A stretch of 64,000 nucleotides of DNA from Clostridia bacterium (GCA_045649415.1 JAZRPY010000006.1:14466-78465); one strand, 5' to 3'. Counted from the stretch's first letter, positions 1 through 64,000 are shown. Numbers and translations: made by a program. The notes: generated from the letters alone by a model not told the origin.

Positions 1-659
1 CAAGGAATGGTACTATTAAAAAGACCAACCTGATGGATTATGCTAAGATAAGACAGGGTGGACTTCGTGCTATTGAGCTTGTTGAGAACGATGTTCTGAT
101 TGATGTTAAGCTCACAAATGGTGAGGAAACAATTCTGATAGGAACTCATGACGGTTCAGCCATAAGATTCTCCGAAAAGGATGTAAGACCTATGGGCAGA
201 ACAACAAGAGGTGTGAGAGGTATCAGGCTCAAGAAGGATGACTATGTTGTGGGTGCTTGCGTATGTAAGGATACCGACGATTTATTGGCAGTTACAGAGA
301 ATGGCTTTGGTAAGAGAACATCCTTAGAGGAATACAAGGTACAAACAAGAGGTGGTAAGGGAATATTCACCTACAGGATTACCGAGAAAACAGGTAAGCT
401 TGCAGGTATCGAGGTAGTAACCGACGAGGATGATATTATGATGATCACCTCCGACGGAATACTCATAAGAACTCATGTAAGAGAAATAAGCAACTTCGGA
501 CGCCAGACTCAAGGTGTTAAGATTATGCGACTTGCAGAGGGCGTAAGTCTTGTTGGAATGACCAAGACTGAGTATATGGAGGAAGAGGATGCAGATGAAG
601 CAGAGGCTATAGAGCTAATCGACAATAATGAGATGGAAGAGCCTGTATCTGAGGAATGA
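1..659 (+). CDS. gyrA: DNA gyrase subunit A, C-terminal part (5' end lies outside the window)
   Basis: The frame is open from the window edge. It shows repeated GyrA C-terminal beta-pinwheel blades (GSAIRFSEKDVRPMGRTTRGVRGIRL, GILIRTHVREISNFGRQTQGVKIMRL) and an acidic tail EEEDADEAEA. Confidence 0.9.
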   Translation, partial: RNGTIKKTNLMDYAKIRQGGLRAIELVENDVLIDVKLTNGEETILIGTHDGSAIRFSEKDVRPMGRTTRGVRGIRLKKDDYVVGACVCKDTDDLLAVTENGFGKRTSLEEYKVQTRGGKGIFTYRITEKTGKLAGIEVVTDEDDIMMITSDGILIRTHVREISNFGRQTQGVKIMRLAEGVSLVGMTKTEYMEEEDADEAEAIELIDNNEMEEPVSEE

Positions 660-675
660 TAAAGGAGAAACAAGA

Positions 676-1365
676 ATGAAGAAAATTGCAATATTTATGG
701 CAGCTGCAATGCTTTTATTAAGCATTGCAGGCTGTGGTAGTAAAAAGGATGAGGTTGACCTAACAAGTAAGGATGTAGAAAACGAGGTAATAACCGAAAC
801 TCAAGAGCCTGAAAAGGATGAAGAGCTAAAAAATGAGGAAGCTACTGTTCAGGATAAGTATGCAAGAAAGATTTATTTCACCATTTATATGGATGATGGT
901 GGCGAAATGAAGGGTGAGCTATACCCTGATTTAGCACCTGTCACAGTTGATAACTTTGTTAAGCTATGTAACAACAAGTTCTATGATGGACTTATATTCC
1001 ACAGAGTAATAGAGGGCTTTATGATTCAGGGTGGAGGCTTTAATGACGAATATGAGCATAAAAAAGCAAATACCATTAAGGGAGAGTTCCAATCAAATGG
1101 AATTGAAAACGACTTAAAGCACACAAGAGGTGTAATTTCAATGGCAAGAGCAACGATGCCTGATTCTGCATCAAGCCAGTTCTTTATTATGCACGCAGAC
1201 TATCCGTCACTTGATGGACAATATGCAGCCTTTGGAAAAATTACCGAGGGACTTGACATTGTTGACGAGATAGCAACCTGTCAGACTGCAGTATTTGAAG
1301 AAATGGGAATGGAGGATGTACCTGTTATTCCATGCGTTATCAAAACAATCACAATAGACAAATAA
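676..1365 (+). CDS. Cyclophilin-type peptidyl-prolyl cis-trans isomerase, predicted lipoprotein (exported)
   Basis: ATG 676 is 7 nt after AAAGGAG. The protein has a signal peptide with lipobox LLSIAGC and cyclophilin motifs FHRVIEGFMIQGGG and SMAR..PDSASSQFFI. Confidence 0.85.
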   Translation: MKKIAIFMAAAMLLLSIAGCGSKKDEVDLTSKDVENEVITETQEPEKDEELKNEEATVQDKYARKIYFTIYMDDGGEMKGELYPDLAPVTVDNFVKLCNNKFYDGLIFHRVIEGFMIQGGGFNDEYEHKKANTIKGEFQSNGIENDLKHTRGVISMARATMPDSASSQFFIMHADYPSLDGQYAAFGKITEGLDIVDEIATCQTAVFEEMGMEDVPVIPCVIKTITIDK

Positions 1366-1376
1366 AGGAGAATAAT

Positions 1377-1850
1377 ATGAAAATAGAAATCAAAATGCAA
1401 TCAGGTGGCATAATGAGAGGGGAGCTATACCCCGATGTTGCACCTATAACTGTAGAAAATTTCAAAAAGCTTATTGAGGAAAATTTCTTTGAGGGCTTGA
1501 TTTTCCACAGAGTAATAGAAGGCTTTATGATTCAGGGTGGAGGCTTTAGTGCCGACGGAATGCATAAGGAAGCAAAGTCAATCAAGGGTGAATTTGATGC
1601 AAACGGAGTAAAGAATCCATTAAAGCATACAAGAGGAGTATTGTCAATGGCAAGAACAATGGTGCCTGATTCTGCATCAAGTCAGTTCTTTATTATGCAC
1701 AAGGATGCTCCACATCTTGACGGACAATATGCAGCCTTTGGAAAAATCACCGAAGGACTTGATGTAGTGGATGAAATCGCAACTACACCAACTACATTCT
1801 CAGACGAGCCTGTTGTTCCTCAGGTGATTGAATATATAAAACTTATATAA
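1377..1850 (+). CDS. Cyclophilin-type peptidyl-prolyl cis-trans isomerase, cytoplasmic paralog
   Basis: ATG 1377 follows AAAGGAG. It has the same cyclophilin motifs as the upstream gene but no signal peptide. Confidence 0.9.
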   Translation: MKIEIKMQSGGIMRGELYPDVAPITVENFKKLIEENFFEGLIFHRVIEGFMIQGGGFSADGMHKEAKSIKGEFDANGVKNPLKHTRGVLSMARTMVPDSASSQFFIMHKDAPHLDGQYAAFGKITEGLDVVDEIATTPTTFSDEPVVPQVIEYIKLI

Positions 1851-1883
1851 TTAGTAAGTATAACCAAATAAATAAAAGAAACA

Positions 1884-1919
1884 CTCCATAAAGTTGTGCA
1901 ACTTTATGGAGTTTCTTTA
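1884..1919 (+). terminator. Rho-independent terminator after the cyclophilin pair
   Basis: Stem ctccataaagtt/aactttatggag (12 bp) followed by tttcttt. Confidence 0.7.
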
Positions 1920-1990
1920 TATTTAACAGATTTGTAATATATTTATTGTATAATTTTTAAGTACTCCAATTAAAAGGAGGAGGAATTATT

Positions 1991-2923
1991 ATGAAAAAGG
2001 GAATAATTATATCGGTACTTATTTTGCTTCTGGTGTTGGCTTTGGCATTCTTTTTAAAGGAAGAGCCTGTAACACAAACAGACTCGGAAGCAGTTTTAGT
2101 GGATGTGGATATCTACCTTTTAAATGACACCGAGTCCTCACTTGTGACAGAAAAAAAGAGCGTTAAAACCTATGATGGCAAGGACTTGTTGGAAAATGTG
2201 GTAAAAGGCCTTATTGAAGGTCCTGCAAATACAAAGAATGTAGCAATTGCAGAAAAGGAAACAAAAGTCAACTCCATCACAAAGCTAAACGGAGATGTGA
2301 CGGTGGATTTTTCAAGAGAGTTTCTGTCGGGGGACAAAAACAAGGAAACCCTTGCAGTATATGCTGTGGTTAAAACACTTAGTCAATTGTCGGGAGTCAG
2401 CAGAGTAAAGGTGACAGTTGATGGTGAAGCACTCGTGGGTGCAGATTCAAAGGTGCTTGATTTTCTCTCGGGAGAGGACATCAATATGGAAAAGGACGAG
2501 AGCGTGGAATCAAAATATGTAACCTTGTATTTCCCTCAGGAAGACGAAACAACGATTGATAAGGAAATAAGAACCCTGAAGATAACCGATAATCAACCGT
2601 TGGAATATCATATTGTGTCCGAGCTTATAAAAGGACCTCAACAGGCAAGGAACAAGCCTGTTTTGTCGGCAGACACATCTGTTATATCGGCAGAAACCAC
2701 CGATGGAATTTGTTTTGTGAACTTCAATCAGAACTTTATGGCGAAAAACCCAAAGAATGATAAAAGAGACAGGGCAATTATATATTCAATTGTGAATTCA
2801 CTCACCGAGTCTGAGTCGGTAACAGGCGTTCAGCTATTGGTTGAAGGAAAGAAGGTCACCGAATTCGGCACTATGGACATAAGTGGAGTTTTCCAGAAAG
2901 ACGAACAAATAACAAACAAATAA
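1991..2923 (+). CDS. gerM: GerM-like sporulation/germination protein (two GerMN-type domains, N-terminal membrane anchor)
   Basis: N-terminal TM helix, then two repeats each with a ...GLIEGP / ...ELIKGP segment typical of GerMN domains. AGGAGG RBS before ATG 1991. Confidence 0.6.
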   Translation: MKKGIIISVLILLLVLALAFFLKEEPVTQTDSEAVLVDVDIYLLNDTESSLVTEKKSVKTYDGKDLLENVVKGLIEGPANTKNVAIAEKETKVNSITKLNGDVTVDFSREFLSGDKNKETLAVYAVVKTLSQLSGVSRVKVTVDGEALVGADSKVLDFLSGEDINMEKDESVESKYVTLYFPQEDETTIDKEIRTLKITDNQPLEYHIVSELIKGPQQARNKPVLSADTSVISAETTDGICFVNFNQNFMAKNPKNDKRDRAIIYSIVNSLTESESVTGVQLLVEGKKVTEFGTMDISGVFQKDEQITNK

Positions 2924-2932
2924 AAACCAAAA

Positions 2933-2969
2933 ATTACGCAGAAGAGAAATCTTTGCGTAATTTTTTTTA
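2933..2969 (+). terminator. Rho-independent terminator
   Basis: Stem attacgca...tgcgtaat followed by a T8 run. Confidence 0.65.
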
Positions 2970-3115
2970 ATCAGGAGATAATATAATAGGAAGAGATTGA
3001 AAATTATCAAAAATTAACAACCTGTTGAAAGTGGCTTAAGACCTGTAATTTCAAGGAAACTTATAAAAATTTTAAAGAATTTTAAATAAATTTAAATTAT
3101 TTTTCAAAAAAACTC

Positions 3116-3144
3116 TTTACAACAGCAGATTTTTGAGTTATAAT
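3116..3144 (+). promoter_or_regulatory. Sigma-A-type promoter of the BMC operon
   Basis: TTTACA - 17 nt - TATAAT, about 65 nt upstream of the aldolase ATG. It is preceded by phased TTTAAA repeats. Confidence 0.5.
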
Positions 3145-3209
3145 CAAATAAGAAACCAAAAAAAACAAAATAAAACAAATTTTTATAAAAACATAGGAGG
3201 GGCTTTGAT

Positions 3210-4049
3210 ATGATTAAGTCAGATTATGAAATCAAAAAAGAAATTTGTGAAATTGGCAGAAGAATTTACGAAGACGGATTTGTTGCTGCAAACGACGGTA
3301 ACATCTCAGTTAAGGTAGATGACAATACCTTTTTTACAACACCTACAGGTGTCAGCAAGGGTTATATGACTCCTGACATGATCTGTAAGGTGGATGGAAC
3401 AGGTAAATTAAAGGAGCCAAACAAGTGGAAGCCATCATCAGAATTTAAGATGCACTTGAGAGTGTATCAGGAGAGAAGTGATGTAAATTCAGTTGTTCAC
3501 GCTCATCCACCAATAGCTACATCATTTGCTATTGCAGGCATTCCTCTGGACAAGTTAATTATGCCAGAAGCAGTTATTTTCCTTGGTGCAGTGCCTATCG
3601 CTGATTACGGCACACCATCAACTATGGAAATTCCTGATTCATTGATGCCATACTTGCAGGACTATGATGCAATTTTGCTTGCAAACCACGGTGCGCTAAG
3701 TTTTGGTTGTGACTTAAACACTGCATTCTTCAGAATGGAATCAACAGAATTCTATGCAAAATTATTGATGTATGCTCGCTTGTTGGGTGGAGAAAAGGAA
3801 ATTCCATGTGGAGAGGTTAAGAAGCTTATCGACCTTCGTAAGTCATTCGGCGTATCAGGAAAGCACCCATTAGAGAAAATCTGCCCAGGATGCTACACAG
3901 GTGGAGATGCTGCTAAGGATTTAACTCCAACTGAAGCAGATGCAAAGTTTGCATCAGGCTCATGCTCAAATGGCAGCTGCTCAAACAAGTCTGTTGAAGA
4001 TATCGTTGCAGAGGTTACAAAGAGAGTTTTAGCTCAATATAATAAATAA
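3210..4049 (+). CDS. Class II aldolase (L-fuculose-1-phosphate aldolase-like) with a roughly 60-aa C-terminal extension ending in a putative encapsulation peptide
   Basis: FucA/adducin-type motifs AANDGNISV, HAHPP and ANHGALSFG. After the roughly 215-aa core comes a linker GSCSNGSCSN and an amphipathic tail SVEDIVAEVTKRVLAQYNK. AGGAGGGG RBS. Confidence 0.85.
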   Translation: MIKSDYEIKKEICEIGRRIYEDGFVAANDGNISVKVDDNTFFTTPTGVSKGYMTPDMICKVDGTGKLKEPNKWKPSSEFKMHLRVYQERSDVNSVVHAHPPIATSFAIAGIPLDKLIMPEAVIFLGAVPIADYGTPSTMEIPDSLMPYLQDYDAILLANHGALSFGCDLNTAFFRMESTEFYAKLLMYARLLGGEKEIPCGEVKKLIDLRKSFGVSGKHPLEKICPGCYTGGDAAKDLTPTEADAKFASGSCSNGSCSNKSVEDIVAEVTKRVLAQYNK

Positions 4050-4077
4050 TCAATAACTTGCAGAAGGGACTTTTAAT

Positions 4078-5016
4078 ATGGCAAAGCTATATACGGGTTT
4101 CGGGGATAAAGGCTATACCCAGACTATTAACAACAAACATATTTCAAAGTCTGACCCTGTTATTGAACTTCTTGGAACAATTGATGAGTTTACATCGGTT
4201 TTAGGTGTTGCAAAGGCTCACTCTCATGATAAGGACCTGATTTTTGATATTGAGCTTGTTCAAAAAAAGCTTGTATCCATAATGGGCGAAATATCAGGAG
4301 GAGCAAAATCTGTTACTCAGGATTGCATAAAGGCAGTTGAGAGCTTGTGTAACAAGTACTATGATGATTCAGTGAAGGAATTTATCCTTCCTGGAAAAAA
4401 TCTTGTATCAGCACAGCTTGATGTTGCAAGAGCAGTTATCCGTAGAGGAGAAAGAGTCGGAGTAAAGGCAATGCAGATAGGAAGAATAAATAACCTTCTT
4501 GTTACATATATAAATCGTTTGAGTGATTTAATCTATGCAATGGCAAGATATGCAGAAAAGGAAGAGGAGCTTTCTGAGGGAATTGCAAACACAGGTGAGG
4601 GATTAACCCTGCTTCTTGCAAAGGAAATCGCATTGGCAGTTGAGAAAAGAGCAGAGCAACTTTCAAAAAAGGTTGTTGTTGCAATCACTGACAGTGGAGC
4701 AAATCTCTTGCTACTACATTCTATGGATGATGCATACATTGCAAGTTGCAGAATAGCTCAGGATAAGGCATATACTGCAGTTGCACTAAAAATGCCAACC
4801 CACAAGGCGTTAGCTGAGTCAAGGGGAGGCAAGCTTGACGGACTTATGGTGACGGATAACAACAAAATCTCACTATTGGGTGGAGGATATCCACTTGTTA
4901 TAGGAAACAAAATTGTGGGAGGAATCGGAGTTTCGGGAGGAACTGCCGAGGAGGACACAGAATTTGCACACTTTGGCGCGTTGTATGCAGAAAGGAGGTC
5001 TGAATACAATGGATGA
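4078..5016 (+). CDS. pduO: PduO-type ATP:cob(I)alamin adenosyltransferase fused to a GlcG/DUF336 (heme-binding-like) domain
   Basis: N-terminus MAKLYTGFGDKGYTQT is typical of PduO-type adenosyltransferases. The C-terminal half contains GGGYPLV..GGIGVSGGTAEED, typical of the DUF336/GlcG domain as in full-length PduO. Confidence 0.8.
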   Translation: MAKLYTGFGDKGYTQTINNKHISKSDPVIELLGTIDEFTSVLGVAKAHSHDKDLIFDIELVQKKLVSIMGEISGGAKSVTQDCIKAVESLCNKYYDDSVKEFILPGKNLVSAQLDVARAVIRRGERVGVKAMQIGRINNLLVTYINRLSDLIYAMARYAEKEEELSEGIANTGEGLTLLLAKEIALAVEKRAEQLSKKVVVAITDSGANLLLLHSMDDAYIASCRIAQDKAYTAVALKMPTHKALAESRGGKLDGLMVTDNNKISLLGGGYPLVIGNKIVGGIGVSGGTAEEDTEFAHFGALYAERRSEYNG

Positions 5017-6436
5017 GAATATGATTGCACAGCTTGTTAAGGAAGTACTGGCAGGAATGGACCAGAAAACAGAGGAGAAAGCCTCTGATAAAAAACATCA
5101 ACTTGGCGTTTTTGACACAATGGAGGAAGCAATTCAAGCGTGCAACAAGGCTTATGAAACATTCAGATATTATAACAAGGAACAAAGAGAAAATATCATA
5201 AAAGAAATTCGCCGACTCACTCATGAGGAGGCAGAAACCATGGCAAAGCTTGCTGTGGAGGACACCAAGATGGGAAATGTTTATCACAAGATTTTAAAGC
5301 ATCATCTTGTGGCAGACAAAACTCCTGGCACTGAGGATTTGGAAACAAGGGCACTGTCGGGTGACAGAGGCCTGACCTTAGTTGAGATGGCACCCTATGG
5401 AATTATAGGCGCAATCACACCAAGCACCAACCCAAGCTGTACAGTAATATGTAACAGTATTGGAATGTTGGCTGCAGGAAACGGAGTTTTATTTAACCCA
5501 CACCCCCATGCAAAAAGGATTTCAGCTTATGCAGTAGATTTAGTAAACCGAGCAGTTTTAGCAGCAGGTGGACCTGAAAACATTGTTGCAACAGTTAAAA
5601 ATCCAACCATGGAATCATCCAACACAATGGTAAATCACCCATCGGTTCGTTTACTTGTGGCAACAGGTGGACCGGGAGTTGTGAAAATGCTTTTATCATC
5701 AGGAAAGAAAGCAATAGGTGCAGGTGCAGGAAACCCACCTGTTGTGGTTGATGATACTGCAGACATAGAAAAGGCCGCAAAGGACATTATCGACGGATGC
5801 ACATTCGACAATAATCTGCCATGTATAGCAGAGAAGGAATGCTTCGTAATGAGAAATGTGGCAGATGAGTTAGTTCACTATATGCAAAAAAATGGTGCGT
5901 ACTTATTAACAAGTGAGCAAACAAAGCAACTTGAAAAGGTTGTTTTGGTAGAGGCTCCTCCCAAAAACCCTGGTGACAAGCCAAAGCTTGTTATCAATAA
6001 GGATTGGGTAGGCAGAGATGCTAAAAAGATATTAGCACAAATCGGCGTAAATGCAGCAGATGATATTCGTTGTATCATATGCGAAACTGAGTTTAGTCAG
6101 GCATTTGTTCAGACAGAGCTTATGATGCCGATACTTCCGATAATAATATGCGAAACCTTTGAGGATGCTATGGAAATGGCAGTCAAGGCAGAGCATGGAA
6201 ATCGTCATTCTGCACATCTTCACTCAAAGAATGTTGACCATATGACAAGCTTTGCAAAGGCAATATGCACAACAATCTTTGTGAAGAATGCACCGAGCTA
6301 TGCAGGAATTGGCTTTAATAGTGAAGGACACACAACCTTTACAATCGCAGGACCTACAGGTGAGGGAATTACCTCGGCAAGAAGCTTCACCCGTCAGAGA
6401 AGATGCGTGTTGGTTGACAGTCTTTCCATAATATAA
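5009..6436 (+). CDS. CoA-acylating aldehyde dehydrogenase (PduP/EutE family) with an N-terminal encapsulation peptide
   Basis: ATG 5009 is 8 nt after AGGAGG and overlaps the pduO stop. It has the catalytic-Cys motif FDNNLPCIAEKE. The N-terminal amphipathic segment ENMIAQLVKEVLAGM is followed by a charged linker. Confidence 0.85.
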   Translation: MDENMIAQLVKEVLAGMDQKTEEKASDKKHQLGVFDTMEEAIQACNKAYETFRYYNKEQRENIIKEIRRLTHEEAETMAKLAVEDTKMGNVYHKILKHHLVADKTPGTEDLETRALSGDRGLTLVEMAPYGIIGAITPSTNPSCTVICNSIGMLAAGNGVLFNPHPHAKRISAYAVDLVNRAVLAAGGPENIVATVKNPTMESSNTMVNHPSVRLLVATGGPGVVKMLLSSGKKAIGAGAGNPPVVVDDTADIEKAAKDIIDGCTFDNNLPCIAEKECFVMRNVADELVHYMQKNGAYLLTSEQTKQLEKVVLVEAPPKNPGDKPKLVINKDWVGRDAKKILAQIGVNAADDIRCIICETEFSQAFVQTELMMPILPIIICETFEDAMEMAVKAEHGNRHSAHLHSKNVDHMTSFAKAICTTIFVKNAPSYAGIGFNSEGHTTFTIAGPTGEGITSARSFTRQRRCVLVDSLSII

Positions 6437-6454
6437 GAAAAGGAGTATGACGAT

Positions 6455-7669
6455 ATGAATTTCAACGAACAAAGAATTGAAGCATTGGTACAGGCAGTGT
6501 TGAAAGAGATGAACACTCAGGGAGCAGCTCCTCAGCCAAAGGCTGCAGGCTCAGTTCCAAAAACTGCTAAGGTAGCAATGCTCACAGGTTTGAATAAGTT
6601 CGAAATTCAGGAGCATCCAATCCCCGAAATCGGCGATGACGACATTTTGGTTAAGGTCGAAGGTTGCGGGATTTGTGGAACTGATGTTCATGAATGGAGA
6701 GCAGACCCATTCGGACTTATCCCTGTAGTTCTCGGTCACGAGGGAACAGGTGAAATTGTGGCAATGGGTAAGAACATAAAGGCCGACACTCAGGGAAATC
6801 CTGTGAAGGTTGGCGACAAGATTGTAACAAGCGTATCTGCTTGTGGTGAATGTCCAATGTGTAAATTGCATCCTGAACTACCACACTTGTGTCAGAGCGC
6901 AAAAATTCAGGGACTTTTACCTGACGATAATAAAAACCACTTGCATGGTTGGTTTGCAAACTATATGCTCATTGAAAAGGGTGCAACCTTCTTCAATGTA
7001 TCAGATATGACCTTAGACCAGAGAATTTTGATTGAGCTTGCAGCAGTTGCAACTCACGCAGTTCGTCGTGCAAGTGACACAAGATTGATGCCAATGGGTG
7101 CAACAATTGTTATTCAGGGCTGTGGTCCTGTTGGATTGATGGTTATAGCTCACTTAAAAACAAAGGGCTACAGAAACATCATTGCAATTGACGGAACAGA
7201 GCAAAGACTTGATATGGCAAAGAAATTGGGTGCATCCCACACAATCAACTTCAGAGATTTTAAATCAGTTGAAGACAAGGTTAAGTATGTAAAGGATTTA
7301 ACATTCGGCTTGGGTGCAGATTTTGCATTCCAATGTACAGGAGCTCCTGCAGCTGCCGCTGAGGTATGGAAGTATGTGAGAACAGGTGGAGGCCTTTGTG
7401 AAATGGGATTCTTCGTAAACAACGGAGAATGCTCCATCAACCCACACTTCGATATTTGTCAGAAGGAAATCACAGTTGTTGGCTCATGGACATATGGAGC
7501 TTTGGAATATCCTGACACAATCGCATTCGTTAAGCAATGCTGTGAAATGGGCATTCCTTTAACAGACCTTATTACTCACCGTTACGGATTAGACGAAATG
7601 GATGAGGCTATGGAGGTAAATGTTGCTCAGAAGGGCTTGAAAATTGCTTACATAAATAAGGAGATATAA
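6455..7669 (+). CDS. Zinc-dependent medium-chain alcohol dehydrogenase with a roughly 35-aa N-terminal extension (encapsulation peptide plus Pro/Ala linker)
   Basis: MDR motifs CGICGTDVH, GHEGTGEIV, structural-Zn CGECPMCK and Rossmann GCGPVGL. The N-terminus is NEQRIEALVQAVLKEMN followed by TQGAAPQPKAAGSVPK. Confidence 0.85.
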   Translation: MNFNEQRIEALVQAVLKEMNTQGAAPQPKAAGSVPKTAKVAMLTGLNKFEIQEHPIPEIGDDDILVKVEGCGICGTDVHEWRADPFGLIPVVLGHEGTGEIVAMGKNIKADTQGNPVKVGDKIVTSVSACGECPMCKLHPELPHLCQSAKIQGLLPDDNKNHLHGWFANYMLIEKGATFFNVSDMTLDQRILIELAAVATHAVRRASDTRLMPMGATIVIQGCGPVGLMVIAHLKTKGYRNIIAIDGTEQRLDMAKKLGASHTINFRDFKSVEDKVKYVKDLTFGLGADFAFQCTGAPAAAAEVWKYVRTGGGLCEMGFFVNNGECSINPHFDICQKEITVVGSWTYGALEYPDTIAFVKQCCEMGIPLTDLITHRYGLDEMDEAMEVNVAQKGLKIAYINKEI

Positions 7670-7672
7670 CAA

Positions 7673-8011
7673 ATGAATGCAATAGGCATTATTGAAATTT
7701 TTGGTTTTGTCTGTGCGATAAAGGTTGCAGACGCAGCAGCAAAGGCTGCAGATGTGAAGGTTATTGCAATAGACTCAAATAAGCCTGCAAACGCTGAAAC
7801 CGTTGATGTCCCTCTCATTATGTGCGTTAAAATTCAAGGCAGTGTATCTGCAGTTGAAGCGGCAGTTGAGGCAGGAAAGAAAGCGGCCGAGGCCTGCACA
7901 GGCTTGATACAGGCACATGTTATCCCTCGTCCCACAGAGGATGCTGAAAAAATGGCACTTCGTTCAAGTGTGGGTAGGGACATACTTGGCAAAATAAAGA
8001 ACAACGCATAA
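7673..8011 (+). CDS. BMC-H-type shell protein, divergent (extended pore-loop region and C-terminal tail)
   Basis: Pfam00936-like fold signature: IGIIE...AADAAAKAADV...QGSVSAVEAAVEAG...AHVIPRP. The canonical K-I-G-S-G pore loop is replaced by DSNKPANAETVDVPLIM. Confidence 0.75.
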   Translation: MNAIGIIEIFGFVCAIKVADAAAKAADVKVIAIDSNKPANAETVDVPLIMCVKIQGSVSAVEAAVEAGKKAAEACTGLIQAHVIPRPTEDAEKMALRSSVGRDILGKIKNNA

Positions 8012-8042
8012 AAAGGTTTAAAAAAGAAAGGAAAGTGTGAAA

Positions 8043-8312
8043 ATGGAAGCATTAGGAATGATTGAAACAAGAGGCTTGACAGCATCAATCGAAGCAGCAG
8101 ATGCTATGACAAAGGCTGCAAATGTTACCTTAGTAGGAACTGAAAAAATTGGTTCAGGCTTGGTAAGTGTTATCGTAAGAGGCGATGTAGGCGCAGTTAA
8201 GGCTGCAGTTGAAGCAGGTGCTCAGGCTGCAAGCAGATTGGGCGAATTAGTTGCTCAACATGTGATTCCTCGTCCTCACGGAGATGTTGAAAAGATTTTG
8301 CCCTCTATCTAA
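8043..8312 (+). CDS. BMC-H shell protein (PduA/EutM-like hexamer)
   Basis: [12 protein letters not shown]...[12 protein letters not shown]...[25 protein letters not shown]...HVIPRPH. ATG 8043 is preferred over GTG 8037 by comparison with the paralog at 8844. Confidence 0.9.
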
Positions 8313-8343
8313 GCTAAAAATTAGACAGAAGGGGTGTTAAGAA

Positions 8344-8817
8344 ATGAGCTTTTCAATCGGACTCATAGAGGTTCAGGCTCTCGGTCATGCAATTACTGTT
8401 GCAGACGAGATGCTAAAAGCGGCAGATGTTAAATTCATTGCAACCGAAAGAAAATTAGGTGGCAGATTGGTCACATTGGTTGTTAAGGGAAATGTTTCGG
8501 CAGTTAATGCAGCAATCGAAACAGGACGAAATCTTGCCGAGTCGTTGGGATGCTTAAAGGCGGCAGAGGTAATTGCCCGCCCCCATCCCGAAATATTTAA
8601 ATTCCTACATATTGATGAGGAAGAAAAGCCTGTTAGCAAAGAGGAGGCTAAGGTGGAAGAGAAAAAGGTTGAGGAAAAAACCACAAAAACAACCACCACC
8701 AAAAAGCCTGCAACTAAAAAGGCTACAGGTAGTAAAACAAGTTCTAAAGCAGGAGCAAAAAAGCCTGCTTCAGATAAAAAGACTTCAACAAGAGGTCAGA
8801 AGAAAACAACAAAGTAA
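8344..8817 (+). CDS. BMC-H shell protein with a roughly 65-aa Glu/Lys/Thr-rich low-complexity C-terminal tail
   Basis: BMC domain (IGLIEVQALGHAITVADEMLKAADV...VKGNVSAVNAAIETG...VIARPHPE). The tail is EEEKPVSKEEAKVEEKKVEEKTTKTTTTKKPATKKATGSKTSSKAGAKKPASDKKTSTRGQKKTTK. Confidence 0.85.
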   Translation: MSFSIGLIEVQALGHAITVADEMLKAADVKFIATERKLGGRLVTLVVKGNVSAVNAAIETGRNLAESLGCLKAAEVIARPHPEIFKFLHIDEEEKPVSKEEAKVEEKKVEEKTTKTTTTKKPATKKATGSKTSSKAGAKKPASDKKTSTRGQKKTTK

Positions 8818-8843
8818 ATAATTTTTTATAGGAGGTTTTTAAA

Positions 8844-9119
8844 ATGGCAGTAGAAGCATTAGGAATGGTAGAAACAAGAGGTTTGGTAGCAGCAATCGAG
8901 GCTGCAGATGCAATGGTTAAGGCAGCAAATGTAACCTTAATCGGAACAGAGAGAATTGGTTCAGGTTTGGTAACTGTTATGGTTCGTGGCGATGTTGGTG
9001 CAGTTCAGGCTGCAACAGACGCTGGTGCTGCAGCAGGCTCAAAGCTTGGTGAATTAGTATCTGTTCATGTTATTCCAAGACCACACAACGATGTGGAAAA
9101 AATTCTTCCAATTTTATAA
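8844..9119 (+). CDS. BMC-H shell protein (PduA/EutM-like hexamer), paralog of 8043..8312
   Basis: [14 protein letters not shown]...[21 protein letters not shown]...HVIPRPH. AGGAGG RBS. Confidence 0.9.
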
Positions 9120-9147
9120 TTTGAAGAACAAACTCGGCTACTCAAGG

Positions 9148-9173
9148 CTGTCGGCATTTTTGCCGACAGTTTT
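9148..9173 (+). terminator. Intra-operon hairpin (partial terminator or attenuator) after the shell-gene cluster
   Basis: Stem ctgtcggca/tgccgacag (9 bp), loop tttt, followed by tttt. It lies in the only long (101 nt) intergenic gap of the operon. Confidence 0.5.
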
Positions 9174-9220
9174 GGTGGCTTAGGTATTTATGATTTTTTT
9201 TGTAAAATGGAGGCAATCTT

Positions 9221-9865
9221 ATGACAGACACAAATTTGATAGAGTTAATCACTGAAAATGTTATAAAGGTACTTAATGAAAATGAAAATGCGTCAGGTGG
9301 TATTAAGGTTGGCGTATCAGCCCGTCATGTGCATCTGTCAAAGAAGGATTTGGAAACCTTGTTCGGAGCAGGCTATGAGCTAACACCCAAGAAAATACTC
9401 ATGGGTGACCAGTATGCTGCAGAGGAGTGTGTAACACTTGTTAGTCCGAGCTTGAGAAGTATTGAGGGCGTAAGAGTTTTAGGCCCCACAAGAGATGAAT
9501 CACAGATAGAAATTTCAAGAACTGACACCTTTAAATTAAAGGTTAGTCCCCCTGTTCGTCCGTCAGGAAAGATTAAAAACAGTGCTCCTATGGCATTGGT
9601 AGGACCAAAGGGAAGCGTGTTCTTGAACGAGGGCTGCATAATTGCAAATCGTCATATACATATGACACCAAGTGATGCGGCAAAATATGGAATTGTTGAC
9701 AATGACCTGGTGGATGTTGAAATCCAGAATGCAAAGCCAACAAGATATTATGATGTTCAGGTAAGAGTGAGAGAGGATTTCAACACAGAAATGCATATCG
9801 ACACGGATGATGCAAATGCAGCTGGTATAAAAACAGGCGACCATGTTGAAATTTTGAAAAGATAA
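9221..9865 (+). CDS. pduL: Phosphate acyltransferase PduL (phosphotransacylase) with an N-terminal encapsulation peptide
   Basis: Two PduL-type repeats (VGVSARHVHLS and ANRHIHMTPSDA). The N-terminal amphipathic segment is NLIELITENVIKVLNEN. Confidence 0.85.
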   Translation: MTDTNLIELITENVIKVLNENENASGGIKVGVSARHVHLSKKDLETLFGAGYELTPKKILMGDQYAAEECVTLVSPSLRSIEGVRVLGPTRDESQIEISRTDTFKLKVSPPVRPSGKIKNSAPMALVGPKGSVFLNEGCIIANRHIHMTPSDAAKYGIVDNDLVDVEIQNAKPTRYYDVQVRVREDFNTEMHIDTDDANAAGIKTGDHVEILKR

Positions 9866-9921
9866 GGTATGAAAATTATTCTTTGAGTACATAAAATGTA
9901 CTGCAGAAGGGATTGAGATAT

Positions 9922-10182
9922 ATGCTTTTAGCAAAGGTTACAGGTAGCATAATTTCCACAAGCAAGAATGATAAGCTTGTGGGCTACAAATTTATGACAG
10001 TTCAGCTTATTGAAAATGACAAGCTGACAGACAAATACTTGCTTGCAGTTGATGGAATTGGTGCAGGTATAGGCGAAAAGGTTATCATTGCAACAGGCAG
10101 TGCTGCAAGACTTGGTATCGACAGAAACGATGCGCCTGTTGATGCGGCAATTGTTGGAATAGTTGACGAAAAGCAGGGCTGA
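9922..10182 (+). CDS. BMC-P vertex (pentamer) protein, EutN/CcmL family
   Basis: MLLAKVTGSIISTSKNDKLVGYKFMTVQLI...DAAIVGIVD is typical of EutN/PduN. ATG 9922 is 9 nt after GAAGGG. Confidence 0.85.
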   Translation: MLLAKVTGSIISTSKNDKLVGYKFMTVQLIENDKLTDKYLLAVDGIGAGIGEKVIIATGSAARLGIDRNDAPVDAAIVGIVDEKQG

Positions 10183-10224
10183 TAACCATTTACCAATCAA
10201 TTTATAAGAAAAGGAGAGCTTGGC

Positions 10225-11556
10225 ATGACATTTGATGAGCTTTGCCGAATTACATATAATGCCGGAGTGGTGGGCGCCGGTGGTGCCGGATTTCCTACCC
10301 ACAAGAAATTCTCCAAGGATGTTAAGCAGATAGTTGTCAATGCTGCAGAATGTGAGCCATTGATGATGGTTGACCATCATATATTGGAGCATCATTTAAA
10401 GGCATTGGTGGACACTTTGAATATTTTGCTTGATATGATGGAAGCAGATGAGGCTATTATCGGTATAAAGGGCAAGAATATGCATCTTTTAGATGATGCT
10501 ATTGTTGTTTCATTACAAGGTACTCGTGTTAAAATTAAAGAAATTCCTGACATATATCCTGCAGGAGATGAGGTTGTTCTGGTGTACGAAACCACAGGCA
10601 AAATCATTCCTGAGGGCAGTATTCCTGTTATGGTGGGAGTTATGGTTATAAATGTGGAAACTATTTATAATATCTACAATGCAATAAACAAAGACAAGCC
10701 TGTTGTTGATAAGTATGTAACAATAGCAGGTGATGTTTCGAGGGATATAACAATAAAAGCACCTATCGGTATGAAGGTGTCGGAGCTTTTAGAGGCGTGT
10801 GGAGTATCAACTGAGGGAAAATCTGTGATTGATGGTGGACCTATGATGGGTAAGCTTATCGATTTGGAAACTGCAGTTGTTACCAAAACCACTAAGGGAA
10901 TTTTAGTATTCCCCAACACTCACTCAATAGTGCAAAGAAAGAAAATGCCACTTTCGGTGAGTATGAAAAGAGCAGCAGCTGCTTGTTGTAACTGCAGTAT
11001 GTGTTCGGATGTATGTCCGAGATATCTGCTTGGATATTCCCTGAGAGTAGATAAAACCCTGAGGGCAGTATCTCACTCGGAGGTGCAGAACAAGGAAGCG
11101 TTTTTGCAAAGCTCGCTTTGTTGTGGCTGTGGAGTGTGCACAGTTATTGGTTGTCAGCAGATGTTAGATCCACAGGCGTTATCTATGGAGGTCAAGCGTT
11201 TGTTAGGCAAGAATGGATACAGACGAACTAACAATAAGGCACCAGAAAAGGTGAGAGAGGAAAGAGCATCACGACTTATTTCCTCACAAAAGCTTATTGA
11301 TAGGTTGGGAATCAGAAAGTATGTGAAGGACCGTGTGGACAGAGAGTATATTGAATTTAATCCAAAAACGGTCACAATTCCGATGTCCCAGCATGTTGGA
11401 AAGCCTGCAACACCTGTTGTGAAAACAGGGGATATGGTTAAGGTTGGGCAATTGATTGCAAAAACAGATGAAAATGCCTTGGGCACCACCATCCATGCAA
11501 GTATCAATGGAAAAATAACCAAGGCAGACGACAGATTTATAACAATAGAAGCTTAA
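10225..11556 (+). CDS. PduS/RnfC-like Fe-S flavoprotein (NADH-binding, SLBB, two 4Fe-4S motifs, C-terminal RnfC_N-like barrel domain)
   Basis: GVVGAGGAGFPTHKK motif. Cys clusters CCNCSMCSDVCP and CCGCGVCTVIGC. The C-terminal segment IPMSQHVGKPATPVVKTGDMVKVGQLIA...IHASINGKI resembles the RnfC N-terminal domain, so the domain order is PduS-like rather than RnfC-like. Confidence 0.75.
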   Translation: MTFDELCRITYNAGVVGAGGAGFPTHKKFSKDVKQIVVNAAECEPLMMVDHHILEHHLKALVDTLNILLDMMEADEAIIGIKGKNMHLLDDAIVVSLQGTRVKIKEIPDIYPAGDEVVLVYETTGKIIPEGSIPVMVGVMVINVETIYNIYNAINKDKPVVDKYVTIAGDVSRDITIKAPIGMKVSELLEACGVSTEGKSVIDGGPMMGKLIDLETAVVTKTTKGILVFPNTHSIVQRKKMPLSVSMKRAAAACCNCSMCSDVCPRYLLGYSLRVDKTLRAVSHSEVQNKEAFLQSSLCCGCGVCTVIGCQQMLDPQALSMEVKRLLGKNGYRRTNNKAPEKVREERASRLISSQKLIDRLGIRKYVKDRVDREYIEFNPKTVTIPMSQHVGKPATPVVKTGDMVKVGQLIAKTDENALGTTIHASINGKITKADDRFITIEA

Positions 11557-11584
11557 TACTCTAAAAAGGGTATGGAGGTCGCAT

Positions 11585-12130
11585 ATGAATTCAATAGGAT
11601 TGGTTGAAGTTAAGAATATAAGCAAGGGCATAAGAGTAACTGATGAAATGCTAAAGGGTGCAGGAATAACACTTATTCAGGCAGGTTCTGTATGTCCGGG
11701 AAAATATGTAACAATAGTTGGTGGAGATTTATCCTCCATCCAGTCAGCAGTTGATACTGCTGAAAAGCATGCAGAGGATGCACTGATCGACAAGTTCGTG
11801 ATCGGCAATCTTGGAGAAAAGGTGTTTGATGCCATTTGTGGTACTGCAGAGGTGAAGGACAAAAAGGCACTTGGTATTATCGAAACCTTTACAGCAGCCT
11901 CGGCAATCCTGGCAGCAGATGCAGCTGTTAAGGCTGCAATGATAAAGCTGATTGAGGTCAGGGTTGCTCGTGGTATGGGTGGAAAGTGCTTTGTCACATT
12001 AACAGGTGAGGTTGCAGATGTTCAGGCAGCAGTTGATGCAGGTGCAAAAATTGCAGCAGATGACGGTGTTTTAATTAACACCGAGGTAATCGCAAACCCA
12101 CATCCTGAGCTATGGGATGCAATTGTTTAA
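11585..12130 (+). CDS. BMC-T shell protein (tandem BMC domains, PduT-like)
   Basis: 181 aa containing two BMC domains (IGLVEV... and LGIIETF...VIANPHPE). A single Cys37 in GSVCPGKY (codon at 11693-11695) occupies a position like the PduT 4Fe-4S ligand. Confidence 0.8.
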   Translation: MNSIGLVEVKNISKGIRVTDEMLKGAGITLIQAGSVCPGKYVTIVGGDLSSIQSAVDTAEKHAEDALIDKFVIGNLGEKVFDAICGTAEVKDKKALGIIETFTAASAILAADAAVKAAMIKLIEVRVARGMGGKCFVTLTGEVADVQAAVDAGAKIAADDGVLINTEVIANPHPELWDAIV

Positions 12131-12151
12131 AACTTTTGTGAAAGAGAGCAA

Positions 12152-12928
12152 ATGAGTATGTTAGCTGTTGAGAGAAGAAGCTCAATTGAGCAGTTAATTC
12201 AAAAAAATAAAAGCGTGCTTGTGTTAGAACTGGCAAAACAATTTGATGTAACCACTGAAACTATTCGCGGTGACTTGGAAAAGCTTGAACGCCAGGGAGT
12301 TTTAATCCGTACCTATGGTGGTGCTACCTTGGTTGAGGAGATTTCTGATGCAGATATGAGCACACACGAAAGAGATACTGTGAACTTTGAGGGTAAGCAG
12401 AGAATTGGCAGGCGTGCTGCAGAAATGATTAAGGACGGAGAAACGATATTCCTTGATGCAAGTACCTCGTGCCTGCATATCGCAAGAAATTTAAAAGACA
12501 AAAAGTCTGTGACCGTCATAACCAATGCAGAACGAGTTGTGGCAGAACTGTCGCAATATGAAAATGTTAAGGTTATTTGTACAGGTGGCAGACTTGTTAA
12601 TAAAAATCTTTCCTATGAGGGAAGAATGGTTGAGGATACTATAAGAAAGTATTATTACGCAAATAAGTGCTTTTTCTCCTGTGCAGGAATTACATTGTCA
12701 AGGGGAATAACTGAAAGGTCGGAGGCTGAGGCAGAAATTAAAAAAGCAATGCTTGACTGCTCCGAAACCTCAATTTTCCTTTGTGACCATAAAAAGCTCG
12801 GAAGAATTGGCGTGCCGATTCTTGCAAAGGTGAGCGATATCGATTATATGATAACCGATATCAAGCTTGATGAAGAATGGAAACTTGCATTAGAAGAAAG
12901 TGAAGTTAACTTAATAACTGTAGATTAA
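12152..12928 (+). CDS. DeoR-family transcriptional regulator (HTH plus sugar-phosphate-binding DeoR C-terminal domain)
   Basis: N-terminal wHTH VLELAKQFDVTTETIRGDLEKLERQG and a DeoR C-terminal domain (IFLDASTSC...ITN). It is the last gene of the BMC operon. Confidence 0.85.
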   Translation: MSMLAVERRSSIEQLIQKNKSVLVLELAKQFDVTTETIRGDLEKLERQGVLIRTYGGATLVEEISDADMSTHERDTVNFEGKQRIGRRAAEMIKDGETIFLDASTSCLHIARNLKDKKSVTVITNAERVVAELSQYENVKVICTGGRLVNKNLSYEGRMVEDTIRKYYYANKCFFSCAGITLSRGITERSEAEAEIKKAMLDCSETSIFLCDHKKLGRIGVPILAKVSDIDYMITDIKLDEEWKLALEESEVNLITVD

Positions 12929-13055
12929 AAAAGTGAACCAATAGTCTCAACTCCAAATGTTATTGTGGCAGAACCGAAACGAAAGTCTGTTAAAAATATG
13001 GGGATGCAAAGACGAAAATCCAACAAAATAGGAGCTTGATTTCTACTACAAAAAC

Positions 13056-13086
13056 GAAACACCGATATAATAAATATCGGTGTTTT
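13056..13086. terminator. Bidirectional terminator between deoR-like and the radical SAM gene
   Basis: Stem gaaacaccgatat/atatcggtgtttc, flanked by an A-run upstream and a T-run downstream. Confidence 0.7.
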
Positions 13087-13088
13087 CT

Positions 13089-14036
13089 TTATTCGGTAAA
13101 ATATTTTCCCTGGCAGGTATCCCGTCTTACCATTTCCTTATCAATTTCATTTAAAACCACAAATTTTTTAAGACTCCACAATGGACCAACAAGAGTATCC
13201 CTGCCACCATCTCCTGTGAGGCGTTGGATTATGGTTCCCTTGGGCAGTACCTCAAGCTGACTGACGATTATATCCACATACTCATCTCGTGTGAGTAATT
13301 CAAACTCACCATTTTCATACATCTTTTCAATAGGAGTTCCTCTTAAAATGTGAAGAAGATGAATTTTGACACAATGTGGGCGTAGCTTTCCCACCTGTCT
13401 TGCACTTTCCACCATCATTTCCTTGGTTTCCCCGGGCAGTCCGTCAATGAGATGCACACAAATGGAAATACCCCTTTCAGAAAGCATTCGATAGCCCTTT
13501 AAAAAATCTTCATATGTGTGGCATCGATTTATAAGCTCACCTGTTTTATCAAATATACTCTGCAACCCCAACTCCACAATTAGATAGGTACGCTCATTTA
13601 ACTCTTCAAGGTAGTCCACAATTTCAGGGGACAGAGCATCGGCTCTGGTGGCAATACTTAGTCCCACCACATTTTTTTCCTTCAGCACAGGTTCGAAATT
13701 TTTCTTTAAAACCTCTAAGGGTGCATAGGTGTTGGTGTGTGCCTGAAAATATGCAATATATTTTGCATCCTCCCACTTTTTGTGGAGAGTAGCTTTTACA
13801 TTCTCAAATTGGGTTATAATGTCCTGGGAAGGCTTGCCTGCAAAATCGCCACTGCCCGAATCGGAGCAATATATACAACCACCCACGCCCTTTGTTCCGT
13901 CTATGTTGGGACAGGTGAAGCCGGCATTGAGCGACACTTTAAAAACCTTGCCACCAAATTTTTCTCTCAAATGATAATTCCATGTATGGTATCTTTTGTT
14001 GTCCATGGTGTAGAAAAAGGGATTATACATTGGCAT
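13089..14036 (-). CDS. Radical SAM protein, TIGR01212 (YhcC-like) family
   Basis: KVSLNAGFTCPNIDGTKGVGGCIYCS is the atypical Cys motif I associate with the TIGR01212 family. GGAAGGAG RBS. Confidence 0.75.
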   Translation of the reverse strand: MPMYNPFFYTMDNKRYHTWNYHLREKFGGKVFKVSLNAGFTCPNIDGTKGVGGCIYCSDSGSGDFAGKPSQDIITQFENVKATLHKKWEDAKYIAYFQAHTNTYAPLEVLKKNFEPVLKEKNVVGLSIATRADALSPEIVDYLEELNERTYLIVELGLQSIFDKTGELINRCHTYEDFLKGYRMLSERGISICVHLIDGLPGETKEMMVESARQVGKLRPHCVKIHLLHILRGTPIEKMYENGEFELLTRDEYVDIIVSQLEVLPKGTIIQRLTGDGGRDTLVGPLWSLKKFVVLNEIDKEMVRRDTCQGKYFTE

Positions 14037-14087
14037 TTTCTCCTTCCTCTTTTAATATATTTTATATTATACACTAAAATATTTGTG

Positions 14088-14116
14088 TTGACAATAGTTG
14101 GTGAATATTATATAAT
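14088..14116 (+). promoter_or_regulatory. Consensus sigma-A promoter upstream of the rhamnulokinase gene
   Basis: TTGACA - 17 nt - TATAAT, an exact consensus, about 60 nt upstream of ATG 14177. Confidence 0.6.
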
Positions 14117-14176
14117 TTAAGTATAGAAAAACAAGATAAATACATAATAATTTTAAATACAAGGAGATAAAGGAAT

Positions 14177-15658
14177 ATGGCAAAATACAAGTTTTTAGCA
14201 TTCGATTTTGGTGCTTCAAATGGTAGAGCAATGCTTGCCACATTGGAGAAGGGAAAAATCACCTTGGAGGAAAAGCATCGTTTTCCAAACGACTCAGTAA
14301 GCGTTAATGGTGGAATGTACACAGATTCATTGCGTTTATTCCATGAAATCAAGCAAGGAATTTTAGCTTGCGCAAACTCAGGTGACAGGGATATCACAAG
14401 TATTGGTATTGATACCTGGGGTGTTGACTATGGTATGCTTGATAAGGACGACCAGTTAATTGGCAACCCATATCACTATCGTGACACAAGAACTGACGGT
14501 ATGATAGAAAAGGTATGCGAAAAGGTTTCTGAAAAGGAAATATTTGAGGAAACAGGTGTTGCTTTTAATTGGTTTAACACTTTATATCAGGTCTATAGCG
14601 AAAAGCTTGCAGACAATCTTCGTTTCAGAGAGGGAAAAACGCTTTTGTTCACTCCTGACCTATTCAATTTCTTCCTCACAGGTAAAAAAAGAGTTGAATA
14701 CACAATTGCATCAACATCACAGATGTTTGATTCAAAAAATCACACCTGGGCAGAGGGAATTTTAGGTAAGCTTGGCTTAAGCTCAAAGATATTCCCTGAA
14801 ATGATATATCCCGGAGAAAAGGTGGGCGAGTTGACCGAGGAAATTGCAGAGGAGCTTGGAGTTGCAAGAATTCCTGTTATGGCAGTTGCATCTCACGACA
14901 CAGGCTCGGCAGTTGCATCTGTGCCTGTGGTTGACCAGGACGATTTTATATATATTTCAAGTGGTACCTGGAGTTTGATGGGTGTGGAATTAAAGGAGCC
15001 TATCGTTTCTGAGAAATCAAGAAAGTTTAACTTCACCAATGAGGGTGGCGTTAACAAAACAATTCGTTTCTTAAAGAGCATTATGGGCTTGTGGCTTGTT
15101 CAGGAATCCCGTCGTCAATGGGGCAGAGAGGGTGAGCTTTTAAGCTTTGGTGAGCTTGCAGATTTGGCAAGTAAGGAAAAACCATTTGTTAGCTTTATCG
15201 ATCCTGACTATGAGGATTTCCAGACACCTGGAAATATGCCCGAGAAAATCAGGAACTATTGTCGCAAAACCAATCAGCCTGTGCCTGAAACAAAGGGTGA
15301 GGTTGTTCGTTGTATCACTCAAAGCCTTGCATTCAAGTATCGCAAGACCATTGAGGATATGGAAGAGGTTACCAACAAAAAGTACTCAGTAATCAATATT
15401 GTTGGTGGTGGAATTCAGGATAAGATGCTTTGTCAGTTCACTGCAAATGCAACAGGCAGAACTGTTGAAGCAGGACCAGTTGAGGCAACTGCTATCGGAA
15501 ATGCGATTGTGCAGGCAATGGCAGCAGGGGTTGTGAAGGACTTGAACGAGGGCAGAAAAATCATTAAAAACTCCTTCGATATTGCAAAATATGAGCCTCA
15601 GGATTCAGAGGAATGGAACAAGGCATACGAAAAGTGGCTTTCAATAGTTTCAGAATAA
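14177..15658 (+). CDS. rhaB: Rhamnulokinase (FGGY carbohydrate kinase family)
   Basis: FGGY N-terminal motif AFDFGASNGR. NFTNEGGVNKTIRFLKSIMGLWLVQE resembles the RhaB-specific NxTNEGG...LKNIMGLWLL segment, recalled from memory. Confidence 0.75.
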   Translation: MAKYKFLAFDFGASNGRAMLATLEKGKITLEEKHRFPNDSVSVNGGMYTDSLRLFHEIKQGILACANSGDRDITSIGIDTWGVDYGMLDKDDQLIGNPYHYRDTRTDGMIEKVCEKVSEKEIFEETGVAFNWFNTLYQVYSEKLADNLRFREGKTLLFTPDLFNFFLTGKKRVEYTIASTSQMFDSKNHTWAEGILGKLGLSSKIFPEMIYPGEKVGELTEEIAEELGVARIPVMAVASHDTGSAVASVPVVDQDDFIYISSGTWSLMGVELKEPIVSEKSRKFNFTNEGGVNKTIRFLKSIMGLWLVQESRRQWGREGELLSFGELADLASKEKPFVSFIDPDYEDFQTPGNMPEKIRNYCRKTNQPVPETKGEVVRCITQSLAFKYRKTIEDMEEVTNKKYSVINIVGGGIQDKMLCQFTANATGRTVEAGPVEATAIGNAIVQAMAAGVVKDLNEGRKIIKNSFDIAKYEPQDSEEWNKAYEKWLSIVSE

Positions 15659-15677
15659 AATTATCATAAACTAAAAA

Positions 15678-15715
15678 GGGTTTTCATATAAATAGGATAT
15701 GAAAACTCTTTTTTG
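15678..15715 (+). terminator. Rho-independent terminator
   Basis: Stem gggttttcatat/atatgaaaactc followed by a T-run. Confidence 0.7.
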
Positions 15716-15733
15716 TTGAAAGGATGATAAAAT

Positions 15734-17275
15734 ATGGAGCTTATAAAGGAAAAAAGCGTAATAGGCGAGGTAGTTTTCTCTGATTGCTTAGAGGTTGCCT
15801 CCTCAGGAGATTTAATTGTTCCTGATGTGAAGCCCGACATTTTAAAAGTGCTTCAGGTAGATTCTGATGTATGTGTGGAAAATAAAAGGATAACCGACTC
15901 AAGACTTGAGCTTTCGGGCAAATTTCATTTAACAGTTTTGTATCTTGCCGACAATGATTATAGGGAGGTTCAGGCAATCCACACCTGCTTTGATTTTGAA
16001 CATAGGTTGGACAGGGCGGTGATTGACAATGAATCAAAGGTAATAGTTGATGCCGAGGTATCGGGGGTTGACTATCATATCATCAATTCGAGAAAGTTAA
16101 GCTTGAAAACAGAGGCAAAAATAGACTATCGCATCTATAAGGAAAAGTGTGTTGAGGTTGTGACGGCAACAAATGATGAGTGTGTTGTTGAGGCGTGCAG
16201 GAGTGGGGTAGAGATAAATAGCCTGTGTGGAATAAAGGAAGACGAATTTATAGTTAAGGAAACAGTTGAAATTCCGTCGGGAAAAGCATCTATTGGCGAA
16301 ATCTTAAAGCTTGATTATAAAATCTGCGATGGAGAGGAAAGAATTGTATCCCAAAAGGTTATTTCAAAGGCAGTTCTTAATATTTCCATACTTTATTCAG
16401 ACACCAATCAAAAGCTTGAATATGCAGGTTGGGAGCTTCCGTTCACCGAGGTTTTTGATTTTCCGGATGTCTTTGAAGATGCGTGGCTTGATGCATCATA
16501 CAGCATTAAAAGCTGTGAGCATTTTGTGTCTCAGGACAACGACGGAGATAACAGGCTTGTAACGATTGACATAGTTGGAAAAGCACAGATGCGAGCAACA
16601 AAGAAAAAGGAAATAACTGCAATTTCCGACTGCTTCTGCCCAGGATATAAAACTCAGCTTGAATTTAATGAGTTCACACTTTTAGAGGAAATAACTGCAC
16701 CAAAGGTGCGAACTGCCCTGAGGGATGTGGTTGCAGTTGACGGGGATATGCCAATATTGTCAGCAGTATATAATGTGATTACCACACCCATAGTGGAGGA
16801 CACAATTCTTGGCGAGGGAAAGCTCTCAGTGAAAGGCAAAATAGACACAACTGCCCTCTACATATCCGAAAATGCAGACTCTCCTCTGTTCAGCGTCAAA
16901 AAGGAAATTCCTTTTGATGTGGTACTTGACACTCCTGTTTGCAAGGAAAAAACAACTCTGGCAGTAAAAGCAGAGGTGAGCCACACAAGCTACCATGTGA
17001 ATATGGCAAATGAAATAGAAATAAGATGTATTCTTGATGTGGTGGCAAACCTGTCCAGCACCAAGGAAATGCGATTGTTAAGGGATGTGGAGTATTCTAA
17101 AATTCCTGAATCGGAGAAGAAGGGAATGGTTATATATTTTGTTCAACCCGAGGACACTTTGTGGGATATAGCAAAGGGATATTCCGTTGCGACAAATAGT
17201 ATTCTGGAGTTTAACAAACTTTCAAGAGATGATGAAATAAGAAAAGGTCAACGATTGGTTATACCAATCCAATAG
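15734..17275 (+). CDS. SPOCS (DUF3794) repeat protein with a C-terminal LysM domain (spore-coat/cortex-associated family)
   Basis: LIVPDVKPDILKVL is typical of SPOCS/DUF3794 domains. The C-terminal LysM is YFVQPEDTLWDIAKGYSVATNSILEFNKL...GQRLVIP. Confidence 0.6.
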   Translation: MELIKEKSVIGEVVFSDCLEVASSGDLIVPDVKPDILKVLQVDSDVCVENKRITDSRLELSGKFHLTVLYLADNDYREVQAIHTCFDFEHRLDRAVIDNESKVIVDAEVSGVDYHIINSRKLSLKTEAKIDYRIYKEKCVEVVTATNDECVVEACRSGVEINSLCGIKEDEFIVKETVEIPSGKASIGEILKLDYKICDGEERIVSQKVISKAVLNISILYSDTNQKLEYAGWELPFTEVFDFPDVFEDAWLDASYSIKSCEHFVSQDNDGDNRLVTIDIVGKAQMRATKKKEITAISDCFCPGYKTQLEFNEFTLLEEITAPKVRTALRDVVAVDGDMPILSAVYNVITTPIVEDTILGEGKLSVKGKIDTTALYISENADSPLFSVKKEIPFDVVLDTPVCKEKTTLAVKAEVSHTSYHVNMANEIEIRCILDVVANLSSTKEMRLLRDVEYSKIPESEKKGMVIYFVQPEDTLWDIAKGYSVATNSILEFNKLSRDDEIRKGQRLVIPIQ

Positions 17276-17284
17276 AGATTTTTA

Positions 17285-17312
17285 AAAAGCTTCCTTTAAG
17301 GGAAGCTTTTTT
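17285..17312 (+). terminator. Rho-independent terminator
   Basis: Stem aaaagcttcc/ggaagctttt followed by a T-run. Confidence 0.65.
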
Positions 17313-17345
17313 ATATTATATTAAATCTTTTTGAAAAAAAATCCC

Positions 17346-17373
17346 TTTACATTTTCTCTGTGAATGATATAAT
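17346..17373 (+). promoter_or_regulatory. Sigma-A-type promoter of gatCAB
   Basis: TTTACA - 16 nt (ending in TGA) - TATAAT. Confidence 0.5.
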
Positions 17374-17435
17374 TAATATAATATATAAAAGAGTGAATAT
17401 GACCTTTTGGTCGGCAAATTTTAAAGGCTTGGGTG

Positions 17436-17672
17436 ATGATAATGATAGATAAACTTTTAAAGCTCTCGGCGTTAGAAGTAGATGAGGACGAATATAGAGT
17501 CTTGTCAACACAAATAAATGAAATCATTGAATTTTTAAAGGAAGATATAGAAAAAATAGAAGAGCCTAAGGAAGTATCTGTTGATTATTCGAAGCTCAGG
17601 GAGGATAAGGGAGCTAAAACAACCTTTAAAAACAATGAAAAAAAACAATATGTTGTACCAAAAATAATGTAG
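17436..17672 (+). CDS. gatC: Asp/Glu-tRNA amidotransferase subunit C (short form, about 78 aa)
   Basis: It lies immediately upstream of gatA/gatB. The N-terminus IDKLLKLSALEVDEDE resembles the GatC ..LA.L.L.EEE motif. The start is ambiguous among 17433, 17436 and 17442. Confidence 0.6.
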   Translation: MIMIDKLLKLSALEVDEDEYRVLSTQINEIIEFLKEDIEKIEEPKEVSVDYSKLREDKGAKTTFKNNEKKQYVVPKIM

Positions 17673-17690
17673 GGTTACGGAGAAAATAAA

Positions 17691-19127
17691 ATGAGCATTA
17701 AGAACATAAGAGAAGCACTTGACAATAAGGAAATAAGCGTTAAGGAATTATGCGAGAAGTATTTTGACAACATCAAAAAGTATGACAATAAAATAAATAG
17801 CTATATAACTTTCTGCGAAAAAGAGAGTGAAGAAAAAATAAAAAAGGCACAAGAGAAAATCGATAAAAAACAAGGGAGTATGCTAACCGGCATGCCTGTA
17901 TCCATAAAGGATAACATATGCACAAAAGGAATTAAAACCACATGTGCATCAAAAATGCTTGAAAGCTTTGTGCCTGACTATGATGCAACTGCAGTTGAGA
18001 GATTAGAAAATGAGGGTGCAATAATTCTCGGAAAAACCAATATGGACGAGTTTGCTATGGGAAGCACAGGGGATAGCTCCATAATCGGTGGTGCAAAAAA
18101 TCCTTATAATATAAGCTTGACTGCAGGCGGCTCCTCAGGAGGTGCTGCTGCAAGTGTGGCAGGGAATATGTGTGTGGCAGCATTGGGCTCGGACACAGGT
18201 GGCTCGATAAGGCAACCTGCAGCGCTTTGTGGTGTAACAGGTATCAAGCCGACCTACGGAGCAGTTTCAAGATATGGACTTGTTGCTTTTGCATCAAGTC
18301 TTGACCAGATTGGCGTGGCTGCAAAGTCGGCAGAGGACACAGCCTATGTTCTGTCGGCAATTTCAGGCTACGACCAAAAGGATATGACATCCTCAAAAAT
18401 TGAGCTTGGAAATCTCACCTCAAAAATAGGTATGAGTCTTAAGGATATTAAAATTGGAGTCGCCAAGGAATTTTTTGTGGACGGAATGGATGGGGACATA
18501 AAAAGTTTTATATATGATGCTATAGAATATTATAAGGCGTTGGGTTGTGAAATAAAAGAGGTGTCACTGCCTTCCTTGAAGCACGCCGTATCTGCATACT
18601 ATATAATATCCTCGGCAGAGGCGTCAAGTAATCTCGCAAGGTATGACGGAATAAGATATGGTCACAGTGCAGATGTAAAGGGGACATATAATGAACTTAT
18701 TTCAGAATCAAGAAAGGGAGGCTTTTCAAAAGAGGTCAAAAAAAGAATACTCACAGGAAACTATGTTCTTGGCAGAGAGAATAGTGAGGAGTATTATAAG
18801 AATGCATTGAGAATAAGAGGTAAAATCAAAATGGAGTATAACGAAATATTCTCCCAATGCGACCTTTTGTTAACCCCCACCACCCTGACCTCTGCAATAG
18901 GGATTTTTAAAAAGTCAGAAACCACGGTGGATTTGTATTCCTCGGATTTATGCACCGTTTCTTCAAATCTTGCCCGACTCCCCGGGATAACCACCACCTG
19001 TGGCTACACAAGGGATGGGTTGCCTGTTGGTATGAGTCTTGTGGGCAGAGAATTTGACGAGGCACTTTTAATTGGTGTTGCAGACAGGTTTGAAAGAGAT
19101 TTTCAAAGAAGGGAGATAAAGCTGTGA
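17691..19127 (+). CDS. gatA: Asp/Glu-tRNA amidotransferase subunit A
   Basis: Amidase signature GGSSGGAAASVA...GSDTGGSIRQPA. Confidence 0.9.
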   Translation: MSIKNIREALDNKEISVKELCEKYFDNIKKYDNKINSYITFCEKESEEKIKKAQEKIDKKQGSMLTGMPVSIKDNICTKGIKTTCASKMLESFVPDYDATAVERLENEGAIILGKTNMDEFAMGSTGDSSIIGGAKNPYNISLTAGGSSGGAAASVAGNMCVAALGSDTGGSIRQPAALCGVTGIKPTYGAVSRYGLVAFASSLDQIGVAAKSAEDTAYVLSAISGYDQKDMTSSKIELGNLTSKIGMSLKDIKIGVAKEFFVDGMDGDIKSFIYDAIEYYKALGCEIKEVSLPSLKHAVSAYYIISSAEASSNLARYDGIRYGHSADVKGTYNELISESRKGGFSKEVKKRILTGNYVLGRENSEEYYKNALRIRGKIKMEYNEIFSQCDLLLTPTTLTSAIGIFKKSETTVDLYSSDLCTVSSNLARLPGITTTCGYTRDGLPVGMSLVGREFDEALLIGVADRFERDFQRREIKL

Positions 19128-20539
19128 AATATATTCCTGTGATTGGTCTTGAAATTCACGCTGAGCTTTTAACTGAATCAAAAATATTCTGCTCCTGTCC
19201 CAACCTTTTTGGTGGTGAGGCAAATGAGAGAGTGTGCCCTGTGTGTATGGGTTTTCCGGGAACGCTTCCGAGCCTTAACAAAAAGGTGGTGGAGCTTGCC
19301 ATAAAGGCAGGACTCGTAACAGATTGCAAAATAAATAAAAGGTCCACCTTCGACAGAAAAAATTATTTCTATCCCGACTTGCCAAAGGCGTATCAGATAA
19401 CTCAGGCTCGCATTCCTATTTGTGAGAACGGACACATTAAGCTTGGGGACACTAAATATAGAATAGAAAGAATTCATATAGAGGAGGATGCAGGAAAACT
19501 TATTCACGACAATAAAAAGGGCGTTTCCTATCCGGACTATAATCGTTGTGGCGTGCCATTGATTGAGATTGTTACTAAGCCCGACTTTTCCGATAAGGAA
19601 GAGGTGAGGGAATTTGTTGAGGAGCTTTTGTGCCGACTGAAATTTGCAGGCGTGTGTGATGGAAAGCTTGAGCAAGGCTCGTTGAGGGTTGATGTTAATA
19701 TCTCCTTAAAGGAGGAGGGCTCAGCCACACTCGGTACACGAGCAGAAATCAAGAATTTAAACTCTTATAAATTTATAGGTAAAGCAATTGACTATGAAAT
19801 TAAAAGACAAAGCGATATTTTAGATAAGGGTGAGAAGGTAAAAAGAGAAACAAGACGCTTTCTTGATAATGGAACAACTGTGGCGATAAGAGAAAAGGAA
19901 GAGGAAAGTGACTACAGATTTTTCCCTGAGCCTGATATTCCCGATATAGTTGTTTGTGATGAGGAGCTTAAGAGCATAGAAAAGTCGCTCCCCATAATGC
20001 CGAGGGAAAGAATTAAAAGATATGAAACGGAGTTTAACATTTCAAGGGAAAGTGCAAGGCTTATTGCTCGCTCCAAGGATATCTCTGATTTTTATGATGC
20101 AACAACCTCATTGTGTGATGACTATAAGGGTATTGCCTCACTTTTGCTGGGAGCAGTAATGAGAGAGATAAATGACACTAAAACACAGATAGCAGCATCA
20201 AAGCTCACCCCTATGAATCTGGCAAGGGTAGTTGAAATGGTGAACGAGGGAAAAATAAGCAAAAACTCAGCAAATGAAATAATAAGAGACACCTTCCTTT
20301 CAGGAAAAGAGTCTGAAAGGGTGGCGGAGGAAAAGCAACTCATTATAAACACCGACTATAATGCAATAAGAGAAGCAGTAAAATCAGTTCTCGACAGAGA
20401 AAAAGAAAATGTTAAAAGCTATAAAGAGGGAAATCAAAAGCTCTTTGGATATTTTATAGGCGAAATCACTAAGCTTATGGGTAAGGGAATAAACCCTGTG
20501 ACAGTGAAGGACATATTAAAAGAGGAGTTAGAAAAATAA
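19124..20539 (+). CDS. gatB: Asp/Glu-tRNA amidotransferase subunit B
   Basis: GLEIHAEL...CPVCMGFPGTLP...FDRKNYFYPDLPKAYQITQ. GTG start overlapping the gatA stop. Confidence 0.9.
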   Translation: MKYIPVIGLEIHAELLTESKIFCSCPNLFGGEANERVCPVCMGFPGTLPSLNKKVVELAIKAGLVTDCKINKRSTFDRKNYFYPDLPKAYQITQARIPICENGHIKLGDTKYRIERIHIEEDAGKLIHDNKKGVSYPDYNRCGVPLIEIVTKPDFSDKEEVREFVEELLCRLKFAGVCDGKLEQGSLRVDVNISLKEEGSATLGTRAEIKNLNSYKFIGKAIDYEIKRQSDILDKGEKVKRETRRFLDNGTTVAIREKEEESDYRFFPEPDIPDIVVCDEELKSIEKSLPIMPRERIKRYETEFNISRESARLIARSKDISDFYDATTSLCDDYKGIASLLLGAVMREINDTKTQIAASKLTPMNLARVVEMVNEGKISKNSANEIIRDTFLSGKESERVAEEKQLIINTDYNAIREAVKSVLDREKENVKSYKEGNQKLFGYFIGEITKLMGKGINPVTVKDILKEELEK

Positions 20540-20545
20540 AAAGCT

Positions 20546-20582
20546 GTTATTGGGGAGGGTTTTTCACACCCTCCCCAATAAC
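20546..20582. terminator. Bidirectional terminator (gatB / M14 peptidase, convergent)
   Basis: Stem gttattggggagggt/accctccccaataac (15 bp). Confidence 0.75.
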
Positions 20583-20586
20583 ATTT

Positions 20587-21453
20587 TCACACTCTGCTCA
20601 TAGCACACAAAACAATTTTTGCATTTTCTTCAAATAAATCATCAAGCATACTAAGGGGCAGGGGATTTTTCCCATGTCCTATTTCTATAGTGAAGCCGGC
20701 TTTCCCGAATTCCTCGATAAACCAGTCCTTGCAACCACCAAAGGAGGCAACCTCATCGGGAGAGGACACTATATATCCACTTAAGCCAGAAAACTCTCTG
20801 GCGAGTGCATAGGAGTGCTTTTCTGCCATTCCGTCAAAATCGTAGTAGATTTCTCCACCCTGGGAATGAAAGGCTAAAAGCATATCAATTTTTTCACTCC
20901 TCACAAAATCAACAATGGCTTTTGTTTCAGGCTCACTTTCAAATTCTTCGCCACTATATCTGGTTGGACCTGGTCGTGCCTCAACCACCTTCCAGCCTGC
21001 GTTATAGTTGTGATTTATATCCACTCCGTTGGCGTTTGCCTGCCATACCTTGTTAAAACTGTGGATGCCCACCTTGCTCACAAGCTCACGATGGTGAGGG
21101 TTTGTGACATCAATTCCGTGAATGGCAATATCCACACCGTCGGGATTAACCATAGGCACTGCAAAGAGGGTTGTTCTTTCGTATAAAAGCCTTGTGTCAT
21201 ATCCAAACATCCTGGTTTGATTTTCCACCGAGGTCAAAAATTCTTTTAAAAACCTCATTATAAATGCAGAGGTGAGATACTCTAACGAGTGATGAGCGCC
21301 ATTTATAAAGAGCTTTCTTTTTCCTGTGCCCACCTTCAAACAAAACAATTTGTGCTCCATAACACTTTCCCCGATTGAAAATAACTCTGTTTTAGGGAAT
21401 TGTTTCCTTATTATGTTGCAGTCCTTTATAAGCGTCTGATAATCATATTCCAT
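20587..21453 (-). CDS. M14-family zinc carboxypeptidase (gamma-D-Glu-mDAP peptidase-like)
   Basis: Zn motif INGAHHSLEY (HxxE), and later HSQGGEIYY. ATG 21453 is preferred over GTG 21462 on RBS spacing. Confidence 0.65.
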   Translation of the reverse strand: MEYDYQTLIKDCNIIRKQFPKTELFSIGESVMEHKLFCLKVGTGKRKLFINGAHHSLEYLTSAFIMRFLKEFLTSVENQTRMFGYDTRLLYERTTLFAVPMVNPDGVDIAIHGIDVTNPHHRELVSKVGIHSFNKVWQANANGVDINHNYNAGWKVVEARPGPTRYSGEEFESEPETKAIVDFVRSEKIDMLLAFHSQGGEIYYDFDGMAEKHSYALAREFSGLSGYIVSSPDEVASFGGCKDWFIEEFGKAGFTIEIGHGKNPLPLSMLDDLFEENAKIVLCAMSRV

Positions 21454-21718
21454 ATAATCCACCCTTTTGAAATTTTTTTCTTCATTATTATATATATAGG
21501 CTCATATAGAGGAAAATGAATAAAAACAACACCCAAGCACTAATTTCTCAACTAATTACGGAACAAAAACCTTTTATTCCTCGTCTTATCATATGTTACA
21601 ATCTTGATTTACATATTAAATATGGTCGATTTCCTATGCAAATTATCCAATTATGATAAAAAAGCCTAAAAAAAAAGGTAAAAAATTGCAAAAGATAGAA
21701 AAAACTACATAAAAACCA

Positions 21719-21747
21719 TTGACAATATACATATTATAGTGTACAAT
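21719..21747 (+). promoter_or_regulatory. Distal sigma-A promoter upstream of the S-layer gene
   Basis: TTGACA - 17 nt - TACAAT. Confidence 0.5.
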
Positions 21748-21906
21748 TAAGATTGGTGATTAGTCCGAAAAGGCTAATTATTAACCTGTCGGTGTAAACC
21801 TTATATGCAGGAATGTTACTGGATTTTTGTTAATTTAAAGAAAAATTACAGTGGTATTTTTGTATAACAGCTATTTTACAGTTTTATTACATCTGTAAAA
21901 AGTGCA

Positions 21907-21936
21907 TTGACTTATTGCCACAAGTGGTGATATAAT
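21907..21936 (+). promoter_or_regulatory. Proximal sigma-A promoter (extended -10) of the S-layer gene
   Basis: TTGACT - 18 nt ending in TGA - TATAAT, leaving a 5' UTR of about 120 nt containing the hairpin aagggtgcac...gtacaccctt. Confidence 0.55.
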
Positions 21937-22064
21937 CAGTGCATAGTTAAGGGTTTTGCCAAAAAATTCTTAACGGGTTAACGCTTCGGTGTGTAAGAAA
22001 GGGTGCACAACGGGCGACAGAGTACACCCTTTCAAAAATAAAAAATATGGGAGGATTTGAGACT

Positions 22065-25000
22065 ATGAAAAAGAATCTCAAAAAAGTAATTTCAGCTGTT
22101 ATTGCTTTAGCTCTTTCAGTAAGCTCTGTTGCTTTCGCAGCTCCTGAGTTTACAGACGTAGCAGAAACAGCAAACTATGCAGAAGCTGTAAACACACTTG
22201 CTGCATTAGATGTTATTTCAGGTTACGAAGATGGAACCTTCAAGCCTGACAATAATATCACAAGAGCAGAAGTAGCAACTCTTATTGCTGCAGCTCTTAA
22301 CAGATCAGCAGACGCTGAGGGTGCAAAGGGCACAACAGCTTTCGCTGATGTTAACACAGAAGCTAAGTTATGGGCTTCAGGTTACATAAACATTGGTACA
22401 TCTGTTGGTTACATCTCAGGTTATGAAGATGGAACCTTCAAGCCAGACAACAATGTAACATTCGCAGAAATCGTTTCAATGTTGGTTCGTGCAACAGAGT
22501 ACGGCAGATATGCAGAATACCTTGGTGGATGGCCTAACGGTTACCTTGCAGTAGGTAAGGAAAAGGGCATCACAGAGGGCGTTTCAGCTGCTAACAACAC
22601 ACCTGTAACAAGAGCACAAGTTGCTCAAATGATCTACAATGCTGTAACAAAGACACCTGTTGTTGAGTCAACAACTCTTACAACAAATGCTAATGGTGAC
22701 TTAGTTCCAAGCATGGACATCATGGATGGTAGAGTTAGAAACGGTGTTAGAACACCATACAAGACATTGTTAACAGAGAAGCACGACGCTTATGTTGTAG
22801 AAGGTAAAGTTACAAAGACAAGCAAGACTGATTCAACATATGATGCTGGAACAGTTGAGTTCACAATCGAGTACACAGAAAACTTCAACGACAGCGCAGT
22901 TGTTTTAGCTAAGAACTACACCTACGGTGCTGGTAATGCAGCTCAGGAAATGTTCGTTGGCGAAACAGATGCTGAAGACTACTTATTAACATATGCTAAG
23001 GCTATCGTTAAGGTTGACGAATATGGCGATAACACAATCGTTGCATTTGTTCCTTCAGGCAGAAACGAAACTGTTTCTTATGACGCTACATTGTTTGATG
23101 TTGCTGATTACGACAGAAACAACACATTGTTTGCTTTGTCAACAGGTACAGACGCAACAAAGAACAATAACGACTTAGTTAACACAGTTGCTACAGCTAC
23201 TACTGCTGAAAAGGCAACAGGTAACTACATTAAGTTCTATGAAACAAAGGACGCTACAAAGTCACAAAGATACAACTTGTCAGAAAAGGTTACATTATAT
23301 GTAAACGGTGTTAAGAAGGCTGGCTGGAATGGCACAGCTAACACAATGACAAGACTTGACTTTGAAACATATGTTAAGAACAATGCTACAGGTGTTGTAA
23401 CACTTGTTGATGTTTTCAATGCTAACGATACTGCAGCTGATAAGGGCTTTGATTACATTTTCGTAACATACTATGCTACAGCTAAGGTTACAAATGTTAA
23501 CGCTACAAATGGTAGAATCAATATCACAGGTAACACTGAATCAGGTGCTACAATTAAGTTAGACCCTCAAGACGAGGATTTAGTTTACAACATTTACTAC
23601 AATGGTGAAGAAGTTGAAATCACTGACATCCAAAAGGATGACATCCTTTCAGTTATCTTCGATACAAATGCTGGTTTCTCATCATCAAAGTTCTATGATA
23701 TCTATGTATCAAGAAATGTTGTTGATGGTAAGTTCACAGGCAGAAATGACACAGACTCAGAAGTAACAGTAGGTGGCAACAACTACGAATTCGTTAAGTC
23801 TGCAACACATTCAAGCTTTATCGCTGAAAGAATGGGTTCAGAGTTCACATTGAACCTTGACTACTTCGGCAGAATCTTTGATTATGACACATTAGCTACA
23901 TCAGTTAAGTATGGTATCCTTGATGCTTACACAATCGCTTCTTCAGACGATTACTACAAGGCTACTATCTACGCAATGGATGGTACAGCTAAGACATTTG
24001 AAGTAGATACAGCAAGAATTCCTAATATTACAACTACTGCAACTCTTGCATTCGACTCAAACGATACTGACACAGGTTCAGACAATGTTCCTGACGAAAC
24101 ACTTACTGCTGGAACATATCCAACAGATACAGTATTGAAGACTCTTACCTATGAGTGGCAAGGTCCAACAACTAAGGCAAAGAGAGCAATCCAAGATCGT
24201 GTAATTGAGTACACAGTTTCTTCAACAACAGGCAGAATCACAAATGTTACACTTCTTGCTGCTGCAGCATCATCATCTGCATCAACAGATGAATATGATA
24301 TTGACAGAAACAGAATTGGTTCAGTTGTATTGAGCGATGCTACAACAATTGTTAACGCTATCGAATATGTAGGTAAGGCTAAGCCTAACACAACTCACTT
24401 AGATATTAGCGATCTTTCAGCTTTCGTTGACGAAACAAAGTACACAACATATGCTTATGGTACAAAGAATGCTGACAACTCATATCCATTTGTTATTGTA
24501 ACAGTTGGTGCAAGCGATATCACATCTGCTACAAACTTTGCAATTGTTACAAAGTGGTATGGCCAGAGCATTGATGAGAACGGTGATCCAATCTACAAGT
24601 TTGATGCAATGTATCAAGGTGGAACAGAGCCTGTTTCTCTAACAATCGCTGAAGATGGTAAGATTGATAATGTTACAGTTTCTTCATCTAGCACATTGAA
24701 CAGAGGCGACATCATCGTATTCGTTCAAGACGCTAACAGCGAAGTTAAGAAGGTAGAAACAGTTGCTTCAGTTGCTAACTTAGGTTTGAGCAACCACTTA
24801 GAGTCAGAAGCTAAGACTGCATTCACATCACAATCAGCTATGTTTACAGCAATTGCTGCCAACATTGCAGGTTCAGCTTCAACAGGCGCAATCGCTAACT
24901 GGGTTGTTGCTGATAACAACAGTGGTTGGACAACAGCTAACTTGAACGATGATACAAAGGCAGTTATCGTTGCTGGTCCTATCGTTGATGTACTTGCTAA

Positions 25001-25349
25001 GTCATTCTCAATCGCTGAGAGCATGAACTCATCTGTAGATACAGTTGTTTCTCAATCAGCTTTGACAAACAGCTCTGCTGTAACAGGTGTTTACGAAGTT
25101 ATGATCACAGACGAAACTAAGGTTTATGTTTGGGACTTCAATGAAGCAGACAACTATCAATTAGTTGAAGAAGATTTGGGCACAGGCGCAATCGTTGCTT
25201 CACAATTCGACGCTACAACATTTAACACTGCAACAGAGACAATTGACTGGGGTAGTGCTACATTATCAACTGGCTGCACAATCAACTATGCATTTGCTAA
25301 GACAGTTGAAGGCGAAGCTACAGAAGTATTCGTAATCCTTGGCAAATAA
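22065..25349 (+). CDS. S-layer / cell-surface protein with three N-terminal SLH domains
   Basis: Signal peptide MKKNLKKVISAVIALALSVSSVAFA. Three SLH repeats are present (FTDV...ISGYEDGTFKPDNNITRAEVATL; FADV...ISGYEDGTFKPDNNVTFAEIVSM; ...PVTRAQVAQMIYN). About 900 aa of Thr/Ala/Asn/Asp-rich sequence follow. Codon usage appears strongly biased. Confidence 0.85.
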   Translation: MKKNLKKVISAVIALALSVSSVAFAAPEFTDVAETANYAEAVNTLAALDVISGYEDGTFKPDNNITRAEVATLIAAALNRSADAEGAKGTTAFADVNTEAKLWASGYINIGTSVGYISGYEDGTFKPDNNVTFAEIVSMLVRATEYGRYAEYLGGWPNGYLAVGKEKGITEGVSAANNTPVTRAQVAQMIYNAVTKTPVVESTTLTTNANGDLVPSMDIMDGRVRNGVRTPYKTLLTEKHDAYVVEGKVTKTSKTDSTYDAGTVEFTIEYTENFNDSAVVLAKNYTYGAGNAAQEMFVGETDAEDYLLTYAKAIVKVDEYGDNTIVAFVPSGRNETVSYDATLFDVADYDRNNTLFALSTGTDATKNNNDLVNTVATATTAEKATGNYIKFYETKDATKSQRYNLSEKVTLYVNGVKKAGWNGTANTMTRLDFETYVKNNATGVVTLVDVFNANDTAADKGFDYIFVTYYATAKVTNVNATNGRINITGNTESGATIKLDPQDEDLVYNIYYNGEEVEITDIQKDDILSVIFDTNAGFSSSKFYDIYVSRNVVDGKFTGRNDTDSEVTVGGNNYEFVKSATHSSFIAERMGSEFTLNLDYFGRIFDYDTLATSVKYGILDAYTIASSDDYYKATIYAMDGTAKTFEVDTARIPNITTTATLAFDSNDTDTGSDNVPDETLTAGTYPTDTVLKTLTYEWQGPTTKAKRAIQDRVIEYTVSSTTGRITNVTLLAAAASSSASTDEYDIDRNRIGSVVLSDATTIVNAIEYVGKAKPNTTHLDISDLSAFVDETKYTTYAYGTKNADNSYPFVIVTVGASDITSATNFAIVTKWYGQSIDENGDPIYKFDAMYQGGTEPVSLTIAEDGKIDNVTVSSSSTLNRGDIIVFVQDANSEVKKVETVASVANLGLSNHLESEAKTAFTSQSAMFTAIAANIAGSASTGAIANWVVADNNSGWTTANLNDDTKAVIVAGPIVDVLAKSFSIAESMNSSVDTVVSQSALTNSSAVTGVYEVMITDETKVYVWDFNEADNYQLVEEDLGTGAIVASQFDATTFNTATETIDWGSATLSTGCTINYAFAKTVEGEATEVFVILGK

Positions 25350-25376
25350 TCTATAAAGATTATTAACTAAACATAT

Positions 25377-25408
25377 AAAAAGGCTAACCAAAAGGTTAGC
25401 CTTTTTTA
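25377..25408 (+). terminator. Rho-independent terminator
   Basis: Stem aggctaacc/ggttagcct followed by a T6 run. Confidence 0.8.
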
Positions 25409-25488
25409 TGTGCAAAATTGATGGCGAGGGTTTTGTCCCCATGACGAAAGATTTTGAATTTAAATTTGTCTTATGAAAAATTTTTTAT

Positions 25489-26448
25489 TTATCCAATCTC
25501 CACACCTGTGTAATATGCTTTTAAAATTTCTTCATATCCTGCACCTTGACCTGCCATATAGTTTGCTCCATACTGACTCATTCCAACACCATGCCCGTTA
25601 CCCTTCACATTCATAATAATATTACCATTCTCATTAACTATTTCCACATTGGTTGACCTTAAATTAAACATTTCCCGAAATTTTAATCCCCTAATAACTA
25701 CTCCACCTAACTGAATGGATATAATTCCACCTGCATCGCTTCTTTTTATTTCTCCTACTAATCCCTTTTCCCAATTAACTTCCTTAACATTTTTCTCTAT
25801 AACTGACTTAAACTCCTGCTCTGATAAAATGCTTTGGGATTGGTATCTTGGAGAATTTTCCTCGCCCTTACTTTCCACGCTTACAAGATATGGAACATGG
25901 GAGCTCCACACATCCTCGGCATTTTCAGTAAACCCTGAGGATGTGGAATGGAAAAGGGCAGAGATTGGCTTGTTGTCATATGTAATTATTATCCCTGATG
26001 TTTCATCCACTGCAGAGGAGATTTTATCCCAGTATTCTTCTCTTTTATCCTCTGCCCACATTTGTTTTTTGTCTGCCTCACTAATCCATGCCTTGCAATG
26101 AGTTGAGTCGGTACATATATCTGCACCTTTATGCACCTTTTTAGCATCTTCGTTGTTCCACATTTTCCTGTTCACCAGATATGTTCTTGCTGCAATTGCC
26201 TGAGCTTTCAGTGCTTCTTTTTCAAACTCTGCAGGCATCTCGGCAGAAACCACCTCTTTTAAGTATTGCGACATATCCATATCCCGAACCTCGTCTATCT
26301 TGTGAACATACACCGAAATTGTTTTATAAGGCTCATTTTTTTTAAAATTCTCCTGATTATAAAAGGTGGAAAATCTGCTTACTATAACATAGGGAACACA
26401 AAAAATCACCAACAAAATTATAAAAACTACCAATAATATTTTCTTCAT
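25489..26448 (-). CDS. spoIID: Stage II sporulation protein D (lytic transglycosylase)
   Basis: N-terminal TM anchor, ALKAQAIAARTY and HGVGMSQYGANYMA motifs. Confidence 0.85.
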   Translation of the reverse strand: MKKILLVVFIILLVIFCVPYVIVSRFSTFYNQENFKKNEPYKTISVYVHKIDEVRDMDMSQYLKEVVSAEMPAEFEKEALKAQAIAARTYLVNRKMWNNEDAKKVHKGADICTDSTHCKAWISEADKKQMWAEDKREEYWDKISSAVDETSGIIITYDNKPISALFHSTSSGFTENAEDVWSSHVPYLVSVESKGEENSPRYQSQSILSEQEFKSVIEKNVKEVNWEKGLVGEIKRSDAGGIISIQLGGVVIRGLKFREMFNLRSTNVEIVNENGNIIMNVKGNGHGVGMSQYGANYMAGQGAGYEEILKAYYTGVEIG

Positions 26449-26515
26449 TATATATCACCCGTTTATATATATGAGGTTGTACACATAAAATTTACAATAA
26501 ATTTTCCAAAACGTA

Positions 26516-26544
26516 TTGCAAAATATTGAAATTTTGGTTATAAT
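26516..26544 (+). promoter_or_regulatory. Sigma-A promoter of acpP
   Basis: TTGCAA - 17 nt - TATAAT. Confidence 0.5.
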
Positions 26545-26605
26545 GTTATAAGATTGAATTATTTTTTAATCTTATGCATAACTCTTTTATGAGGAGGTGA
26601 ACAAG

Positions 26606-26833
26606 ATGGAATTTGAAAAGATAAAGAGTGTATTGGCAGAGCAGCTTGGAATTGACGAGTCAATAATCACAATGAATTCTTCATTTATTGATGATTTGGG
26701 TGCAGACTCTTTGGACATAGTTGAGTTAATTATGGGCTTGGAAACTGAATTTGACATTGAAATTCCTGATGAAGATGCCGAAAAAATATCTACTGTTGGT
26801 GATGCAGTAAATTATATTAAAGAAAGAATATAA
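26606..26833 (+). CDS. acpP: Acyl carrier protein
   Basis: [18 protein letters not shown] carries the phosphopantetheine Ser. ATG 26606 is 8 nt after GAGGAGG. Confidence 0.9.
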
Positions 26834-26845
26834 ATTGATTGATAG

Positions 26846-26875
26846 CATAGGCTGCCGAGAAATCGGCAGCCTGTG
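26846..26875 (+). other. GC-rich hairpin with a GAAA tetraloop between acpP and rnc (no T-tract)
   Basis: Stem cataggctgccga / tcggcagcctgtg: 13 bp with one G-U pair, loop gaaa. Confidence 0.4.
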
Positions 26876-26964
26876 TAATATTGATGAATAAAATCTGCAG
26901 GTGAGGATCAAAAACGCCTTGCCCGATAACCACTAAAAATTATGAAAGGAACTGATATAAAACA

Positions 26965-27630
26965 ATGAACAAAATAGGCTACAGCTTCAAAAACAAAACG
27001 CTTCTGGATTTAGCTTTAACGCATAGCTCATATGGGAACGAAAACCATTGTCCATGTAATGAGAGATTGGAGTTTTTAGGTGATTCAGTTCTCAGTATAA
27101 TTATAAGTGAGTATTTATTTTTAAATATGCCCGATGTAGATGAGGGAAAGTTATCAAAAGTCCGTGCATCCTTGGTGTGTGAGCAAACTTTGTCCAAATT
27201 TTCAAAGGCTATGAATATAGGCGAGTTAATCAAGCTTGGTAAGGGAGAGGCTACCACAGGAGGAAGAAGCAGAGCGTCAATTTTATCCGATGCCTTTGAG
27301 GCAATTTTAGCGGCAATCTATCTTGATAGTGATATGGCAACTGCAAAAAAATGGGTATTGGAAAAGATGAAGAATATGCTCAAGCTTGCAGTTGAGGGAA
27401 AAACCTACAAGGATTATAAAACAATTCTTCAGGAGCATGTTCAGAAAACCGGGGGAACTATTTCCTATAAGGTTATTTTTGAGTCAGGACCTGACCATAA
27501 CAAAGATTTTCTTGTTGAGGTCATTGTGAATGGTGAGAAAAAAGCATCAGCTCATGGTATGAGCAAAAAGGATGCCGAGCAGAATGCTGCAAAAAAAGTA
27601 TTGGTGGAATTTGGCTATGAAATACTTTAA
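26965..27630 (+). CDS. rnc: Ribonuclease III
   Basis: Signature ERLEFLGDSVL and a C-terminal dsRBD (...SKKDAEQNAAKKVL). Confidence 0.9.
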   Translation: MNKIGYSFKNKTLLDLALTHSSYGNENHCPCNERLEFLGDSVLSIIISEYLFLNMPDVDEGKLSKVRASLVCEQTLSKFSKAMNIGELIKLGKGEATTGGRSRASILSDAFEAILAAIYLDSDMATAKKWVLEKMKNMLKLAVEGKTYKDYKTILQEHVQKTGGTISYKVIFESGPDHNKDFLVEVIVNGEKKASAHGMSKKDAEQNAAKKVLVEFGYEIL

Positions 27631-28627
27631 CATCCCTATTTTTGTGCCACATCTGGGATGCCCATTTGATTGCGTTTTTTGTAATCAACTGAAAATTACA
27701 GGTGCAGACTCGGATGTTGACGAAAAACAGGTAAAAATGCAGATAGAAGAGCATATAAAGATGCTCCCTAAGGACAATTGCGAAATTGAAATTGCCTTCT
27801 TTGGAGGGAGTTTTACGGGAATTGACAGGGAGCTTCAGAAGAGATTATTGTCGGTTGCCTGTGAGTATGTGGGAAGGAATAATATTGTTGGAATAAGAGT
27901 ATCCACTCGTCCCGACTATATCAACGACGATATTTTAAAAATGCTTACCGATTTCAAGGTAAGAACAATCGAGCTTGGAGTACAAAGTATGAAAGAGGAT
28001 GTGCTAATAAACGCCAATCGTGGACACACCCCTCAGGATGTTGAAAAAGCAGTGGAGTGCATTTTAAAATACCCCATCCGTTTAGGACTCCAAATGATGA
28101 CAGGACTCCCCGGTGACGATTTTTCGGGCAGTGTATATACTGCAGAGAGAATAATCGCCCTGAGGCCTGATTTTGTGAGAATTTACCCCACTCTTGTTAT
28201 TGAAAACACAAGACTTTCAAATATGTATAAAGAAGGCAAATATAAGCCACAGACAGTTGATGAGGCAGTAGGGCTTTGTGCAAGGCTTGTGGGGATGTTT
28301 GAGAGCGCAGGAATAAGGGTTATCCGTGTGGGCCTACAAAACACCGAGGAGATTTGTGAAAACGGGTCGGTTGTTGCAGGGCCATTTCATAGTGCCTTTG
28401 GTGAGCTTGTGGAGTCAAGGTTATTTTATGAGAAAATAGAAAAAGCAGTTGAGGATATAGAGGAAGAAAATATTGAAATCTATGTTAATTCAAAAGAGGT
28501 TTCCAAGGTAGTAGGTCAGAAAAGAGAGAATATAGAAAAAGCAAAAAATGTGCTATCAAAAAACATTGTGATAAAGGGTAGAGATATAGTAAATAAGGGA
28601 GAAATAAAAATAAACAAAAGGTGGTGA
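27617..28627 (+). CDS. Radical SAM protein (ELP3-like radical SAM domain, COG1243 type)
   Basis: IPIFVPHLGCPFDCVFCNQ gives a CxxxCxxC cluster. The start overlaps the rnc 3' end. Confidence 0.6.
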   Translation: MKYFNIPIFVPHLGCPFDCVFCNQLKITGADSDVDEKQVKMQIEEHIKMLPKDNCEIEIAFFGGSFTGIDRELQKRLLSVACEYVGRNNIVGIRVSTRPDYINDDILKMLTDFKVRTIELGVQSMKEDVLINANRGHTPQDVEKAVECILKYPIRLGLQMMTGLPGDDFSGSVYTAERIIALRPDFVRIYPTLVIENTRLSNMYKEGKYKPQTVDEAVGLCARLVGMFESAGIRVIRVGLQNTEEICENGSVVAGPFHSAFGELVESRLFYEKIEKAVEDIEEENIEIYVNSKEVSKVVGQKRENIEKAKNVLSKNIVIKGRDIVNKGEIKINKRW

Positions 28628-28633
28628 GAAGGC

Positions 28634-31600
28634 GTGTATCTTAAAAGAATAGAGCTTCAGGGCTTTAAATCCTTTGCCGACAAAACAGTTTTAGATTTCG
28701 GTCATGGAGTCACATCCATTGTAGGACCAAATGGTAGTGGTAAATCCAATATAGCCGATGCAATTCGTTGGGTAATGGGTGAAATGAGTGTTAAATCCCT
28801 GCGTGGCTCTAATATGCAGGATGTCATTTTCGCAGGCACAGAAAGCAGAAAAGCAGTAAACTTTGCAGAGGTAAGTCTTGTGCTTGACAACTCAACCAGA
28901 CTTTTCCCTATTGAATTTGATGAAGTAATGGTTACAAGACGAGTTTTCCGTTCGGGCGAAAGTGTGTATCAGATCAATCGTGCCAACTGCAGATTGAAGG
29001 ACATTGTTGAGCTATTTATGGACACAGGTATCGGCAGAGATGGATATTCCATGATAGGTCAGGGTAATGTGGCACAGATTTTATCTACCAAGGCTGAGGA
29101 CAGAAGAACATTTTTTGAAGAGGCTGCAGGTGTTTCCAAATTCAAGCATAGGAAAGACGAGGCAATGAAAAAGCTTGGCCAGGTGAACGACAATCTTATA
29201 AGAATTAACGATATTGTTATTGAGCTTGAAAGCCAATTAAAGCCATTGGAAAATCAATCTAAAAAGGCACACAAATATCTGCTTTTGTATGGGGAATACA
29301 AGGGTTTAGATGTTAGTATGTGTCTTATCAACCTTGAAAAAAACAAGGAGCTTTTGGAAAAAGCGAAGGAAGAATATAAGGCTGTTGAGGATGAGATAAA
29401 CGACTTAAAATCAAAGGAAAGTGAAATTGAGCAAAAGAGAAATGCACTTTATGAGGAAAGCACTAAAAAGGACGAGGAGCAGGCATTAAAAAATAGTGAG
29501 CTTATCTCAAATGAGAGTGCAAGTATGTCGGCTGCGAATGAGATTTCCATTGCAGAGAATGACATAAAAAATAATTTTGCTATGTCGGAGAGAATCGACA
29601 GGGAAATTTTAGCGATTGAAAAGGAAACAAAGCAGGCAGAGGCTCAGATTGAGGAGTTATTAAAGCAGATTGACGAGCTAACCCAAAAATCTCAGGAGCT
29701 TTTAAAGGGCTTTGAATCAATTCAGGACGAAAATGACAGGATATATAACAAAATCAATGGTTGTCGTGAGGAAAGCGAAGGGTTAAAGGCAGAAATTATT
29801 GAGCTTATGAACCTATCAGCTGCCGAAAAAGCTAAAATGGCAGGTATGGAGTCCTCAAGGCAGAGCATCATCGAACGCCGTGAGGTTGTGGAATTAGAGA
29901 GAAAAAGCCATGGTATGAGCATTGAGAATATCAAGGCAGAATATGATAAGGTGACCTCTGACATCAGTGAAAAGTCAAAAAAATGTGGTGAGCTTCAGGA
30001 GAGCATTGAAACGCTTGAGAGGGATTCAAAAGCTAAGAGAGATGAATATGAGCTGTCAAGAAGAAAGGCCGATGAAATCAGCGTCAGCTTAAATTCCAAA
30101 ACCTCACAAAAACGACTTTTAGAGGGAATGGAAAATTCGTATGAGGGCTATGCAAAAAGTGTCAAGGCAGTTTTGCAGGCTCAGGAATTGAAAAAACTAA
30201 GTATTTATGGCACATTGTCAGGCTTGATAGATGTTGATAAAAAGTATATCACAGCTATCGAAACAGCACTTGGCGGGGCAATGCAGAATATAGTTGTTCA
30301 GGACGAGGAGGACGCTAAAGAAGCTATAAGCTTCTTAAGACGCACCCATCAGGGAAGGGCAACCTTCCTGCCTGTCAGCTCTGTAACAGGCAAGAAATTG
30401 GCAGAGGAAAAAGAGGTTGCCGAGTGTAGTGGTTTTATCGGAATTGCCTCCGACCTTGTTGGGTTCGACAAAAAGTATGATTCAATCATAAAGAATTTAT
30501 TGGGCAGAGTTGTGGTTGTGGATAACATTGACAATGGTATAGCCCTGAGCAAAAAATTTGGATACAAATTTAAAACTGTCACATTAGAGGGCGACACATT
30601 AAATGCAGGTGGCTCAATGTCGGGTGGAAGCATGAATAAGGCGGCAGGCTTTTTGTCCCGTGCAGGTGAAATTAAGGAGCTTGGCAAAGAAATTCTTTCA
30701 CTCACACAGGAGCAAAAGTCAATTCTTGAGAAAAATGAGGGTCTTGAAAGAGATATTAAGAACCTTGAAACTCAGCTTGAAACCTATCGACCTTTGTGGA
30801 GAGAGTATGAAAATGAGCTTTTGGTGTTAGAAAATACCAAGGAGCATCTTTCAAAAACTCTTGAAAATAGCGATTCATCCGAAAAGGCATTTTCAAAGGA
30901 GCTTGAGGAGATTGAAAAGCAATTAGCAGCAAGTGGTGAGGAAATTGCACTCCTTATTGCATCTGCAAGAAAGCTTGAAAATCAAATCAATGACAAAAAC
31001 AAGCTTGTTTTAGAAAAGGAAGAGGAATATGAAGCACTTGTTCTTGAAAAGGAAACTAAGAGTCGTGAAATAATGGACGAAACTGTGAACTTAAAGGAGC
31101 TTGAGCATAATATCCAGACAAGCAGAGTATCCATAGAGGAGCTTGAAGAGAAAATTAAATCCAATAAATTGGCAATAGATGAAAAACAAAAGGACAAGCT
31201 ATATATTGCCGAGGAGAATAAGCTATTAGAGGAAAAGGTAGCTCAGAAAAAAGCAGAAATTGAAAAAATTAAGGAAACCTCCGAGGAAATCAAGGCAAAA
31301 ATTGTTGAGATTGAAAAGGAAAAGGCAGATATAGTAGAAATTTTAAAGAAAATCCAGAGCAACAATAAGGATGTTACTGACAGAATGATTTTGTTGCAAC
31401 AGGAATTATCCCGAGCAGAGAACAAGCAGTTAAAAATCAGTGGTGAAACTGAGAATATCATAAATCGTTTGTGGGATGATTATGAATTGACTACCTCAAC
31501 TGCCGAGGAGATTAAGCAAAATATTGAAAATGAAAAGGAAGCAGCACAGAAGGTTGCAGAATTGAGAGGACAAATCAAGGCTCTTGGCAGTGTAAATGTT

Positions 31601-32200
31601 GATGCTATTGAGGAGTTCAAGCAGGTATCGGAAAGATATGAATTCTTAACAGCCCAGAGAAATGACCTTGAAAAGTCAAGAGCAGACCTCAATAAAGTAA
31701 TTGAATCTACTCAGGATCTTATGGAGGAGCACTTCAAAAAGCAATTTGAGGAGATAAACAAGAGCTTTGCACATGTGTTTAGCGAGCTATTTGGTGGTGG
31801 AACAGGATCACTTTCCCTGTCCGACCCTGAAAATGTTATGGACAGCGGTATTGAAATCAAGGCTCAGCTTCCGGGTAAGAGTATGCAACACCTGAGCTTA
31901 TATTCGGGTGGTGAAAAGTCATTCATAGCAATTGCGTTGTTGTTTGCTATTCTTGAGGTTAAGCCGACTCCGTTCTGCATTTTGGACGAAATCGATGCAG
32001 CACTTGATGATGTTAATGTTTCAAGATTTGCAACCTATTTGAAGAACTACCTATCCCAGACACAGTTCGTTGTTATCACCCACAGGCGTGGTACGATGGA
32101 GGCTGCCAATATTATGTATGGTGTAACCATGCAGGAAAAGGGCGTTTCAAAGCTATTGTCTTTGGAGATAGATGATGTGGATGACGAAATGCTTGAATAG
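28634..32200 (+). CDS. smc: Chromosome partition protein SMC
   Basis: Walker A GPNGSGKSN, long coiled coils, a hinge, and C-terminal LSGGEK...ILDEIDAALD. GTG start. Confidence 0.95.
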   Translation: MYLKRIELQGFKSFADKTVLDFGHGVTSIVGPNGSGKSNIADAIRWVMGEMSVKSLRGSNMQDVIFAGTESRKAVNFAEVSLVLDNSTRLFPIEFDEVMVTRRVFRSGESVYQINRANCRLKDIVELFMDTGIGRDGYSMIGQGNVAQILSTKAEDRRTFFEEAAGVSKFKHRKDEAMKKLGQVNDNLIRINDIVIELESQLKPLENQSKKAHKYLLLYGEYKGLDVSMCLINLEKNKELLEKAKEEYKAVEDEINDLKSKESEIEQKRNALYEESTKKDEEQALKNSELISNESASMSAANEISIAENDIKNNFAMSERIDREILAIEKETKQAEAQIEELLKQIDELTQKSQELLKGFESIQDENDRIYNKINGCREESEGLKAEIIELMNLSAAEKAKMAGMESSRQSIIERREVVELERKSHGMSIENIKAEYDKVTSDISEKSKKCGELQESIETLERDSKAKRDEYELSRRKADEISVSLNSKTSQKRLLEGMENSYEGYAKSVKAVLQAQELKKLSIYGTLSGLIDVDKKYITAIETALGGAMQNIVVQDEEDAKEAISFLRRTHQGRATFLPVSSVTGKKLAEEKEVAECSGFIGIASDLVGFDKKYDSIIKNLLGRVVVVDNIDNGIALSKKFGYKFKTVTLEGDTLNAGGSMSGGSMNKAAGFLSRAGEIKELGKEILSLTQEQKSILEKNEGLERDIKNLETQLETYRPLWREYENELLVLENTKEHLSKTLENSDSSEKAFSKELEEIEKQLAASGEEIALLIASARKLENQINDKNKLVLEKEEEYEALVLEKETKSREIMDETVNLKELEHNIQTSRVSIEELEEKIKSNKLAIDEKQKDKLYIAEENKLLEEKVAQKKAEIEKIKETSEEIKAKIVEIEKEKADIVEILKKIQSNNKDVTDRMILLQQELSRAENKQLKISGETENIINRLWDDYELTTSTAEEIKQNIENEKEAAQKVAELRGQIKALGSVNVDAIEEFKQVSERYEFLTAQRNDLEKSRADLNKVIESTQDLMEEHFKKQFEEINKSFAHVFSELFGGGTGSLSLSDPENVMDSGIEIKAQLPGKSMQHLSLYSGGEKSFIAIALLFAILEVKPTPFCILDEIDAALDDVNVSRFATYLKNYLSQTQFVVITHRRGTMEAANIMYGVTMQEKGVSKLLSLEIDDVDDEMLE

Positions 32201-32219
32201 TCATTGAAAGGAAAGAAAA

Positions 32220-33128
32220 ATGGGATTTTTTGATAAGCTGAAGCAAGGCGTGGGTAAAACAAAAGAAGCTATTGAGAACCAGGTAAATATGGTGTTCAAG
32301 GTGTTTGTAAAGGTCGATGAGGAGTTTTTTGAGGAGCTTGAAGAGGCTCTTATACTGGCAGATATAGGAGTTGAAACCTCTTGTGCTATTATAGAAATTC
32401 TTCGTGACAGGGTAAAGGAAAAGCGTCTTAGCGAGGCAGAACAAATAAAAGAGGAGCTAAAAGCAGTAATAACCGATATATTAGTGTCGGTGGATACCTC
32501 TATGCATATTGACACCAAGCCATCTGTTGTGCTTGTGATTGGCGTTAATGGAGTCGGGAAAACCACAAGTATTGGTAAATTAGCAGCTCACTATAAGCAA
32601 AACAGTAAAAAGGTATTGCTTGCGGCTGCTGACACCTTCAGGGCAGCGGCTATTGACCAGTTGGATATCTGGGCAGAAAGATGTGGCTGCGATATAATCA
32701 AGCAACAGGAGAATAGTGACCCTGCAGCAGTTGTGTTCGACGCTTGTCGTGCTGCAAAGGCAAGAGAGGTTGACCTTTTAATCTGCGATACTGCAGGCAG
32801 ACTGCACAACAAGAAAAATCTTATGGCAGAGCTTGAAAAAATCTCACGAGTGATTGAAAGAGAGCTGCCTGAGGCAAACAAGGAAATTCTGTTGGTGCTT
32901 GATGCAACAACAGGTCAGAATGCAACGAGTCAGGTAAAGCAATTCTGCGAGGTTGCGGATATCACGGGAATTATACTCACCAAGCTTGACGGAACTGCAA
33001 AGGGTGGAATAGTGATTTCCATATCACAGAGTGAAAAAATTCCGGTTAAATTTGTGGGAGTTGGAGAGGGTATTGACGACTTACAGGAATTTAATCCTGA
33101 GGAATTTTCAAAAGCAATATTTGATTAA
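32220..33128 (+). CDS. ftsY: Signal recognition particle receptor FtsY
   Basis: GVNGVGKTTSIGKLA, DTAGRL and TKLDGTAKGG motifs. Confidence 0.95.
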   Translation: MGFFDKLKQGVGKTKEAIENQVNMVFKVFVKVDEEFFEELEEALILADIGVETSCAIIEILRDRVKEKRLSEAEQIKEELKAVITDILVSVDTSMHIDTKPSVVLVIGVNGVGKTTSIGKLAAHYKQNSKKVLLAAADTFRAAAIDQLDIWAERCGCDIIKQQENSDPAAVVFDACRAAKAREVDLLICDTAGRLHNKKNLMAELEKISRVIERELPEANKEILLVLDATTGQNATSQVKQFCEVADITGIILTKLDGTAKGGIVISISQSEKIPVKFVGVGEGIDDLQEFNPEEFSKAIFD

Positions 33129-33134
33129 AAAAAA

Positions 33135-33172
33135 CTCCTTTGCGAAAGGAAAATTCACCCTTCGCAAAGGAG
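33135..33172. terminator. Bidirectional terminator (ftsY and the small minus-strand ORF)
   Basis: Stem ctcctttgcgaa/ttcgcaaaggag (12 bp), with an A7 run upstream and a T6 run downstream. Confidence 0.8.
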
Positions 33173-33184
33173 CTTTTTTATACT

Positions 33185-33331
33185 TTAGCAGCAGTTGTTA
33201 TTATTGTTGCAACAACCGTTACCAAACAAGCTTCCACCGTCGCAGTAGAAAAGAATAAAGATGACAACAATCAATATCCAAATCCATGAAGAATCGTCGT
33301 TGCCACAACCACATCCACTAAATAAACCCAT
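33185..33331 (-). CDS. Small (48 aa) Cys/Gly/Asn-rich single-TM peptide, possibly YjcZ/TIGR01732-like sporulation peptide; not in the supplied ORF track
   Basis: Minus-strand AAGGAGGA, 7 nt, then ATG. Translation: MGLFSGCGCGNDDSSWIWILIVVIFILFYCDGGSLFGNGCCNNNNNCC. It ends 12 nt before the bidirectional terminator. Confidence 0.6.
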   Translation of the reverse strand: MGLFSGCGCGNDDSSWIWILIVVIFILFYCDGGSLFGNGCCNNNNNCC

Positions 33332-33580
33332 AATAATATCCTCCTTGAAAAAGATTATAACAAAATGTTATACTACACTGTATTCAAAAAGGTTAAATGT
33401 GGTTACAAGAAGAAGCTTCCGGGGGAGAAAATATTTTAATTTTATAGTTTAAAACCTGTCAGGTATTTCCAAGACAGATAGTATAACAGATATCGATAAA
33501 ATCTGTAAATAAGTGATGCGAGTCGCTCTCACACGCCAAAGGCGTACATCACAGACTATAGTTTTGCATCACTAAAAAAA

Positions 33581-33605
33581 GTCACCTTTGATTATCAAAG
33601 GTGAC
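33581..33605 (-). terminator. Terminator downstream of tRNA-Leu (bidirectional hairpin)
   Basis: Stem gtcacctttga/tcaaaggtgac flanked by A7 and T6 runs. Confidence 0.75.
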
Positions 33606-33613
33606 TTTTTTAT

Positions 33614-33700
33614 TGGTGCCGGTGGTCGGGGTCGAACCGACACGGTATCGCTACCACGGGATTTTGAGTCCCGCGCGTCTGCCAATTCCACCACACCGGC
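33614..33700 (-). tRNA. tRNA-Leu (anticodon CAA), CCA encoded
   Basis: Manual fold: acceptor GCCGGTG/CACCGGC; anticodon stem CGGGA/TCCCG with loop CT-CAA-AA; long variable arm GGTA-GCGA-TACC; T-arm GTCGG-TTCGACC-CCGAC; 3' ACCA. Confidence 0.95.
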
Positions 33701-33717
33701 AAATTGAGTACTCAAAT

Positions 33718-33746
33718 ATAATACCACAAAAGCTTTAATATGTCAA
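33718..33746 (-). promoter_or_regulatory. Sigma-A promoter of tRNA-Leu
   Basis: Minus strand TTGACA - 17 nt - TATTAT, about 18 nt upstream of the tRNA 5' end. Confidence 0.6.
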
Positions 33747-33802
33747 CACTTTTTTCAAAAATAAAATCATAAAAGAGATATGAACAATAATATAACAAAA
33801 AT

Positions 33803-33811
33803 CATACTATA
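33803..33811 (+). promoter_or_regulatory. Candidate sigma-K-type -10 element upstream of dpaA
   Basis: CATACTATA fits CATAnnnTA. In B. subtilis spoVF is sigma-K dependent (established knowledge). This is a motif match only. Confidence 0.3.
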
Positions 33812-33856
33812 TAGCATAGGCAAAGAGCCTTATTTAAAATAAAAGGGGAGAGGAAA

Positions 33857-34717
33857 TTGAGAATTTCTGTTATAGGTGGAGATTTAAGGCAGATAACGCT
33901 TGCCTCGCTTTTAAAAAAGGATGGGCATAATGTTGAAATATTTGGATTTGATAAGGAAATAGACACTCTTGATTTAAAGAGTAAAGATTCTTTAAAATCG
34001 GTAGCAGATGCAGATGTGGTTGTTTTACCTCTGCCGATTTCCTATGATAATGTCACCATAAATGCACCTTTTTCAGATAAACAAATTTTTTTAAATGAGC
34101 TATTGGAAGGTCTAAAAAAGGATGCAATTATATTCGGAGGAAGGTTCACAGAGGGGATAAAAAAGCTGTTTGGTGAAAAGAGCATACGCCTTTTTGACTA
34201 TTTTGAAAGGGAGGAGCTCAGTGTTTTAAATGCCATTCCAACAGCTGAGGGTGCAATAGAAATTGCTATGTCAGAAACTGCATACACGCTACATAAAAGT
34301 AAATGCCTTGTTATAGGCTACGGAAGAATTTCCAAGGTGCTTGCAAGGCTTTTGAAGGCATTTGGTGCAGAGGTTTGTGTGTCGGCAAGAAAGCCCTCTG
34401 ACCTTGCATGGATAGAAGTTAATGGATATATAGGAATTAACACAAGCAATATTAAAGATGTTGTTAATGATTTCGGGATAATATTTAACACTGTACCCTC
34501 TAAAGTCCTTGACGAAGAGGCGTTATTAAGGGTGGAGAAAAACGCCCTCATTATTGACCTTTCCTCAAAACCAGGAGGGGTGGACTTTAAGAAGGCGACA
34601 GAGCTTGGATTAAAGGTTATATGGGCGTTGAGTCTGCCGGGGAAGGTAGCACCTATAACCTCAGGGGAAATAATAAAGAATACCATTATAAATATATTAA
34701 ATGAAATGGAGGGATAA
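33857..34717 (+). CDS. dpaA: Dipicolinate synthase subunit A
   Basis: MRISVIGGDLRQ... N-terminus and a Rossmann domain (VIGYGRISK). It is followed by dpaB. TTG start after GGGGAGAGG. Confidence 0.85.
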   Translation: MRISVIGGDLRQITLASLLKKDGHNVEIFGFDKEIDTLDLKSKDSLKSVADADVVVLPLPISYDNVTINAPFSDKQIFLNELLEGLKKDAIIFGGRFTEGIKKLFGEKSIRLFDYFEREELSVLNAIPTAEGAIEIAMSETAYTLHKSKCLVIGYGRISKVLARLLKAFGAEVCVSARKPSDLAWIEVNGYIGINTSNIKDVVNDFGIIFNTVPSKVLDEEALLRVEKNALIIDLSSKPGGVDFKKATELGLKVIWALSLPGKVAPITSGEIIKNTIINILNEMEG

Positions 34718-34720
34718 TAA

Positions 34721-35302
34721 GTGGAGCTTAGTGGGAAAAAGGTGGGATTTGCCATAACAGGCTCGTTTTGCACCTTTAAAAAGGTGATCGAGGAGCTTGA
34801 AGCTCTTGTTTTGCTAGGCGCAGAAATTGTGCCTATAATGAGCAATATAGCCTGTTCCACCGACACAAGATTCGGGCGTGCCGAGGACTTTTGTAACAGA
34901 ATAAGAGAGCTGACAGGTAAGGAAATTATAACAACTGTAAAGCAAGCAGAGCCTATCGGACCGAAGGGGTATTTAGACCTTTTAATTGTTGCTCCCTGCA
35001 CAGGGAACACTCTGGCAAAGCTATCGTCAGGAACTACGGATACCTCAGTTACTATGGCGGCAAAAGCGCATCTGAGAAATCAAAAGCCTGTTTTATTGGC
35101 AGTATCCAGCAATGACGGACTTTCTAATGCGGCAAAGAATATTGGTGCATTGTTAAACTATAAGAATGTATTTTTTGTGCCCTTTGGTCAGGACGATTAT
35201 ATAAACAAACCAACCTCTTTGGTTGCAGATATGACCAAAATTAAGGAATCGGCAGAATATGCCTTGGAATTCAGACAATTACAGCCAATTCTGAGCTGTT
35301 AA
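34721..35302 (+). CDS. dpaB: Dipicolinate synthase subunit B (flavoprotein)
   Basis: GKKVGFAITGSFCTF...APCTGNTLAKL is a flavoprotein motif. GTG start after GGAGGG. Confidence 0.85.
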   Translation: MELSGKKVGFAITGSFCTFKKVIEELEALVLLGAEIVPIMSNIACSTDTRFGRAEDFCNRIRELTGKEIITTVKQAEPIGPKGYLDLLIVAPCTGNTLAKLSSGTTDTSVTMAAKAHLRNQKPVLLAVSSNDGLSNAAKNIGALLNYKNVFFVPFGQDDYINKPTSLVADMTKIKESAEYALEFRQLQPILSC

Positions 35303-35305
35303 TAT

Positions 35306-35346
35306 AAAAAAGGAAGGTGCCAATAAAATTGACACCTTCCTTTTTA
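35306..35346 (+). terminator. Rho-independent terminator after dpaB
   Basis: Stem aaaaaggaaggtg/caccttccttttt. Confidence 0.8.
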
Positions 35347-35550
35347 AATGACATCCCACAATTTACTGGTTGTGGAGGAACCAAATTATCTATGTACCCG
35401 AGAATAAAAGAAAAATACCCACAAAATCTCCCTGTCCCGAGTGCGAAGATATAAATCTGACGAGATAATCTTACCAAAAACACAAGACTAATTCAACCAA
35501 CAAGCACCCTTTTCTACACTTGACTTTGGGGTGTGGGAAAATTGAAAAAA

Positions 35551-35625
35551 AGAAGCTTTCATTTTGTGTCATCGGGATTTAACAGGAAAAATCACACGAG
35601 GATTTTTGACACAAAATGGAAGCTT
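35551..35625. terminator. Long-stem, large-loop bidirectional hairpin (terminator of the minus-strand phosphoesterase gene; possible 3' end of a plus-strand transcript)
   Basis: Arms agctttcattttgtgtca / tgacacaaaatggaagct (18 bp, one G-U) with a loop of about 35 nt. An A7 run precedes it and a T7 run lies just downstream. Confidence 0.5.
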
Positions 35626-35694
35626 ATAATTTTTTTAAAACAAAATTTTCACTATTTTGGAAATTTTGTACACTTTGCACATAGTTAAAAATTT

Positions 35695-36171
35695 CTATAG
35701 CCACAGGCCAGAGTCACAGATATCGGTAGAAATTTTTCCATCTTCTATCTCAATAATTGCAAAGGTACGCCCAAATTTTATGCTTCCGGGATTAAGGAGA
35801 ATGAGACTTCCCATATTATCGTTTATGGGAATATGTGTGTGCCCGAAAACTACAATGTCCGCACCCTCTAAAAGTGCTTTTTCCTTAATGGTAGCATAAT
35901 AAAAATCCTCTTTAACAGAATAGCAATGCCCATGAGTGAGGAATATTTTTTTGCCTTCTGCTTCAAATATGAGTTCGTTTGGTGCATCAGGTGCATCACA
36001 ATTGCCTTTAACAAAGCGAATGTCTAAGTTGGGGAAAAGCTTTGAAAGTCGTATAGCATCAGAGGCGTGGTCACCTGCATGAAGCACCATATCCACCCCT
36101 GTTATTTTATTAAGGATTGAACAACAGGAAGTAATATTGGTATGTGAATCGGAAAATGCAATAATTCGCAT
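35695..36171 (-). CDS. YfcE/MJ0936-family metallophosphoesterase
   Basis: Motifs SDSH, GDH, GNCD, THGH and GHTH in the canonical order. Confidence 0.8.
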   Translation of the reverse strand: MRIIAFSDSHTNITSCCSILNKITGVDMVLHAGDHASDAIRLSKLFPNLDIRFVKGNCDAPDAPNELIFEAEGKKIFLTHGHCYSVKEDFYYATIKEKALLEGADIVVFGHTHIPINDNMGSLILLNPGSIKFGRTFAIIEIEDGKISTDICDSGLWL

Positions 36172-36314
36172 GACAAAAACTCCTTTAAAAGTATATATAA
36201 CAACAAAAGTATATCATAATTCGGATGCCATCACCACAAAAAATGAGGAATTGTAATAAAAATGTCAATAAAAAGGGGAACAGGTCGATAACCTTTCAAA
36301 TTGTGACAAGTGAA

Positions 36315-36348
36315 TACGACAAATTATTCATAGCAGCGATGGTATAAT
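36315..36348 (+). promoter_or_regulatory. Candidate spoIIE promoter: Spo0A-box-like TACGACA plus a TATAAT -10
   Basis: TACGACA has one mismatch to the 0A box TTCGACA and lies 21 nt upstream of TATAAT (36343-36348). The long spacer resembles what is known for B. subtilis spoIIE. Motif-level evidence only. Confidence 0.3.
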
Positions 36349-36393
36349 AAACACACGCGAAAAGAACTTGTCCACAAAGGAGGATTTTATTAA

Positions 36394-38664
36394 ATGAAGG
36401 CATTAAGTGTTATTAAGAAAAAGCAGATAAGTCTGCCTCTTGTTGAGGAGGCAGTAAAGATGGTGTTGTTGTTTTTGGTGAGTAGAGCAACAATTTTAGG
36501 AGTCCATCCTTTTGGGATCGGACTCTGGGCAGCAGTTATGTCAAGGAGGAGTACATATTATGGAATTATCCCCATATTATTGGGAGTGCTATCGGCAAGG
36601 GGCGAGGTTTTAAAGTATATGCTTGCCATAGGACTATATCTTATATACACTCAATTTCGTAAGAATAAGGCAGGGGATATGTTCTTTTGTGGAATATCCG
36701 TGGCAGTGAGTGGAGTGATTACCATTCTTTTTAACAGTCAGTCTGTTATATATATGCTTGTGCCGATCCTTGAGGGGTTGTTGACCTGCTTTGGCTATGT
36801 TGTTGTCACTCGGTCCGAAAGATTTTATAAGTCCTACAGGGGTTTTTTAAGAGCAAGTCAGGAGGAAATTATCTCGGTAGTGCTTTTATGCGGAATTTTA
36901 TTGACAGGCTTTTCAGGGCTATACATAACAAACAAGCTTCAGGTTGGAATGGCGCTTGGCTTATATCTGATACTTTGTATTTCCAGATGCACAACTGTGG
37001 CTGTGGCAGGAAGCGTTGGATTGTGTCTTGGATTTGTATGCAGTTTAAATTCACCATACGCAATAGTTGTGATGGGAATTTCAGGAATAGGTGGAATTCT
37101 TGCCAACATACTAAAGGATTTTGGGAAATTAGGTTGTGTTGCAGGGTTTATGTTGGGTGGTGGTCTGTGCTTTTTATATGTGGGTGATGCCGGTAGTATG
37201 CCAATAAGCATATATGAGGAAATAGTGGCATCAATTCTTTTTTTAGCCACTCCTAAAACTGTATTTTTAAAGTTTGAGTCGGTGATGGCAAAAACAATGA
37301 AGGCTCCCGACAGAGGCAAGGAGGGAAGAATAAAGGAATACATAGCCTCGGAATTAAAGATTCTTGCCAAAGCCTTTTCCTCGCTTTCTGAAGGTTGCAT
37401 ATCCCTTTCCAAAAAGGAGGAAAACATTGCTCAGGCAACGGATATGTTTGATATGGTAGCAGAAAGAGTGTGCAAGAAATGTTCTGATTGGGGAATGTGC
37501 TGGATTGACGGTTTTAATGATATGTATAGAAATATGTTTGACATTTTAAATGTGATAGAAACCGAGGGAAACTGTGATATGAGAAATCTGCCACCTTTAT
37601 TCAAGGGGAGATGCAGAAATTCGGAGAAATTTTTGTCAGAATTCAATCACCTATATGAGATATATAAGCAAAATGCCATATGGCAGGGTGAGGCAAATGA
37701 AGGACAGAATATGATGGCAAAGCAATACCACGAAATTTCCAATCTCATAAAGGATATGTCGGAGGAATTGGAAACAGGTCTGTCTTTTATGGAGTCAGCA
37801 GAAGCAAAAATAGACAACGCCCTTGAAAAAGCAGGGCTATATGCAAAAGAGGTAAATGTTATTGAAAATTCCCGACACGAGCCTGAGGTTTATATTTCAT
37901 CAGGCTTTGCCGCCGAGCCTGAATTTTTGGAGGAGGTTGTGTCGGAGGCGTTGGGAATGTCTATGAAAATCGAGGAGCATTCCTCCTCAACTAAGCTTGT
38001 GGCACACAACAGATTTTCAGTTGAATATGCAGTTTGTCAGCATTCGGGAGCAGGGGAACAGATGTGTGGAGATACTGTGATGCAATTTGATACTGAGGAC
38101 AACAAATTCTGTGTTTTATTATGCGATGGAATGGGCGAGGGAGATGAGGCAAGCAAGGAAAGTAGGCTCACTGCCAGTCTTTTTCAGGACTTTTTAAGAG
38201 CAGGCTTTATAAAGGATACTGCAGTTAAAATTGTGAATTCAACTCTGGCAATGAAGGCAGGGAGAGAAAACTTTTCCACAGTAGATTTGACGGAAATTGA
38301 TTTGAGAACGGGAAATGCAGAGTTCTTAAAGGTGGGTGCTGCCGAGAGCTTTGTGAAAAGAGGGGATAATGTGGAAATAATTTCGGCGTTGTCAATGCCC
38401 GTGGGGATTTTGGAGGATGTGAATGCCCCTGTGATAAAGAAGGGACTTTGTGAAGGTGATGTGATTGTTATGATTTCCGACGGAATAAGTGACACAGATT
38501 TAGGAGAAATGAAGGGGAATGGAATAGCAAGAGTTATGAGAGAATATAACGAAAATATGCAGGAGCTTGCCGATGCAGTTTTAAAGGGTGCAAGGGAAAA
38601 GGCATATCCAAAGCCCTGTGACGATATGACAGTGGTTGCATTAAAATTAAAAAAAGCAGTATAA
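36394..38664 (+). CDS. spoIIE: Stage II sporulation protein E (membrane PP2C phosphatase)
   Basis: About 10 N-terminal TM helices, a central domain and a C-terminal PP2C (GDTVMQF...VLLCDGMGEGDEA...MISDGI). Confidence 0.9.
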   Translation: MKALSVIKKKQISLPLVEEAVKMVLLFLVSRATILGVHPFGIGLWAAVMSRRSTYYGIIPILLGVLSARGEVLKYMLAIGLYLIYTQFRKNKAGDMFFCGISVAVSGVITILFNSQSVIYMLVPILEGLLTCFGYVVVTRSERFYKSYRGFLRASQEEIISVVLLCGILLTGFSGLYITNKLQVGMALGLYLILCISRCTTVAVAGSVGLCLGFVCSLNSPYAIVVMGISGIGGILANILKDFGKLGCVAGFMLGGGLCFLYVGDAGSMPISIYEEIVASILFLATPKTVFLKFESVMAKTMKAPDRGKEGRIKEYIASELKILAKAFSSLSEGCISLSKKEENIAQATDMFDMVAERVCKKCSDWGMCWIDGFNDMYRNMFDILNVIETEGNCDMRNLPPLFKGRCRNSEKFLSEFNHLYEIYKQNAIWQGEANEGQNMMAKQYHEISNLIKDMSEELETGLSFMESAEAKIDNALEKAGLYAKEVNVIENSRHEPEVYISSGFAAEPEFLEEVVSEALGMSMKIEEHSSSTKLVAHNRFSVEYAVCQHSGAGEQMCGDTVMQFDTEDNKFCVLLCDGMGEGDEASKESRLTASLFQDFLRAGFIKDTAVKIVNSTLAMKAGRENFSTVDLTEIDLRTGNAEFLKVGAAESFVKRGDNVEIISALSMPVGILEDVNAPVIKKGLCEGDVIVMISDGISDTDLGEMKGNGIARVMREYNENMQELADAVLKGAREKAYPKPCDDMTVVALKLKKAV

Positions 38665-38702
38665 AAAATGGATGACCTCAATTTTTGAGGTCATCCATTT
38701 TA
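38665..38702. terminator. Bidirectional terminator
   Basis: Stem aaaatggatgacctca/tgaggtcatccatttt (16 bp). Confidence 0.8.
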
Positions 38703-38707
38703 ATGTC

Positions 38708-39454
38708 TTATTCATTTATGTCCTTAATAATTGCGCCCGATATTTTCTCCACTGTCCTTATTGGTGAATCCTTGGCAGTGCCCCATTCCATATCTTTGTT
38801 GCGATAGTCGAATTTTAAGGTGAATTTGTGTATATCCTCCTGAATTCTTTTAAGCTGAGAGATTTCTTTTTTCAAAAGCCCTGATATAAATGCTTTTGCA
38901 TCCTCGCCCTTTAATTCCTTGTTGGCGGAGAACAGAAGCTCCTTCAAGTGTGGCAGACACACTCCTTTTGAGTTATCAAATTTCTCCTTAAAGTTAGGCT
39001 CTTTTTTCCATAAATAAAATAAAATCTCAATATATCTTGACATTGTGTGGTTGATTTTGTCACAAATTAGGCAGGAGTCCTCCGTATCTTTGAGAAAACT
39101 CAAAAGCTCATCTAAGTTTCTATCCTGAGAATCCTTTTTAAAGAGTTTGCGACTATTTTTTTTGTCGGCCACCTTTTTTGCCACCTTATCAAGCTGTGAA
39201 CGAAGCTCTTCTAAATGGGTATCCAGAACCAATGCAAGAGGCAACTTATTGGGCATGGACATAAGCATGGAGTAGTGCTTGTTGCAAAAGCCTTTTTCGT
39301 TTGATTCAATTCTAAAATCAGGCTCCATCATAGCAGCACCGAGAGTGTATTCCACAGCCTCGTTTTCAAGCTTTGTTTTTAAATAGCATAATGGACACTC
39401 ACAATCGGCTTCATATACCTCATTCAATGGAATAGTGTATATAGTTTCCTTCAT
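38708..39454 (-). CDS. Hypothetical protein built from two CxxC-x33/34-CxxH modules (putative double zinc-binding protein)
   Basis: Module 1 is CPLC...EPDF...KGFCNKH. Module 2 is CLIC...EPNF...KGVCLPH. ATG 39454 follows AGGTGA. I could not place the family with confidence (possibly a DUF). Confidence 0.6.
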   Translation of the reverse strand: MKETIYTIPLNEVYEADCECPLCYLKTKLENEAVEYTLGAAMMEPDFRIESNEKGFCNKHYSMLMSMPNKLPLALVLDTHLEELRSQLDKVAKKVADKKNSRKLFKKDSQDRNLDELLSFLKDTEDSCLICDKINHTMSRYIEILFYLWKKEPNFKEKFDNSKGVCLPHLKELLFSANKELKGEDAKAFISGLLKKEISQLKRIQEDIHKFTLKFDYRNKDMEWGTAKDSPIRTVEKISGAIIKDINE

Positions 39455-39692
39455 ATTTATCACCTTTAATATATATTCTAAAAGGAATATTTTTTTTTGT
39501 TTTGTGCATTATTATTATATATCAAACAAAAAAACCTGTCAATTACTAACTAATGAATAAATTTGTGAATTTTTAGTTAAAACACTTTTAATTTGGAAAA
39601 ATATATGATATACTTTATTATGGAGTGGAATAGTATTCAAACATTGTTAAACATTTCACATTATAAGAAATTAAAGAATTGGAGGAATAAAA

Positions 39693-41462
39693 ATGACAAA
39701 CAATAAGGCAGTAAATAAATGGTTAAACGAAATGGTTGAGCTATGTAAGCCTGAGGAAATTGTATGGATTGATGGTAGCGAGGCTCAACTTGAGGAATTG
39801 AGAGCTGAAAGTGTTAGAACAGGTGAATTGATAATGTTAAATCAGGAAAAGCTTCCTGGTTGCTATTATCACAGAACTGCTCCCAATGATGTTGCTCGTG
39901 TTGAGGATAGAACCTTTATCTGTACTCCAACAAAGGAGGAGGCAGGCCCAATAAACAACTGGATGGAGCCTTCCGAAATGTATGCAAAGCTAAGTGCTTT
40001 GTATGATGGCTCAATGAAGAGCAGAACAATGTATGTTATCCCATATTCAATGGGTCCTGTTGGCTCACCATTCTCAAAGATTGGTATTGAGTTGACCGAC
40101 AGTATCTATGTTGTTCTTAATATGGCTATTATGACAAGAGTGGGCAAGAAGGTTATCGACCAGCTTGGTGACAGCGATGATTTCGTTAAGTGTTTGCACG
40201 CAAAGAAGGATGTAAATCCTGACGAAAGATATATTGTTCACTTCCCTCAGGATGCAACTATCTGGTCAATCAACTCTGCTTACGGCGGAAATGTTTTGTT
40301 GGGCAAGAAGTGCTTCGCATTGAGAATTGCTTCATATCTTGGTAAGCAAGAGGGTTGGATGGCAGAGCATATGTTGATCTTAGGTCTTGAAAATCCAAAG
40401 GGTGAGGTTAAGTATATCTGTGCTGCATTCCCATCAGCTTGTGGAAAGACTAACCTTGCAATGCTTATCCCACCTGAATATTTAAAGGATAAGGGATATA
40501 AGGTATGGACCGTTGGTGACGATATTGCATGGATTAGAAAAGGTCCTGACGGAAGACTATATGCAATCAACCCTGAATCAGGCTTCTTTGGTGTTGCACC
40601 AGGCACAAGTGAGAAAACTAACTTTAATGCCCTTGCAGCAACTAAGAAGGACACAATCTTCACAAATGTTGCTATCAATAATGACGATAACACTGTATGG
40701 TGGGAAGGACTTGACAAGAATCCTCCTGAGAATTGTACAGAGTGGAAGGGTAGCCAGGTTAATGGTAAGACCTTTGAAGAAAAGCTTGCTCATCCTAACT
40801 CAAGATTCACAGCTCCTGCTAAGAATTGTCCTTGTATTTCCAAGGAGTTTGAAAATCCACAGGGTGTGCCCATCAGCGCAATCGTATTTGGTGGAAGAAG
40901 AGCAAAAACTGCTCCATTGGTATATCAGGCAAGAGATTGGGAGCATGGCGTGTTTGTTGGTGCAACTATGGCATCTGAAACAACTGCAGCAGCTGCAGGC
41001 GCAGTTGGTGTTGTAAGGCGTGACCCAATGGCTATGAAGCCATTTGTTGGCTACAATATGGCTGATTACTTTGAGCACTGGTTAGAAATCGGTAAAACAT
41101 TAGATCCTGAAAAAGCACCAAAGATTTTCCATGTTAACTGGTTCAGACAGGACGACGAGGGTAACTTTATGTGGCCTGGTTTTGGCGACAATATGAGAGT
41201 ATTGTTGTGGATATTGGATCGTTGCGAAGGCAAGGCAGATGCAGTTGAAAGTCCAATCGGATACCTACCAACACCTGAGGATATCGATATCACAAATCTT
41301 AATATGGATATGGATGTTTTAAAGGAGCTTCTCACAGTTGATAAGAATGTATGGCTTGAGGATGTTGAGGATGCAAAGAAATACTTTGCACAGTTTGGTG
41401 ACAGACTACCAAAGGAAATCAGCAAGCAATTGTCAATTTTAGAGGAAAACTTGAATAAGTAA
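39693..41462 (+). CDS. pck: Phosphoenolpyruvate carboxykinase (GTP)
   Basis: GTP-PEPCK motifs FPSACGKTNLAML, GDDIAWI and NWF. Confidence 0.9.
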   Translation: MTNNKAVNKWLNEMVELCKPEEIVWIDGSEAQLEELRAESVRTGELIMLNQEKLPGCYYHRTAPNDVARVEDRTFICTPTKEEAGPINNWMEPSEMYAKLSALYDGSMKSRTMYVIPYSMGPVGSPFSKIGIELTDSIYVVLNMAIMTRVGKKVIDQLGDSDDFVKCLHAKKDVNPDERYIVHFPQDATIWSINSAYGGNVLLGKKCFALRIASYLGKQEGWMAEHMLILGLENPKGEVKYICAAFPSACGKTNLAMLIPPEYLKDKGYKVWTVGDDIAWIRKGPDGRLYAINPESGFFGVAPGTSEKTNFNALAATKKDTIFTNVAINNDDNTVWWEGLDKNPPENCTEWKGSQVNGKTFEEKLAHPNSRFTAPAKNCPCISKEFENPQGVPISAIVFGGRRAKTAPLVYQARDWEHGVFVGATMASETTAAAAGAVGVVRRDPMAMKPFVGYNMADYFEHWLEIGKTLDPEKAPKIFHVNWFRQDDEGNFMWPGFGDNMRVLLWILDRCEGKADAVESPIGYLPTPEDIDITNLNMDMDVLKELLTVDKNVWLEDVEDAKKYFAQFGDRLPKEISKQLSILEENLNK

Positions 41463-41471
41463 CTAAAAAGC

Positions 41472-41505
41472 GAGAGTCTGTGGTTTTCACAGACTCTCAT
41501 TTTAT
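41472..41505 (+). terminator. Rho-independent terminator after pck
   Basis: Stem gagagtctgtg/cacagactctc followed by attttatt. Confidence 0.7.
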
Positions 41506-41528
41506 TGGAGTATAAGGGGAGTTTTAAA

Positions 41529-42554
41529 ATGTATCAATTAAGAGAATTTTTAAATAGATATGATACAATTATATTTGATATGGACGGGGTTATCACAAAG
41601 GAAGAACAGTATTGGGATGTGGCAGCCCTGACAGTGATGGAATTTATCAACTCAGACAGGTACTGTGGTAAGGAAAAAATAAATGTGTCGGAAATGGAAG
41701 ACAGTGTAAAGGAAATAAGAAACAAAGTGTTCCATAATGATGACATAATACATATTCTTAAAAACAAGGGAATGAATAATAATTGGGATTTGGCATATGT
41801 AGTATTTACCTATTTGATTTTCAGTGATTGTGATTTTGAGAAGTTGTATGAGAGTATAACCGAACTTCCTGATGATATTATAAAGGTTTATGATAATGTT
41901 GAAAAAAAGCTTTCCGAAAGATTTAAAAACGAGGACTGCAGGCGAAATGGTAAGCTTTGGATGACGATGAAAAACATTTTTCAGGAGTGGTTCTTAGGTG
42001 ACGAGCTATTTAGAAAAACCTATGGTAATGAGCCTGTAACTTGTGGGAAAAAAGGACTTTGCTATAATGAAGAGCCTATAATTGATGGGGTGAAGCTAAA
42101 GGAAATATTCAGGCTTTTGAAAAATGACAATAAACGACTCTGTATTGCAACAGGCAGACCAAAAGCCGAGGCGTTGCCTGCTTTAGAAAAATTTGGAATA
42201 TTGGAGTATATTGACACAGACTCCCTCATATGCTATGATTTTGTTGAGAATGCAGAAAAAATTTCTTGCAAAACACTCACCAAGCCACATCCGTATATGT
42301 TTCTAAAGGCATATTTTAAAAAGGATTATTCTGATGAAATGCTTGCGTTTGGGAAATATCCAAGGGAGGAAATTAAAAATGTGCTTGCAGTTGGTGATGC
42401 AGGAGCAGATATATTTGCATCCCATGGCGCAGGAATGGATTTTTGCGCAGTGTTAACAGGAATATCGAAAGAGAAGGCGAGAGGATTTTTTGAGAAGGAA
42501 GGCTCAGAGTATATCCTGAATAGTCTTGAGGATTTTTTAAAGGACGGAAATTGA
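41529..42554 (+). CDS. HAD-superfamily hydrolase with a large cap insertion
   Basis: Motif I IIFDMDGVIT, motif III-like ATGRPK, motif IV VGDAGADI. ATG 41529 follows AAGGGGAG. Confidence 0.65.
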   Translation: MYQLREFLNRYDTIIFDMDGVITKEEQYWDVAALTVMEFINSDRYCGKEKINVSEMEDSVKEIRNKVFHNDDIIHILKNKGMNNNWDLAYVVFTYLIFSDCDFEKLYESITELPDDIIKVYDNVEKKLSERFKNEDCRRNGKLWMTMKNIFQEWFLGDELFRKTYGNEPVTCGKKGLCYNEEPIIDGVKLKEIFRLLKNDNKRLCIATGRPKAEALPALEKFGILEYIDTDSLICYDFVENAEKISCKTLTKPHPYMFLKAYFKKDYSDEMLAFGKYPREEIKNVLAVGDAGADIFASHGAGMDFCAVLTGISKEKARGFFEKEGSEYILNSLEDFLKDGN

Positions 42555-42555
42555 T

Positions 42556-43098
42556 ATGGAAATTAGATTAACCCTTCCCCTTAAAAAAGAGGAAAGAGAA
42601 AAGCTTAGGGCAGGGGATAGAGTGCTGCTATCAGGTGTGCTTTACACTGCAAGAGATGCTGCCCATGAAAGAATGTATAACAACTTTGAAAAAGGTCTGC
42701 CCATAGACATAAAGGATCAGGTTATTTATTATGCAGGACCTTGCCCTGCAAAGCCTGGAGAGGTGATAGGCTCCTGTGGACCAACCACCTCAGGAAGAAT
42801 GGATGCCTACACTCCACTATTATTAGATGCAGGTCTTGGCGGAATGATTGGTAAGGGGGCAAGGAAAGAAGAGGTTATAGACGCTATAAAGAGGAATAAA
42901 TGTGTGTATTTTGCTGCTATTGGTGGTGCAGGTGCATTGATTGCACAATGTATCAAAAAAGCAGAGGTTGTGGCTTATGACGACTTAGGCACAGAAGCAA
43001 TAAGACGACTTGAGGTCGAGGATTTTCCTGTGACTGTTCTTGTGGATGCAGTGGGAAATGATTTATATGAGATAGGACAGAGGGAATATAGGAAATAG
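42556..43098 (+). CDS. Fe-S hydro-lyase beta subunit (class I fumarate hydratase / L(+)-tartrate dehydratase beta-type)
   Basis: GVLYTARDAAHERM, YYAGPCPAKPGEVIGSCGPTTSGRMD and VYFAAIGGAGAL are typical of the FumA C-terminal/TtdB domain. Confidence 0.75.
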   Translation: MEIRLTLPLKKEEREKLRAGDRVLLSGVLYTARDAAHERMYNNFEKGLPIDIKDQVIYYAGPCPAKPGEVIGSCGPTTSGRMDAYTPLLLDAGLGGMIGKGARKEEVIDAIKRNKCVYFAAIGGAGALIAQCIKKAEVVAYDDLGTEAIRRLEVEDFPVTVLVDAVGNDLYEIGQREYRK

Positions 43099-43418
43099 CT
43101 TGAAAAAATGGAAAGACAGATAAAAACCGAGTAGGGAAAATATGTGGTAAAAAACGATAATATAGAGTGGTTGAATAGTCTTATTTGTCAAGGGGAAAGG
43201 CACTGCCATTCTGCGAACGGGGATGTCCTATAAATATTTCAATGGGACATCTTTTACATTCCAGATAAGCATATCCTTTGGAGAAGCAGTAATTGCCTAG
43301 CTTCTGTTTTCATAGTCTTCATCTTCCGGTTGTTAAACTTTTGATTATAATATATCATATAGAAGGTGTGGAGTCGGCTCAACATAGAAATGGTAAAAAT
43401 TTTAAAATATAGAGATAT

Positions 43419-43450
43419 AAAAAAAGCTTGTTTTGATACAAGCTTTTTTT
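43419..43450. terminator. Bidirectional terminator overlapping the XRE gene stop
   Basis: Stem agcttgt/acaagct with A7 and T7 flanks. Confidence 0.6.
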
Positions 43451-43742
43451 AAAGATTAGATAGTTCAAATTGTTCGATTATGGAATTAACTATTGAAACC
43501 TGCTCAGGAGTTAATTTTGAGATGTCAATAGTTTGGTTTCGATTCACACCAAGAAGATATTCCATAGATACATTAAACTGGTAAGATAGCTTAACTAGTA
43601 CATTTAAGCTTGGTAGTCTTTCCTGATTTTCATAGGCGCTTATTATAGACTTGTTAACACCTATCCGACCTGCAAGCTCTGTTTGGCTAATCCCTCTTTC
43701 GACTCTTAATCTTTTCAAGTTATCTGAAAATTCAGCTTTCAT
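43449..43742 (-). CDS. XRE-family helix-turn-helix transcriptional regulator
   Basis: LKRLRVERGISQTELAGRIGVNKSIISAYENQERLPSLNVLVKLSYQFNVSMEYLLG. ATG 43742 is 9 nt after AAGGAG. Confidence 0.85.
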   Translation of the reverse strand: MKAEFSDNLKRLRVERGISQTELAGRIGVNKSIISAYENQERLPSLNVLVKLSYQFNVSMEYLLGVNRNQTIDISKLTPEQVSIVNSIIEQFELSNL

Positions 43743-43800
43743 TTTAATCAACTCCTTTTTTTATATTATAGTATTTTAATCTACAATAGGTAAATTTTCG

Positions 43801-43829
43801 TTGACAAATAGTGGAATGACTGATATAAT
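43801..43829 (+). promoter_or_regulatory. Exact-consensus sigma-A promoter of the membrane-protein gene
   Basis: TTGACA - 17 nt - TATAAT, located in the divergent intergenic region with the XRE gene. Confidence 0.6.
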
Positions 43830-43834
43830 CATTA

Positions 43835-44407
43835 GTGTTAAGAGGAGTGGTATATGTGTGTATTATAGGAATAGTAATATTTATTATGAGTATATTTATA
43901 ATGAATAATGCTGACAACAAAAATATTTATATAGCAGGAATCATATTGATGCTTGTGGGGATAATTTTTGTAATTCTTGGATTAACTAATATAGATAGAA
44001 TGAGGATGAAGCAAATAAGAAACAAGGCCATAATAAAAAAGATAATAAAAAAAAGATATGGCAAGCTTAATCCGTCAATAACACTCTCTGATAATTTTTT
44101 AATTGATGCTGACAATAAATTTTTTATAGATAATAAAAGGTTGATATCCTTTGATAACATTAGGCGTATCACAATTATGGAAGAGGAAAAGCCAGATAAA
44201 GATGATTTAAAAAAATGGAAAAAGGAAAAATATTTTAATGTTGATAACCTCTGCACAGTTAAGACGGGGAGGACGATAGTATATATAGAATATATGAGTA
44301 AGAACGATAAAAAAGTGACCAGAGTTTTTAAATACAATGAAAATGATATAATTATAGAAAAAATTAAAAATTTAAAAGGAATTATTGGAGAAAAAATTTA
44401 TATGTAA
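43835..44407 (+). CDS. Hypothetical membrane protein (two N-terminal TM helices plus a Lys/Asn/Ile-rich soluble domain)
   Basis: An ORF with two hydrophobic helices (CIIGIVIFIMSIFIM, IAGIILMLVGIIFVILGL). The likely real start is GTG 43856, 8 nt after AGAGGAG. No family was recognised. Confidence 0.55.
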   Translation: MLRGVVYVCIIGIVIFIMSIFIMNNADNKNIYIAGIILMLVGIIFVILGLTNIDRMRMKQIRNKAIIKKIIKKRYGKLNPSITLSDNFLIDADNKFFIDNKRLISFDNIRRITIMEEEKPDKDDLKKWKKEKYFNVDNLCTVKTGRTIVYIEYMSKNDKKVTRVFKYNENDIIIEKIKNLKGIIGEKIYM

Positions 44408-44441
44408 AAAAAGAGCTTGCAAAATTTTGCAAGCTCTTTTA
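44406..44441. terminator. Bidirectional terminator (membrane-protein gene / tuf)
   Basis: Palindrome agagcttgcaaaa/ttttgcaagctct. Confidence 0.75.
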
Positions 44442-44453
44442 GTATGCTATAAA

Positions 44454-45656
44454 TTAGCCATCGATTTCAGATACAACACCTGAACCAACTGTTCTACCAC
44501 CCTCACGGATAGCGAAACGCAAGCCCTTTTCGATAGCGATAGGAGTGATAAGCTCAACTTCCATCTTTACATTATCGCCAGGCATACACATTTCTGTACC
44601 AGCAGGTAATGTGATAACACCTGTAACGTCAGTTGTTCTGAAATAGAACTGAGGTCTGTAGTTGTTGAAGAATGGTGTATGACGGCCACCTTCATCCTTG
44701 GTCAATACATAAACTTCACCCTTGAACTTGGTGTGAGGATTGATTGAACCAGGCTTAGCCAATACTTGACCACGCTCGATTTCTGTTCTTTGAACACCAC
44801 GCAACAATGCGCCGATGTTATCACCAGCTTCTGCATAGTCAAGAAGCTTTCTGAACATTTCGATACCGGTTACAACAACCTTTCTGCTTTCGTCTGTTAA
44901 ACCAACGATTTCAACTTCTTCGTTGATGTTTAATTGACCTCTTTCAACTCTACTTGTCGCAACTGTACCACGGCCTGTGATTGAGAAGATATCCTCGATA
45001 GGCATCAAGAATGGTAAGTCAGCCTTTCTTTCAGGAGTTGGGATGTAGCTATCAACAGCATCCATCAAGTCTAAGATACACTTGTACTCAGGAGCATTGA
45101 TATCTGTTGATGTTGATTCAAGAACTTGAAGACCTGAACCTGAAACGATAGGTGTATCGTCACCTGGGAAGTCATACTCGCTAAGCAAGTCTCTGATTTC
45201 CATTTCAACTAATTCCATCAATTCTGGATCGTCAACTTGGTCAGCCTTGTTCATGAATACTACGATGTAAGGAACACCAACCTGACGAGAAAGCAAGATG
45301 TGCTCTCTTGTTTGAGGCATTGGGCCATCTGCTGCAGAAACAACAAGGATAGCACCGTCCATCTGAGCAGCACCAGTGATCATATTCTTAACATAGTCAG
45401 CGTGTCCTGGGCAGTCAACGTGAGCGTAGTGACGGTTGTCAGTTTCGTACTCAACGTGAGCTGTTGAAATTGTGATACCTCTTTCTCTTTCTTCTGGAGC
45501 CTTGTCAATCATGTCATAAGCTTCAAAGCTTGCTTGTCCCTTAAGTGATAAAACCTTAGTGATAGCAGCTGTTAAAGTTGTCTTACCATGGTCAACGTGT
45601 CCAATTGTACCAATGTTTACATGGGGTTTACTTCTTTCAAATTTTTCCTTTGCCAT
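44454..45656 (-). CDS. tuf: Elongation factor Tu
   Basis: [18 protein letters not shown] and NKAD motifs, 400 aa. Confidence 0.98.
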
Positions 45657-45788
45657 TGTAAATTTCCTCCTTATTTGGCATTTTGGGAAGGACTTTTAGA
45701 AAGTCCTTCCTTAATGCTTATTTTTATTTTAAATAAACTAATAATATTTTACACGATTTTTATGGAAAAATCAAGTGTTTTTTAAAAA

Positions 45789-47903
45789 TTAACCATTATT
45801 CTTTACTCTGTCGTTGATAATCTTTTCCTGAATTGACTTAGGAACCTCAGAGTAATGAGATGGTTCCATAGAATATTGACCACGACCCTGAGTTCTTGAA
45901 CGAAGCTCAGTTGCGTAACCAAACATCTCTGATAGTGGCACCATAGCAGTGATTCTTTGTGCACCGCCTGAAATTGCCTCCATCTTTTGAATCATACCTC
46001 TTCTTGAGTTAAGGTCGCCCATAACATCACCAAGGTATTCATCAGGCATGATAACATTAACAAGCATGATAGGCTCCTTAATAACAGGATCTGCCTTCTT
46101 CATGCCTTCCTTGAATGCCATAGAAGCGGCAATCTTAAATGCCATTTCAGATGAATCGACTTCATGGTAAGAACCATCGTAAAGTGTTACCTTTACATCA
46201 ACAACATTGTAGCCTGCCAATACACCTGAAAGCATAGCGCCCTGAACACCGGCATCAACTGCTGGAATATATTCCTTAGGAATAGCACCACCAACAATTG
46301 CATTAACGAATTCATAGCCCTTGCCCTCTTCCATTGGCTCAAGCTTCAATAGTACATGACCATATTGACCTTTACCACCTGATTGACGAGCATACTTGTT
46401 TTCAATGTTAACTTCTTTTCTGATAGCTTCACGATATGAAACCTGTGGTTCACCAACATTAGCTTCAACCTTGAATTCTCTCAAAAGTCTGTCAACAATA
46501 ATTTCGAGGTGAAGCTCACCCATACCTGCGATAATTGTTTGACCTGTTTCTTCATCTGTGTAGGTCTTGAAGGTTGGGTCTTCTTCAGCAAGCTTTGCTA
46601 ATGCAATACCCATCTTTTCTTGACCAGCCTTAGTTTTTGGCTCGATCGCAACACGGATAACTGGTTCTGGGAACTCCATAGACTCCAATATAATAGGATT
46701 CTTTTCGTCACAAAGTGTATCACCTGTGGTTGTGTTCTTAAGACCAACTGCAGCAGCGATATCACCTGAGTAAACTATTGAGATATCCTCTCTGTGATTA
46801 GCGTGCATTTGAAGAATTCTTCCCATACGCTCCTTGTTGCCCTTACAAGCATTAAGAACATAAGAGCCTGATTCAACTGTACCTGAGTAAACTCTGAAGA
46901 AGCAAATCTTACCAACGAAGGGGTCGGTTGCGATTTTGAATGCCAATGCAGCAAATGGCGCATTGTCAGATGAAGGTCTTTCATCCTCTTCCTCAGTATC
47001 AGGATTGATACCTTTGATGTTTGGAACATCAATAGGAGCAGGCATATAGTCGATAATAGCATCCAATAGCATCTGAACACCCTTGTTTCTGTAGGATGTT
47101 CCACAAAGCATAGGAACGATTTCGTTGTTGATGGTTGCCTTTCTCAAAGCCTTCTTAAGGTCATCTATAGCAATTTCCTCGCCCTCAAGATAAGCCATCA
47201 TCAATTCCTCATCGGTTTCTGCGATAGACTCAACCATTTTTGCTCTGTACTCTTCAGCTAATTCAAGCATATCGGCAGGGATTTCTTCCTCGCCGTACTG
47301 GGTGCCCATTTCATCATAATAGATTTCAGCCTTCATAGTCATAAGGTCAATGATACCCTTGAAGGTATCCTCTGAACCGATTGGAAGCTGAATGGGTACT
47401 CCGTTAGCATTCAAGCGCTCTTTAACCATTTTAACAACATTATAGAAATCTGCGCCCATAATGTCCATCTTATTAACATAAATCATACGGGGAACATTGT
47501 AGTCATTAGCCTGACGCCAAACAGTTTCAGACTGAGGCTCAACGCCACCCTTAGCACACATAACGGTTACTGAACCGTCAAGAACTCTCAAGGAACGCTG
47601 AACCTCAACTGTGAAGTCAACGTGTCCCGGTGTGTCGATAATATTGATTCTGTGCATCACATTAGCCTTTGAGCCTTCTTTTTTAGCCCAGAAACAGGTT
47701 GTAGCAGCAGAAGTAATTGTGATACCTCTTTCTTGCTCCTGTGCCATCCAGTCCATAGTACCTGCACCCTCGTGGGTTTCGCCCATCTTATGGATTCGGC
47801 CTGTGTAGTACAGAATTCTTTCGGTTGTTGTTGTTTTACCGGCATCAATATGAGCCATGATACCAATATTTCTAGTATTTTCCAATGAATATTCTCTACC
47901 CAT
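45789..47903 (-). CDS. fusA: Elongation factor G
   Basis: [23 protein letters not shown] and NKMD motifs, 704 aa. Confidence 0.98.
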
Positions 47904-48012
47904 TTATGTGTCCTCCTTTCCTTGTGTCTTTATAACAAAGAATTTTCGTTTTTGAATTTAGTATGCATTATATAATAGGAAACAATTCCTAAATATAAAA
48001 CATTTCGGGATA

Positions 48013-48552
<540 letters not shown>

Positions 48553-48657
48553 TTAATTTTTCAAAACCCCGTGTGTGCGTATGCGACTTATATTTTGAAT
48601 ATAACGCGATATGCACTAATCATGTGATACATTTACAACGCAAAACCTGTTAGCTTA

Positions 48658-49080
48658 TTATTTCTTTTCAGGCTTTGGCCTCTTAGCGCCGTACTTAGAA
48701 CGGCTCTGCATTCTCTTGGCAACACCTTGTGTATCAAGTGTACCTCTGATAATGTGATATCTGGTACCTGGAAGGTCTTTAACTCTTCCGCCTCTGATTA
48801 ACACAACGCTATGTTCCTGAAGATTGTGACCGATACCTGGAATGTATGCAGTTACTTCAATTCCGTTAGTAAGCTTTACTCTGGCAATCTTACGAAGAGC
48901 TGAGTTAGGCTTCTTAGGAGTTGCAGTTCTTACTGCTGTACATACACCTCTCTTTTGTGGTGAGCTGTGGTCATTGGTCTTTTTCTTCAAAGAGTTCAAA
49001 CTCTTCTGGAGCGCAGGAGCAGTTGACTTCTTAACTGAAGTTTGTCTGCCCTTTCTAACCAATTGATTAAATGTTGGCAT
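48658..49080 (-). CDS. rpsL: 30S ribosomal protein S12
   Basis: [12 protein letters not shown]...[10 protein letters not shown]... Confidence 0.98.
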
Positions 49081-49155
49081 ACCGTGTTACACCTCTCTTT
49101 CTTTGAAAATGATTTATATTATAACACACCTGTTTGGGATGTGGTATAAACAAGG

Positions 49156-49398
49156 TTATTTTAAAACTGCTGCACAGGATGCACCCACATCTATGCTGCA
49201 AAGCTTACCTAAAGCCTTTCTTGATTCTGCCTCACAAAAGGGAACACCCTTTTGGTTGCAGACCTCTTTTATAGGGAGCAGAATTTTATCGTCACAGTCG
49301 CAGGCTATATAGACCTTTGAAACGGAGTCTGCCAAAAGAGCATTCATAACCTCTTTAAAGCCGATTTTTAAATTGTTTTTATCCAATCCGTCAACCAT
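49156..49398 (-). CDS. L7Ae-family ribosome-associated protein (YbxF/RplGB-like)
   Basis: 80 aa located immediately upstream of rpsL, as ybxF is in B. subtilis. It has an L7Ae-like GFKEVMNAL...VYIA.D segment. Confidence 0.7.
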   Translation of the reverse strand: MVDGLDKNNLKIGFKEVMNALLADSVSKVYIACDCDDKILLPIKEVCNQKGVPFCEAESRKALGKLCSIDVGASCAAVLK

Positions 49399-49451
49399 GA
49401 CCTATTCTTTTCCTTCCATATTATAATCTGCTTTACACCATAAGCTATACA

Positions 49452-49481
49452 AGTATATCAAAAAGTATTAGTAAATGTCAA
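49452..49481 (-). promoter_or_regulatory. Sigma-A promoter for the ybxF-rpsL-rpsG-fusA-tuf block
   Basis: Minus strand TTGACA - 18 nt ending in TGA - TATACT. Confidence 0.5.
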
Positions 49482-49841
49482 GTGTTTTTTTAAAAATAAT
49501 CTCCAAAAAATGCTGAATTTACGCCACATTCAAGGTGTTCATTATGTGCATAATGACGCTGTGCACAAGGTGTAGTGTTTAAGGGCTTTAAAAATCTACA
49601 ATATATAGTAATTTCGAGGGATTACATAAATAGCTACAAAAATTTATAGTATTTTGTGTATTTTATTTGGTAAAAACTCCAAAATTTAAAAAAACAAGGT
49701 AAAATGTCATAAATTTAACAAAATACTCTTGTATATTTTCAAGTTTTGAGGTAAAATATAAAATGATAGGCTTACAGGGGGAGAAATATCTTCCAACTTA
49801 AAGCTTAATTTAAAAATTAAATTTTTAGGAGGATGTTAATC

Positions 49842-50855
49842 ATGGCAGTTAAAGTTGCGATTAATGGTTTTGGTCGTATCGGACGTTTGGCTTTCAGACA
49901 AATGTTTGGTGCAGAGGGTTATGAAATTGTTGCAATCAACGATTTAACAGACCCAAAAATGTTGGCTCACTTATTGAAGTATGACTCTTCACAAGGCAGA
50001 TATGACGGTCACACCGTTGAGGCTGCTGAGGGTGCAATCATTGTTGATGGTAAGAAAATCACTATTTACAGCGAGCCAAAGGCTGCTGATTTACCATGGG
50101 GTAAAATTGGCGTAGATGTTGTTTTGGAATGTACAGGTTTCTACTGCTCAAAGGAAAAGAGCCAGGCTCACATTGATGCAGGTGCAAAGAAGGTTGTTAT
50201 TTCTGCTCCTGCAGGAAACGATCTTAAAACAATCGTATTCAGCGTAAACGAGGATACTTTAACAGCTGAGGACACAATCATTTCAGCTGCTTCTTGTACA
50301 ACAAACTGCTTAGCTCCAATGGCTAAGGCTTTGAACGATTTCGCACCAATCCAATCAGGTATCATGGCTACAATCCATGCATACACAGGTGACCAGATGA
50401 TTCTTGACGGTCCACACAGAAAGGGCGATTTGAGAAGAGCAAGAGCAGGTGCTGTAAATATCGTTCCTAACTCAACAGGTGCAGCTAAGGCTATCGGCTT
50501 GGTTATCCCTGAGTTGAACGGTAAGCTTATCGGTTCTGCACAAAGAGTTCCTGTTCCAACAGGCTCAACAACAATTCTTACTGCAGTTGTTAAGGGCAAG
50601 GATATCACAAAAGAGGGTATCAATGCTGCAATGAAGGCTGCTGCTTCAGAATCATTCGGCTACAACGAGGACGAAATTGTTTCTTCAGATATCATTGGTA
50701 TCCGTTACGGTTCATTGTTTGATGCTACTCAGACAATGGTATGTAAGATTTCTGATGACTTATATGAGGTTCAGGTTGTTTCATGGTATGACAACGAAAA
50801 CTCATACACAAGCCAGATGGTAAGAACAATTAAGTATTTTGCTGAATTGAACTAA
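49842..50855 (+). CDS. gap: Glyceraldehyde-3-phosphate dehydrogenase (type I)
   Basis: [11 protein letters not shown] and SCTTNCLAP motifs. ATG 49842 is preferred on spacing from AGGAGG. Confidence 0.95.
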
Positions 50856-50870
50856 TCTTATACTGAATTT

Positions 50871-50909
50871 AAAAATCGCTTATCCTATTGGATAGGCGAT
50901 TTTTTTTTG
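50871..50909 (+). terminator. Rho-independent terminator after gap
   Basis: Stem atcgcttatcc/ggataggcgat followed by a T9 run. Confidence 0.85.
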
Positions 50910-50942
50910 TGCCTTTTTTCGTTCTAAAGCAGAAAACTTGTA

Positions 50943-50950
50943 CATATAAT
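50943..50950 (+). promoter_or_regulatory. Candidate sigma-E-type -10 element upstream of spoIIIAA
   Basis: CATATAAT has one mismatch to the consensus CATACAnT. This is a motif match only. Confidence 0.3.
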
Positions 50951-50983
50951 CTATAAAGAAAAACAAAGGAGAGGATGAATATA

Positions 50984-51910
50984 ATGCTGATAGTAAACAA
51001 CCAAAAGGAGAAAAGTATTGACAAGATATTGAAGTATCTCCCTAAAAAAATAAGAAATGTTATGTATTTTCTGCCCACAGAGGGATTAGAGGAAATAAGA
51101 CTGAGGCAAGGGTTACCAATTGCACTATATTATAGCGACCGATGCTTGTATATAACCAAGGACGGAAAGCTTTCGGTGAGCTACACAGGTTGTATGGTTG
51201 CAACCAAGCAGGATTTGATAGAGGGAGTGGAGTTGATAAGCGAGGCATCGGTTTACGCCCTTGGTGATGAGATAAAGAACGGATATATAACTGTTGATGG
51301 TGGAAATCGTGTGGGAATTTGTGGAAGCACGGTGCTTAGTGACGGAAAAATTGTCAACATAAATTATATTTCTGCTTTGAATTATCGTATCGCAAAGGAG
51401 GTAATTGGTGTTGCAAGAGATGTTATGCCCTACATATACAATCGTCCGAATGTGAGAAACACCTTGATTATATCCCCACCTCAATGTGGCAAGACAACAC
51501 TTTTGAGGGATGTGGCACGCTCCTTGTCGGAGGAGGGGAAAAAGGTGAGCATTATTGATGAGAGAAATGAAATTTCTGCTATGACAGACGGATATTTTGG
51601 ATATAACTTAGGCGCTTCCTGTGATGTTTTAAAGGGTGCAACCAAGGCAGAGGGAAGTCTTTTAATGCTCAGGAGCATGTCCCCTGATGTGATAGTTACC
51701 GACGAGCTTGGTGAGGAAGAAGAGGGACGAGTTTTATCGAAATTAGCCAGTTCAGGAGTGAATTTAATATCCACCATCCATGCCAAAAATCGAGAAGACT
51801 TAAAAAAAAGAAAGGAAATAGCGTCAATGACAGAATTCTTCTCCTGCTTTGTCACCTTGAGTCGCAGAAATGGTGTAGGGACAGTTGAGGAGATATATTG
51901 TGTTGATTAA
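50984..51910 (+). CDS. spoIIIAA: Stage III sporulation protein AA (ATPase)
   Basis: Walker A SPPQCGKTTLLRD and Walker B VIVTDELG. It is the first gene of an eight-gene cluster. Confidence 0.85.
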   Translation: MLIVNNQKEKSIDKILKYLPKKIRNVMYFLPTEGLEEIRLRQGLPIALYYSDRCLYITKDGKLSVSYTGCMVATKQDLIEGVELISEASVYALGDEIKNGYITVDGGNRVGICGSTVLSDGKIVNINYISALNYRIAKEVIGVARDVMPYIYNRPNVRNTLIISPPQCGKTTLLRDVARSLSEEGKKVSIIDERNEISAMTDGYFGYNLGASCDVLKGATKAEGSLLMLRSMSPDVIVTDELGEEEEGRVLSKLASSGVNLISTIHAKNREDLKKRKEIASMTEFFSCFVTLSRRNGVGTVEEIYCVD

Positions 51911-52406
51911 GTTAATAGGAGGATTGGCAATTATTATCTCAGGAGTGTGGTGGGGACTTATAAAGTCAAACGAATTAAAGCTGAGAGTAGAGTCCCTTGA
52001 AAATATAAAAGCCGCTTTGGGCGTGCTTGAATCGGAGATTTCCTTCTCCTCCCACTATTTAAAGGACGCATTTTTAAGAATAGAAAGACTTTGCCCCTGT
52101 GGTGAGCTTTTTGGTGGTACTGCCGAGAAAATGAAGAGGTTACCTGTGAGGGATGCGTGGTGTGACACATTGGTGGAGCTTTCAAAAGGCTATAAATTAA
52201 AGCAATCTGATGTGGATATTTTAAAAACCTTTTCAGCCGAGCTTGGAAAAAGCGACAAGGAGCAACAGATAAAAAATATACACAGAATCACAGAGCTTTT
52301 AAAGGTTTCAGTAGCCGATGCCCGTGAGGAGTATAAAACAATGGCGAAGCTATATCGCAGTACAGGGATTTTAACAGGACTTTTTATTGTGATAATTTTG
52401 CTTTAG
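51900..52406 (+). CDS. spoIIIAB: Stage III sporulation protein AB
   Basis: Position in the operon, an N-terminal TM helix, and GTG 51900 lying 8 nt after GAGGAG. Confidence 0.75.
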   Translation: MLIKLIGGLAIIISGVWWGLIKSNELKLRVESLENIKAALGVLESEISFSSHYLKDAFLRIERLCPCGELFGGTAEKMKRLPVRDAWCDTLVELSKGYKLKQSDVDILKTFSAELGKSDKEQQIKNIHRITELLKVSVADAREEYKTMAKLYRSTGILTGLFIVIILL

Positions 52407-52420
52407 CGGAGGAGATAAAA

Positions 52421-52615
52421 ATGAATGTTGAGTTGATTTTCCAGATAGCAGGAGTGGGAATAATTGTAGCAGTTTTAAATCAATTGCTTGTTCGTTCGGG
52501 CAGAGAAGAACAGGCACTTTTAACCACCATTGCAGGACTTGTGGTGGTGTTGTTAATTCTCACTCAGGAGATAGGGAATTTATTTGAAACTATAAAGAGG
52601 ATATTTAATTTCTGA
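52421..52615 (+). CDS. spoIIIAC: Stage III sporulation protein AC
   Basis: 64-aa two-TM protein with IFQIAGVGIIVAVLNQLL... Confidence 0.8.
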   Translation: MNVELIFQIAGVGIIVAVLNQLLVRSGREEQALLTTIAGLVVVLLILTQEIGNLFETIKRIFNF

Positions 52616-52632
52616 TGTAACGGAGGATGAAT

Positions 52633-53025
52633 ATGAATGCCTTCCAGATAGCAGGGGTGGGGATAATTGGTGCATTTTTAGCAATTACTCTTAAAAACTG
52701 GCGACCGGAAATTGCGATGGTGATAGGCGTAGCAGCAGGAGTTATATTGCTGATTGGGATAATGGGAACAGTTGAGAATGTGATAGATGAGTATGGGACA
52801 TTGTTGGACAGGAGTGGTATCGACAAAAGATATTTCAAGCTCCTTATAAAAATCATAGGAGTAAGCTATATAACGAAATTTGCAACCGAGATATGTAATG
52901 ATAGTGGAGAGAGTGCTATTGCAGGCAGAGTTGAGCTTGCAGGCAAGGTGACTGTTTTTGCAATGACCATACCCATAATAAACAGCTTCCTTTCCCTTAT
53001 TATAGATATACTTGATACCTTTTAA
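52633..53025 (+). CDS. spoIIIAD: Stage III sporulation protein AD
   Basis: AFQIAGVGIIGAFLAITLK... makes it a paralog-like partner of AC. Multi-TM protein. Confidence 0.8.
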   Translation: MNAFQIAGVGIIGAFLAITLKNWRPEIAMVIGVAAGVILLIGIMGTVENVIDEYGTLLDRSGIDKRYFKLLIKIIGVSYITKFATEICNDSGESAIAGRVELAGKVTVFAMTIPIINSFLSLIIDILDTF

Positions 53026-54095
53026 TGAGTAAAATGAAGAAAATATTTTTATTGGTGCTTTTGTGTGTGAGTATCTTTTCAACAAAAGTCTTTGCCTCAC
53101 AATCTAATCACATAGAGGGTGAGGAGTTCTTTAACGAAACTGCAGACAAAATAACAAAGGGGGAGCTAACATTAAAGCCTGTTGAGGTTATAAATGGCTT
53201 CTTAGACCAATTGCTTGTCGAAATAAGAAAAAGTCGCAAGGAAATGGTCAGTCTGCTTGTGATTGCACTTTTGTCGGGGATTTTACAGGCAATAAGGGGA
53301 AAAGAGGAGCAGGACGGAATAGGTGAGGCAGGTATTCTTGCCTGCTTTGTGATGATGACAATTTCGGCACTTGAAATTTTTAAAACCACAGTTGGTTATG
53401 GCAGTGATGTGGTGGGGGATTTAACGGATTTTGTGACCAAGCTATCCCCTGTTTTCGCTGTTCTGTTGGTGTCGGGTGGAGCAGTGTCCTCAGCATCGGC
53501 ATTTCACCCTATTTTATCAGGAGCAGTTTATCTTATGACGGTTATATGTGATAAGGTGGTAATTCCCCTTATGTATTTCAGCACTGCCTTAGGGGTTGTG
53601 GGAAATATCACTCCCCGACTCAAGATAAGCCGATTTACAGGGATAATCAGATCGGTGGCAAAGTGGATATTATTATCCTGCCTCACAGTTTTTAGTGGGA
53701 TTACTGCCATCTATGGATTTTCTGCACCTGTTTTTGATGCAGTGGCACTAAGATCGGTAAAATTCGCAGTGGGGAGCTTTGTACCTGTGGTGGGTGGACT
53801 TTTATCCGAAACTGTGGAAACTGTCCTGACAGGAACCAAGCTTATGAAAAACTCAGTGGGCGTTGCAGGGATAATCACAATAATTGTGATTTGTTTTGTG
53901 CCTGTTTTAAAAATTTTTGCCATTAAAATTATGCTTGAGCTATGTGCAGGTGCTGTTGAGCCACTTGCCGATAACAGAATCACCGAGATGTTAAAAGACA
54001 TCTCAGCCTCCATTTCTCTTATGATTTCAATGGTTATAACAGTGTCTATGCTATTTATTATCTGCATTGGCATTATCTTGGGTGCTACAGGGTAG
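53025..54095 (+). CDS. spoIIIAE: Stage III sporulation protein AE
   Basis: Signal peptide and about 7 TM helices. The start overlaps the AD stop (TAATG). Confidence 0.8.
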   Translation: MSKMKKIFLLVLLCVSIFSTKVFASQSNHIEGEEFFNETADKITKGELTLKPVEVINGFLDQLLVEIRKSRKEMVSLLVIALLSGILQAIRGKEEQDGIGEAGILACFVMMTISALEIFKTTVGYGSDVVGDLTDFVTKLSPVFAVLLVSGGAVSSASAFHPILSGAVYLMTVICDKVVIPLMYFSTALGVVGNITPRLKISRFTGIIRSVAKWILLSCLTVFSGITAIYGFSAPVFDAVALRSVKFAVGSFVPVVGGLLSETVETVLTGTKLMKNSVGVAGIITIIVICFVPVLKIFAIKIMLELCAGAVEPLADNRITEMLKDISASISLMISMVITVSMLFIICIGIILGATG

Positions 54096-54105
54096 GTGAG
54101 TTGTT

Positions 54106-54555
54106 ATGAAGGGATATATAATAAAAATAATAGGTGCTGCATTACTTTCGGTTTTTGCAGACATAATGTCCCCAAAGGGTTGGGAAAAATATATCGGTGT
54201 GGTAACGGGAATGATTTTGTTGTCCGTTATGGTTTTCCCTGTTGCAGAACTAAAAGAGATTGACTTATTAAAGGACATTGAGGGTGTGGACTATAGCGTG
54301 GAGACGGGGTTAAAACAGTATCAATCGGCATTGATGTCTGAGTTTTCAAAGAGCATTGCAATAGATGTACGCGACAGAATAAAAAGGGAATTTGACTGTG
54401 ATGTATCGGCAGAGGCAACAGTTGACATAGATGATAATGGAAATATAAAAAGCATCTCAAAAATAATAATTAAAGGAAATGACTTAAACACCGATATAAA
54501 AGAAAGAATATCTTACATTTATGATGTTGACGAGGTGGTCATTTATGACGAGTGA
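54106..54555 (+). CDS. spoIIIAF: Stage III sporulation protein AF
   Basis: Position in the operon, two N-terminal TM helices and a soluble domain. Confidence 0.7.
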   Translation: MKGYIIKIIGAALLSVFADIMSPKGWEKYIGVVTGMILLSVMVFPVAELKEIDLLKDIEGVDYSVETGLKQYQSALMSEFSKSIAIDVRDRIKREFDCDVSAEATVDIDDNGNIKSISKIIIKGNDLNTDIKERISYIYDVDEVVIYDE

Positions 54556-55045
54556 CAAAATATTTTCTAAAATAAGGAATACAAAATACATTTATATAAT
54601 AGTTATAATTGGAGCAGTTATAATGCTTTTTTCCTCGTTTTCTGTTGACAATGAGGAGGAAAAGAAGAATGGCGAATATACTGAGGAAAGTGAATCGGAG
54701 GAGATGAGGCTTGAGAGAATTTTATCAGAAATAACGGGCGTGGGCGAGGCAAAGGTTATGATAACCTATTACGAAAGCACTAAAAAGACCATTGCCTATG
54801 AAAAAAAGGTGGATAAGCGAGCCGATACAATTCAGGGCTTTGGAGGAGAAAGTGTGGATGAAAAGGCAGTAATGGCAGAGGGTGAGCCTGTGGTTATAAA
54901 ACAGGTATATCCTGAGGTGAAGGGTGTGATTGTAGTTTCAAAGGGGGCAGGGAGTCCCTCGGTCAATCAGGCTATTTGCGAGGCAGTGTCAACTGCTCTG
55001 GGAATTGGTATGCATAAAATTTGTGTCCTCCCGGGAGGAATGTAA
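54545..55045 (+). CDS. spoIIIAG: Stage III sporulation protein AG
   Basis: TM anchor, acidic linker, then LSEITGVGEAKVMITY..., a YscJ/FliF-like ring-building motif region. Confidence 0.75.
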   Translation: MTSDKIFSKIRNTKYIYIIVIIGAVIMLFSSFSVDNEEEKKNGEYTEESESEEMRLERILSEITGVGEAKVMITYYESTKKTIAYEKKVDKRADTIQGFGGESVDEKAVMAEGEPVVIKQVYPEVKGVIVVSKGAGSPSVNQAICEAVSTALGIGMHKICVLPGGM

Positions 55046-55070
55046 TAAATATATTTTGGAGGTAGTAGTT

Positions 55071-55625
55071 ATGATGGTTTTGAAAAAAAAGGAAATTGTG
55101 GCAGCGGCATTGGTTGTGCTTATCGGTGTTGCAGGATATATGAATTGGTCGTATCAGGACACAATCCGTGTGACCGATGGTGAAATCTATGAGGAAACAG
55201 GGAAAAGACTCGGCGAGGCTCAGTATGTGAATACCACAAAGAAGGATGTTGAAAAGGATACTGAGAACAAAGTCCCACAAGACCAGCTTGCAGCAGCAAA
55301 GCTTGAAAAGGAAAACGCCCGTTCAAAGTCAATGGAAATATTAAAGGAAACTGCCGAAAACGAAAGCTTTGACGAGGCTACCAGAAAGGATGCACAAAAC
55401 AGAATTTTAAAAATGGCAGAAAATGTTGAAAAGGAAGCCACTATTGAAAGTATTGCGGCAGCAAAAGGGTATTCGGGTGTGTTCGTGTACATAGACTCGG
55501 ATATGGTGGATATTCTTGTTAAGAAGGACGGAATGTCGGAAAAGGATGTGATTATCCTAAAGGATATTGCAATGGAGCAATTAAAAATCGGTGCAGAAAA
55601 TATAAAAATTGTACAGGTGCAATAA
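55071..55625 (+). CDS. spoIIIAH: Stage III sporulation protein AH
   Basis: Last gene of the cluster. It has a TM anchor and a charged coiled region. ATG 55071 follows GGAGG. Confidence 0.7.
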   Translation: MMVLKKKEIVAAALVVLIGVAGYMNWSYQDTIRVTDGEIYEETGKRLGEAQYVNTTKKDVEKDTENKVPQDQLAAAKLEKENARSKSMEILKETAENESFDEATRKDAQNRILKMAENVEKEATIESIAAAKGYSGVFVYIDSDMVDILVKKDGMSEKDVIILKDIAMEQLKIGAENIKIVQVQ

Positions 55626-55751
55626 AAATTTTGAAAAATGAGCAAAATAGCATTGAAGTTTTAAAAAAAATTTGATATAATATAAAAGAGGCTTAATAAA
55701 AACTTTATGGGACTGTTAGCTGAATAGTCATTACCAAAGGAGGAAAAAGCT

Positions 55752-56243
55752 ATGAATTCAAAAGATATTATTGATGAAGTTGTTGAGATACCACAAGAGG
55801 GAGAAGAGGAAGCTCAAAGCAATGTGAAAATATCCACAGATGTTGTTGCAACCATTGCCGCAATTGCCACAGGTGATGTTAAAGGGGTTGCAGGAATGAG
55901 CAGCTCGTTGGTGAACGGAATTGCAGAAATTTTCTCGGCAAAGAAAAATCTTTCAAAGGGTGTTAAGGTTGACATTAAGGAGAATACTGTTGTTATTGAC
56001 CTTTATATTGCAGTGGATTATGGTATGAGAATTCCAGAAATTGCATGGGAGGTTCAGGAAAATGTTAAAAATGATGTTGAAACCATGACAGGACTTGTGG
56101 TTGAAAAGGTGAATATCCATGTTGAAGGGGTTAGCTTCGAAAAGGCTAAAAACGAGGAAAAAGCTGAGCTTCAACAAGAGGATGAGCAAGACGAGGTCAT
56201 AGTTGCAGAAACTGTGATTGAGGAATTGAAGGAAGAGGAATAA
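55752..56243 (+). CDS. Asp23/Gls24-family envelope stress protein
   Basis: ISTDVVATIAAIATGDVKGVAGM. A gene of this family follows spoIIIAH in B. subtilis (yqhY). Confidence 0.8.
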   Translation: MNSKDIIDEVVEIPQEGEEEAQSNVKISTDVVATIAAIATGDVKGVAGMSSSLVNGIAEIFSAKKNLSKGVKVDIKENTVVIDLYIAVDYGMRIPEIAWEVQENVKNDVETMTGLVVEKVNIHVEGVSFEKAKNEEKAELQQEDEQDEVIVAETVIEELKEEE

Positions 56244-56253
56244 TAAAAAGCAA

Positions 56254-56288
56254 AAAAGAAGGAATAAAAGGTTATTCCTTCTTTTTTA
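56254..56288 (+). terminator. Rho-independent terminator
   Basis: Stem agaaggaataa/ttattccttct followed by a T-run. Confidence 0.75.
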
Positions 56289-56391
56289 ATTGTTATATAA
56301 TCGTAATCTTTTCGTTATTGAATTGTATTCGGATTTTTTGTATAATATAATCAGGTTAATAGACAAAAAAACCGAAGGGAATGATAAAAAA

Positions 56392-56847
56392 ATGAAGTGC
56401 CCCTATTGTGGATTTGAGGAAGGAAAGGTAATCGACTCAAGACCAACCGAAGACGGAAACGCTATAAGACGAAGAAGAGAATGTCTGAATTGTCAGAGGA
56501 GATTCACAACCTATGAAACTCTCGAAACTATTTCTCTTGCAGTTATCAAGGCTGATAATTCACGCCAGCCTTACGACAGAGCTAAAATCTTAAGAGGTAT
56601 AATCCGTGCCTGTGAAAAGCGTCCTGTAACTTTGCCTCAGATGGAAAAGATTGCAGACGATATTGAGAGTGAAATATATCAGACTATGGAAAAAGAAATC
56701 ACCAGTACCGAGATTGGTGAAAAGGTAATGAAGCACTTAAAAGAGGTGGACGAGGTTGCCTATGTACGCTTTGCGTCAGTACATAAGCATTTTTCCGACA
56801 TTCAAACTTTTATGAAAGAGCTTCAACGCTTGATTGACGAAAAATAA
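56392..56847 (+). CDS. nrdR: Transcriptional repressor NrdR
   Basis: MKCPYCG...RRRRECLNCQRRFTTYE zinc ribbon plus an ATP-cone domain. Confidence 0.95.
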   Translation: MKCPYCGFEEGKVIDSRPTEDGNAIRRRRECLNCQRRFTTYETLETISLAVIKADNSRQPYDRAKILRGIIRACEKRPVTLPQMEKIADDIESEIYQTMEKEITSTEIGEKVMKHLKEVDEVAYVRFASVHKHFSDIQTFMKELQRLIDEK

Positions 56848-56869
56848 TCCGAGAAAGGACGAGTTAGCT

Positions 56870-58234
56870 ATGGGGAATAAGACAGTTGCAGCAATTTCAA
56901 CACCAAAGGGCGTTGGAGGAATAGCTGTAATTCGTGTAAGTGGTGATGATGCAATTACCATAGCCGACAGGATTTTCAAAGGAAAACAAAAGCTTTCTGA
57001 TGCCCAAAGTCACACTATTCACTATGGCTTTATTATAAACGAAAAGGGTGAAAAGTTGGACGAGGTTTTAGTGTCAGTTATGCGAGCTCCGAGAACCTTC
57101 ACTAAAGAGAATGTTGTTGAAATTAACACTCATGGAGGCGTGAGGGCATCCAATGCTGTTATGGAGGAGCTTATAAGGGCAGGCGCTCAGGTGGCAGAGG
57201 CAGGGGAGTTCACAAAACGAGCCTTTTTAAACGGGAGAATTGATTTATCTCAGGCCGAAGCGGTTATTGATATTATCAATGCAAAAACCGAGCTTGCAAG
57301 CAAGAATGCACTATCTCAGGCAGAGGGAACTCTGTTTCGTGGGATAGAGAAAATAAGAGGTGAGCTTGTGGGGCTTGCAGCCTCAATCCAAGTTTTGATT
57401 GATTATCCTGATGAGGATTTAGAGGACATAACTCAGGAGGATGTGCTAAAAAAAGCCACTCAGGAAAGAGAGGCTATAATAGAGCTTTTGAACTCGGGAA
57501 AAAGTGGACAGGTTATAAGCGAGGGAATTAAAACTGCAATTGTGGGCAGACCAAATGTTGGAAAGTCGTCCCTTTTAAATAGCCTTGCTCACACCGACAG
57601 AGCAATTGTAACAGATATTGCAGGCACCACAAGAGATGTGATTGAGGAGCTTGTGAATTTGGACGGAGTCTTATTAAGACTGTCAGATACTGCAGGGATA
57701 AGAGAAACTGCCGACGAGATTGAGAAAATCGGTGTTGAAAGGTCAATTCGTTCCATTGAGGAGGCAGACCTTGTTTTAGTGGTGCTTGAAAGCAAGGCAA
57801 GGTTGGGTGAAGAGGACCTTGAAATTTTAGAAAAGACCGAGGGAAAAAACAGAATTATACTTGTGAACAAGTCGGATTTGGGGAAAGCAGATTTTATAGA
57901 TAAGCTTCCTCAAAATGAGCCTGTTATTTCAATTTCTGCAAAAACAGGTGAGGGAGTGCGTGAAATATCAAGACTTTTAAAGGAAAGATACAACCTTGGT
58001 ATGATAGGCGAGAATGATTGTCTGGTGATAACCAATATGCGTCATAAATCTGCACTTTCAAGGGCAGAGGAAGCTCTTGGGCGTATGTGCGACGGGCTTG
58101 TTTGTGGAATGCCCACAGACCTGGTTACTATCGATTTGAATATGGCAATTGAAGCACTTGGAGAAATCACAGGTGCAACTGTGTCGGAGGATGTGGTAAG
58201 CTCAATATTCCATAGCTTCTGCGTAGGAAAATAA
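56870..58234 (+). CDS. mnmE: tRNA modification GTPase MnmE
   Basis: IAAISTPKGVGGIAVIRVSG, GRPNVGKSSLLN, DTAGIR and C-terminal FCVGK. Confidence 0.95.
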   Translation: MGNKTVAAISTPKGVGGIAVIRVSGDDAITIADRIFKGKQKLSDAQSHTIHYGFIINEKGEKLDEVLVSVMRAPRTFTKENVVEINTHGGVRASNAVMEELIRAGAQVAEAGEFTKRAFLNGRIDLSQAEAVIDIINAKTELASKNALSQAEGTLFRGIEKIRGELVGLAASIQVLIDYPDEDLEDITQEDVLKKATQEREAIIELLNSGKSGQVISEGIKTAIVGRPNVGKSSLLNSLAHTDRAIVTDIAGTTRDVIEELVNLDGVLLRLSDTAGIRETADEIEKIGVERSIRSIEEADLVLVVLESKARLGEEDLEILEKTEGKNRIILVNKSDLGKADFIDKLPQNEPVISISAKTGEGVREISRLLKERYNLGMIGENDCLVITNMRHKSALSRAEEALGRMCDGLVCGMPTDLVTIDLNMAIEALGEITGATVSEDVVSSIFHSFCVGK

Positions 58235-58241
58235 ATAATAG

Positions 58242-58270
58242 GGGACAAGGGTATTGCTTGTCCCTTTTGT
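58242..58270 (+). terminator. Rho-independent terminator after mnmE
   Basis: Stem gggacaag/cttgtccc followed by tttt. Confidence 0.65.
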
Positions 58271-58484
58271 GTTAAAAGAATACTTTAAAATATGACAAAA
58301 TAAATATTCTTTTTATAAAATTTTCAAAGCTCCTTTGGGGGCTTTTATTTTTTTGTGGCAAAAGAGGTCACATTATAGAATTTATTGGATAATGCTTGCC
58401 ATAATCCGACAAGGGAATATGACAAATTTCAAACACCATTCGTTGTATAATTATGTCATAGCAAAGGGAATGGGGATGATTTTT

Positions 58485-59285
58485 ATGACCATTTATCCTG
58501 ATATACTTTTTTTGATAAATTTCTTTCAGGATTTTCTGCTTATAAGGATAACTGCAGATATTATGGGTGTGGATACAAAATGGTGGAGGACAATTCTCTC
58601 GGCAATTTCGGGAGGGGTATTGGCAACCCTGTTTTTCATAATAGATACAGGGTATTTCAACTCGGCAGTCATATCCTTTGTTATAGCAGTAATAATGAGT
58701 GGCATTTCATATTCTCCCTGTAGATTTAAGGAGATTCTAAAGAGAAGCACAATGTTTTTTTTCACCTCTTGTTTTATGTCGGGAATGTTATTTTTATTTA
58801 TGCGACTTATGGGTGGGGGAATGGTTAAAAATTCAGTTTTTTACATATCCTCTTTAAGACTTTTTGTCGTCAGTGCGAGTGTATATTTTTTAATAAAAAT
58901 AGGAACAGGGAAACTGAAAAGAAGAATATCCTCGAGAGTGAAGGGAGTTGTTCTCGAACAGGGCGAAAAAAGAGTGAGAGTTGAAGGACTCATAGACACA
59001 GGCAACGGACTTTTTGACCCTGTAACCAAAAAGCCTGTTATCTTAGCAGAGATTGGAGTTTTTGAGAAACTGTTTGGAAAAGGCGTAACAGAGAATAATA
59101 TAAACGAATGGGTGGAATTGGACAGAATAAGACTTATTCCATATACCACTATAGACACCAAGGGATATTTAACAGGCGTTGTGATAGATAAAATCTATAT
59201 TGACGGGAAATGTCAAAAAAGAGGTGTTGCAGCTATTTGCAATAAAAAACTAAAATATCCCGTGATATTAAATGCAGGAATGTGA
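58485..59285 (+). CDS. spoIIGA: Sigma-E processing peptidase SpoIIGA
   Basis: MTIYPDILFLINFFQDFLLI is the typical N-terminus. It has multiple TM helices and the aspartic protease motif GLIDTGNGLFDP. The upstream part of the 58335 ORF overlaps a hairpin/T-run and is judged non-coding. Confidence 0.85.
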   Translation: MTIYPDILFLINFFQDFLLIRITADIMGVDTKWWRTILSAISGGVLATLFFIIDTGYFNSAVISFVIAVIMSGISYSPCRFKEILKRSTMFFFTSCFMSGMLFLFMRLMGGGMVKNSVFYISSLRLFVVSASVYFLIKIGTGKLKRRISSRVKGVVLEQGEKRVRVEGLIDTGNGLFDPVTKKPVILAEIGVFEKLFGKGVTENNINEWVELDRIRLIPYTTIDTKGYLTGVVIDKIYIDGKCQKRGVAAICNKKLKYPVILNAGM

Positions 59286-59311
59286 TTTAAAATGAAAGGC
59301 AGGAGAATTGT

Positions 59312-60025
59312 GTGATTGAGCTGATTAGGAAAATCGGTTGTTGCATCCTTGAATTTTGCAGCAAAATTGAGGATAACGAAATATATTATATAGGTGGGAG
59401 TGAGGCTTTGCCTCAGCCGCTTTCAAGGGAGGAGGAGGCCGAGCTTTTGGATAGACTGAGAGAAAAGGATTTTTCAGTAAGACAGACCTTAATTGAAAGA
59501 AATTTAAGACTGGTGGTATATATTGCACGAAAGTTTGAAAATACAGGCATATATGTGGAGGACTTAATATCAATCGGTACCATAGGACTTATAAAGGCAA
59601 TCAACACATTTAACCCCAATAAAAATATCAAGCTTGCAACCTATGCCACAAGATGCATAGAAAACGAAATACTTATGTACTTGAGAAAAAATCAGAACAC
59701 AAGAACAGAGGTGTCGATAGATGAGCCTTTGAATGTGGATTGGGACGGAAACGAGCTTTTGTTGTCCGACATACTTGGAGTGGAAAGTGATGTGATTTAC
59801 AAAAATATAGAGGATGAGGTGGACAGGGATTTGTTGTCTGCTGCTATGAAAAAGCTTCCCGGAAGGGAAAGGGAAATAATGAAATTAAGGTTTGGAATAG
59901 GCACGGGCAGAGAGAAAACTCAAAAGGAGGTTGCCGATATTTTAGGCATTTCCCAATCCTATATTTCACGCCTTGAAAAAAGAATAATTTCACGGTTAAA
60001 AAAAGAAATTTCACGAATGATTTAG
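59312..60025 (+). CDS. sigE: RNA polymerase sporulation sigma factor E (pro-sigma-E)
   Basis: Pro-sequence followed by [14 protein letters not shown], and sigma-70 regions 2-4. Confidence 0.9.
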
Positions 60026-60118
60026 CCCCCTTTTGTCAATACTAAAAAAGGAAAATAACCTTGTACATATCAAATGATAAATTTGAAATAAATATAAGAG
60101 GGCGAGGTTGTTTTTTTT

Positions 60119-60886
60119 ATGAATAAGGTTGAGATTTGTGGCGTGAATACTGCATCGTTGCCTACACTTTCAAGGGAGGAAAAGCAGGCACTTTTTATAA
60201 AAATAAAGGAAGGTGACCAACAGGCGAGAGAAAAATTTGTTCAGGGAAATTTAAGGCTTGTTCTCAGTGTCATTCAAAGGTTTTCCAACAGGGGTGAAAA
60301 TCCTGACGATTTGTTTCAGGTGGGATGTATCGGCTTGATTAAGGCGATTGATAATTTCGACCTTTCCCAGAATGTTCAGTTTTCCACCTATGCAGTTCCT
60401 ATGATAATCGGTGAAATAAGGAGATATTTAAGGGATAATAATGCAATAAGAATAAGCAGGTCATTAAAGGATATTGCATATAAGGCAATTTATGTAAAGG
60501 AAAAGCTATCCTCAAAAAACTCAAGAGAGCCTACCATCACCGAAATTGCAAAGGAATTGGATTTGCCAAAGGAGGAGGTATCCTTTGCTCTTGATGCTAT
60601 AGCCGAGCCTATAAGCCTATATGAGCCTGTGTACCACGACGGTGGTGAGGCAATATATGTTATGGATCAGGTAAAAGACAAGAAAAACACAGACGAAAAC
60701 TGGCTTGAAAATATTGCACTTGACGAGGCGATGAGGCATCTTGGAGAAAGGGAGAAACACATTTTGAAGCTGAGATTTTTCAAAGGGAAAACACAAATGG
60801 AAGTTGCCGAGGAAATAGGAATTAGTCAGGCACAGGTATCAAGACTTGAAAAAAGTGCCTTGAAAAATATGCGAAAGTATATATAA
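60119..60886 (+). CDS. sigG: RNA polymerase sporulation sigma factor G
   Basis: VEICGVNTASLPTLS...GNLRLVLSVIQRF..., positioned directly after sigE. Confidence 0.9.
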   Translation: MNKVEICGVNTASLPTLSREEKQALFIKIKEGDQQAREKFVQGNLRLVLSVIQRFSNRGENPDDLFQVGCIGLIKAIDNFDLSQNVQFSTYAVPMIIGEIRRYLRDNNAIRISRSLKDIAYKAIYVKEKLSSKNSREPTITEIAKELDLPKEEVSFALDAIAEPISLYEPVYHDGGEAIYVMDQVKDKKNTDENWLENIALDEAMRHLGEREKHILKLRFFKGKTQMEVAEEIGISQAQVSRLEKSALKNMRKYI

Positions 60887-60893
60887 ATACTAT

Positions 60894-60930
60894 AGGTGAT
60901 ACTAAAATTTTTTGGTATCACCTTTTTTTG
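60894..60930 (+). terminator. Rho-independent terminator after sigG
   Basis: Stem aggtgatac/gtatcacct followed by a T7 run. Confidence 0.8.
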
Positions 60931-61127
60931 GGTGTAATTTTAACAAAGAACATATAATAAGTAGGTTTCTTTATAAGAAAAGTGCTATTTTTGTAAAAAT
61001 ATATTGATATTATATGGAATTAGAGGTATAATATAAGAATATAGTAGTATAATGCTATAATTGTGTAAAAATGCGATTAAAACAAAGGGATATATTATAA
61101 AAAATATTAAGGAAAGGCAGATAGAAA

Positions 61128-62783
61128 ATGGATTATAACAAATTAGCAGAGCTTATTTTCCCTAACATTACAAAAATTCCTGAGGATTATGAAAAGGAGT
61201 ACCCCAAAAGAACACTTAAAGAGGGTGCAAAGGTAACAAGATTTGCACCAAGTCCAACAGGCTTTCTACATATAGGTGGTCTGTTTGCAGCCTTTATGGC
61301 AGAAAGGGTAGCACATCTTACCGACGGTGTGTTCTATCTGAGAATTGAGGACACCGATAAAAAAAGAGAGGTAGAGGACGGGGTTTCGAGAATTGTTGAG
61401 GGATTAAAGGTGTTCGGCGTAAACTTTGACGAGGGAATGACATCTGAAACTGATGAAACAGGCGAATATGGTCCATATATGCAGAGCAAGAGAAAGGACA
61501 TATACCAATCCTTCTGTAAGGAGCTTATGAAAAAGGGACTTGCGTATCCGTGCTTCTGCACTGCTGAGGAGTTGGCAGACATCAGAGAAAAGCAGGAAAA
61601 AGACAAAATTACCCCGGGGTATTATGGTGAATATGCTCATTGCAGAGATTTGAGCTATGAGGAGATTGAGGAAAAAATCAATAAAGGTGCAGGTTTTGTT
61701 GTAAGATTAAAGTCACCGGGAAAAGAGGATAAGAGAATCTCCTTTGAGGACGGAATTAAGGGCACAATTGAAATGCCTGAAAATATAACCGATATAGTTT
61801 TATTAAAGACCGATGGAATACCAACCTATCATTTTGCTCACGCAGTTGATGATCACCTGATGGGTACAACTGATGTTATAAGAGGTGATGAATGGATTTC
61901 ATCAGCACCAATACATTTACAGCTATTTGATGTGCTTGGCTTTGAAACACCAAGATATTCACACATTTCTCCTATCACCAAAGAGGATGAGGAAACGGGG
62001 GGAAAAAGAAAGCTTTCCAAGAGAAAGGACCCTGAGGCTGCAGTTACCTACTACCATGAGGTAGGGTATCCTAAGGAAGCAGTTCTGGAATATCTTCTAA
62101 CTATTGCTAATTCAAACTATGAGCAATGGCGAATGGACAATCCTGAGGCTGACAGAAACACATTCCCATTTTCTTTAAAGAATATGAGCAAGGCAGGAGC
62201 ATTGTTTGATATTGCAAAGCTCACCGACATCAGTAAGACCTATATAGCAACCTTGTCGGCAGAGGAGGTTTATGAAAGAGTGCTTGCCTGGGCAGAGGGC
62301 TATGATGAAAAATTCAAAGAAAGAATTATAAATAATCCAGAGTATGCACTAAACATATTCTCCATTGAAAGAGGTAACGAAAAGCCAAGAAAGGATATTT
62401 CAAAGTGGGCAGAGATGCCTGAATATGTGGAATATTTCTATGAAGCACCAAAAAATTGCGAATATCCCGAAAATCTATCAAATGCCGATATGGCAGAGAT
62501 TTTAAAGGAATATAAAAAGGTCTATACTCCTGATGAGGACCAGGAGAGCTGGTTCCCTAAGGTGAGGGATATGAGTGAAAGCTTGGGCTATGCAAAGGCA
62601 CCTAAGCTATATAAGAAAAATCCTGAGGAATATAAGGGCCATGTGGGAGATGTGAGCACAGTTATAAGAGTGGCTGCAACAGGCAGAAGAAACACTCCCG
62701 ACTTGTACCAGATTTTGAAAACTCTTGGATATGACGAGGTAATCAGAAGATTTGATGATGCAATAAGTTCATTGGAAAACTAA
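61128..62783 (+). CDS. gltX: Glutamate--tRNA ligase (long, 551-aa form)
   Basis: RFAPSPTGFLHIGG (HIGH motif) and KLSKRK (KMSKS motif). Confidence 0.85.
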   Translation: MDYNKLAELIFPNITKIPEDYEKEYPKRTLKEGAKVTRFAPSPTGFLHIGGLFAAFMAERVAHLTDGVFYLRIEDTDKKREVEDGVSRIVEGLKVFGVNFDEGMTSETDETGEYGPYMQSKRKDIYQSFCKELMKKGLAYPCFCTAEELADIREKQEKDKITPGYYGEYAHCRDLSYEEIEEKINKGAGFVVRLKSPGKEDKRISFEDGIKGTIEMPENITDIVLLKTDGIPTYHFAHAVDDHLMGTTDVIRGDEWISSAPIHLQLFDVLGFETPRYSHISPITKEDEETGGKRKLSKRKDPEAAVTYYHEVGYPKEAVLEYLLTIANSNYEQWRMDNPEADRNTFPFSLKNMSKAGALFDIAKLTDISKTYIATLSAEEVYERVLAWAEGYDEKFKERIINNPEYALNIFSIERGNEKPRKDISKWAEMPEYVEYFYEAPKNCEYPENLSNADMAEILKEYKKVYTPDEDQESWFPKVRDMSESLGYAKAPKLYKKNPEEYKGHVGDVSTVIRVAATGRRNTPDLYQILKTLGYDEVIRRFDDAISSLEN

Positions 62784-62804
62784 GAAGGACAGGTGATATA
62801 CTAA

Positions 62805-64000
62805 ATGGAAGAGATAAGAGAATCGGTTAATTTTATACACGAGGCAATAAATAAGGATCTGGAGGATGGAGTCTATAACAGAGTTCAGACGAGATTTCCT
62901 CCTGAGCCAAACGGATATCTTCATATTGGTCATGCAAAGGCAATATGCATTGATTTTGGCACAGCAATAAAATATAACGGAAGCTGTAATTTAAGACTTG
63001 ATGACACTAATCCTACAAAGGAGGATGTGGAGTATGTGGATGCAATTATGGAGGATATAAAATGGCTTGGCTTTAAGTGGGACAAGGTTTTATATGCATC
63101 CGATTATTTTGATGCAATACATGAGTCTGCCATAAAGCTTATTAAAATGGGCAAGGCATATGTTGATGATTTAACTGCAGAAGAAATAAGAGAATACAGA
63201 GGTACTTTAACCGAGGCAGGTAAGAATAGTCCGTATCGTGACCGTAGTGTTGAGGAAAATCTTGAGCTTTTTGAAAGAATGACCAAGGGAGAATTCCAGA
63301 CAGGTGAAAAGGTTTTAAGAGCAAAGATTGATATGGCGTCACCTAATCTCAATATGCGTGACCCTGTAATTTACAGAATTTTACACGCTGAGCATCACAG
63401 AACGGGGGACAAGTGGTGTGTGTACCCGATGTACGATTTTGCACATCCTATTTCCGATACTGTGGAGGGAGTAACTCACTCTTTATGTTCTTTGGAATTT
63501 GAGGACCATCGTCCTTTATATGACTGGGTGCTAAGGGAGCTTGGTTTTGAAGAGCCATCCCGTCAGATTGAATTTGCAAGAATGAATTTAAACTACACCC
63601 TCACAAGTAAGAGAAAATGCCTAAAGCTTGTTCAGGACAATATCGTTTCAGGCTGGGACGACCCAAGAATGGGAACTCTTTGTGGAATGAGAAGGCGTGG
63701 CTACACTGCTACTGCAATCCGTGATTTTTGCGATAGAATTGGTGTTGCAAAGTCAAATAGCGTGATTGATTTTAGTTTACTTGAGCATTGTGTTCGTGAG
63801 GACCTGAACAAAAATGCACCTCGTGCAATGGCAGTTTTAAGACCAATTAAGCTGATAATTGACAACTATCCTGAGGGACAGGTTGAGGAAATAGAGGTTG
63901 AGATTAACCCCGAAAGACCTGAAATGGGAACAAGAAAGGTTGAATTCTCAAGGGAATTGTATATTGAAGAGGACGACTTTATGGTGGATGCACCAAAAAA
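62805..64000 (+). CDS. glnS: Glutamine--tRNA ligase, N-terminal part (3' end lies outside the window); not in the ORF track because no stop codon falls in the window
   Basis: ATG 62805. The translation is [52 protein letters not shown]... and the frame stays open to the window end. Confidence 0.85.

Follow-up and report, generated by a model that had tools for sequence, protein, structure and literature searches.

The window analysed here, a 64-kb stretch of genomic DNA from a host placed in the Clostridia, contains at 3116-13086 a single promoter-to-terminator operon of 13 co-directional (+) genes encoding, in this order, a class II aldolase, PduO::DUF336, an acylating aldehyde dehydrogenase (AldDH), a Zn-dependent alcohol dehydrogenase (Zn-ADH), four BMC-H shell proteins, PduL, a BMC-P, PduS, a PduT-type BMC-T and a DeoR-family regulator. 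The initial annotation had proposed a complete operon with these genes; Pfam and NCBIfam profiles recovered all of them with the domains named there, as 13 intact ORFs between a promoter at 3116 and a terminator at 13056-13086. It had further put the gaps at 0-30 nt with one exception. The single large gap, of 101 nt, is indeed present, but the remaining spacing runs from -8 to 47 nt, with 3 further gaps above 30 nt. The features are as follows (EP, encapsulation peptide):

3116..3144, +, sigma-70-type promoter TTTACA-17-TATAAT, 11/12 matches
3150..3179, +, conserved (A/T)AAAAC(A/C)AAA, three direct copies with a period of ~10 nt, lying after the -10 hexamer and before the RBS
3210..4049, +, FucA-like class II aldolase, 279 aa; Cys-rich linker, helical EP at the C-terminus (PF00596, 160 bits)
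4078..5016, +, full-length PduO, ATP:cob(I)alamin adenosyltransferase::DUF336/HbpS-like (PF01923 and PF03928)
5009..6436, +, CoA-acylating AldDH with an N-terminal EP (NF011927, 694 bits, above cutoff)
6455..7669, +, Zn-dependent alcohol dehydrogenase of the MDR type, extended at the N-terminus by ~45 aa of EP-like sequence (PF08240 and PF00107)
7673..8011, +, BMC-H of 112 aa carrying an inserted loop (PF00936)
8037..8312, +, PduA-like BMC-H, 91 aa (PF00936, 109 bits)
8344..8817, +, BMC-H, 157 aa, with a Lys/Thr-rich C-terminal tail (PF00936)
8844..9119, +, PduA-like BMC-H, 91 aa (PF00936, 106 bits)
9133..9180, +, stable stem-loop in the gap that separates the fourth BMC-H gene from pduL (folding and comparison)
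9221..9865, +, PduL phosphotransacylase with an N-terminal EP (PF06130, 240 bits; NF011652, 244 bits, above cutoff)
9913..10182, +, BMC-P pentamer protein, EutN/PduN (PF03319), start ambiguous (TTG at 9913)
10225..11556, +, PduS-type flavin/FeS oxidoreductase (PF01512, PF10531, PF13534 and C-terminal PF13375)
11585..12130, +, PduT-type tandem-domain BMC-T with pore motif C-P-G-K-Y (two PF00936)
12152..12928, +, DeoR-family regulator, AgaR-like (PF08220 and PF00455)
13056..13086, bidirectional, predicted intrinsic terminator closing the operon
14177..15658, +, rhamnulokinase-like FGGY kinase (TIGR02627, 489 bits against a cutoff of 528; fuculokinase 151 bits)

Loci with orthologues of the window aldolase, 80 in total, served for comparison. 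A glycyl-radical enzyme (GRE) lies upstream in 40 of these, which are GRM5 loci; PduC, PduD, PduE and PduG are encoded exactly between aldolase and PduO in 3 (L012, L017 and, from Bianquea renquensis, L018), where PduD and PduE begin with EP-like segments; the rest have neither GRE nor PduCDE. The window groups in a clade that is monophyletic and comprises at least 15 lineages at species level, none with an in-locus dehydratase; ORFs there are intact and synonymous sites saturated (dN 0.04-0.37 versus pS 0.5-0.9). The family tree as a whole intermixes GRM5 and dehydratase-less loci. In the 64-kb window, tblastn found no match to GRE, GRE activase, PduC, PduD, PduE or PduG, using GRE queries that recover the enzyme in the 40 relatives, and neither EutBC nor PduGH was found; the absence of signature enzymes, originally claimed for the locus and its immediate surroundings, thus extends across the full 64 kb (tblastn, Pfam). 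Likewise, the isomerase, transporter and acyl kinase (including AckA) said to be missing from the operon are not encoded anywhere in the window. According to Pfam, its large ORFs are housekeeping or sporulation genes; judged by gene content, the host is a spore-former, as suggested earlier.

The promoter, whose -35 hexamer starts at 3116, is kept as CTTTACA-N17-TATAAT in 8 relatives, the rest of whose upstream DNA is unalignable. A PWM of the adjacent repeat, trained with the window left out, scored 35.9 bits at 3150..3179, its top match in 64 kb, and in each of the three locus types the motif recurs on the same strand upstream of aldolase or GRE. This repeat is a candidate operator for the DeoR/AgaR-like regulator (top NCBIfam match AgaR, 196 bits, under cutoff) or may be a 5′UTR element. 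The 101-nt gap at 9120-9220 folds with an MFE of -36.3 kcal/mol (z -5.4), and a hairpin of unrelated sequence occupies the equivalent position in most relatives, suggesting an attenuator or mRNA stabiliser.

Across 15 orthologues of the aldolase there is no variation at N31, T46, G47, S76, S77, E78, H97, H99 and H160; by E. coli FucA numbering we take these to be the Zn-binding His triad, the catalytic Glu and the phosphate-binding Ser/Thr/Gly/Asn residues. The enzyme falls under every NCBIfam equivalog cutoff (best FucA models 105-113 bits against cutoffs of 250-264), with near-equal scores of 105-116 bits for FucA, 3-oxo-tetronate-4-phosphate decarboxylase and other family members. Its membership is thereby established at the level of the class II superfamily only, and specificity for fuculose- or rhamnulose-1-phosphate is a prediction. 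The C-terminal helix, IVAEVTKRVL, is conserved among orthologues and matches the C-terminal EP published for BMC aldolases (PMC4594438). The AldDH starts at the ATG at 5009, so that its gene shares 8 nt with pduO, and retains the catalytic Cys. Its best PDB match is Cphy1178 (4c3s/5dbv; 59% identity), an enzyme that prefers propionaldehyde and whose hydrophobic tunnel, with I421 and I433, has been argued to be unfavourable for hydroxy-aldehydes; both residues are conserved in the window, as they are throughout the 67 family members regardless of locus type. The structures nearest to the Zn-ADH are uncharacterised or are polyol/threonine dehydrogenases, and its allele is a mosaic relative to the nearest relatives. 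EP-like amphipathic helices on aldolase, AldDH, ADH and PduL agree with the published family pattern.

PduO scores above cutoff with TIGR00636 (140 bits), resembles the PduO-type structures 3ci1 and 2idx, and keeps the motifs GDKG, F-I-L-P-G, RRxER and NRLSD intact; we assume for GDxG, F-x-L-P-G, RRxER and NRLSD the ATP- and corrin-site roles known from the L. reuteri PduO literature. By family score and motifs it is an adenosyltransferase, of predicted activity. The PduS translation has two Cys clusters and agrees with the four-domain architecture described in PMC6325248, and PduT, which matches TIGR02526 under cutoff, has a pore motif fitting the C-P/S/A-G-K/R/S-Y/F consensus.

The FGGY kinase, to which the initial annotation made no reference, lies 1.2 kb downstream of the operon and outside it, with its own consensus promoter at 14088-14116. 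It is 40-54% identical to FGGY kinases adjoining orthologous cassettes in 11 loci, and in L045 such a gene directly follows DeoR. In 11 loci rhaB, with or without rhaA, adjoins the cassette; rhaA and rhaB are the sole sugar genes that do so recurrently across the family. The window kinase probably provides the upstream pathway step, and the deoxyhexose link drawn in the initial annotation is strengthened by this gene and by rhaA/rhaB beside orthologous cassettes.

Going by its gene content, the locus is an aldolase-signature metabolosome of the PVM-like type as the catalogue defines it, for which "GRM5like" is an alternative label. [quoted passage not shown] One difference is that Axen 2014 found an alcohol dehydrogenase in only one PVM-like locus, whereas the window has a Zn-ADH. 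As the initial annotation surmised, the type has been described only bioinformatically (PMC4207490, PMC8217296, PMC8156839).

By descent, the locus belongs to the clostridial GRM5 lineage, being closely related to the GRM5 organelle but without the propanediol dehydratase, which it has lost; its gene order equals that of Cphy_1177-1187, and its AldDH shows the 59% identity to Cphy1178 given above. The GRM5 loci of C. phytofermentans (Cphy_1174-1187) and Roseburia inulinivorans share the order from aldolase through DeoR, but have GRE, activase, PduU and PduV/EutP upstream, where the window has housekeeping genes; neither a glycyl-radical dehydratase (PF02901 and PF01228) nor its activating enzyme is present in the 64 kb. 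In addition, the window's aldolase and AldDH are separated by a full-length PduO, and the window has four BMC-H genes as against three after ADH in C. phytofermentans. Cphy_1177-1187 is induced 60-86-fold on fucose and rhamnose (PMC3557285).

The locus had been likened to the planctomycetal PVM organelle in its aldehyde-sequestering logic. That comparison stands insofar as this is an aldolase metabolosome without an in-locus dehydratase or lyase, but not as kinship beyond the aldolase: shell, gene order, AldDH, PduL, PduS/PduT and Zn-ADH are all those of clostridial GRM5. As to the shared logic, oxidation of lactaldehyde to lactyl-CoA is one of two readings in contention. With the PVM of Planctopirus limnophila the window shares the aldolase signature enzyme and DeoR; the direct processing of lactaldehyde by core enzymes there is the chemistry that we propose, from genes alone, for the window. 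In contrast, that PVM uses a lactate/malate dehydrogenase-family protein as alcohol dehydrogenase and encodes acetate kinase in-locus (the window has a Zn-MDR ADH and no AckA), builds its shell from two BMC-H proteins and three different BMC-P, a set that the window does not have, and belongs, with a "completely different" gene order, to aerobic metabolism in other phyla (Planctomycetes/Verrucomicrobia). PDU loci share with the window PduO (adenosyltransferase and DUF336), PduS, PduT, PduL and a PduP-like AldDH, but the window has neither PduCDE nor PduGH in 64 kb, and neither a PduB-type BMC-T nor PocR. Anaerobium acetethylicum, known by annotation only, has an operon for a GRM5-like shell and core that, like the window's, includes no dehydratase, but its aldolase is encoded elsewhere in the genome.

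We give about even chances to a DeoR-controlled catabolic microcompartment that splits rhamnulose- or fuculose-1-phosphate into DHAP and lactaldehyde and disproportionates the latter, a toxic aldehyde, to lactyl-CoA/lactyl-phosphate and 1,2-propanediol; substrate, lactaldehyde fate, regulatory site and all fluxes are what we infer from the genes. L-rhamnose and/or L-fucose would be isomerised and phosphorylated in the cytosol, with the FGGY kinase at 14177-15658 as the likely kinase, and the resulting rhamnulose-1-phosphate or fuculose-1-phosphate would pass into the shell. There, the EP-tagged aldolase would release DHAP, which leaves for glycolysis, and L-lactaldehyde, which AldDH would convert to lactyl-CoA and NADH; PduL would form lactyl-phosphate, recycling CoA, while Zn-ADH would reduce a second lactaldehyde to 1,2-propanediol, recycling NAD+. 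Lactyl-phosphate would yield ATP and lactate via a kinase encoded elsewhere, and 1,2-propanediol would be excreted. DeoR would act at the A-rich triple repeat that follows the -10 hexamer, repressing the operon as long as no sugar phosphate builds up, and PduS and PduT may form an electron conduit across the shell.

This direct use of lactaldehyde is favoured by the GRM5-identical gene order and the fucose/rhamnose-induced Cphy locus, the invariant aldolase residues, the EPs, the rhamnulokinase-like neighbour with rhaA/rhaB in relatives, the lack of GRE, activase and PduCDEG in 64 kb, the clade of intact dehydratase-less loci and the experimentally studied PVM precedent. Against it count the aldolase scores, the lack of an isomerase, transporter or acyl kinase in the window, and two features that lead to the main rival: an AldDH with the tunnel of a propionaldehyde-preferring enzyme, and the PDU B12-recycling set PduO, PduS and PduT with no B12 enzyme nearby. 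Under that rival, a serious possibility though one that we consider less likely, the cassette is the shell and core of a propionate-forming organelle whose diol dehydratase, most likely B12-dependent PduCDE/PduGH and less likely GRE with its activase, is encoded elsewhere. Zn-ADH would reduce lactaldehyde to 1,2-propanediol, dehydration would give propionaldehyde, AldDH would make propionyl-CoA, PduL and a kinase would yield propionate and ATP, and PduO with PduS would regenerate adenosylcobalamin within the shell. Retention of a full-length PduO with intact catalytic motifs despite synonymous saturation, together with PduS and PduT, speaks for such a split, as do the three loci with PduC, PduD, PduE and PduG between aldolase and PduO and the Anaerobium operon, whose genome has a three-subunit propanediol dehydratase annotated in another region (PMC5322786). 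An adenosyltransferase domain is also commoner in GRE-less loci (14/37) than in GRE loci (3/40; Fisher p = 0.002, phylogeny ignored). However, a sister subclade has lost this domain and kept the cassette, so a B12 enzyme is unnecessary for cassette retention, and PduO or DUF336 also turns up in several GRM5 loci whose GRE is B12-independent, which makes PduO an unreliable marker of B12 enzymes. Nor was a cobalamin riboswitch found near the operon or a dehydratase in the 64 kb, and PVM-like loci are reported without satellite loci, their reported co-occurring BMC loci being EUT2 and GRM1A, with no mention of PDU or GRM3.

The same organelle might instead process another sugar phosphate, such as 5-deoxyribulose-1-phosphate or ribulose-1-phosphate, with AldDH, ADH and PduL handling acetaldehyde or glycolaldehyde. 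The sub-cutoff, near-equal aldolase scores, the described promiscuity of class II aldolases (PMC4207490), the variable flanks of close relatives (in L081 DeoR is immediately followed by a PfkB kinase, in L083 RbsD/FucU lies upstream) and the fit of acetaldehyde to a hydrophobic tunnel are compatible with this, but orthology and strict synteny with the fucose/rhamnose-induced GRM5 aldolase, the restriction of recurrent sugar neighbours to rhaA and rhaB, and the adjoining rhamnulokinase-like gene render it improbable. Still harder to accept is an evolutionary remnant of GRM5 or PDU type which, after loss of its dehydratase, is in decay or is expressed without a working organelle. Reduced versions do exist (L086 is without ADH, two BMC-H genes and DeoR), and the PduO motif F-x-L-P-G is degenerate in L016, L019 and L040, but the window and at least 15 lineages keep all 13 ORFs intact despite saturation, and conservation extends to the promoter, the operator-like repeat, the RBSs, the EPs and the catalytic residues.

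By its gene content, the locus represents a further member of an already catalogued organelle type.

Strong and unambiguous Pfam and NCBIfam matches place 13 co-directional genes at window positions 3210-12928, bearing out the gene number, orientation and content given in the initial annotation. With a promoter at 3116 and a bidirectional terminator at 13056-13086, they therefore constitute one promoter-to-terminator operon. The single large intergenic gap that had been reported is real (101 nt), but the remaining gaps range from -8 to 47 nt rather than the 0-30 nt originally proposed.

Features of the operon and its surroundings, in window order
3116 (-35 hexamer): promoter TTTACA-17-TATAAT
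3150-3179, plus strand: triple direct repeat (A/T)AAAAC(A/C)AAA, period ~10 nt, between the -10 hexamer and the RBS
Gene 1: class II aldolase (PF00596, 160 bits)
Gene 2: PduO adenosyltransferase fused to a DUF336/HbpS-like domain
Gene 3, ATG at 5009: CoA-acylating aldehyde dehydrogenase, AldDH (NF011927, 694 bits, cutoff 403)
Gene 4, 6455-7669, plus strand: Zn-dependent alcohol dehydrogenase, Zn-ADH
Genes 5 to 8: four BMC-H proteins, each single-domain
9133-9180, plus strand: very stable intercistronic stem-loop (-36 kcal/mol, z -5.4) in the 101-nt gap that separates pduL from the preceding BMC-H gene
Gene 9: PduL
Gene 10: BMC-P
Gene 11: PduS-type flavin/FeS protein
Gene 12: PduT-type BMC-T, tandem-domain
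Gene 13: DeoR-family regulator, AgaR-like
13056-13086: bidirectional terminator
14177-15658, plus strand: rhamnulokinase-like FGGY kinase, 1.2 kb beyond the downstream end of the operon
33617-33700, minus strand: single tRNA, the sole Rfam match in the 64 kb

The true AldDH start is the ATG at 5009, which is preceded by a good RBS and overlaps the end of pduO by 8 nt, and not the TTG at 4913 of the ORF listing. The third BMC-H (8344-8817, plus strand) has a low-complexity, Lys/Thr/Ser-rich C-terminal tail of ~70 residues that, unlike that of PduK, lacks a Cys motif, and the pore motif C-P-G-K-Y of PduT agrees with the published FeS-ligand consensus. An amphipathic terminal helix of the encapsulation-peptide (EP) kind is present on all four core enzymes: C-terminal in the aldolase (...VEDIVAEVTKRVLAQY), and N-terminal in AldDH (ENMIAQLVKEVLAGM), the ADH (EQRIEALVQAVLKEM) and PduL (TNLIELITENVIKVL). 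A C-terminal peptide following a variable, Cys-containing linker is a hallmark of class II aldolases associated with bacterial microcompartments (BMCs) (PMC4594438).

The absence of a signature dehydratase or lyase, noted initially for the locus and its immediate surroundings, holds across the 64 kb according to both tblastn and an ORF survey. Using Pfam-confirmed proteins of relatives as queries, tblastn (E <= 1e-6) returned no match in the whole window to the glycyl-radical 1,2-propanediol dehydratase (GRE), its activase, PduC, PduD, PduE or PduG; RhaA, AckA, PduU and PduV/EutP were likewise without a match at this threshold, and no cobalamin or other riboswitch lies near the operon. The remaining sizeable ORFs are all housekeeping or sporulation genes (among them the gyrA end, cyclophilins, GerM, gatAB, SMC, ftsY, dpaAB, spoIIE, PEPCK, tuf/fusA, gap, spoIIIA, sigE/sigG, mnmE and gltX). 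The window also encodes a protein of 1100 aa (22047-25349, plus strand) whose N-terminus bears SLH domains and which otherwise has no Pfam match, and a 190-aa ORF without a Pfam match (43835-44407, plus strand).

The window derives from an uncultured gut bacterium of the Clostridia. The proteins of this bacterium have a single occurrence in a collection of 15 billion proteins, and its EF-G shares 89% identity with the Candidatus Ornithomonoglobus intestinigallinarum protein. A search with an aldolase alignment, covering one genome for each species, yielded 80 related loci with 10-kb flanks, to which six were added by exact-protein look-ups (loci are designated L001 and so on). The gene order recurs throughout: aldolase, optionally PduO or DUF336, AldDH, Zn-ADH, BMC-H genes, PduL, BMC-P, PduS, PduT, DeoR. 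In 40 loci a GRE lies upstream of the aldolase, as in the clostridial fucose/rhamnose type GRM5, mostly accompanied by an activase and PduU and often by PduV/EutP. Three loci instead carry PduC (554 aa), PduD, PduE and PduG (612 aa) exactly between aldolase and PduO (L012:10859-15706, a Eubacterium MAG; L017:10870-15758; L018:10841-15756, Bianquea renquensis NSJ-32), with EP-like N-termini on PduD and PduE; we found no description of such a cassette in the literature searched. Neither dehydratase is present in ~34 loci. These three states are interspersed in a neighbour-joining AldDH tree, implying repeated gain or loss of the dehydratase. A reduced cassette in L086 (10001-16816) comprises aldolase, PduO, AldDH, two BMC-H, PduL, BMC-P, PduS and PduT, and lacks Zn-ADH, two BMC-H genes and DeoR.

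At least 15 species-level lineages, that of the window included, form a monophyletic clade in which the locus never contains a dehydratase. Full-length PduO occurs in the window, L001, L081, L083 and L006, and DUF336 only or nothing in L002-L011 and L085. In a sister subclade, the DUF336-only protein that replaces PduO (L004:10924-11406, L005:7876-8463, L085:10915-11400) bears an EP-like helix of its own at the N-terminus (KTIDELLSEVAKKL) as well as a linker rich in Pro, and DUF336 itself is therefore probably microcompartment cargo. The chromosomal neighbourhood of the cassette differs among clade genomes; a DUF6062-PEPCK pair (window 38708-41462) also occurs in L085 (984-4923), 5-9 kb upstream of the cassette. 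Within the cassette, Zn-ADH shares just 55-57% identity with its counterparts in the nearest relatives (87-88% for the flanking AldDH and 79-87% for BMC-H), but 75% with that of L002 and 65% with that of the PduCDE-type L012; this mosaic pattern suggests allele replacement by recombination.

From the aldolase onward, the gene order is that of C. phytofermentans Cphy_1177-1187, the shell set agrees with the GRM5 description, and the closest solved structure to AldDH is Cphy1178 of that locus (59% identity), but the single defining feature of GRM5, GRE plus activase, is missing, as is the PduCDE that defines PDU. By descent the locus belongs with GRM5, and it appears to work in a similar way. 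Under the definition used in the catalogue it counts as PVM-like, a type described by Axen et al. and expanded by Sutter et al. (2021), which a gut survey found in Faecalibacterium, C. bolteae and Hungatella and termed less characterised. The initial assignment to a PVM-like operon thus stated the catalogue view fairly but overstated the kinship with PVM, whose BMC-P triplet, LDH/MDH-type alcohol dehydrogenase, in-locus acetate kinase and host phylum are not those of our locus. We found no paper on BMCs in Monoglobus-like bacteria in the literature searched. The locus adds one member to an already catalogued type and is not a new kind of system.

Attempts to name the aldolase or Zn-ADH from curated models or solved structures gave only scores below cutoffs, the structures nearest to Zn-ADH being uncharacterised or polyol/threonine dehydrogenases. 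The link to deoxyhexoses is drawn from orthology and synteny with the GRM5 aldolase, which in C. phytofermentans shows 86-fold induction by fucose and 62-fold induction by rhamnose (PMC3557285), from the invariant FucA-type Zn and catalytic residues, and from sugar kinase genes. The FGGY kinase adjoining the operon, which went unmentioned in the initial annotation, reaches 489 bits against the rhamnulokinase model (cutoff 528) and 151 bits against that for fuculokinase, and is 40-54% identical to kinases flanking orthologous cassettes; rhaB, in several cases with rhaA, lies directly beside such cassettes in 11 other species, following DeoR in L045 as it does here. The kinase is separated from the operon by a convergent tRNA-modification radical-SAM gene and has its own perfect promoter (TTGACA-17-TATAAT, 14088-14116). 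Comparison of the aldolase and rhaB promoters for a common operator gave only AT-rich, chance-level matches. Among close relatives, L081 has a PfkB-family kinase (19837-20751) 10 nt after DeoR, and L083 an RbsD/FucU mutarotase-family gene 3 kb upstream (6512-6943) and an AraC regulator downstream.

Given the links to deoxyhexoses, action of the aldolase on alternative sugar phosphates seems improbable to us. Without a dehydratase, the route proposed for PVM is the only cofactor-balanced one in a closed shell: AldDH would convert lactaldehyde to lactyl-CoA and PduL would convert this to lactyl-phosphate, while Zn-ADH would reduce a second lactaldehyde to 1,2-propanediol. Such disproportionation is the most likely working model, and we would give it about an even chance. 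Propionaldehyde chemistry relying on a dehydratase encoded elsewhere in the genome is a less probable but serious alternative. AldDH retains both hydrophobic tunnel residues of Cphy1178 (I421 and I433), which prefers propionaldehyde; the authors of its structure argued from these residues against hydroxy-aldehydes. No adaptation to a hydroxy-aldehyde is thus visible in the tunnel; since, however, the 67 family AldDHs compared (a set without the PVM enzyme) all have I or L at the first position and I at the second, whatever the locus type, these residues do not separate the models.

The retained PduO bears on the same alternative. Its motifs GDKG, F-I-L-P-G, RRxER and NRLSD are intact, together with PduS and PduT it forms the B12-recycling set of PDU, and in relatives PduCDE-PduG sits exactly where the window has PduO alone. 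The adenosyltransferase domain is also enriched in GRE-less loci (14/37 versus 3/40, p = 0.002, not corrected for phylogeny), and the annotation of Anaerobium acetethylicum has a similar operon with a three-subunit dehydratase elsewhere in the genome (PMC5322786). Yet the sister subclade keeps the cassette although it has lost this domain, and GRM5 loci, which are independent of B12, can contain PduO or DUF336 too, as was found puzzling in 2014. That the locus is a decaying remnant is highly improbable. Divergence from the closest relatives has saturated the synonymous sites (pS 0.5-0.9, dN 0.04-0.37; these values and ORF integrity are given in place of dN/dS ratios owing to the saturation), and all ORFs, including the adenosyltransferase domain, are nonetheless intact; the cassette is a maintained unit, not a fresh deletion.

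Phylogenetic footprinting showed the promoter and the triple repeat to be conserved amid otherwise unalignable DNA; a PWM built without the window ranks 3150-3179 first in the 64 kb (35.9 bits; next independent match, 21 bits) and has no match at the rhaB leader. The motif recurs in loci of each of the three types, where it precedes the aldolase or GRE in sense orientation. It is a good candidate operator of the AgaR-like DeoR regulator, or a 5′UTR element. A weaker copy at 2901-2930 (21-22 bits) is not conserved, its sole match in relatives being on the reverse strand in L004, and is not claimed as a second operator. Most relatives have a hairpin of unrelated sequence at the position of the stem-loop before pduL, which is probably an attenuator or mRNA stabiliser setting the ratio of shell to distal genes; this would fit the C. 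phytofermentans operon, along which induction falls off step by step (PMC3557285).

Tentatively, then, the aldolase BMC may be a modular chassis whose dehydratase module (an upstream GRE with its activase, an internal PduCDE-PduG-PduO set, or nothing) has repeatedly been swapped or dropped. The window would represent a stable state with intact, selected PduO, PduS and PduT and no B12 enzyme in cis, where either a dehydratase is recruited from elsewhere or PduO/DUF336, PduS and PduT have a B12-independent job in metabolosomes; the latter, if true, would bear on the question, posed in 2014 and 2019, of why non-B12 organelles retain these proteins. The most useful by-product of our analysis is the comparative series of loci, a natural one in which the dehydratase is GRE, PduCDE or missing, and PduO is complete, represented by DUF336 alone, or missing. 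It could serve to probe what role PduO, PduS and PduT play where an organelle has no B12 chemistry, and whether lactaldehyde is a substrate of PduP-like AldDHs. Gut metagenome-assembled genomes commonly encode aldolase organelles of the dehydratase-less kind, which are known from genes alone, and the locus described here is a clean and complete one. How gut Clostridia break down deoxyhexoses determines the fate of the fucose and rhamnose in pectin and mucin: either propionate, or 1,2-propanediol and lactate, on which other microbes feed.
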